Assembly (NCBI GenBank): GCA_038823825.1 | Contig: JAWBCC010000002.1 | Coordinates: 210,001 to 242,000, forward strand | Length of the DNA: 32,000 bases | Source: Candidatus Hadarchaeales archaeon | Lineage (GTDB): Archaea; Hadarchaeota; Hadarchaeia; Hadarchaeales; Hadarchaeaceae | Reading direction: 5' to 3' | Part shown: positions 1-32,000 of the stretch, one piece after another | Position numbering within the stretch: position 1 is the stretch's first letter | Layout of the letters: the number at the start of each line of letters is the position of its first letter | Position numbers and translations under genes: made by a program | The notes under the pieces: generated by a model | The model's input: the letters and a program-made list of their open reading frames with translations, nothing else | Databases searched by the model: none | What the model was told of the DNA's origin: nothing

Positions 1-1533
1 GACAACAATTTGAAGAGCGTGTGGGACAAGATTTCGAAGGAACTCTCAAAACAGTGGGGAGTTTCACTGATTTCAATGAACCAGGAGAACAACACGATAA
101 CCTTTGAAGTGGGGTCTGCCGTTACCTCCACACAGCTCAGGAACATGCTGCCTAACGGAGAAATTCTAGAGATCAAAAGTGGGAAATCAGAAAGGTTAAC
201 GGAAAGAATCATCAAGATTTTGGAGCGCCGTTTAGATCCATACGGTCTTCTCGGAGAAAGGATCAGATGGGCAGGTGATAATCTCATATTGATCGAGACT
301 AGCAGAGAAATAAAGCCAGAGTTGCTCACAGCAAGGGGAAGGCTCGAAATATTCGTGGATGAAGACCTAGCGGCCACACCTGCGGACATTTTGGGATTCG
401 GCAAGACGTCTCATGAAGGCAGTGTCGGTTTGATTCCAGTTTACTTCACATCAGATGGCAGAAAGAACTTTAACTCCTTCGTAATTGGCAGACGATATTC
501 ATACATTTTCTTTTTCCTTGATAGACCACACGATGGAATTGTGATTTTCGACCCCGAAGACTTGACCGACTTGGAGGAATTTTTCTTTGACAATGAGAGC
601 GGATTTTTCGTGGAAAATACCTCAAAAGTTGCGATAAGGGTTCAAGCTTTTCCAAGTCCAAAGGATTGGATGAGCGACAACCTTGCGGATTATCTAGTCA
701 GTCACTTTGGTGAAAAGGTGAGAGTCATTCTTTTGGGGAGCAGAGAGGAATTCTCGGACGAATTTCTGATGAGGATTCCATCATCTTACCGGATCGAGTT
801 TTTGGAGAGAAGGAATGGTGAAACGTCGGATGAATGGCTGAGGAGGGCTCTGGGTTTCTTGATCGGAGTCCCGGTTAGTAGCTCCTTAGCAGAGAATGGC
901 GTCGCCGAAGGTTCGGGAATAAATCTACCAGTCCCGGCCGGGATGTCGAAGGCAGTAGACCTCAGACACATACTTCTGAATCCTCTGCCAGCCGTTGTCC
1001 ATCTTTCCTCTATCGGAACTGTTGAAGAGGAGAAAGTCCTTACTCCCAATAAATACTTCTTTGCATGTTTTGCTCCAATTGCGCTGTTTTCTCTTGTCGT
1101 TCTCTTTCTCTCGAGATCTCTAAGGTTGACATCAATATTTTTCATCTTCAATTTCTGCATGCTCATAATATCGCTGGGTCTCTTCTCACTCCTAGGAATG
1201 CGCCTCACTCCAGAGTCGCTGATTGCAGGAGTGATAATAGTTTCTCTTTCGATTACATGTTCGCTGCAAATACTCTTCGAGATGCTTGGAGGCTTCAAAC
1301 TAGCAGAGGGAGTTCAGATCGGGTGGAGGAAAGAAAAAGCCTTAGCTCCGGTTTATCTCTGGGCTCTGATCATCTCACTAGCATTGATAGTAGTTTCTTT
1401 ATCTGGTTTTAGATTTCTCCTACCTTTTTCCATTTCGTGCCTTCTCTGGCTGATAATTTTATCCACATTCGGACTTCCAGTTTTAGCCTCAATGATTGAG
1501 CGGGCAACGACTTTAAAGAAGGAGAAGACTTAA
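1..1533 (+). CDS. SecD-like protein-export membrane protein (5'-partial, frame open to window edge)
   Basis: There is no stop between position 1 and the TTG at 10, so the N-terminus, including the expected TM1, probably lies upstream. LTERIIKILERRLDPYGLLGERIRWAGDNLILIETS...ARGRLEIF resembles the SecD periplasmic-head motif, and YIFFFLDRPHDGIVIF resembles the laivLD..v.saP segment. Five C-terminal hydrophobic helices follow. Family call is from motif memory only. Confidence 0.5.
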   Translation, partial: DNNLKSVWDKISKELSKQWGVSLISMNQENNTITFEVGSAVTSTQLRNMLPNGEILEIKSGKSERLTERIIKILERRLDPYGLLGERIRWAGDNLILIETSREIKPELLTARGRLEIFVDEDLAATPADILGFGKTSHEGSVGLIPVYFTSDGRKNFNSFVIGRRYSYIFFFLDRPHDGIVIFDPEDLTDLEEFFFDNESGFFVENTSKVAIRVQAFPSPKDWMSDNLADYLVSHFGEKVRVILLGSREEFSDEFLMRIPSSYRIEFLERRNGETSDEWLRRALGFLIGVPVSSSLAENGVAEGSGINLPVPAGMSKAVDLRHILLNPLPAVVHLSSIGTVEEEKVLTPNKYFFACFAPIALFSLVVLFLSRSLRLTSIFFIFNFCMLIISLGLFSLLGMRLTPESLIAGVIIVSLSITCSLQILFEMLGGFKLAEGVQIGWRKEKALAPVYLWALIISLALIVVSLSGFRFLLPFSISCLLWLIILSTFGLPVLASMIERATTLKKEKT

Positions 1534-1782
1534 AACACCAAATATTCCCGTGATCACCAAGAAAGCAATGAAAATAAACTCTAACTCTAATTTTTGCAGG
1601 ATCTTTCTGCCGGCATGGAAAAGAAGAAGGAGACCTGCAAAGAGAAACCACCACACCACGCAGGAGATTTCCAAAACTCCGACTTTTAGTATCGAAAGCA
1701 CGAAGGCTAAGAACCCGGCGGCTAAAAGAAGTATACAGACCGGATATAAAATAATCATTAGAATTGCCAGATTTTTTCTCAT
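1513..1782 (-). CDS. small hydrophobic membrane protein (~89 aa, ~3 TM), hypothetical
   Basis: The ATG at 1782 overlaps the DUF61 stop as ATGA (1779-1782). The product MRKNLAILMIILYPVCILLLAAGFLAF... is almost entirely hydrophobic. The ORF-track start at 1809 would overlap DUF61 and is less likely. The 3' end overlaps the SecD-like stop convergently by 21 nt. Confidence 0.45.
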   Translation of the reverse strand: MRKNLAILMIILYPVCILLLAAGFLAFVLSILKVGVLEISCVVWWFLFAGLLLLFHAGRKILQKLELEFIFIAFLVITGIFGVLSLLLL

Positions 1783-2177
1783 GTTATCCCGCTTATGAAG
1801 ACGTAACAAGTTGTGGTCGGAAATCTTCTTCTCAGCTCCGCGATTTCCGGACGGTAGATTAACAATTCATTTGCAGGTTCCCTCTTCAAGATACTGCTGA
1901 TAACCTTGGACTCCAGGCTCCCAGAAATCCTTGCTGTCCCTCTCCCCAAACTAGGATTTATCTCGATCAATATGGGAAGCATGAGCTTCTCAGCCTCTTT
2001 ATCATCAACCAACTTCGCCAGCTCCTCTAACTCTTTCCTGTCAAATGAATGGATTTTCCCGCTTTTGGTTATGACAAATGGGTTTTCGCTGCGGAGAGCA
2101 TCCATTAGCGAGATTCTGTTTCTTGGCAAGTGCATGTTGAGCCTGTTTAACTCTACTTTTACGAGCTCTTCATTCAT
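1779..2177 (-). CDS. UPF0216/DUF61 family archaeal protein
   Basis: LNRLNMHLPRNRISLMDAL...ENPFVITKSGKIHSFDRKELEELAKLV...LMLPILIEI...GRG...YRPEIAELRRRFPTTTCYVF matches the DUF61 pattern (hLP..r.sL..LL....P.v....G..h.F...EL..L......l.LPI.le....YRpe...lRrklPTTT.y.F). Its ATG overlaps the atpD stop as ATGA at 2174-2177. Confidence 0.75.
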   Translation of the reverse strand: MNEELVKVELNRLNMHLPRNRISLMDALRSENPFVITKSGKIHSFDRKELEELAKLVDDKEAEKLMLPILIEINPSLGRGTARISGSLESKVISSILKREPANELLIYRPEIAELRRRFPTTTCYVFISGIT

Positions 2178-2809
2178 CTTCTCTCCCTCAGGGTTTTCAT
2201 TCTTTTCAATCTGACAAAGTTATCTCTTTCAATCTCGCCGAGTTTCATCTCTATCATTCTTATAGTCTCCCTTACTTCGGGAATTATGACGTGTTCGAGC
2301 GCGTTTACTCTTCTTTTTGTCTTTTCAAGCTCCTCTGCGATCGCTAGAAGGGAAGATTCTAGCTCTGCAAGCTTGCAGAGATACTTTAAGGTCTCTTCAA
2401 ACTTTTCTGCAACTTTGTCGAGCAACGGATTACTCGTGTAGAGCCCATAACCTCTCTCTGTAACCTTTTTCTCCCTCGCATGAACGGTTACGAGCGGAGT
2501 TTCCACACCCATGATCAACTTGCTTGAGATTTCTACCTTGAAATCTTTCCTCACCTCCCTCATATGCTGAAGTGTTTCTAAAGTACCGTTAACACCAAGA
2601 CAAACGGTAAGCAGTCTGTGAGCTTCTTCTAGGCTTTTAAATGCAACTTTTTTTGCATACGTTACCTCTCTTGCGATGTAGAAGAATTCCATGACTAGTG
2701 CATCCATCTTCTCCTGAAGCAAATCTTTTCCTCTCTGGGCCAAGACAAGCTTTTTTCTGAGATTTATCAATTCCATTCTAGTTTGAGAAGTCGCTGAAGG
2801 CATTGCCAT
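2174..2809 (-). CDS. atpD: A/V-type ATP synthase subunit D
   Basis: The N-terminus TRMELINLRKKLVLAQRGKDLLQEKMDALVMEF is typical of AtpD. The 211 aa length and coiled-coil character fit, and the gene sits 1 nt after the atpF stop. Confidence 0.92.
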   Translation of the reverse strand: MAMPSATSQTRMELINLRKKLVLAQRGKDLLQEKMDALVMEFFYIAREVTYAKKVAFKSLEEAHRLLTVCLGVNGTLETLQHMREVRKDFKVEISSKLIMGVETPLVTVHAREKKVTERGYGLYTSNPLLDKVAEKFEETLKYLCKLAELESSLLAIAEELEKTKRRVNALEHVIIPEVRETIRMIEMKLGEIERDNFVRLKRMKTLRERR

Positions 2810-2810
2810 T

Positions 2811-3134
2811 TCATTCCTCCCTCCTTATCACAACCTTAGTTCCAAGTGTTCTGGTGACGGCTTTTTCTGTGAGATCAACTTTTGGTTTTCTACCCTTGCT
2901 GTCCGGTATAGGAATTACTATTGGGAAAACTTCTTTTTTCATCCTGTCTAGTTCGAGTTCTTCGGCCACAGAGGCGGTAACGAATATTATCCCCATCTCG
3001 GGGTCTTCCATCATTTTCTTCAGATTTGCTAGGTTTTCCTCCATAGTTCCAGCTGTGTAGAGTTCCCCAACCCCAGCCAATCCGAAGCCGATAATAGTTT
3101 CGAGATCTCCGATTACGCCAACCTTTTGCCTCAC
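2811..3134 (-). CDS. atpF: A/V-type ATP synthase subunit F
   Basis: KVGVIGDLETIIGFGLAGV...GIIFVT is the AtpF signature. The product is 107 aa and overlaps atpC by 4 nt. Confidence 0.9.
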   Translation of the reverse strand: MRQKVGVIGDLETIIGFGLAGVGELYTAGTMEENLANLKKMMEDPEMGIIFVTASVAEELELDRMKKEVFPIVIPIPDSKGRKPKVDLTEKAVTRTLGTKVVIRREE

Positions 3135-4249
3135 ATCATCGCCTCTGTGGCGAGAATCTTGTTTATTTCATCCTGCGTAAATCCGGCGCTCTTCATCCTA
3201 AGTAGCACACGAAGATTCTCCAGCTCTCTTTCTTTCATAAGGATATACACAATGATTGGGCATATCGAGAAGAAGTTTTTCATCGCCATCCACTTGGTTT
3301 TAGTTATGAGTGCACTTTTTAGAATTTTCTCCACATCTTCCACATCTCTTATTCTCTCAAGCTGTTTTTGAAGAGTCTCACCAACAGCGGTTATTCTTAT
3401 CGCATGTATAGCCGATTTCAAATCTTCGGCTAGCACAACTGCTCTGAACATCTCCGGTGTGAGTTCATGGCTAGGCAAAATCAGATACCTTTCGATCTCA
3501 TAATATGAAAGCCCGGATCTCTTCATCCTAAGGGAAATGACGAGGTTGATGGAATCTATCCAAAATCCAAAAATCTCGCGTAAAAGCTTCCTGTCCTCCT
3601 TTGTCTGGTTAACGGTTTTCCAAAGAGAGTCCCAGTAATGCTTCTCGACTGCCGAGATGAGTGCCACGACGCCATATCGTCCATAATCATCCATAGCCTT
3701 AACAATAAGATCGTAGTATTCTTCTCCTTTCAGAAACTCCAAAAGGCTCTCGATCGATTGCGCTGAAGCGAGCAATTCGAACCTTTGAAGATTCTCTGTC
3801 GGACATGGCAAAAGTCGAGTCACTATCTCCTCTTTTGGGATTCCATCGTGTATCCCGAGAATCACAGTTTTTAAGTTCAGCATGGCTCGATAGCCCAAAA
3901 GTCTCTTGATGATTGGTTTTGTAGATCTTGGTATAATCTCCAATATCTCCGAAAACTCCCTGCAGACATTCTCGTGCATTTCCTTTTCGGTCTTCAACCA
4001 ATCTAAGCTACCGTCTGGTTCTAATGTGATTTTACGTCCAATTTCCTCGAGTTGTTTGACTACATTTGTAACATCCGGAGCTCTGACGAACTCGATGAGC
4101 TTTTCTCCCGTCAGGAGAGTCGTTTCTCTGCTGCTCACAACCGTGTTGCAGAAAGCATATGACATAATCTTGCTTACCCATCTGCCGAACCATATCAGAA
4201 AAACCAATATGCCCGCAGCTGAGAGGATGAGTAAAATCAAAATGTTCAT
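3131..4249 (-). CDS. atpC: A/V-type ATP synthase subunit C (V0-d-like), with a possible 28-aa hydrophobic N-terminal extension
   Basis: From M29 (ATG at 4165) the sequence MSYAFCNTVVSSRETTLLTGEKL... follows the usual AtpC start (YaY.narvra....LL). The body is helical, about 345 aa, and sits between atpE and atpF. The upstream ATG at 4249 lies 2 nt after the atpE stop. Confidence 0.88.
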   Translation of the reverse strand: MNILILLILSAAGILVFLIWFGRWVSKIMSYAFCNTVVSSRETTLLTGEKLIEFVRAPDVTNVVKQLEEIGRKITLEPDGSLDWLKTEKEMHENVCREFSEILEIIPRSTKPIIKRLLGYRAMLNLKTVILGIHDGIPKEEIVTRLLPCPTENLQRFELLASAQSIESLLEFLKGEEYYDLIVKAMDDYGRYGVVALISAVEKHYWDSLWKTVNQTKEDRKLLREIFGFWIDSINLVISLRMKRSGLSYYEIERYLILPSHELTPEMFRAVVLAEDLKSAIHAIRITAVGETLQKQLERIRDVEDVEKILKSALITKTKWMAMKNFFSICPIIVYILMKERELENLRVLLRMKSAGFTQDEINKILATEAMM

Positions 4250-4251
4250 GC

Positions 4252-4863
4252 CTACCCTCTTAAGAGTTGAGCGATCTTCATTCTGATTTTTTCTCTGTTT
4301 CGTTCAATTATGCTTTCAATCGTTTGATCAACCGCAACTTTTCCATTTTCGGATTCTATTCTTATGCCGCCTATTGCTTGGATTGGATTCCCGAGCATCA
4401 CAGCTTTTCCACTCTTTTTAGAGATTTCACCAACTTTAGTGTTGAGGAATTTTAGATCTCGTCGATTGGCGCGTAAAACGACGCTCCCATCTTCGAAATC
4501 CGCGCAGGATTTTATGGAGATCTCTAAAAGCCATTTTTGATATTCCGATCTTTCACAAAGTTTTTCCATTTTTTTCACGATTTGTTTGAAAATTTCGTCA
4601 ATTATTTTTTCCCTTTCCGAGAAAAAGTTCATTCTTGCTTTGAATTTCTCCTCAGCAATCATTTTTTCTTTTAGAGACTTTCCCTCTTCTTCGGCTTTTC
4701 TCAGCTTTGCAATTTTCTCCTTCTCAGTTTGGATTTTCGCCGTGCTCAAAATGGCTTCGGCTTCCTTTTCTGCTTTTTCGATTATCTCGTTTGCCTTCTT
4801 CTTGGCTTGGTCTAAAATATCCTTCACTACGCTTTCGATATCTTTTTTCTCCGTTTGCCACAC
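4252..4863 (-). CDS. atpE: A/V-type ATP synthase subunit E
   Basis: The N-terminal half is charged coiled-coil (IIEKAEKEAEAILSTAKIQTEKEK...) and the C-terminus is globular (GGIRIESENGKVAVDQTIESIIER). GTG start, 203 aa, correct operon position. Confidence 0.88.
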   Translation of the reverse strand: MWQTEKKDIESVVKDILDQAKKKANEIIEKAEKEAEAILSTAKIQTEKEKIAKLRKAEEEGKSLKEKMIAEEKFKARMNFFSEREKIIDEIFKQIVKKMEKLCERSEYQKWLLEISIKSCADFEDGSVVLRANRRDLKFLNTKVGEISKKSGKAVMLGNPIQAIGGIRIESENGKVAVDQTIESIIERNREKIRMKIAQLLRG

Positions 4864-4875
4864 CTCCGAGGAGAC

Positions 4876-5346
4876 TTAGGGAATTATCGCTTTGCTCGTC
4901 AGCATCAAAATTGTTGCCAGCAAACCCAGAATCGCGTAGAGTTCTACCATCACTGTGTACATCATACCCGCCGTGAACACCTCAGGTTTTTTTGCGACCG
5001 CTGCCACGCTTGCAGTCGCGACTTTTCCCTGAAATATCGCTGTGAAACCTTGCAATATCGCCGGGAGTGCAGCGGCCAGGATAGCGAATCCGACAACTCC
5101 GGCCTTTAAACCAGTGCCCAAAACTCCGGTAAAAATGAGTATCATAAATCCCGCGATGAATCCATATATGCCTTGGGTTCCGGGTAAGACCTCTAGAATG
5201 AAAAGCTTGGAGAATTTTTTGGGATCTTCGGCAGTGGCTGCAGCTGCGGCCATTCCAGCCATCGCTACTCCTATTGCAGACATTATCCCAGGAATTGCTA
5301 CAGCAAGTCCAGCGGCAAGCACCACCAAAGCCAAGTCATTTACCAC
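4876..5346 (-). CDS. atpK: A/V-type ATP synthase proteolipid subunit K/c, duplicated 4-helix (16-kDa type)
   Basis: 156 aa forming two Ala/Gly-rich hairpins. Helix 2 reads LPGTQGIYGF and helix 4 reads VMVELYAILGL, carrying the single canonical carboxylate. The GTG start is preceded by GAAGGTGGG. Confidence 0.9.
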   Translation of the reverse strand: MVNDLALVVLAAGLAVAIPGIMSAIGVAMAGMAAAAATAEDPKKFSKLFILEVLPGTQGIYGFIAGFMILIFTGVLGTGLKAGVVGFAILAAALPAILQGFTAIFQGKVATASVAAVAKKPEVFTAGMMYTVMVELYAILGLLATILMLTSKAIIP

Positions 5347-5370
5347 TGTTATCCCACCTTCTTTTACTAT

Positions 5371-7395
5371 TCACTTCCCTTTTTTTAGTTTTGTGTATTT
5401 CCTTTTTGCCTTGAAGGGGGAAAACTTTCTTCCATCGCCTTCATAAAATTTCCCGAAAAATTCCATGAAATGTAAACGCATTGTGTGTATGAAACCACCC
5501 AACGTATTTATGAATATATTAAAACAATGAGCAACGAAGAAGATGAATGCCAGAAGACAGGCGGAAATTGCAGCGACTAGGATGTTCGGAAAACTATTAG
5601 CGAAAGGGGTAACCATCCATCCCCAGAAGACCGAAACTATGAAATTTATGGAAAATGCTATAACACCACTTGCTATTGCGAGTGCCATTAGTCGGGTGTA
5701 GGATGCTACATCCGCAACAAAGCTCGTTATTCCGTAGACTGTGTTAATGGCTTCTCCGATTTTTGATCGAATGGTTTCTCCCTTTAGCAGAGCCCCTACA
5801 ACACCTAACAGGACCCCACAGTAGAAAATAGCTCTCAAAATTCCGACGGGTTTAGGTGACGTGGCAAACGGATTGAACGCCTCGAACATTTCTATCTTTG
5901 GAAAAGTGTATGCAATCCCCAAATCTCGGAAACTTACACCGATAATGCAGAAAGCTAAGCCGAAAAAACCGAGAACAATCAAAACCCTCGAAATCCGCTC
6001 AAAGAGTAGAGATCTCCAATCTTTTCTGAGGAGATCTTTGATCACACCGGCAATTCCCAGTCCAAACAGTATGTGTAGAATCCCGATAAGAACAACGAGT
6101 TTTAGAAAAGGTATCGGATTCTCAATCGGATTCACCCAAAATCCGCCTCCAAATCCAAAACACCCTCCAACGAAAATCCCAACGATCACTCCTGTTAGAC
6201 TGCAGACTGCAAGCATCCGGCGAACGTTTGTTGGAAAGATTTTGGCTATCCAGACGCCAGAAAGTAAGAAAGCTGCAAGCGCGAGTCCATAGCCTGCATC
6301 TGATAGGGTTATTGCGAAAAATATCGGAAAAGTTAGGGAGAGGAATGGTGTAGGATCCACCTCATCATATCTTGGGACGCCGTACATTTCTGTAAGAAGT
6401 TCGAAATCTTTGACGATTTTTGGATTTTCTAGCTCGGTAGGTGCTTCTTGACTTTCTTCTTCTCTCAGGATACATATGCCATCCGTCGCCGTTTTTAAGG
6501 TTTTTTCAAGCATCCGTATTTTTCCGCGAGGAATCCATCCCTCCATCACAACCGTTGCTTCTGTGAATCCGAGTAAATTGTTTGTTTCTGCTCTTTCCAA
6601 GACGTTCACAACCATTTCCTCGACCGCGCAGATTTCCGGAGAAGATTTTTTAGCCAAGGTTTGTTTCGTGCGTTCAAGTTTCTCTTTTTCGTCATTTAAC
6701 TTTTCAAGCTCCTCTTCGAGTCTCTTCAAGTTTTCGTCTATTTTACCCTCGAGTGGTGGGATTTCGATTAGCTCGAACTCGTGCCTGTAAAAGATCGGAA
6801 GAAGTTTTTGGGACTCTTCAGAGGGGACAAGAACAAGAACGTTTCTCCTTTCTCCGGCTTTTGAAGCCAAGATAAAGATTTTACCGGCGAAAGTTTCACG
6901 CAAATCCTCCCCAAAGGATTTCAGTTTTTCCTCCGGGATTCTTCCAAAGAAAGCTCTGAAGTATTCTGTGGAGCGCAAAAGACTCAGGTCACACTCCGGG
7001 CATATCTCACCAAGCAACTTTAACTTTTCGATAATGTTTAAAATCTCCTCTTTTTTGCTCTCAATTCTCTCCAGTCTTTCGGCAAGTTCAGAGGTAATAG
7101 GTTCAATTCTTCCAAGTATTTTTTCCGCTCTTTTTATCACGTAGTCAAAACTTTCATTCCTGATCGACATCTTTTTTGCGGAAATCTCTCCCAAGAATTC
7201 CCTCAATTTGGACAGCCTTTTGGCGAGATCTCTCAACTTTTCTATTTCTTCCTGTGCGATTTTCTTTGCAAGTCTTTTATCTTCTGTTTCCTTAAGCTCC
7301 ACGATTCCTCTTTCGTGGAGCTCCAAGATCACCCTATTGTGATATCTTGCGGGGTAAATCGCGAAGAGTTTGCTCATTCTTTTTGGCCTAAGCAT
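5371..7395 (-). CDS. atpI: A/V-type ATP synthase subunit I (a-subunit)
   Basis: 674 aa. The N-terminal half is cytoplasmic coiled-coil (MSKLFAIYPARYHNRVILELHERGIVEL) and the C-terminal half is multi-TM, including the conserved YTRLMALAIAS arginine helix. Confidence 0.92.
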   Translation of the reverse strand: MLRPKRMSKLFAIYPARYHNRVILELHERGIVELKETEDKRLAKKIAQEEIEKLRDLAKRLSKLREFLGEISAKKMSIRNESFDYVIKRAEKILGRIEPITSELAERLERIESKKEEILNIIEKLKLLGEICPECDLSLLRSTEYFRAFFGRIPEEKLKSFGEDLRETFAGKIFILASKAGERRNVLVLVPSEESQKLLPIFYRHEFELIEIPPLEGKIDENLKRLEEELEKLNDEKEKLERTKQTLAKKSSPEICAVEEMVVNVLERAETNNLLGFTEATVVMEGWIPRGKIRMLEKTLKTATDGICILREEESQEAPTELENPKIVKDFELLTEMYGVPRYDEVDPTPFLSLTFPIFFAITLSDAGYGLALAAFLLSGVWIAKIFPTNVRRMLAVCSLTGVIVGIFVGGCFGFGGGFWVNPIENPIPFLKLVVLIGILHILFGLGIAGVIKDLLRKDWRSLLFERISRVLIVLGFFGLAFCIIGVSFRDLGIAYTFPKIEMFEAFNPFATSPKPVGILRAIFYCGVLLGVVGALLKGETIRSKIGEAINTVYGITSFVADVASYTRLMALAIASGVIAFSINFIVSVFWGWMVTPFANSFPNILVAAISACLLAFIFFVAHCFNIFINTLGGFIHTMRLHFMEFFGKFYEGDGRKFSPFKAKRKYTKLKKGK

Positions 7396-7705
7396 TCAAG
7401 CCCTCCAAAATTTCCTTTACGATGAGCTCTGCTATTTCCTCGCTTCTTTTTTCAGCAATCTCTCTGAGTTTTTTCAACTCTCGTTCAAAATCTTTTTTGA
7501 TTTTCGAAACTTCTTCTTCCACTTCTTTTTCATATTTTTTCCTCAAGTTTTCTTCAGCTTTTTTGACTTCTCTATGAGCGTTTTGTCGGATTTCATCAGC
7601 TCGCTTTCTCGCCTCTTCAACGATTTTTTTTGCCTCGACCTCTGCTTCTTCCACTAATTCTCTGGCTTCTTTCTCAGCTTTCAAAATTTTTTCGAGGTAT
7701 TCCAT
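7388..7705 (-). CDS. atpH: A/V-type ATP synthase subunit H (peripheral-stalk, G-like)
   Basis: 105 aa, all charged helix (ILKAEKEARELVEEAEVEAKKIVEEARKRADEI). It is the first gene of the minus-strand atp block and overlaps atpI by 8 nt. Confidence 0.8.
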   Translation of the reverse strand: MEYLEKILKAEKEARELVEEAEVEAKKIVEEARKRADEIRQNAHREVKKAEENLRKKYEKEVEEEVSKIKKDFERELKKLREIAEKRSEEIAELIVKEILEGLNA

Positions 7706-7761
7706 TTCTACCTCAACCCTATATAATGCGTCCCTCGAATATTAAGATTTGATAAATCAGG
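7706..7761. promoter_or_regulatory. 56-bp bidirectional promoter region between atpH and atpA
   Basis: There are two AT-rich boxes, CTATATAAT (7719-7727) and GAATATTAAG (7738-7747). Each is placed roughly 25-35 nt upstream of the start on one strand, so the two core promoters would interdigitate. Confidence 0.35.
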
Positions 7762-7767
7762 GTGAAC

Positions 7768-9525
7768 ATGATGGGAAAAATCCTCAGAATAACCGGACCA
7801 GTTGTCATCGCAGAAGGCATGGAAGGTTCAAAGATGTATGAAATGGTCAGGGTGGGTGAGGAGGGTTTGATAGGAGAAATAATCGGTCTTCAGGGCGGAA
7901 AGGCGGTTATTCAGGTTTATGAGGAGACTACCGGCATCCGACCGGGTGAAAAGGTTGAAGGAACCGGCTCACCGCTCTCGGTAGAACTGGGTCCTGGACT
8001 CGCTAGTTCAATATACGACGGCATACAAAGACCGCTGGAGGTCATCAAATCCCAGGTCGGAGATTTCATCGTTCGGGGAGTTTCAGCTCCAGCTCTTCCG
8101 CGGGATAAGAAATGGGAATTCGTGCCTAAAGTGAAAAAAGGTCAAGAAATAAAAGAGGGTTTTATAATCGGAACCGTAAAGGAAACAGAAATCGTTGAGC
8201 ACAGAATTCTCGTTCCACCCGGGATAAGCGGCACCGTCAGGGAGATATATGATGGACGTTTTAGCGTGGAAGAGCCCATTTGCATTTTGAAGACAACAGA
8301 AGGGGAGACAGAGCTTAAAATGATGCAAAAATGGCCAGTCAGGAGACCGAGACCCTACAAGAAGAAACTCGAACCGGAAGAACCGTTGATAACTGGTCAG
8401 AGAGTTGCAGACATTTTCTTCCCCGTAGCCAAGGGAGGCACCGTTGCGGTTCCAGGAGGTTTTGGGACGGGCAAAACTGTGTTTCTTCATCAAGTGGCGA
8501 AGTGGGCCGCCGCCGACATAGTTGTTTACGTTGGTTGTGGTGAGAGGGGAAACGAGATGTGTGATGTTTTAGTTCACTTTCCAAAACTGAAAGATCCGAG
8601 AAGCGGGAGATCTCTAATGGAGCGGACGATTCTTGTTGCGAACACCTCAAACATGCCGGTCGCCGCTAGAGAGGCAAGCGTGTATACCGGAATAACGATA
8701 GCCGAATATTTCCGAGACATGGGCTACGATGTTGTTCTGATGGCAGACTCGACCTCACGATGGGCGGAGGCGATGAGGGAGATATCAGGTAGGCTTGAGG
8801 AAATGCCTGGAGAAGAGGGATATCCAGCTTATCTGGCTTCCCGTCTTGCAGAATTCTACGAGAGAGCCGGACGCGTGATAACACTCTCCGATATAGAGGG
8901 CTCTGTCACGGTTCTCGGCGCGGTTTCCCCGCCTGGTGGTGACTTCTCCGAGCCAGTCACCCAGAATACGCTCAGAATCGTAAAGGTTCTTTGGGCTCTG
9001 GACGCTTCTCTTGCCGACAGGAGGCACTTCCCCGCTGTTCATTGGCTGAGGAGCTATTCTTTCTATGTTGACCAAGTGGCAGACTGGTGGAAGAAAAACT
9101 TCGGGGAGGATTGGAGAGTCATGAGAGAGGAAGCAATGGCGCTTCTTCAGAAGGAGGCGGAACTCCAAGAGATCGTTAGGCTTGTTGGCCCGGACGCTCT
9201 GCCCGAACACGATAGAGCTCTTCTCGAGTCTGCAAGAATGTTGAGGGAGGATTTCCTTCAACAATTCGCTTTTCACGAAGTAGACAGCTTCTGTATGCCG
9301 GAGAAGCAAATCGGAATGTTCAAAATAATTCTCATGTTCCATCGTTTGAGCCTTGATGCGGTTTCACGCGGAATTCCGTTGGAAAAAATATCATCTCTTC
9401 CCGTGCGTTTGAGAATCGCAGATATGAAGAGGATACCGATTGACAAATGGGAGACAGAGTTCAGGAAGATTGAAAGAGAAGTTAAAGAGCAGTTCAACAG
9501 TCTGTTTGAGGGTGTGAAATCTTGA
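7768..9525 (+). CDS. atpA: A/V-type ATP synthase catalytic subunit A
   Basis: [16 protein letters not shown] at the N-terminus, Walker [11 protein letters not shown], and GERGNEM. Length is about 585 aa, so there is no room for an intein. Start candidates are GTG 7762, ATG 7768 and ATG 7771, with the SD GGTGA at 7761-7765. Confidence 0.95.
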
Positions 9526-10961
9526 GAAGCATTGAGTATGCAACCGTCAGGGAAGTTTCCGGTCCTCTGATAGTCGTAGAGGGAATCAAGGGCGCGGCTT
9601 ACGGAGAAGTCGTTGAGATCGTAACGCCATCTGGTGAGGTGAAACGCGGACAGGTTCTCGATTCATACAGTGACAGAGCAGTTGTTCAGGTTTACGAAGG
9701 AACCTCCGGAATAGACACGGTTAAAACGAGGGTGAGATTTACAGGGGAAACGATTAAACTCGGTGTGGGTCTCGAACTCTTGGGAAGAATCTTTAACGGA
9801 AGAGGAGACCCGATAGACGGTGGCCCGAGGCCAATCGCTGAGGATGTGTGGGATGTCTACGCTCCACCCATGAATCCGGCCTCACGCGAATATCCGAGCG
9901 AATTCATTCAAACCGGAATCTCCGCAATAGACGGGATGAACACTCTGGTCAGAGGACAAAAGTTGCCAATTTTTTCGGGTTCCGGTTTACCGCACAACCA
10001 ACTTGCAGCGCAGATAGCCAGGCAGGCCAGAGTTTTGGGAGAGGAAGAGAGATTCGCCGTAGTTTTCTGCGGGATAGGGATCACTCATGAAGAGGCAGCC
10101 TTCTTCATCAAAGAGCTCCAAACTAGTCTCGAGAGATCTGTGGTTTTTCTGAATTTAGCGAATGATCCGGCGATTGAGCGTATTTTAACACCGAGACTTG
10201 CTTTGACCGCCGCAGAATATCTTGCTTTCAAGCAACAAATGCATGTTTTAGTGATTCTTACAAACATCACAAACTATTGTGAGGCTCTTCGTGAAATTTC
10301 CGCGGCAAGGCATGAGGTCCCTGGGAGAAGGGGGTATCCAGGGTATATGTACACAGACTTGGCGTCAATTTACGAAAGGGCAGGAAGGATAAGAGGAAGA
10401 AAAGGTTCTGTGACCCAGCTCCCCATCCTCACGATGCCTGGTGATGACATAACCCATCCAATCCCAGATCTGACTGGATACATCACGGAGGGCCAAATAG
10501 TTTTTGACAGAGAACTTCACCATAAAGGGATATACCCCCCAATAAACGTTCTTCCCTCTCTTTCGAGGTTGATGAAGGATGGAATTGGTAAGGGTAAAAC
10601 AAGAGAAGATCACGCAGATCTCTCAAGTCAGCTATACGCGGCCTACGCGGAAGGAAGAGACATAAGATCTTTCGTGGCAATTGTCGGGGAGGAAGCCTTG
10701 ACGGACAGAGATAGAAAATATCTTCAGTTTGCGGATAACTTCGAGAGGAAATTCGTTAATCAGGGAGTTTATGAGAACAGACCGATCGAAGTGACTCTAG
10801 ATCTCGGCTGGGAACTCCTTCGCCTATTGCCTGAGAGCGAACTCAAAAGGATAGACCCAGAACTCAGGAAGAAGTATCTTCACAGGTTTGAAGAAAGCGC
10901 TCAGAACTCAAGATCTTCATCATCTGGATCAGACAAGCCAAGTTCCTCATCGCGCACTTAA
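9522..10961 (+). CDS. atpB: A/V-type ATP synthase subunit B
   Basis: [28 protein letters not shown] and [21 protein letters not shown]. The TTG start overlaps the atpA stop as TTGA, and GAGGGTG lies 8 nt upstream. The last ~20 aa form a Ser-rich tail. Confidence 0.95.
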
Positions 10962-10988
10962 ATTTCGATTTTCCAGATTTTATCCCTT

Positions 10989-12098
10989 TCATTCGATGTT
11001 TTCGATCAGTTTGGCAACACGTTCAAGAGAACTCGCATATCTCTTTCTGTGCTCCTTCAGAAAGTCGAGGAGGAGTTCTATAGCCATCTGCTTGCATTCC
11101 CCGCAGATCATTTTCCCGTTCATGCACATCTCTCTGATTTCAAGAAGTTTCTCATCGCTGGGTATCAAGTGATAGAAATATAGATCGAAAACTCTACATA
11201 TGTCCGGATTTCCTCCTTTTTCTCTTTGTTCTCTGGCCGTTGGCTTTCCACCGGTGAACGCATTCATGATCTTTCTCCTCACGGTTTCGTCGTCGTCTGT
11301 GAGAAACACAGCGCTTTCTGGTTTACTGCTTGACATTTTCTCCTCGATCAGCCCCGGCAAGAGTTTGTGATAGGTTGCTGATGGAGGAATGAATCCAAAA
11401 TCTCTCTGGAATCTATTTGCTATATCTCTCGCCAGTCTTATGTGTGGGTCTTGATCGATTCCGACCGGAATGACCGTCGGTATCGGTCCGCAGAATTCGG
11501 GTAGTTGGGGGTGAAGGATGTCCGCCACGTCGATGATCGGATAGTATATCGAGGAAAGGCTGGATTCTCCGGAAAATCCGTAGATCGCCCTTAACTCGCT
11601 GAAGTTGACTTTTTTGGAGAGGAGGAAGGCGAGTTTCTTGACATGCTCATCCGTTGACTGAAAGTAAACGCGGCATCTCGAGAGATCAAGTCCTAAAGCA
11701 TCGTAGTTGGCCAGATATTCTTCGATCGCTATTTTTCTAGCTTCCTCAAGCGATAGATCTCTCGCAGAATATGCCTCTAAATCGGCGACACAGAGAAATA
11801 TCTTTGAACCTTTTATCTTCGAGTACCAGATGAGCTGATCTATCACCATTTTGTGGCCGAGGTGCATCTTTCCGCTCGGCATCAGACCCGTCATGACCGC
11901 GAACTCTTCTCCGCGTAAGATTTTTTCCAAAATTCTTCGAAAATCTCTGTGGCCGAAAATTATCTTTCTCCTCATTATAGTCATTGGGTTTGGGATATCT
12001 GGAAGGAGTTCCTCAAATGGGGATATTCCAAACTCCTCCATTAGCCTCGCATAGTTCTCCGGAAGTGTGGCCTGCCAAGGATCGATTCTGACCGGCAT
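10989..12098 (-). CDS. trpS: tryptophanyl-tRNA synthetase (archaeal/eukaryotic type)
   Basis: Class I motifs are present: the HIGH-like SGKMHLGH and the KMSKS-like KMSSSKP. The N-terminus has DPW...LMEEFGISPF and the product is 369 aa. The ATG follows the endA TGA with no spacer. Confidence 0.88.
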   Translation of the reverse strand: MPVRIDPWQATLPENYARLMEEFGISPFEELLPDIPNPMTIMRRKIIFGHRDFRRILEKILRGEEFAVMTGLMPSGKMHLGHKMVIDQLIWYSKIKGSKIFLCVADLEAYSARDLSLEEARKIAIEEYLANYDALGLDLSRCRVYFQSTDEHVKKLAFLLSKKVNFSELRAIYGFSGESSLSSIYYPIIDVADILHPQLPEFCGPIPTVIPVGIDQDPHIRLARDIANRFQRDFGFIPPSATYHKLLPGLIEEKMSSSKPESAVFLTDDDETVRRKIMNAFTGGKPTAREQREKGGNPDICRVFDLYFYHLIPSDEKLLEIREMCMNGKMICGECKQMAIELLLDFLKEHRKRYASSLERVAKLIENIE

Positions 12099-12626
12099 TC
12101 AGAGCCGCTCCCTGTTTAACGAATAGTATGTTACGTCTCCCTCATCATCGACGATGGCATATAATATTTTTTTACGCACGCTTTGCGCCACTCTGACGTC
12201 GCCAGAGATATCGCTTACACTAAACCTGGCGTGCTCCGGGACTACTCTCACCAAGAATTTCGAGTGAGATTCCGGCGGTTTTTCTCCTTTCTCATAAACT
12301 CTGAAGTGTGCTCCAAACTTTAAGCCTGTTCTTACTATGTATCCTCTGCCGCGCAAGTCTGAGTATGCCGCGTACTTAAGTGGAAGTAGTTTGTCTTTTT
12401 TCGAAAATTTAGCCATCAGCTGATTGAAATCTAACTTCTCTCCGCGTTCGTAAACTTCGAGCTTTCCCTTCTCAACGAGGAATAGGGTTTCAACAGGCGC
12501 GAGCTGTAATTTTCCATCTCCAAGAAGTTTTCCGAAGAATCCCTTCTGATATATCCTGTTTGCCGCGAGGTTATCCGCAACGATCACGCGGTCGCCACAA
12601 AGTTCTCCTTTCGCGATTTCCTCCAT
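12099..12626 (-). CDS. endA: tRNA-splicing endonuclease, short (alpha4 homotetramer-type) subunit
   Basis: YAAYSDLRGRGYIVRTGLKFGAHFRVYEKG...SHSKFLVRVVPE...VRVAQSVRKKILYAIVD closely parallels M. jannaschii EndA (YKDLRTRGYIVKTGLKYGADFRLYERG...HSVYLVKV...VRVAHSVRKKLLIAIVD). The product is 175 aa. Confidence 0.93.
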   Translation of the reverse strand: MEEIAKGELCGDRVIVADNLAANRIYQKGFFGKLLGDGKLQLAPVETLFLVEKGKLEVYERGEKLDFNQLMAKFSKKDKLLPLKYAAYSDLRGRGYIVRTGLKFGAHFRVYEKGEKPPESHSKFLVRVVPEHARFSVSDISGDVRVAQSVRKKILYAIVDDEGDVTYYSLNRERL

Positions 12627-12629
12627 TTT

Positions 12630-14135
12630 TCATCCCTGAGCGGTTTCCTTTTGTTTGCTCGTCTCGCTCTTTAACGAATTCCAGTAGTACAGATTATATA
12701 CGCATCCCGGATCGGGCCCGCTAACGTCTCCGTAATATCCGTACGCTCTTGCCCGACATCCACCGCAGACAAACCTATACTCGCAGTTTCCACATCCTAA
12801 AAGGGCATTTCTATTCCTGAGTTTCCACAAGACTTCGGATTTTTCCCAAATCTCCTTCAAATCGTCAGTTTTTATGTTTCCAAGCTTGATTGGCATGAAA
12901 ACACAAGGGGTAATATCTCCGTTCGGCTCTAGCCCGCAGTAAAGTCTCCCTGCTCCACATCCTCCGAGGAAGTCTGCGAGGCTTTCGGTTTTTCCGCGCA
13001 GAGCTTGTAAGAGTCCTTCTGATGTGAAGTGGGTTGCGACGATCCCTCCATATGCTGAAACAACATTTCCGTAGAGTCCGCAAGCAAATTTTAGAGAGAC
13101 GACGGAGTACTGTGGTGCGGTTGAGTAGCAAATGAGTCCACCATTGCTGTTTATCATCTTCAGGTAGAGGAACTTTAGGAGTTCTTCCCTTTCTTCCGGT
13201 TCGAGGTCCTGCTCCACGATTTCTTTTCCTCTGCCAACCGGGACATAGTTAAATATTATCACCCTTTTCACGCCCAGCTCCTTTTCTGCGAAATCAACGA
13301 GCTGGGGGATCTCCCGATAGTTCATTTTCGTTGCCGTGATAGCTACGCAGGTGTCAATGCCCTCCGCCACACAATTTTTTATACCCTCGCATGTCTTCCT
13401 CCAAACGCCTGGAATTCCGCGGAACTCGTCGTGGGTCTTCTCTATCCCATCAAGCGAAATCTCCACGTAGTCAAAGATTTCTTTGACTTTTTTTGCAACG
13501 TCCGGCGTTATCAGAGTTCCGTTCGTTGCCATAGAGACGAAAAATCCCTTTTCCTTCGCGTAGCCAGCTACCTCCCAGATATCCTTGCGAACGAGTGGTT
13601 CTCCACCGGAAAATGCTATGGCAACGACTCCGGCTTCCTCAAACTGATCGATCACTCGTTTTGCTTCCTCTGTCGTCAGCTCATCGCTCGCTTGACCTCC
13701 TCCCGCGTTCTCATAGCAGTGCTTACACCAGAGGTTACAGGCGCGCGTGTAGTTCCAAACGACAAGAAACGGGGAAGCAGATGTGAAGGGGCGCTCTGCT
13801 CCAAATTTCGCTATTCCCTCGAGAACGTTCACCATCCCCCGTCTTATCACGGGGTCTCTGAGATGTTTTTTGAGCTCTTCCTCCGGATATCCGAAAGCTG
13901 TGGCTCCTCTCTTTATGACGGTTTTTACAACAATCGATGCCAGCCTGTCGCGGATGTCTGCGTCTGTTTTCTCACCAATGTATGCTCTGATAGCCTTGTC
14001 CAGCCTACTACCACCTTTTCTACTTTTGCCGCAAACGAATCGTAGGGCAAATCTGGAAAGGGGATTGTTTAACCACCTCTGGACGGATTGGACGATTACT
14101 TCTTCCCTTCCAACTTGCGATTCCACGGATCCCAT
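12630..14135 (-). CDS. radical SAM enzyme with C-terminal SPASM domain and ~110-aa N-terminal extension
   Basis: The CxxxCxxC cluster is CNLWCKHC, followed by GGEPL. The C-terminus is Cys-rich (CGAGRLYCGLEPNGDITPC...GCGNCEYRFVCGGCRARAY), which is typical of SPASM. A TATA-like CTTATATAG sits on the minus strand at 14157-14165, about 26 nt before the ATG, suggesting a leaderless transcript. Confidence 0.85.
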   Translation of the reverse strand: MGSVESQVGREEVIVQSVQRWLNNPLSRFALRFVCGKSRKGGSRLDKAIRAYIGEKTDADIRDRLASIVVKTVIKRGATAFGYPEEELKKHLRDPVIRRGMVNVLEGIAKFGAERPFTSASPFLVVWNYTRACNLWCKHCYENAGGGQASDELTTEEAKRVIDQFEEAGVVAIAFSGGEPLVRKDIWEVAGYAKEKGFFVSMATNGTLITPDVAKKVKEIFDYVEISLDGIEKTHDEFRGIPGVWRKTCEGIKNCVAEGIDTCVAITATKMNYREIPQLVDFAEKELGVKRVIIFNYVPVGRGKEIVEQDLEPEEREELLKFLYLKMINSNGGLICYSTAPQYSVVSLKFACGLYGNVVSAYGGIVATHFTSEGLLQALRGKTESLADFLGGCGAGRLYCGLEPNGDITPCVFMPIKLGNIKTDDLKEIWEKSEVLWKLRNRNALLGCGNCEYRFVCGGCRARAYGYYGDVSGPDPGCVYNLYYWNSLKSETSKQKETAQG

Positions 14136-14214
14136 CGTTTGACTTTTCTCCGGCAGCTATATAAGCCCGTTCGTGTTTAATTATTATTGGGGCGGTCACG
14201 CTAATAGAGCGGCG

Positions 14215-14288
14215 AGCCGAGACGATGAGGAGAATTTAAAAGCCGAGACTCTTTTGCTTGTCGAGGAAGAGTCACCTCCAGCCGAGTC
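14215..14288. repeat. three direct copies of AGCCGAG(A/T)C in the divergent intergenic region
   Basis: AGCCGAGAC occurs at 14215-14223 and 14241-14249, and AGCCGAGTC at 14280-14288. A perfect 7-bp hairpin GACTCTT/AAGAGTC (14246-14252 / 14267-14273) lies between copies 2 and 3. Confidence 0.3.
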
Positions 14289-14363
14289 GGTGTGGCCCGT
14301 CGCTCAAATCATATTAGCTTTTTATTTTAGATTTTCTGCGGAGAAAAATATGGGGTGAGGAGG

Positions 14364-14477
14364 GTGCCGAAGTGCTCTGCTTGCGGGAAAAACGTGAAGG
14401 ATCCGGAGAAAATAACAACTTGCTCTGGATGCGGAAAAAGGCTTTGCATATCCTGTTTTTCCAAACACAAATGTTGA
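14364..14477 (+). CDS. 37-aa Cys-rich zinc-finger micro-protein (below the ORF-track length cut-off)
   Basis: GTG at 14364 is preceded by GGTGAGGAGG (14354-14363). Translation is (M)PKCSACGKNVKDPEKITTCSGCGKRLCISCFSKHKC with stop TGA at 14475-14477. The ligand pattern is CxxC-x12-CxxC-x4-CxxC-x3-HxC. An AT-rich box lies at about 14318-14329 and a T-run follows at 14535-14556. Confidence 0.55.
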   Translation: MPKCSACGKNVKDPEKITTCSGCGKRLCISCFSKHKC

Positions 14478-14534
14478 AAGCCACAGATGTCGCTTATGGG
14501 CAAAAATTATCAGAATAGGTCAGGAAATATTCTA

Positions 14535-14556
14535 GTTTTTCTTTCTTTTTTGGTTT
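14535..14556 (+). terminator. oligo-T tract, candidate archaeal terminator after the micro-ORF
   Basis: The sequence is TTTTTCTTTCTTTTTTGGTTT, 58 nt after the micro-ORF stop and upstream of the speH promoter region (AAAATAAAATAATTTT at about 14584-14599). Confidence 0.3.
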
Positions 14557-14629
14557 ATTGAGAAAATCTTTTTAAGTTTCGCGAAAATAAAATAATTTTG
14601 GCGTGATGGCGTGAAAGCGGTAATGTGGG

Positions 14630-15025
14630 GTGGTGGGCATGGGGCTCCACATTATCGCCGAATTCTTAGGGGTGAAAGAGGAGAAAATTGCAACAATAAA
14701 GCAATTGAAGCCGATAGTAGAGAGAGTAGTGAAGAAAAGCGGTTTAAACGTGGTTTCTTCGGCATATCATCAGTTTAAGCCGTATGGAGTCACCTGCGTT
14801 TATCTTTTGATGGAATCGCATCTGGCGATTCACACTTGGCCAGAAGTTTGCTACATGGCTGTGGATATCTTTACATGTGGGAAAAATCGGAAAGCAAAGG
14901 AGACGCTCGAGTTGTTGAGAAAGGAGTTTTCTCCGAAAAAGGTGAAGATGAAGATCATAGGGAGGCTTGAGTATGAGAAGCTACTCGAGAGAAAAGAAAA
15001 TTCTGCGAGAGCTGGCGGGAGGTAA
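14630..15025 (+). CDS. speH: S-adenosylmethionine decarboxylase proenzyme (pyruvoyl, small archaeal/bacterial class)
   Basis: GLHIIAEFLGV...YGVTCVYLLMESHLAIHTWPEVCYMAVDIFTCG contains the self-cleavage E-S site and the HTWPE motif. ATG at 14639 is a likelier start than GTG at 14630. Confidence 0.9.
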   Translation: MVGMGLHIIAEFLGVKEEKIATIKQLKPIVERVVKKSGLNVVSSAYHQFKPYGVTCVYLLMESHLAIHTWPEVCYMAVDIFTCGKNRKAKETLELLRKEFSPKKVKMKIIGRLEYEKLLERKENSARAGGR

Positions 15026-15989
15026 GAAGACTCTTTGGGAGCTTCTCGCGTCGTATCATTGGACTCTGCGAGACTTCATCTCTGATATAAACAGACTCTA
15101 TGACGAGGGGAAGATCTCGACGGATGGGAAGTATATATATCTCAAGGAAAAAATTGGGGCAGATGGTTTTAGCTCGATTGTGTGCCCGAAATGTGATGGA
15201 AGACGTGTTCTTCCAAAAAATCATGTTTTTATAGAGAAAAGATTTAAACGGTTGCTCAGGGATAGGCCTAAACCGGAGGTCAAGTTTTTCCAAGGATATA
15301 TGCGCCCCGAGGATGTTCTAGCCCGAATTGCTTTGATGGATATGTATGGTGACGTGGAGGGAAAGTCAATAATCCTGATCGGAGATGACGACCTTGTGAG
15401 CTTGGCCCTGGCCCTGACGGGACTCCCAGAGAGAATCGTTGTGTTGGATATTGATGAGAGATTGGGAGAATTCATGCGGAAGGCTTTGCGTGAGGATGGG
15501 GTAAAGTCGGTGGAGTTTATACATCATGATGTCGCGGAGCCTCTTCCAAAAGATTTGAGACGGAAGTTCGATGTTTTTGTCACAGACCCGCTCGAGACGG
15601 TTTCTGGGCTCAAGGCTTTCCTATGCAGAGCCGCTTGTGCTCTCAAACCTACGGATTCAGCCGGATATTTCGGTTTGACAACGCTCGAGGCTTCGCCAAA
15701 AAAATGGCTTTGGGTTCAGGGACTTCTCTACAGAATGAATCTTGCGATCACAGATGCCGTGAGGGAGCACTCGAGCTATCCTACCCAAGATTACCACATA
15801 GGTTTTCCGTACGAGGAGCCAATTCTGAAGAAGTTGAAGTTTAAGTATGAGCTTCCGCCGGATGTCTCTTGGTATAAATCGACATTTTTCAGGGCTGAGG
15901 CTGTCGGAAAAGTTAGACCGATTCATTGTTCGAAGCACATCCGCGTGAGGGTTTGGGACGAGGATGACATAACCTGGCCGAATCGTTAG
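14967..15989 (+). CDS. bpsA: N4-bis(aminopropyl)spermidine synthase-like (DUF43, branched-chain polyamine synthase)
   Basis: FFQGYMRPEDVLARIALMDMYGDVEGKSIILIGDDDLVSLALALTGLPERIVVLDIDERL...FDVFVTDPLETVSGLKAF...WYKSTFFRAE matches my recollection of Thermococcus BpsA (GDDDL, VLDIDERL, TDPPETV, WYKS). It overlaps speH by 59 nt, and no in-frame start exists downstream of the speH stop. Confidence 0.8.
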   Translation: MSMRSYSREKKILRELAGGKKTLWELLASYHWTLRDFISDINRLYDEGKISTDGKYIYLKEKIGADGFSSIVCPKCDGRRVLPKNHVFIEKRFKRLLRDRPKPEVKFFQGYMRPEDVLARIALMDMYGDVEGKSIILIGDDDLVSLALALTGLPERIVVLDIDERLGEFMRKALREDGVKSVEFIHHDVAEPLPKDLRRKFDVFVTDPLETVSGLKAFLCRAACALKPTDSAGYFGLTTLEASPKKWLWVQGLLYRMNLAITDAVREHSSYPTQDYHIGFPYEEPILKKLKFKYELPPDVSWYKSTFFRAEAVGKVRPIHCSKHIRVRVWDEDDITWPNR

Positions 15990-15992
15990 CAA

Positions 15993-16005
15993 GTTTCGTT
16001 TTTTG
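15993..16005 (+). terminator. oligo-T tract after bpsA
   Basis: GTTTCGTTTTTTG begins 4 nt after the bpsA stop. Confidence 0.3.
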
Positions 16006-16121
16006 CTGGAGATAATTAGACGCAGGATGTGTTGGGAGATCCACCCTCTTTAACTCGCTTTGCCGAAACCATACCTCCAGAATACTCAAAAAGATGATAA
16101 AGGGGAATTCAATGCCGGCAG

Positions 16122-16252
16122 TGGTGGGGCCGCCAGGATTTGAACCCGGGTTTGCGGGTCTCACCGGCTCCAGTGGGTCATCATCTTTTCGTCAGCAGAC
16201 CCACCTCATTCCACTGGAGCCCGCCGTGATAACCAAGCTACACTACGGCCCC
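16122..16252 (-). tRNA. tRNA-Trp (anticodon CCA) with ~54-nt intron at canonical position 37/38; 3' CCA encoded
   Basis: The minus strand reads GGGGCCG-TA-GTGT-AGCTTGGTTA-TCAC-G-GCGGG-CTCCAG-[intron]-A-CCCGC-AAAC-CCGGG-TTCAAAT-CCTGG-CGGCCCC-A-CCA. The acceptor stem is a perfect 7 bp and the anticodon CCA lies at 16217-16215. The two exons total 77 nt. Confidence 0.9.
16160..16213 (-). ncRNA. tRNA-Trp intron carrying box C/D guide-RNA elements
   Basis: The intron is UGGAAUGAGGUGGGUCUGCUGACGAAAAGAUGAUGACCCACUGGAGCCGGUGAG. It has a canonical D' CUGA (16195-16192) and C' (GA)UGAUGA (16183-16178) separated by a 6-nt loop. The terminal elements are degenerate: C-like AAUGAGG and D-like GUGA. Guide segments are complementary to the tRNA's own anticodon loop and to position 39. 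Confidence 0.6.
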
Positions 16253-16277
16253 ACCATTCCTATACTCTGTCAGACAC

Positions 16278-16290
16278 AAGTTTAAAACTT
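16278..16290 (-). promoter_or_regulatory. TATA-like box for the tRNA-Trp gene
   Basis: The minus strand reads AAGTTTTAAAC, centred about 32 nt upstream of tRNA position +1. It overlaps the stop of the upstream DUF457 gene. Confidence 0.3.
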
Positions 16291-17453
16291 TAAAGAGATG
16301 GTCCAAGCCAGAACAGAAATCCGAACAGGATAAAGAGGACGGAAATTCCCAGAATTCTGAGTATGAGCGGTGGCTTCGGCACTGTTGGCACAAACAAATC
16401 TTCATCCGGTTCTCTTTCCTCTTCTGCCACCGCCGCCACACCAGCCGTTGCAGGAGTCGCAACTTCACCGGCAGCTGCTCTTCCCCTCAGCCAGAGATAA
16501 ACAATCCCTATTATCGACCACGGAACGCAAATAATGAGCAAAAGGTAAATCGGCAGTCCGAGCCTTAATATCGCAGGTACGGCATACGAAGAACTCACCA
16601 AAGCATTGTATTTGTTGAGATTCCAGAGGATTATCGCCATACAAGAGTAAACTATGAGAGAATTCCAGAACGGATCGGAAGCAGAAACCAACTGAAGACC
16701 ACCCAATCTCTTTTTCGTAAATGGCCAGAAGAGATTCCCACCCATATGGCCATAAGAATCAAAGATGATATGCCCAAGCCAACCCAAGAATGCGACGAGC
16801 CATGCTATCCAGTTTCTCAAAATAGCTCCGACCACAGCGGAAAGCAAAAGTCCGAGCGTTATGCTGTGACCGGCCCGTCTGTGGAAGGGAATGAAGATTA
16901 TTTCGACGGATCCGTCCTCCCGCTTGAGAAATCCGAAAGAAGGTCCTCCAAAACCTTTTATCTCCGTCGGCTTTCCGTACGTTTCGATGATGTTTGGCTT
17001 GAATTTCGCGGAAGCGTAGGCCTTCTCCTCCGGAGGTTCTGTTCCGGGAATGGGAACGCCCGACGTTGTCACATGCGGTCCAACCCTAACCTCAACTTTC
17101 TTCTCCTTGGCGTTGAAGAAAACAGAGTACTGTCTCCAGAGATCTGGTCCAAGTCTGATCGTGTGAAGTTTTATTTTATACATTTTGCCAGGTTTCATTT
17201 CCGCAGCCTTGTTTATCCCCTCCGCAACCTTTTCCGCGATTTCTTTCGGGTCGATCTTATCCGGATGAGGATCTATCACCGTGTCGTGTTCCTCCATGTA
17301 AATGAGAAATTTGAAATCGATCGTATCCGGGAGAAGTCCAAATATCCCACCAAGCAAAATTATGAGGGAGTCCTCAGCAGCTGCTCCGAAAACTAGACTC
17401 TTGAAGAACGTGGCGATCGTAAGTCCAACTATGAAGTGGGTTAAGCCGCGCAT
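16290..17453 (-). CDS. membrane-bound metal-dependent hydrolase, DUF457/YdjM-like, with ~140-aa inserted domain
   Basis: MRGLTHFIVGL, GLLPDTIDF, then after the insert FHRRAGHSITLGLL and GHIIFDSYGHMGGNLFWPF follow the DUF457 His/Asp pattern. The ATG at 17453 lies 1 nt after the upstream stop. The track start at 17468 is a TTG that would overlap the upstream gene. Confidence 0.7.
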   Translation of the reverse strand: MRGLTHFIVGLTIATFFKSLVFGAAAEDSLIILLGGIFGLLPDTIDFKFLIYMEEHDTVIDPHPDKIDPKEIAEKVAEGINKAAEMKPGKMYKIKLHTIRLGPDLWRQYSVFFNAKEKKVEVRVGPHVTTSGVPIPGTEPPEEKAYASAKFKPNIIETYGKPTEIKGFGGPSFGFLKREDGSVEIIFIPFHRRAGHSITLGLLLSAVVGAILRNWIAWLVAFLGWLGHIIFDSYGHMGGNLFWPFTKKRLGGLQLVSASDPFWNSLIVYSCMAIILWNLNKYNALVSSSYAVPAILRLGLPIYLLLIICVPWSIIGIVYLWLRGRAAAGEVATPATAGVAAVAEEEREPDEDLFVPTVPKPPLILRILGISVLFILFGFLFWLGPSL

Positions 17454-17454
17454 C

Positions 17455-18774
17455 TCAGTATCCCCCAAGCCAGCACGCTATCTGCTCACCCAAGCCAGCC
17501 ATGTTGAGGAAAATCGGGAAGAAGAAACCCAAAACCAAGTTCAACCTTCTGGTTCTAAACATCGGCGGAATAAGCCCAAGTCCAGTTGTGATCACCAAAA
17601 GTAAAAGACCTGTGGCTCCAGCGAAAATGAAAACTATCGCAAGGATTATCATCATAGCCACAATCGAAATCTTCCTGTAGCTTATTCTTGTGACCATTTT
17701 TGAGAAGACAAACCGCGAAAGCAAGACGAGCAGAATGAATGCGAAGAGGGTGGTGAACGCAATTGTTGCAACGAGAAGCCAGAAATCCGAAGATGATCTT
17801 GGCTGATAGACCATGCTTGTGACCCACGCCATCCCTCCGCGTGTGAGGTGGAGGAGCGGAACCCAAAAGAGGAAGAACGCACCGACGTAGTATGCGAATC
17901 TTCCAGCAGATCCGGAAACCATAAACGAAGTGTCCCCCCTTGTTGACGTAGCATGCCCGGCTAACACTCCCCCAACCCCAGCCGTTATCACGGGCTGGAA
18001 GGCTGCGAAGGTTCCGCCGAGAAAACCGGCCATTGTCCCATGCGCAACTTCCTGCCATCCCGCGTATATCCCAGTCGATTTTGACTGCTCAGGCACCTTG
18101 GGATTCGAGAAGATGTTCATGAGAACCCATGGCATTGCGAAAAATCCGACGAAAACCGGGAGGATGTTCTGGAAGGCTCTGTCAGGGGGCATCACCGGCG
18201 TGTTGAGAACGATGAAGCCCAATATCATCGAGAGGAAAAAGACAAATATCCCGGCAACGAGGCTAGACCAACCATCGGCTAATCTCCCGAGCCTCGTCTT
18301 TTTTCTGCTCCCCCAATCTTTTGGCCATTCAGACATCAAAAGATAAACCACAACCCCAATGAGTATCCACGCGAAGTGTGGTGTGGTTAACCTACGGAAG
18401 ACTTGGAATAAATATGGTGCGGCTGGCGAGATGGCAACGAGAAGGATTGCTGCCCCAATTGCACCAAGCCCAGAAAGAAGGCAAGCTTCCTCTCCCCTAC
18501 CGTATAGCAAATATTTCTGGTTCGGGAAAACCATATAGAAGGTACTGTCGTCTGGCGAACCCATGTATGTTGTTGTTATTATGCCTACAACCGAGTAGGC
18601 TACCAGCATTCCTATGAGAAAGAGCGAAAAAGCTAGAGGATTGAAAGGATACGCAATGTAGATGACGACGGCTAGTCCAGCAAAATTCAATGGATGCAGT
18701 CCCGGCAGGATGGACAAACAGCTCCCGGCGAGAACACCAAGCATACCCCAAAGGAGATAGGCTAAGCTTTCCAT
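17455..18774 (-). CDS. polytopic membrane protein (about 10-12 TM), TctA/DUF112-like
   Basis: 439 aa and almost entirely hydrophobic. Gly-rich helix motifs occur in both halves: GVLAGSCLSILPGLHP and GTMAGFLGGTFAAFQPVITAGVGGVLAG. The SD GGAGGGTG is embedded in the last codons of the upstream gene. The family assignment is tentative. Confidence 0.45.
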   Translation of the reverse strand: MESLAYLLWGMLGVLAGSCLSILPGLHPLNFAGLAVVIYIAYPFNPLAFSLFLIGMLVAYSVVGIITTTYMGSPDDSTFYMVFPNQKYLLYGRGEEACLLSGLGAIGAAILLVAISPAAPYLFQVFRRLTTPHFAWILIGVVVYLLMSEWPKDWGSRKKTRLGRLADGWSSLVAGIFVFFLSMILGFIVLNTPVMPPDRAFQNILPVFVGFFAMPWVLMNIFSNPKVPEQSKSTGIYAGWQEVAHGTMAGFLGGTFAAFQPVITAGVGGVLAGHATSTRGDTSFMVSGSAGRFAYYVGAFFLFWVPLLHLTRGGMAWVTSMVYQPRSSSDFWLLVATIAFTTLFAFILLVLLSRFVFSKMVTRISYRKISIVAMMIILAIVFIFAGATGLLLLVITTGLGLIPPMFRTRRLNLVLGFFFPIFLNMAGLGEQIACWLGGY

Positions 18775-18778
18775 CTTC

Positions 18779-20200
18779 TTACACCCTCCATATGTCTTCT
18801 ATCGAGCAAACATGGAGCACTTTTTCTCCCCCAACCACGGATATTTTTCCAACGGTGTTGATGTTCTCTCCAGCTCTGGGTGGATCCGGCAGTCGCTCAT
18901 AGACGAAGTTTGGAATCAAAACTTTTTGAACCAAACCTGATGGAGATTCGACCATGAGAATTCTGTCGGGTGGGAGAAGACCTTTTTCTCTCGTCGAGAT
19001 CTCGACAATACGACCCGCAACCGTTGCCAAGATGTCGACCTCAAGAGTCTGGAGATTCTCAGCAATGGGAGGCAGAAATTCACCCTCCAAAACATTAGGA
19101 ATTTGTGGCCCGACGAAAGTAACCACAAGCTTACCCTCCCTTTTTTCAACTTTTCCGACGAATTCGATCGAGCTTCCCCTCCTCACAAGCCTCTTCGTTT
19201 CAGGAGGAAGAGTCTGAAAGATTTCCTCTTCTATGTAGGCCTTCGGCATATTTACATTATCCAGCCACAGGATTCTCCTTGTGATCTTTAGACTGGTGGT
19301 GGTACCAACAGCCTCAGAGAGTGTTATTTTTCCAGATGTCTGGATGTAACTTCCGATGAGGTTTTCCGATATCTCAGAGAGTCGGACCAGTTTCGGTTCT
19401 TCTTTTCCCAACACTTCGATATCTGAGAAGAGTCCAACCATGAGCTGAGGTGTCCCCTTGTAGGAAGAAACGCCTCCAGTTATCCTGACTCTATCTAGAA
19501 CTTCCAGCCCGAGCGGTCGTTTTTCAACATAAACTTCGAGACCAAGGGGAACGTAAAGCTGGATTTCAGAGGAACCATCCGAGATGTAATATATGTTTGC
19601 AGAGCCGAGAGCCCGCATAGAGGTTACCACCCCTTCAATCATCACCCTCTTGTAGAGCAGGGCAACATTTCTCAAGACGTCAGAAGGTGTGGAGACGACG
19701 GGTGAAAGGGGCTGGATTTTTATGTCACTGGCGAGGGAAACAGTCATCATCTTATCCCTCTCGGATAAAACTCGCGTTTGACCGAAAATCTTCACCCTGT
19801 CGCCAACACGTGGAATCCTTCTTTCCATGAGTAACTCTTCGAAAGCCGGAGAGTAAACCCTCACCTCTATGGTGGATATCTCTGGATCGGTCGAGCTAAA
19901 GTCTGAGACGGAGAAAGATATGTAGTTTCTCCCATAGAGAGGCCCGGAGGTTACAGTACCCTCAATCAGGTTGTGAGAATAATCCATCCACGTGTCGATC
20001 TGCGAGATGCTTATCGGCTCTTCCCCAGATGCCTTGACGTGCATGAGGAAAGCCCCTACACCAAGCACCGCCAAAATCACACATATAACCCACAAATACA
20101 GAAGCCGGATTTTTCTAGTTGTATCGGTTAGGCAGTGTGGGCACGGAACTTTACCTCCTGTTTCCTTTCCGCAGACCGGGCAGATTTCATTTTTCTTCAA
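18779..20200 (-). CDS. Zn-ribbon / single-TM / four tandem OB-like modules, predicted surface protein (paralogue B)
   Basis: CPVCGKETGGKVPCPHC, then TRKIRLLY plus the helix LWVICVILAVLGVGAFLM, then about 400 aa of beta-rich repeats including RVRITGGVSSYKGTPQLMVGLFSDIEVL. The probable start is TTG at 20200, overlapping the upstream stop as TTGA, with GGTGA 4 nt upstream. The alternative TTG at 20236 would give a 40-nt overlap. Confidence 0.7.
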   Translation of the reverse strand: MKKNEICPVCGKETGGKVPCPHCLTDTTRKIRLLYLWVICVILAVLGVGAFLMHVKASGEEPISISQIDTWMDYSHNLIEGTVTSGPLYGRNYISFSVSDFSSTDPEISTIEVRVYSPAFEELLMERRIPRVGDRVKIFGQTRVLSERDKMMTVSLASDIKIQPLSPVVSTPSDVLRNVALLYKRVMIEGVVTSMRALGSANIYYISDGSSEIQLYVPLGLEVYVEKRPLGLEVLDRVRITGGVSSYKGTPQLMVGLFSDIEVLGKEEPKLVRLSEISENLIGSYIQTSGKITLSEAVGTTTSLKITRRILWLDNVNMPKAYIEEEIFQTLPPETKRLVRRGSSIEFVGKVEKREGKLVVTFVGPQIPNVLEGEFLPPIAENLQTLEVDILATVAGRIVEISTREKGLLPPDRILMVESPSGLVQKVLIPNFVYERLPDPPRAGENINTVGKISVVGGEKVLHVCSIEDIWRV

Positions 20201-21084
20201 GGAATCACCTTTATGTCCTCCCAAGAAGCTACCCAAAGCTGAGGTGTCCCATAGTAGCTTTGAAGAGCCCCGGAAACGGTTATCTTGGCACCAATCGCTG
20301 GGTACGCACCCCCAAACCTCTCGAGGAACTTGGGGATCATGATGTTCATGGACTCCTGCGTTTCGACCTCATACAGCGTCAGATTTTTTGCAAAGCCGAG
20401 GTCGTCTATTGAAATAACTTTTCCTGTGACTTCGAGTCTTTCATACTCCGTGAAGTTTTCCGGGAAGTGAACGACATCATGTATCCTGACTTTCCTACCG
20501 GCCGGACGTTCTATCTTCAAGAAACCTTCAGGATATTGAACGATCAGCATCTGGAACTGGTTGGCTTTATCTCCGACGGCTCTGACCCTTAGGCTTCCTC
20601 TGACCGTCACGATGTCTCCAACAGCTGGGAAAGCCGGAATCGGAGAGCCCTTGGCGAGTCGCTCGCTTTCAAGCCTGATGAGGGCCTTCGTGGTTGCGTC
20701 GTATGCCCTGATGAAAATGCTCGCCTCCGAATTTTCCGGATCGACGAGATACATGCCGAGAAAATTCGTATCCTCGTAAAATTTCACGAAAGTGGCTTTT
20801 CCCGTTAAGACGGCTTGCCCCATGTTCATAAGAGTCGCGTTTTCTTTGAAGAGATCGGATATTGCGATTTGATAAGGCTGTTTTGCGATTATGTGCAATC
20901 CTCTGACGTCCGCGCAGAGGAAAAGAACACCCAAAACGGCGACCGAGAGCCCACCCCACTTGAGCAACCTGAAGGAAAGCCTTTTTGGAACTTTACTTCC
21001 GCAATAGGGACACTTTTCCAGAGTTCCGACGTATCTTTTACAATTTGGGCAAAAGACCTCCTCGGAGGGCCCCACCGGTTTCAT
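20197..21084 (-). CDS. Zn-ribbon / single-TM / two tandem OB-like modules, predicted surface protein (paralogue A)
   Basis: CPNCKRYVGTLEKCPYC, then KVPKRLSFRLLK plus the helix GGLSVAVLGVLFLCA, then an ectodomain ending KITVSGALQSYYGTPQLWVASWEDIKVIP. I prefer the ATG at 21084 (MKPVGP...) over the TTG at 21093. An AT-rich box lies about 30 nt upstream. Confidence 0.7.
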   Translation of the reverse strand: MKPVGPSEEVFCPNCKRYVGTLEKCPYCGSKVPKRLSFRLLKWGGLSVAVLGVLFLCADVRGLHIIAKQPYQIAISDLFKENATLMNMGQAVLTGKATFVKFYEDTNFLGMYLVDPENSEASIFIRAYDATTKALIRLESERLAKGSPIPAFPAVGDIVTVRGSLRVRAVGDKANQFQMLIVQYPEGFLKIERPAGRKVRIHDVVHFPENFTEYERLEVTGKVISIDDLGFAKNLTLYEVETQESMNIMIPKFLERFGGAYPAIGAKITVSGALQSYYGTPQLWVASWEDIKVIP

Positions 21085-21134
21085 GTAAAGCAAACTCTTT
21101 TAGAAGTTCTAACAATAAAAATTTTTTGATTTTT

Positions 21135-21719
21135 GTGCGGGTTGGGGGAATAGACCTCTCGGGAAGTGAGAAGAGACCGACAGGACTGGCATTCCTTGAG
21201 GGTAAAAGATGTTTAACGGCAACGGTTTTCACGGACGATGAGATTCTCGAGCAGTGCTCAAGGCGAAAGGTTTCTCTCATCGCCATAGATGCACCTCTCA
21301 ACTTTCCCAAGGAAGGCAATCTCAGGCTTTGCGATCGCATTTTGATCTCGCGAGGTCTACGCGTCTTTCCGCCGACTTTCGGTGGAATGCGTAAGCTGAC
21401 CGAAAGGGGCATAAGGATTTCCTCCCTCCTTCGTTCCTCGGGCTTTAACGTCATCGAGGTTCATCCGAGAACTTCCGGGATCGTGATTTTCGGCACTCCG
21501 GATAGAGAAAAATGGTTGATGAGACTCAAAAAAGCTGGTTTCAAAATCTCACCGAGTTCTGATCACGAGATCGATGCTATACTTTCCGCTCTCACAGCTT
21601 ACCTCCACTTCAGAGGTTTCACAGAGACCGTCAGCGGTGATGGGGCTATTGTTGTTCCTGGAGAAGCTTCTCAACGAATTTTGCTCCGGACGAGATGCTA
21701 CTCACGGAAACGCCAGTGA
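21135..21719 (+). CDS. DUF429-like predicted RNase H-fold nuclease
   Basis: VGGIDLSGSEKRPTGLAFL, SLIAIDAPL, VIEVHP and DHEIDAILSALTA give the acidic-residue spacing of an RNase H-like fold. The start is GTG 21135 (or TTG 21126). The track's 50-aa N-terminal extension runs antisense into paralogue A and is rejected. Confidence 0.6.
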   Translation: MRVGGIDLSGSEKRPTGLAFLEGKRCLTATVFTDDEILEQCSRRKVSLIAIDAPLNFPKEGNLRLCDRILISRGLRVFPPTFGGMRKLTERGIRISSLLRSSGFNVIEVHPRTSGIVIFGTPDREKWLMRLKKAGFKISPSSDHEIDAILSALTAYLHFRGFTETVSGDGAIVVPGEASQRILLRTRCYSRKRQ

Positions 21720-22512
21720 TTCTGGATATCCTGCGGATGCTCATTTTTTCTCCAGAAATCTTTGCAGCGAGATATATGATGGCAGCCGAAAGATTGGCCG
21801 GCGGTCTGGCTCTTGCCCTAGGTCCAGATTTCTTGAAAAGTTTCATAGCAATTTCGCTCGTGCTGCCGGAAGCATTCAGTTGTGTGAGAAATCTCCCTAA
21901 ATAATCTTCTACTCCGACTCCGTCTTCTATTTTCATTTCCTTCTTGAAAGCGAAGAGAAACTTGCGGAAGATCTTCTGCACGAGTTTCTTCTCGAACGGG
22001 TGCCTCTGGGCAGCAATCTTGAAAATTTCCTTTTCACTTCTAGGAATCTTTAGCCGCCTGCAGGCGAGGAGAACGACAACCGGAACAACGATTCTGAGAT
22101 CTCTCCCCTTTGTCAGTTTCATGCTCCTCGCCTTCCTGTAGATCACACATGCCTCAACCTTCACGCTTCTTGGAAGAGAGAGGCTTCTGCAGAGATTGTC
22201 GATTTCGATCAGGGCATCCCTCTCCCCACGCTCTTTCCAGTTGGAAACTTTAGAAATCCGGTGTAGATATTTGAGTCTTCGCATCTGCGAGCGGAAGGCC
22301 GGAGAAGGATTATCGGTTTTTCCAATCTCGCTCCCGATTCCCAAGTCATGTCTAGTCTGATCTACCCATGTGATGTTCTCCTCTTCCCACCTTTTTCCAG
22401 AACCTTCAGCCGGCATCCTGTCGTATATCACCAACCCGCAGGAAGTACAGATGAGCTCTCCACGTTCTCTATCATAAAAGATTCCTGCACTTCCGCACGA
22501 CGGACATATCAA
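21646..22512 (-). CDS. tfb: transcription initiation factor IIB (TFB)
   Basis: The N-terminal Zn ribbon is CPSCGSAGIFYDRERGELICTSCG. Two cyclin-like repeats follow (LSLPRSVKVEACVIYRKA..., AAIIYLAAKISGEKMSIRRISRITGVSVSSI). The product is 288 aa. Confidence 0.88.
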   Translation of the reverse strand: MICPSCGSAGIFYDRERGELICTSCGLVIYDRMPAEGSGKRWEEENITWVDQTRHDLGIGSEIGKTDNPSPAFRSQMRRLKYLHRISKVSNWKERGERDALIEIDNLCRSLSLPRSVKVEACVIYRKARSMKLTKGRDLRIVVPVVVLLACRRLKIPRSEKEIFKIAAQRHPFEKKLVQKIFRKFLFAFKKEMKIEDGVGVEDYLGRFLTQLNASGSTSEIAMKLFKKSGPRARARPPANLSAAIIYLAAKISGEKMSIRRISRITGVSVSSISSGAKFVEKLLQEQQ

Positions 22513-22521
22513 ACAATCACC

Positions 22522-23667
22522 CTAGTGGGTCAAAATTGAAGATATCTCGCTATTGGATAGGATATTCGTCAGCGGGACATGTGGAGTTTCGGCCAGCAGG
22601 ATCTTGACGAAATCTCTAAGAGTGTCCTCATTCTTGCAAACAATCTCCAAGAATCTGGAAACCTTTTTATCCTGCATGGTTCCGAGCCCCCTCCACAACT
22701 TGGAGTATTTCTGTATCTCTTCACCGAGTGTTTTTCTCCACTTCGCGTCATATTCTGAAAGAGCTTCTGAGTCCCCCGCAGCCGCCAGACTGGCAGCATC
22801 GCCAGCCAATCTCCCACATTCGATTTCATACCTTAGGATGTTCACCGCAAGCGGTGGGATTTGTCCTGCAGACTTGCCCGCCGCCAAAATGCCTTTTTCC
22901 CAAAGCTTCGTGAGCGGCCCAGACATGGGTTGAGAGGTTTTAACGCTAACGATCGGCGATGCCCCTTTCAGACAGGGATGTGCAACTCTTCCGATGAATT
23001 CATCCAGCGCTGTTCCGGGATGTATTCTCAGGCCGAGCACACCGGTGGATGCTAAGCCCTCTTCAACGGGGAAAATCCAGCCGAATCCTCCCGGAGCAGA
23101 ATATGAGGATAAATGAATCTCAGCTTTTTCGCAGTTAGCGTTGGCCATTAAGTATTCGCAGCGAAAAGCTAGGTTCTCGCCTGACCATTCGTGACTAGCA
23201 AATTTCTTCATAAAAAGACCAGACCAATCTCCCGAAGATCCTGAGGCATCTATCACTACTTTTGATTTGATTTCCTCGACCCATCCGCCGCCAGCCGCTT
23301 TCACGCCGATAACCCTGCCAAAATCGACTAGCAGATCTTTGACCGGAGCGCTTGTCCAGATTTCTACCCCGGCTTTTGTTGCCTCAACTGCCATACTACG
23401 AAGGAGTTTGGAATAATCGAGAACAGAAAATTTCCCCTCAATTTCAATATTTTTCGAGCTACAAATGATTTTAAGATTTCTCGTCTTGCTGGTGACTGAT
23501 TGTTTGAATTCCTTTGGGACTTTCTCGCAGAGCACATGGTGCGATTGCCAGCCAATCGCAGCTCGCATCTCGAGAAGAAGAACTCTTTGGTTATGCTCAG
23601 CAGCTGTCTTGGCTGCCGAAAGTCCAGTTGCTCCTCCACCTATAACGACTATATCGTATTCTAACAT
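22522..23667 (-). CDS. FAD-dependent oxidoreductase, geranylgeranyl-reductase family
   Basis: The Rossmann dinucleotide motif is YDIVVIGGGATGLSAAKTAAE...VLLLE. The 381 aa length is typical of archaeal GGR-like flavoproteins. Substrate cannot be inferred. Confidence 0.55.
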   Translation of the reverse strand: MLEYDIVVIGGGATGLSAAKTAAEHNQRVLLLEMRAAIGWQSHHVLCEKVPKEFKQSVTSKTRNLKIICSSKNIEIEGKFSVLDYSKLLRSMAVEATKAGVEIWTSAPVKDLLVDFGRVIGVKAAGGGWVEEIKSKVVIDASGSSGDWSGLFMKKFASHEWSGENLAFRCEYLMANANCEKAEIHLSSYSAPGGFGWIFPVEEGLASTGVLGLRIHPGTALDEFIGRVAHPCLKGASPIVSVKTSQPMSGPLTKLWEKGILAAGKSAGQIPPLAVNILRYEIECGRLAGDAASLAAAGDSEALSEYDAKWRKTLGEEIQKYSKLWRGLGTMQDKKVSRFLEIVCKNEDTLRDFVKILLAETPHVPLTNILSNSEISSILTH

Positions 23668-23671
23668 TGCT

Positions 23672-23694
23672 CTCCTCAGACTTGTTCTGAGGAG
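23672..23694 (-). other. perfect 9-bp hairpin pairing an SD-like GAGGAG with CUCCUC, immediately 5' of the GGR-family start
   Basis: The minus strand reads CUCCUCAGA-ACAAG-UCUGAGGAG-AGCA-AUG. A T5 run and a TTTTTAAA box lie just upstream at 23696-23704. Confidence 0.4.
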
Positions 23695-23711
23695 GTTTAA
23701 AAAGCCGAACT

Positions 23712-24494
23712 CTAAGCCTGCGCAGGTTTTTTCTTCCTAAGCAGAGCTGCGGCAACAGCGATACAGATGATTATTACAGCAACTCCGGCGATTATTGGCA
23801 GATTTGACATGGGAGCCGCCGCAACCGTTGGCCAGTCGGGTATGTCTACCGTAGCGGAGAAGCTACCAGTTGCCGGTGCGGTTGCGCTAACAACTACGGG
23901 TGTATCTACATCGATATCGAGCTCGTTGGTCGTTACGTCGAGCTTTCCTCCACCCTTGAGATAGACAGTATTCCCAACCTGACGTTCGACTTCAGGCCTG
24001 TATGTTTTTCCTCCCATCTTGAACTCCACGTAGTTGTCCTTTCGCTCGAACGTCATATTCTTCAGACGCAGCCTGACCCGCAAAGTAACGCTCTCCCCTT
24101 CCACCGGTGGTCTCATCACGTAATTGTCTATTTGTGTGTTCTCGGACAACACTTGGATGACTAGTGCTGTTATGCTTTTTTCATCAGGACTGACCCAAGC
24201 CTCCGAGTATTTTGCGCCCTTTGGTGGATATCTTGGCGTCCACCATCCAGTATAAAGATATTCAGTTGATCCAGTTGGCTGCCACCATTCTCCAACGTTG
24301 AAGCAGTTTGTTCCGGAATAGAAATACGCTCTGACTTCCCACGTCCCTCTGTCGAGCGACATTCCAGGAGGCTTACGCAATGTCACGTGCACAGTGTAGG
24401 TGCCACCAGCCTTGATCTGGTCGGTTGCACTTACTAAGGCAGAGCCCAAGAATAAGAGCAGCAAACTTCCTGCAATGATTCCGGCTTTTTTCAT
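23712..24494 (-). CDS. secreted, C-terminally membrane-anchored surface protein, hypothetical
   Basis: The signal-like N-terminus is MKKAGIIAGSLLLLFLGSALVSA/TDQ, starting at ATG 24494 (the track start 24518 adds 8 aa). The body is beta-rich. The C-terminal helix PIIAGVAVIIICIAVAAALL is followed by RKKK. Confidence 0.6.
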   Translation of the reverse strand: MKKAGIIAGSLLLLFLGSALVSATDQIKAGGTYTVHVTLRKPPGMSLDRGTWEVRAYFYSGTNCFNVGEWWQPTGSTEYLYTGWWTPRYPPKGAKYSEAWVSPDEKSITALVIQVLSENTQIDNYVMRPPVEGESVTLRVRLRLKNMTFERKDNYVEFKMGGKTYRPEVERQVGNTVYLKGGGKLDVTTNELDIDVDTPVVVSATAPATGSFSATVDIPDWPTVAAAPMSNLPIIAGVAVIIICIAVAAALLRKKKPAQA

Positions 24495-24600
24495 CCAATC
24501 CAAATAAAATTTTTGCAACGTTTGAGTAATTAAGCCTTATGATGGGAATTTCGGAAATGACTCCAAAAATCCAGTTGGTGGCCAAAATTTTCGTTTATGG

Positions 24601-25365
24601 CTACCCAAACTTTCCTTTTATATAGAATCTGGTTCTTGGATTTCGAGCATTTTTGAATATTCGTCGACTGGTTCCGAATTCTACAAGTTTACCGAGGTAA
24701 AGAAATGCTACATAATCTGAAATTCTTGCCGCCTGCTGTATGTTATGCGTAACTATCACAATCGTATAATTCTTTTTCAAATCGTAGATTAAATTCTCGA
24801 TTTTCCACGTGGAGATGGGATCGAGTGCGGAGCACGGTTCGTCCATGAGAAGAACCTCGGGCTCAACGGCGAGAGCTCTGGCTATGCAGAGTCTCTGTTG
24901 TTGCCCGCCTGAAAGCGCCAAGGCAGGAGAGTCAAGTTTGTTCTTTACTTCATCCCACAAACCGACCTTTTTTAGAACTTCTTCTACTCTTTCATGGATT
25001 TCTTTCCCGCTAAGGCCGCCGTTGATTTTTAATCCGTAGGATACATTTTCGAAAATCGATTTCGGAAACGGATTGGGTTTTTGGAATACTATTCCTATTT
25101 TTTGTCTCAATTCGCTGAGGTCCATCTTCGGAGAGTAGATTGATTTGCCATCTAGCAAGATGTCTCCGCTTACTTTCACGCTGTCAAACATCTCGACCAA
25201 TCGATTGATCGTTTTCAGAAGCGTGGTCTTGCCGCATCCGGATGGGCCGATAATAGCCGTGATTTTATTCTCCGGGATTCTCATGTTTATGTTTTTTAAT
25301 ATCCAGTCCTCACCGAACCAGACGTTCAGATTTTTTATCTTTATTTTGTCTTTCATAATCACCAC
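24601..25365 (-). CDS. pstB: phosphate ABC transporter ATP-binding protein
   Basis: Walker A GPSGCGKTT, signature LSGGQQQRLCIARALA, Walker B LLMDEPCSALDPIST, and the PstB-typical tail FGTSRRIFKNARNPRTRFYIKGKFG. Confidence 0.93.
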   Translation of the reverse strand: MVIMKDKIKIKNLNVWFGEDWILKNINMRIPENKITAIIGPSGCGKTTLLKTINRLVEMFDSVKVSGDILLDGKSIYSPKMDLSELRQKIGIVFQKPNPFPKSIFENVSYGLKINGGLSGKEIHERVEEVLKKVGLWDEVKNKLDSPALALSGGQQQRLCIARALAVEPEVLLMDEPCSALDPISTWKIENLIYDLKKNYTIVIVTHNIQQAARISDYVAFLYLGKLVEFGTSRRIFKNARNPRTRFYIKGKFG

Positions 25366-26213
25366 ATCTTCTTTTTACCATAGTGCCACCTTATGATCGA
25401 GGCTCCAAGGTACATCGTAAGCACGAGCATCATCAGAACAAGTGCTGTTCCAAATGCCATTGGTCTGGCAGCCGTTACATCGGGGTGTTCGACGTTAAGC
25501 ACAAAAAGATGATAGGGGAGAGCCATCACAGGTGCAAATATCGAGTTCGGTAGTCCTCTTGTATAAAAAACGGCCCCCGTAAACAGTATGGGTGCAGTCT
25601 CCCCCGCTGCTCTTCCTATACTCAGCATAGTGCCCGTTATCACGCCCGGTAACGCAGCCGGAAGCACGACTCTAAATATCGTCTGCCACTTGGTTGCTCC
25701 AAGCGCAAGACTCGCTTCTCTAAATTCATTTGGAATGCTCTTCAGGGCTTCCATTGAACTTATCGTTATAGTTGGGAGAGTCATAAGGCTTAGCGTGAAG
25801 GCCGCCGATATGAGCGAGACCCCCCAACCCAAGAACTTGACGAAAAAGACCATGCCAAAAATTCCGAAAATGATCGAAGGAATTCCATTCAGATTGTAAA
25901 TGGCGTTGATAATAGTTTCCCTAATTCTTCCTGGTTTCGCGTATTCTACAAGGTAAATTGCAGTCATCAGACCAAGCGGGAATGAGATGGTGACAGCGAG
26001 CGTTACTAGAAGAAGAGTACCGACTATTGCCGGAAAAATGCCGCCCCTCGTCATTCCCTCCCTCGGAAATCCGGTTAGGAATTCCCAACTCAAAACTCCA
26101 ATTCCGTTTGTCGCTATGAAAAACACCACGAGTCCTATGAACCCCAAAACGATCGTTATCGAAAGACGGGCTATCAGAAACGCGATTTTTTGGGAAATTT
26201 TTCTCGAATTCAT
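25359..26213 (-). CDS. pstA: phosphate ABC transporter permease PstA
   Basis: About 6 TM, with the EAA-loop region EALKSIPNEFREASLALGATKWQTIFRVVLPAALPGVITG. It overlaps pstB by 7 nt and pstC by 4 nt. Confidence 0.9.
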   Translation of the reverse strand: MNSRKISQKIAFLIARLSITIVLGFIGLVVFFIATNGIGVLSWEFLTGFPREGMTRGGIFPAIVGTLLLVTLAVTISFPLGLMTAIYLVEYAKPGRIRETIINAIYNLNGIPSIIFGIFGMVFFVKFLGWGVSLISAAFTLSLMTLPTITISSMEALKSIPNEFREASLALGATKWQTIFRVVLPAALPGVITGTMLSIGRAAGETAPILFTGAVFYTRGLPNSIFAPVMALPYHLFVLNVEHPDVTAARPMAFGTALVLMMLVLTMYLGASIIRWHYGKKKMW

Positions 26214-27157
26214 CTGGCAACCCTCCTAACTTTTCTTGAAATTATCCAGTTTGCAATGAAATTCACAGCAAAGGTTATTGCGAAAAGCACCAGTCCTATC
26301 CCAAATAGAGCACTGTAGTGAAGAGATCCGAACGAGACTTCACCCATCTCAATCGCAATTGTTGCCGGCATAGTTCTAACCGGAGAAAATATAGAGGTAG
26401 GGATTACGGCCGCACCTCCGCTTAACATCATTACTGCAATGGTTTCACCAATGGCTCTTCCCAGTCCAAGCAGGACCCCTCCAACGATTCCAGATGAAGC
26501 TGCCGGTATCACAGCGTTTTTTATTGTTTCCCATTTGGTCGCACCGAGCGCAAATGACGCTTCTCTGTATTCGTTCGGAACTGCTCGTAGAGAATCCTCG
26601 ATTATGCTAAGCATAGTCGGAAGAATCATAAAGGCCAACACGAGCCCAGCAGTTAGCGCAGTCTGTCCAGTCGGTAAACCGAAAAATCTCTGAATGAAAG
26701 GCACGAGTACTACAAGTCCAAAAAATCCGTAGACAACGGATGGGATCGCCGAAAGCACTTCGACCGTGGTTTTGAGGAGATCTCTTACTTTTGAGCTGGC
26801 GATTTCCGAGATGTATATTGCTCCGAACAGCGCCAAGGGAACAGATACTGCCAAAGCAAGCGAAGTTACGAGAAGGCTACCCAATATCATCGGCGCGATG
26901 CCAAAGGAGGGGGGATGAGCGGTAGGTAGCCACTTATGGTTTAAGATAAAATTTGTGACCCCGATATTCGTGAATACCGGAATCGATTGAGTAAAAACGA
27001 ATATGAAGATCAGAAAGACGAAAAATATGGAAAAAGTAGCGAAAAGACCTGTGACGGTCTTTCCGGAAAAGACACGCTTGGTTATCCCGCTAGGGAAAAA
27101 AAATGGTCGCCCACGGGTTTTCTCACGTGAGCGACACGAATCCCTTCTCCTCAACAA
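26210..27157 (-). CDS. pstC: phosphate ABC transporter permease PstC
   Basis: DSLRAVPNEYREASFALGATKWETIKNAVIPAASSGIVGG, multi-TM. TTG start. It overlaps the pstS 3' end by about 35 nt, and no later in-frame start codon exists. Confidence 0.9.
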   Translation of the reverse strand: MLRRRDSCRSREKTRGRPFFFPSGITKRVFSGKTVTGLFATFSIFFVFLIFIFVFTQSIPVFTNIGVTNFILNHKWLPTAHPPSFGIAPMILGSLLVTSLALAVSVPLALFGAIYISEIASSKVRDLLKTTVEVLSAIPSVVYGFFGLVVLVPFIQRFFGLPTGQTALTAGLVLAFMILPTMLSIIEDSLRAVPNEYREASFALGATKWETIKNAVIPAASSGIVGGVLLGLGRAIGETIAVMMLSGGAAVIPTSIFSPVRTMPATIAIEMGEVSFGSLHYSALFGIGLVLFAITFAVNFIANWIISRKVRRVAR

Positions 27158-27971
27158 TTCTCTGCCCCTCCGGCCCCTTGACGAACTCTATGAACTCTTT
27201 AGCGAGCCCAGATGGCTCTCCAATAGTGTACATGTAAAGAGCTCTCGAAATCGGATACGTTCCATTTAAGATGTTTTGTTTTGTTGGAAGAACTCCGTTT
27301 ACTGCAAGTGCTTTAACACCGCTGATATAACTGATGCCGACATAACCAATTGCATTTGGGTTTGTTGAAACAATTTGTCGCATTTCTCCGCTCGACATTG
27401 TTGTTAGTACAGAAGAGGACATGTTCTCTCCTCTCATCACCAGTTCATGGAATGATTCGTACGTTCCGGAGGTAGTTTCTCTGGTATACACAGCGATCGT
27501 AAGATTCGGTCCACCTACTTCCGACCAATTCCTTATTTCTCCAGTGTATATCTTCTTTATCTGCTCCAAGGTCAGGCTGTTCACAGGATTGCTCGGATGG
27601 ACTATCACCGCTAGGGCGTCTAGCGCGATTTTATGCTCGACCAGTCGTCCTCCAGCTCTCTCATTTTCTATGTTCTTTGCGCGTCTTGAAGACGTGGCTA
27701 TATCGCATCTACCCTCTATTAGGGATGTTATGCCGACACCGGAGCCGCCACCCGAAACATTAATAGTGTCGTACGGGTGAGCGTTCATCCATCTTTCCGC
27801 AGCAAGCTGTGTTATCGGTAAAACGGTGGTGGAGCCAGCGATGTTTATCGATCTTGGTTGAATGTTTGAACCATTTTCGCCTACTTCGTTCGTTCTTATG
27901 CCTACTAGAAAGACCGTAACCAGCACAATACCCAGGGCCACCGAGGCCACAACTACTGTCGTAACTTTCAT
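27123..27971 (-). CDS. pstS: phosphate ABC transporter substrate-binding protein PstS
   Basis: The N-terminal anchor/signal is MKVTTVVVASVALGIVLV, followed by GSTTVLPITQLAAERW, VSGGGSGVGI and SGTYESF. I prefer the ATG at 27971 over the track's TTG at 28019. TATA-like CTATATAAAA lies on the minus strand at 28001-28010. Confidence 0.9.
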   Translation of the reverse strand: MKVTTVVVASVALGIVLVTVFLVGIRTNEVGENGSNIQPRSINIAGSTTVLPITQLAAERWMNAHPYDTINVSGGGSGVGITSLIEGRCDIATSSRRAKNIENERAGGRLVEHKIALDALAVIVHPSNPVNSLTLEQIKKIYTGEIRNWSEVGGPNLTIAVYTRETTSGTYESFHELVMRGENMSSSVLTTMSSGEMRQIVSTNPNAIGYVGISYISGVKALAVNGVLPTKQNILNGTYPISRALYMYTIGEPSGLAKEFIEFVKGPEGQRIVEEKGFVSLT

Positions 27972-28025
27972 TTTATCCCCAAGTAACGAAAAAGCGCTTC
28001 TTTTATATAGATTGTCCAAATATTT

Positions 28026-28050
28026 TATATACCTGTAAATTAAGTATATA
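28026..28050. promoter_or_regulatory. inverted repeat TATATAC-N11-GTATATA in the pstS/phoU divergent promoter region
   Basis: TATATAC at 28026-28032 and GTATATA at 28044-28050 are exact reverse complements. The left arm lies about 27 nt upstream of the phoU ATG at 28056, the position expected for a TATA box of a leaderless transcript. Confidence 0.35.
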
Positions 28051-28055
28051 GATCG

Positions 28056-29096
28056 ATGGCAGAGAGAAAAGAGGAAAGCAGGAGAATCCAGTTAACCGGA
28101 AAGTCCACTTACATCGTTTCTCTTCCGAAGTGGTGGGCCTCTGAAATGAAACTCAAACCAGGGGATATCATTAACATGATCGTTCAAGATGATTCCCTGT
28201 TGCTGACTGTAAGAAAGTCAGCCGTGGAACACGAAAGAGAGAGAGAAGCCACCCTGAAGGTTTTACCCGATGAAAATCCAGACAAGATCATTAGAAAAAT
28301 AGTTTCGCTCTATCTTGTTGGCTATAACACAATCAGGATAATATCTGAGAAGGAAAGGATATCAAATCTGCAGAGCGAATTAATAAAGAATTTTGTGAGA
28401 ACCAAGCTAATCGGGACAGAGGTGATTATGGACCTCCCCACCGAGATAGTGGTTAAGGTGATACTCAGCTATCCGGAATTATCGATAAGAGACGCTGTTA
28501 GGAGGATGACGCTAATCACAAAGTCGATGATCGAAGACTCGATAGAAGCCTTGAACAAAAAAGACCACGAGCTGGCCAGAAGCGTGATAGTCAGAGATGA
28601 TGATGTGGACAGATTTAGTATGTATATAATAAGGCAGCTGAAATCTGCCGTAGGAGATCGCAGAATAATGCGCGATGTTGGGATTGAAAGCGCGCGCGAT
28701 TGTTTAGGATATCGACTGATCGTCAAAAGTGTGGAGAGAATTGCGGATCATGCTTCCACGATTTCCAAGAATGTGATTAAACTGCGAGGCGCAATCGATC
28801 ATTCGGTTGTCGAGAAGCTTTCAGAAATGAAAGACCTAGTGGTGAGAGCATTTGAGAAAACAATCGAGTCACTTTTCAAAGAAGACCCAGAGTTATCCGA
28901 GGAGGTCATCGGGATGAAAGAGCTCGTCGTAAAATCCGAGAATCAAATAGACGAGATGATCATGAAAAAACCAGCGCGCACGGACGCGATAGTTATCAGC
29001 CTGATCGTCGAAAGTCTGCGTAGAATGTACGAGTACAGCTGTGACATAGCAGAAGTAGTCTTGAATTTAACGTTAGAGAAGCAACAGGCGGTCTGA
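28056..29096 (+). CDS. phoU: phosphate-uptake regulator: N-terminal AbrB/SpoVT-type DNA-binding domain fused to PhoU repeats
   Basis: The N-terminus RIQLTGKSTYIVSLPKWWASEMKLKPGDIINM is a swapped-hairpin AbrB-like motif. Two PhoU-like helical repeats follow (VIVRDDDVDRFSMYIIRQL..., SVERIADHASTISKNV, RRMYEYSCDIAEVV). It is divergent from pstSCAB. Confidence 0.8.
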   Translation: MAERKEESRRIQLTGKSTYIVSLPKWWASEMKLKPGDIINMIVQDDSLLLTVRKSAVEHEREREATLKVLPDENPDKIIRKIVSLYLVGYNTIRIISEKERISNLQSELIKNFVRTKLIGTEVIMDLPTEIVVKVILSYPELSIRDAVRRMTLITKSMIEDSIEALNKKDHELARSVIVRDDDVDRFSMYIIRQLKSAVGDRRIMRDVGIESARDCLGYRLIVKSVERIADHASTISKNVIKLRGAIDHSVVEKLSEMKDLVVRAFEKTIESLFKEDPELSEEVIGMKELVVKSENQIDEMIMKKPARTDAIVISLIVESLRRMYEYSCDIAEVVLNLTLEKQQAV

Positions 29097-29101
29097 ATCT
29101 A

Positions 29102-29485
29102 TTATTCCTTCGCTCGCTCAGGTGGAGAAGTAAAGCTCAGGACACCCTGCTTAGGCTCGTAAATATTTCCGGCTTCTTTCTCACTCTTCAGAATTTCCTG
29201 AACTTCTTCTTTGCTCAGACCTACCTTTTCCGCTATTTCCAAGATTTCAGAAACTTCGACCATCCCGGTTGGATCTTTGCTTGCCAGAGCTCTCATAGCC
29301 CTCCTTATAAAGTCTACTTTTGCCTCATGTCCGCGTAGAATGAGAGGTATTTCCCTCTTCTTCGCAGGGGAGGCACTTTCCACAGAGACGTAAGTTCCCA
29401 CATCTATCTCGAGCGTGAAGGTCTTTCCGCAAAGCGGACAGGTCACCTGAACTCTATGCCTCATACATTCACCCTTTGGAGCCAC
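29102..29485 (-). CDS. hypothetical protein with one N-terminal CxxC and a winged-helix-like C-terminus
   Basis: The N-terminal part reads MRHRVQVTCPLCGKTF. The C-terminus MVEVSEILEIAEKVGLSKEEVQEILKSEKEAGNIYEPKQGVLSF has an HTH plus wing pattern. No family was recognised. The start may be the internal ATG at 29464. Confidence 0.45.
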   Translation of the reverse strand: MAPKGECMRHRVQVTCPLCGKTFTLEIDVGTYVSVESASPAKKREIPLILRGHEAKVDFIRRAMRALASKDPTGMVEVSEILEIAEKVGLSKEEVQEILKSEKEAGNIYEPKQGVLSFTSPPERAKE

Positions 29486-29535
29486 TCCGTATATGAACTT
29501 TTTCTTATTAGTTTGGACAAGTTAAGAAGATAAGT

Positions 29536-30033
29536 GTGAGATTCGCTGTCGACGGCATGCTCGGAAAATTAGCCAGGTGGCTTCGAATAGCCGGGCACGA
29601 CACGATTTATGCTAGAGATCTGAAGGTTGAGCCTGATAAGGAGGACGAAACCCTTCTCCAGTTGGTCGCAAGACAGAGGAGGGTTCTTCTTACAGCTGAT
29701 AAAAACCTTTACACAAGAGCACTGGGTTTTGGTTTGAAAACAGTTCTCATAACGAAAAAAGACGTGGTTGATCAACTACTGGAGATATCAAAGGCGCTCG
29801 GTAGACGCGTGAAGTTGGATTTTGAAAAGTCTCGCTGCCCAGTTTGCAATGGCACCTTGATTCAGGTAGATCTATCGGAAGTCTCTGAGGATCTGAGGAA
29901 GAAGAACAAAGATTTTTGGAAATGCTTATCTTGCGGAAAAGTCTACTGGGAAGGAAAACACTGGAGAAGTATAATAAAGACCGCTGAGAGGTATGAACGT
30001 GAGGTCGGAAAATCTCTCCCTAGAAGAAGGTAA
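29536..30033 (+). CDS. Mut7-C/DUF82 PIN-like RNase domain protein with C-terminal Zn ribbon
   Basis: The N-terminus FAVDGMLGKLARWLRIAGHDTIY is the family hallmark. The C-terminus is CPVCNG...CLSCGKVYWEGKHW. GTG start. Confidence 0.8.
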   Translation: MRFAVDGMLGKLARWLRIAGHDTIYARDLKVEPDKEDETLLQLVARQRRVLLTADKNLYTRALGFGLKTVLITKKDVVDQLLEISKALGRRVKLDFEKSRCPVCNGTLIQVDLSEVSEDLRKKNKDFWKCLSCGKVYWEGKHWRSIIKTAERYEREVGKSLPRRR

Positions 30034-30607
30034 AATTTTGGTAAAAACAGCAAGGACGGTGATAGAAGAATACGTCAAGTACGGTAGAATCCCTCCCAAG
30101 CCTCAAGTCCCGGAAAGTCTTAAGCAACCCCGGGGAGTTTTTGTGACTCTCGAGAAGAGGGGAGAACTCAGAGGATGCATAGGTTATCCTTTCCCTTCGA
30201 TGCCTCTGATAGATGCTCTTGTGGACGCGGCAATCAGTTCTGCTACGAGAGACCCCCGTTTTGAACCGGTCGGTCCTGAGGAGCTCGATGAGATAGAGAT
30301 AGAGGTGAGTGTGCTCTCAAAACCCGAGGAAATTCGCGTGAAACATCCTAGAGAATATCTCGAAAAGATAGAAATCGGACGTGATGGTCTCATAGTTCAA
30401 TATGGTGGATACTCGGGTCTCTTGCTCCCTCAAGTTCCGGTCGAATGGGGATGGGATGTCGAAGAATTCCTCTGTCAGACGTGCATGAAAGCTGGCCTTC
30501 CTCCAGACTATTGGCTGAAGAAGGATGTCAAGATAATGAAGTTTACGGCTCAGATATTTCGCGAAAGGTCTCCGGGCGGGGAAGTCGAGGAGAGGAGACT
30601 CATCTAG
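29993..30607 (+). CDS. AMMECR1 domain protein
   Basis: LSLEEGKILVKTARTVIEEYV...PRGVFVTLEKRGELRGCIGYPFP...DPRF includes the diagnostic LRGCIG motif. It overlaps Mut7-C by 41 nt. Confidence 0.88.
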   Translation: MNVRSENLSLEEGKILVKTARTVIEEYVKYGRIPPKPQVPESLKQPRGVFVTLEKRGELRGCIGYPFPSMPLIDALVDAAISSATRDPRFEPVGPEELDEIEIEVSVLSKPEEIRVKHPREYLEKIEIGRDGLIVQYGGYSGLLLPQVPVEWGWDVEEFLCQTCMKAGLPPDYWLKKDVKIMKFTAQIFRERSPGGEVEERRLI

Positions 30608-31148
30608 TCTCTTCTTTCTTCTCCTTTCCAAGCAAAAGAGAAAGAAGGGTTTTTTCATCAACTTCCGCTCTTGTCCTCCAGCCCAAGTAAAGAACCCCCT
30701 TTTCGTCCTCCTGTAGATATCCCATCCTTATGAATCTGTCGATGGCGCTCTCTACTCTCCACTTTGGGAATTTCTCCTCCAGGATCTTCTCGATTTCCTT
30801 GCCTGCCACCTTTCCCCCCCTTGCGAGAATTGTGGCGAGCGTCATCGTCAAAATTGCCATGTCATCTATTCTCCATCCAAACGTTCTCACCTCTGAGAAC
30901 TCCGGGTGTCCTCTGAAAGTTACAACAAACCTATCAGACTCAGAGTCTCCCTCTTTAACGACCTTCACGGTTAGCCCGAGCTTCTCGAGCTCAGCGTCCA
31001 AAGCTTTTATCACATCCTCATAGTTTCTTCCCAAGGCTCTCCTCAATTCCCATCTTCTCGCCCCAGGTTCTCTGTGATGCTTGAAGAGAAGAAGCTGTGC
31101 GGCTCTAGAGAGTTTCTGCCTGATTTCGACTTCATCCTTTTCTGGCAT
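30600..31148 (-). CDS. scpB: ScpB-like segregation/condensation protein (two winged-helix domains)
   Basis: 182 aa, immediately downstream of and overlapping the scpA-like gene by 17 nt. The WH1-like segment is AAQLLLFKHHREPGARRWELRRALG...VIKALDAELEKLGLTVKVV. The WH2-like segment is LTMTLATILARGGKVAGKEIEKIL...IDRFIRMGYLQ. Confidence 0.5.
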   Translation of the reverse strand: MPEKDEVEIRQKLSRAAQLLLFKHHREPGARRWELRRALGRNYEDVIKALDAELEKLGLTVKVVKEGDSESDRFVVTFRGHPEFSEVRTFGWRIDDMAILTMTLATILARGGKVAGKEIEKILEEKFPKWRVESAIDRFIRMGYLQEDEKGVLYLGWRTRAEVDEKTLLSLLLGKEKKEETR

Positions 31149-31917
31149 GCTTCCTCCACTCCTCGTAAGTTATTGGTATGACGAGAGTTCTCGGCTCAGC
31201 TTCTTGAGCGGGTTTGCTTCTCGGTCTGATTATTATATCTTCTTCAAGAGGCCTGACTTCGACATCAACGTAGCCATAAGAAATCAGAAAACTCATGATC
31301 CAGGAACGTCTCACGGTTTCCTCAAAAGTTTTTGCGCATACCCACTTCCAGTAAGAGATTCCCCTTTTCCCCACATTTTGCAACATTTTTTTCCACTCTT
31401 CTTCAAGGATTCTGCTGAATTCTTCTTCCGAGAGGATTCCCATCTCTCGCAGTTCTTCCTCTGTTATCCTACCGGTCTGAAGCTCCATTCCGCCGAGTTC
31501 AGCTCCTCTTTCGCTGAGGGGCGGCAGCTCCGTCCAATAATCTAGACCGGTTCGCAGCGCCGATGGGGAAATGGATTCCATCTCCAAGATTGGATGCCAG
31601 CATTTCGTGAAAATTTCCGCAAGTTCCGCAGGCTCCATCACTTGCATCTTGAGTGTTATGAGGAGAGGGTCCAAGTAAAGCACAGAAGACCTGTGTTTGA
31701 GCCACTCGCTTTGGTGAAGTATGACATCCGCGAGTCCGGAAACTGCCCGCATGTCCAGGTAAAGCTCTTCGAGCTTCTTCAACTCCGGGAAAAGTTCACG
31801 CAGTTTTTCGAGAAGCTCTTTGACCTGCACGTCAAACGGATCCAGACCTCTTGATCTAACACTCTCGCATAGGTCGATTATCCTCTCGATTATTTCTCTT
31901 TTTTCCTTCACTTTCAT
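31132..31917 (-). CDS. scpA: ScpA-like kleisin (segregation and condensation protein A)
   Basis: 261 aa. The N-terminus IIERIIDLCESVRSRGLDPFDVQVKELLEKL resembles the ScpA N-terminal helical SMC-binding region, and the C-terminus is WH-like. Its ATG overlaps the stop of the upstream SMC-like ORF as ATGA at 31914-31917. Confidence 0.55.
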   Translation of the reverse strand: MKVKEKREIIERIIDLCESVRSRGLDPFDVQVKELLEKLRELFPELKKLEELYLDMRAVSGLADVILHQSEWLKHRSSVLYLDPLLITLKMQVMEPAELAEIFTKCWHPILEMESISPSALRTGLDYWTELPPLSERGAELGGMELQTGRITEEELREMGILSEEEFSRILEEEWKKMLQNVGKRGISYWKWVCAKTFEETVRRSWIMSFLISYGYVDVEVRPLEEDIIIRPRSKPAQEAEPRTLVIPITYEEWRKHARKG

Positions 31918-32000
31918 CCGACTACCTCCACTCTGGATACCCCGCCGATTTTCTGCACAGTTATGACGTTTTGGATTCCCTCGACGTTCGTTATCTGTCC
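31914..32000 (-). CDS. smc: 3' end of SMC-like ATPase (partial, continues beyond window)
   Basis: The minus-strand frame is open to the window edge and translates as ...GQITNVEGIQNVITVQKIGGVSRVEVVG*. This resembles the SMC C-terminal tail (..GVtm...GVSkvv.v). The kleisin and ScpB genes downstream support the call. Confidence 0.5.
   Translation of the reverse strand, partial: GQITNVEGIQNVITVQKIGGVSRVEVVG

Follow-up and report, generated by a model that had tools for sequence, protein, structure and literature searches.

Archaea are without ComEC, and the only prior candidates for passing DNA across their membrane during natural transformation are OB-fold genes, and genes resembling TctA (a family of secondary solute transporters), that came from one Methanococcus transposon screen. 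In Methanococcus maripaludis, in-frame deletions of MMJJ_13020, which encodes an OB-fold protein with one transmembrane (TM) helix, and of the adjacent MMJJ_13030, whose TctA-like product has 11 TM helices, abolish natural transformation, and the defects are complemented (Fonseca 2023, PMC10133366). Deletion of the TctA-like homologue in M. thermophilus also abolishes transformation, and the TctA-like protein was proposed by the authors as the missing archaeal DNA transporter; surface and pilus genes were recovered in the same screen (PMC10133366).

The window analysed here, meaning the whole stretch of 32,000 nts from a Candidatus Hadarchaeales archaeon, contains four genes, A to D, read from its sequence and packed on the minus strand at 16290–21084. 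As with MMJJ_13020 and MMJJ_13030, a gene for a single-pass protein with PF01336-type OB folds is followed by an adjacent co-directional gene for a TctA-family protein that is without TctB or TctC, and the host is related to Euryarchaeota. The differences are that the window has two OB paralogues (two plus four OB folds) with N-terminal Zn-ribbons, and a translationally coupled YdjM/DUF457 gene which is absent from the Methanococcus account (PMC10133366). The two loci are equated by Pfam family, architecture and the order of their genes, and a requirement for natural transformation is known only from M. maripaludis and M. thermophilus. The initial annotation had offered the cluster as a candidate undescribed system, and knew of no experimentally defined function in archaea for any of its genes; in the light of the genetics in PMC10133366 this is wrong for the OB and TctA-like families. 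On present analysis the balance tips slightly towards A–D being the Hadarchaeal version of a conserved OB-fold/TctA-like module, most likely one that takes up extracellular DNA through the cytoplasmic membrane.

Organization of the locus

Gene A (20197–21084) encodes 295 amino acids from an ATG at 21084, gene B (18779–20200) 473 from a TTG, gene C (17455–18774) 439 and gene D (16290–17453) 387 from an ATG, all on the minus strand. The tight packing noted initially is confirmed, with one overlap of 4 nts and gaps of 4 nts and 1 nt. The stop codon of A, TGA at 20199–20197, overlaps an in-frame TTG at 20200 that GGTGA closely precedes, and the same 4-nt overlapping start of B was chosen by gene callers in two related contigs. 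The B stop codon, TAA at 18781–18779, is followed after 4 nts by the ATG of C at 18774, and GGAGGGTG is within the last codons of B, ahead of that start. A single nucleotide separates the TGA of C from the ATG of D at 17453.

Some 30–40 nts 5′ of the ATG of A at 21084 is the A/T-rich AAAAAATTTTTATT. This TATA/BRE-like stretch (21095–21134, minus strand) is, from its sequence and position, a putative archaeal promoter for gene A, and we infer that it is common to the divergent DUF429 gene. (A sigma-70 promoter and terminator scan was uninformative on this archaeal DNA.) At the other end, a minus-strand tRNA-Trp(CCA) gene with a 54-nt intron (16122–16252; Rfam RF00005, 49.4 bits) begins 37 nts past the stop codon of D, and is the downstream boundary of the cluster, itself lying outside it. 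It was recovered only with Rfam and with aragorn -i, default ARAGORN giving no tRNA. PADLOC matched none of A–D and NCBIfam had no match for C or D, so a defence-system reading of the cluster was dropped.

The encoded proteins

The domain assignments first made for the four proteins all hold on Pfam comparison, AF2 modelling and paralogue alignment. The N-terminus of A is a CxxC...CxxC Zn-ribbon, with a TM helix at about residues 40–62 by hydropathy, and two OB-fold modules; its Pfam zinc-ribbon and tRNA_anti-codon matches are weak. A is colinear with residues 6–264 of its paralogue B (25% identity, E 8e-15), in which a Zn-ribbon and one TM helix (33–57) precede four tandem OB folds. B matches the tRNA_anti-codon OB family (PF01336) at 7.5e-11. 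Its AF2 model (pLDDT 85.4) shows four beta-barrel modules besides a single TM helix, and the Foldseek matches to it are tandem-OB DNA binders (p204 HIN at 5e-14, Teb1, POT1 and RPA). Among members of the A/B family PF01336 is matched by 51 of 53, and the OB profile finds RPA32, Stn1 and ExoVII in the PDB. While a few members match the ligand-binding OB families BOF or CcmE-type, nucleic-acid-binding OB families are matched far more often. The ectodomains are mildly acidic (pI 6.0 for A and 5.2 for B). A word-indexed homologue search with B returned only 6 proteins, a count that understates the family, since tblastn on fetched loci shows it to be broad.

C matches Pfam TctA (PF01970) at E 4.7e-39 over positions 1–423 of the 423 in the profile. 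It is polytopic with at least 10 hydrophobic segments by hydropathy, and an alignment of its homologues has many invariant polar residues; its profile matched no PDB sequence. Neither TctB nor TctC is present among the scanned window ORFs. When 72,556 plasmids were searched by tblastn with C, there was one match (23% identity), in a cyanobacterial plasmid locus where an OB protein adjoins and the order is OB–TctA-like–NERD. Judged by sequence, C is very distant from plasmid-borne TctA, and plasmid tctA genes are missed by tblastn with C.

E. coli YdjM and YbcI are DUF457 predicted membrane-bound metal-dependent hydrolases, and ydjM is LexA-regulated; to our knowledge, hydrolase activity has been experimentally tested for no YdjM/DUF457 member. 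D resembles them in its match to YdjM (PF04307), above threshold (48.4 bits against a 29-bit cutoff, 1e-12), and in having a conserved His/Asp cluster at helix ends. It differs in a conserved alpha/beta insert of ~130 amino acids (residues ~55–190) by which the match is split, in an extra C-terminal TM helix in Hadarchaeota, and in the linkage of its subfamily to TctA-like genes. The subfamily is small: at E<=1e-30, a search of 1.84 billion representatives yields ~189 clusters. Homologues begin MRG/MKG(L/I)THF, and D46, H191, R192, H196, H228, D232 and N240 are invariant among them. The conserved residues, placed on the AF2 model (pLDDT 86.9, pTM 0.83), suggest an active site at the membrane interface, and the positive-inside rule applied to 32 homologues predicts that the Asp/His cluster and the insert are cytoplasmic. 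Foldseek comparison of the model with the PDB gave nothing significant (best E 0.19), and so no likeness to a nuclease or other solved structure. Matches of the insert to Ten1, CcmE and Stn1 were too weak to be counted as evidence of its fold.

Recurrence in other genomes

The initial annotation left co-occurrence of the families to be checked, and the order OB/TctA-like/YdjM does recur across archaeal and bacterial phyla. The sample is the 80 closest C-family loci listed from a scan of genome contigs, with neighbours counted by tblastn. Among these closest loci, A–B–C–D is present in all those from Hadarchaeota; elsewhere an OB gene is upstream of C in 49/56, D is downstream in 28/57, and both are present in 22/45. 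The non-Hadarchaeota hosts are Anaerolineae, Spirochaetes, Muiribacteriota, Asgard archaea and Archaeoglobales. A Promethearchaeota locus has the order LTD/PLD–OB–OB–TctA–YdjM and another archaeal locus OB–TctA–YdjM. In at least 9 loci from outside Hadarchaeota C and D overlap or almost do, and in one MAG (L021) an 810-amino-acid ORF is a TctA+YdjM fusion. There are no further such fusions among the best 150 of the D-profile matches in 1.84 billion representatives, and this single case could be an assembly artefact. An apparent OB–C fusion in L075 is really a wrong-frame shadow ORF.

The neighbours include nuclease-like proteins: LTD+PLD proteins in several loci and a NERD protein in one. LTD domains are typical of secreted nucleases. 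PLD-superfamily and LPG_synthase_TM genes are 3′ of D in several Anaerolineae loci, and in some bacterial loci the OB gene is separated from C by unrelated genes, among them beta-propeller, amidohydrolase and GNAT genes. Of the related contigs, just one has a separate metallo-beta-lactamase gene next to A. No gene for a glycosyltransferase or for lipid synthesis is conserved from locus to locus. In the literature no report was found of the YdjM-insert partner, of the recurrent LTD-PLD or NERD nuclease-like neighbours, or of the distribution of the module across both domains.

Proposed DNA uptake and its alternatives

Uptake of DNA in a ComEC-like manner, one idea offered with the initial annotation, fits the published transformation genetics of MMJJ_13020 and MMJJ_13030 (PMC10133366). 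By their architecture, A and B are single-pass proteins with cytoplasmic Zn-ribbons and six tandem OB folds outside, and these folds, were they to bind DNA, would hold it at the membrane surface as it comes in. C, which is of the 11-TM class, would itself translocate the DNA or be indispensable to the component that does, as may be deduced from what the deletions do in M. maripaludis and M. thermophilus. D, a metal hydrolase of YdjM type embedded in the membrane, would be physically coupled to C, because of the stop/start coupling of their genes in many phyla and the one C–D fusion. Given the predicted cytoplasmic position of the Asp/His cluster and of the inserted beta-rich domain, D is probably at the cytoplasmic exit, where its task may be to process the strand coming in, to pass it on, or to serve as a scaffold subunit; this is the least certain step. 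The large, secreted LTD-PLD proteins, or the NERD neighbours, of other lineages may supply extracellular or auxiliary nuclease activity.

The analogy to a split ComEC, proposed initially, stands only in part. The parts list is formally parallel, as A–D combine extracytoplasmic OB folds with a polytopic protein of the membrane and with a metal hydrolase. In addition, the first OB module and TM helix of the A/B family weakly match DUF4131 (PF13567), the ComEC N-terminal OB region, in 22 of 53 members at <=0.01 (best 5.9e-7), with the match of B itself, at E 1.2e-3 and 19 bits, being under the 31.6-bit cutoff. However, A–D are distinct polypeptides, the fold of C is of TctA/ion-transporter type, and there is no Pfam match in A–D to the competence TM domain (PF03772) at E<=1. 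Nor does Pfam give a metallo-beta-lactamase domain in A–D, D being YdjM and not Lactamase_B. The ComEC nuclease acts outside whereas the catalytic face of D is predicted to be cytoplasmic, so the analogy is partial and D is no obvious stand-in for that external nuclease.

Several considerations count against DNA uptake. The Methanococcus transformation defect could be indirect. For conduction of DNA by TctA, we know of no structural precedent or biochemical demonstration in any organism. No likeness to a nuclease is detectable in D, whose predicted active face is cytoplasmic, and genes are interposed in some bacterial loci. The ComEC OB fold is described as binding DNA electrostatically (PMC12455585), and the acidic ectodomains of A and B count against uptake in that comparison. 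The scanned window ORFs include no pilus gene and no other competence gene. A bolder proposal, which can be entertained only tentatively, is that the OB/TctA-like/YdjM-insert module with its LTD-PLD or NERD satellites is a ComEC-independent DNA importer of both domains, in which a secondary-transporter fold has been recruited for the passage of DNA, and the strand that enters is acted on at the cytoplasmic side by a DUF457 membrane hydrolase. [The lineages that it spans are Asgard archaea, Hadarchaeota, Archaeoglobales, Chloroflexota, Spirochaetes and cyanobacteria.]

The alternative that survives best, though unlikely, is that C moves a solute as a secondary transporter of elevator type, in the TTT/ion-transporter class, with A and B replacing TctC as extracytoplasmic receptors and D replacing the TctB scaffold or trimming the substrate (candidates are oligonucleotides, oligosaccharides, metal ions and organic acids). 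In tripartite transporters the small and large subunits are sometimes fused, which the C–D fusion resembles. Like TctA of Salmonella TctABC, C belongs to PF01970 over its whole length; the acidic ectodomains and the few BOF or CcmE-type matches are in keeping with a solute receptor, and arCOG04469/COG1784 were classed as likely carboxylate transporters by Makarova et al. 2015 (PMC5898192). But the scanned window ORFs include neither TctB nor TctC, C is shorter (439 amino acids), and OB and YdjM proteins are conserved beside it in place of a binding protein of TctC type. The distance of C from plasmid TctA, its sole plasmid match being again OB-linked, also argues against solute transport, as do the strong leaning of the OB profile to nucleic-acid-binding families, the recurrence of nuclease-like LTD-PLD and NERD genes beside the module, and the Methanococcus phenotype, which is lost transformation (PMC10133366).

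A role in envelope or lipid maintenance is improbable. D would then hydrolyse a membrane lipid or lipid-linked polymer, C would export or import the product, and the OB proteins would bind surface glycan, with the transformation defect an indirect surface or pilus effect. The membrane-interface position of the D active site, the PLD-superfamily and LPG_synthase_TM genes after D in several Anaerolineae loci, and the recovery of surface and pilus genes in the Methanococcus screen (PMC10133366) would suit this, but the PLD proteins carry the LTD domains typical of secreted nucleases, the OB folds are of tRNA_anti/RPA/Stn1 type, and the loci show no conserved gene for a glycosyltransferase or for lipid synthesis. 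That A–D are mere syntenic neighbours without common function is effectively refuted: in Hadarchaeota synteny extends to the flanking genes (TFB, DUF429, GGR-like), and conservation inside the phylum is therefore uninformative by itself, but phyla of both domains that are unrelated, and whose flanks differ, have the trio too, junctions are stop/start-coupled and there is one C–D fusion.

This locus and its relatives place the OB/TctA-like pair in a larger conserved module with a specific YdjM-type hydrolase partner and recurrent nuclease-like neighbours, one that uncultured bacteria and Asgard archaea also widely carry. The module offers a defined parts list and a first functional context for one DUF457 subfamily, and it points to misnaming of many genes that bear the annotation ‘tripartite tricarboxylate transporter permease’.

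Gene order and flanks of the cluster

Four successive minus-strand ORFs, A to D, fill positions 16290-21084 of the window: the OB-fold paralogues A (20197-21084) and B (18779-20200), the TctA-family gene C (17455-18774) and the YdjM/DUF457 gene D (16290-17453). At the A/B junction the A stop codon TGA (20199-20197) overlaps a TTG in frame at 20200, with GGTGA just before it; in two related contigs gene callers likewise start B at this 4-nt overlap. Four nucleotides lie between the B stop and the C ATG at 18774, with GGAGGGTG within the final B codons ahead of the C start, and 1 nt separates the C stop from the D ATG at 17453. An A/T-rich, TATA-like stretch is present 5′ of A. It is common to A and a divergent DUF429 gene (20985-21719, plus strand), an arrangement syntenic in every Hadarchaeota locus examined. 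As the listed DUF429 ORF start overlaps A, its true start is probably further downstream.

In the window the cluster stands among archaeal housekeeping genes, namely those for A-type ATPase, tRNA splicing endonuclease, TFB and the polyamine synthase BpsA. A tRNA-Trp(CCA) gene with a 54-nt intron (16122-16252, minus strand) starts 37 nt past the D stop; Rfam and aragorn -i find it and default ARAGORN does not. Its intron bears box C/D-like motifs (GATGATGA and CTGA), and genes for a tRNA-splicing endonuclease (12099-12626) and a class Ib (Trp/Tyr) tRNA synthetase (10989-12098), both minus strand, are about 4 kb away. S-adenosylmethionine decarboxylase and, after it, branched-chain polyamine synthase BpsA (14630-15989, plus strand) are genes typically paired in (hyper)thermophiles. 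About 3.5 kb from the cluster is an operon for a phosphate ABC transporter, comprising a PstS-like binding protein, two permeases and an ATPase, together with a PhoU/MazE-domain regulator (24601-29096); no conserved linkage of it to the cluster was seen in other loci. ORFs of 507, 268, 182 and 261 aa (10-1533, plus; 23712-24518 and 30600-31917, minus) are without a Pfam match at E≤1e-5.

Domain anatomy of the four proteins

Residues 6-264 of B (473 aa) are colinear with its paralogue A (295 aa; E 8e-15). The N-terminus of each is a CxxC...CxxC zinc ribbon; basic residues and then one TM helix come next, and from this order an N-in topology is predicted with the remainder outside. B has a Pfam tRNA_anti-codon OB match (7.5e-11) and a weak match to DUF4131, the ComEC N-terminal region. 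Its AF2 model (pLDDT 85.4) has four β-barrel modules past the TM helix, and with it Foldseek retrieves tandem-OB DNA-binding proteins (p204 HIN at 5e-14, Teb1, TEBP-alpha, POT1, RPA and CST). Among 53 members of the OB family, PF01336 is matched in 51, tRNA_anti_2 in 46 and DUF4131 in 22 (best 5.9e-7); the family profile finds the OB domains of RPA32, Stn1, AspRS and ExoVII in PDB.

C (439 aa) covers the whole Pfam TctA model (4.7e-39). Its homologues in two Hadarchaeum loci (L010 and L011) are 508 aa, about 70 aa longer.

Judged by its sequence, D (387 aa) is a member of an insert-bearing subfamily of the YdjM family, its above-threshold Pfam YdjM/DUF457 match being interrupted by an insert of ~130 residues. 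An NCBI protein of a Candidatus Hadarchaeales MAG matches it with 100% identity, and the subfamily is a small one, of 189 clusters at E≤1e-30 in a search of 1.84 billion representatives. In 32 homologues D46, H191, R192, H196, H228, D232 and N240 are invariant, and the insert is conserved as well (Y109, G125 and a G170-P171 motif). The AF2 model is confident (pLDDT 86.9, pTM 0.83) and gives the insert one helix and about nine strands; Foldseek of the model against PDB found no solved structure resembling it (best E 0.19). Short loops of these homologues average 5.5 Lys+Arg on the side of the Asp/His cluster and insert versus 1.0 on the opposite side, from which a cytoplasmic position of the catalytic face is predicted. 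The ORFs, junctions and domain anatomy described in the initial annotation are accurate, as ORF, Pfam, AF2 and Foldseek analyses bear out.

Occurrence in other genomes

Because a word-indexed search with B gave six Hadarchaeales proteins and no others, the survey was anchored on C: 185,579 species genomes were scanned, and the best 80 loci were searched by tblastn with A, B and D. A-B-C-D is present in every Hadarchaeota locus with enough flank. Elsewhere among these 80, a same-strand A/B-type gene is upstream of C in 49 of 56 evaluable loci, a D-type gene is downstream in 28 of 57 (18 of them <200 nt away), and both are present in 22 of 45. These non-Hadarchaeota loci are from Anaerolineae/Thermoflexales, Spirochaetes, Muiribacteriota, Planctomycetia, Chlamydiota, UBP18, Archaeoglobales and Njordarchaeota. 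In at least nine of them the stop of C overlaps the start of D or almost touches it. In an Anaerolineales MAG, a single 810-aa ORF (L021, 3117-5549) is a TctA+YdjM fusion; the only one seen, it could be an assembly artefact. D-anchored searching gave a Promethearchaeota locus with the order LTD/PLD-OB-OB-TctA-YdjM, another archaeal locus with OB-TctA-YdjM, and a bacterial one in which D is present without C.

Nuclease-like neighbours recur. A very large protein (~1000-1600 aa) with lamin-tail and two PLD-like domains is beside the module in several Anaerolineae and one Promethearchaeota (Asgard) MAG (L021 5203-8418; L048 9233-12343; L055 10518-14267; L085 1-2812), and may be a secreted nuclease partner. 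On a cyanobacterial (Cylindrospermopsis) plasmid (NZ_CP060823; L084 4198-8376) OB-fold, TctA-like (23% identity to C) and NERD nuclease-related proteins are in succession. A metallo-β-lactamase-fold gene directly upstream of A in one Hadesarchaea contig (L001 6392-7063) has no conserved counterpart at the other loci.

Probable relation to archaeal DNA uptake

The cluster is most likely, on sequence grounds, the Hadarchaeal form of a DNA-uptake module. In-frame deletion of either the OB gene or the TctA-like gene abolished natural transformation in Methanococcus, with both complemented, and deletion of the TctA-like homologue in Methanoculleus thermophilus gave the same loss (Fonseca et al. 2023, PMC10133366). 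Since ComEC is absent from archaea, the TctA-like protein was proposed there as the missing DNA transporter. By Pfam family, architecture and gene order the cluster is probably a member of the module typified by the adjacent M. maripaludis genes MMJJ_13020 (OB fold, one TM) and MMJJ_13030 (TctA-like); it has two of the four defining features, a TctA-family protein encoded without TctB or TctC and a neighbouring gene for a one-TM OB-fold protein, and would work alike. The initial suggestion of DNA uptake thus fits Methanococcus genetics, and the system cannot be termed undescribed, its OB and TctA-like pair being already tied to natural transformation. Architecture, gene order, conservation across domains, C-D coupling and nucleic-acid-type OB folds are observed here, while the need for the pair in transformation is taken from the literature, from organisms other than Hadarchaeota.

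A and B would hold DNA outside the membrane, and C would pass it or be essential to its passage. D would act together with C, processing or receiving the strand at the exit or serving as a scaffold subunit, the weakest link of the proposal. Counter to DNA uptake are the mildly acidic ectodomains of A and B and the place of TctA-family folds among secondary transporters, and in Methanococcus the phenotype might also be an indirect one. The TctA-like family (arCOG04469/COG1784) had earlier been listed as mostly stand-alone genes for probable carboxylate transporters (Makarova et al. 2015, PMC5898192). The cluster is not a TctABC transporter, as TctB and TctC are absent from the window ORFs scanned. 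Nor is it a ComEC, and the likeness to a split one is partial: by Pfam the competence and MBL domains are absent, the weak DUF4131 signal alone being present, and the ComEC nuclease is external (PMC12455585), whereas the catalytic face of D is predicted to be cytoplasmic.

In the literature searched, no published mention was found of the YdjM/DUF457 partner, of LTD-PLD or NERD neighbours, or of the bacterial and Asgard distribution. Modules of this kind are recently recognised and still obscure in mechanism; with the present analysis they gain a third component that is conserved, and a far wider distribution than reported.
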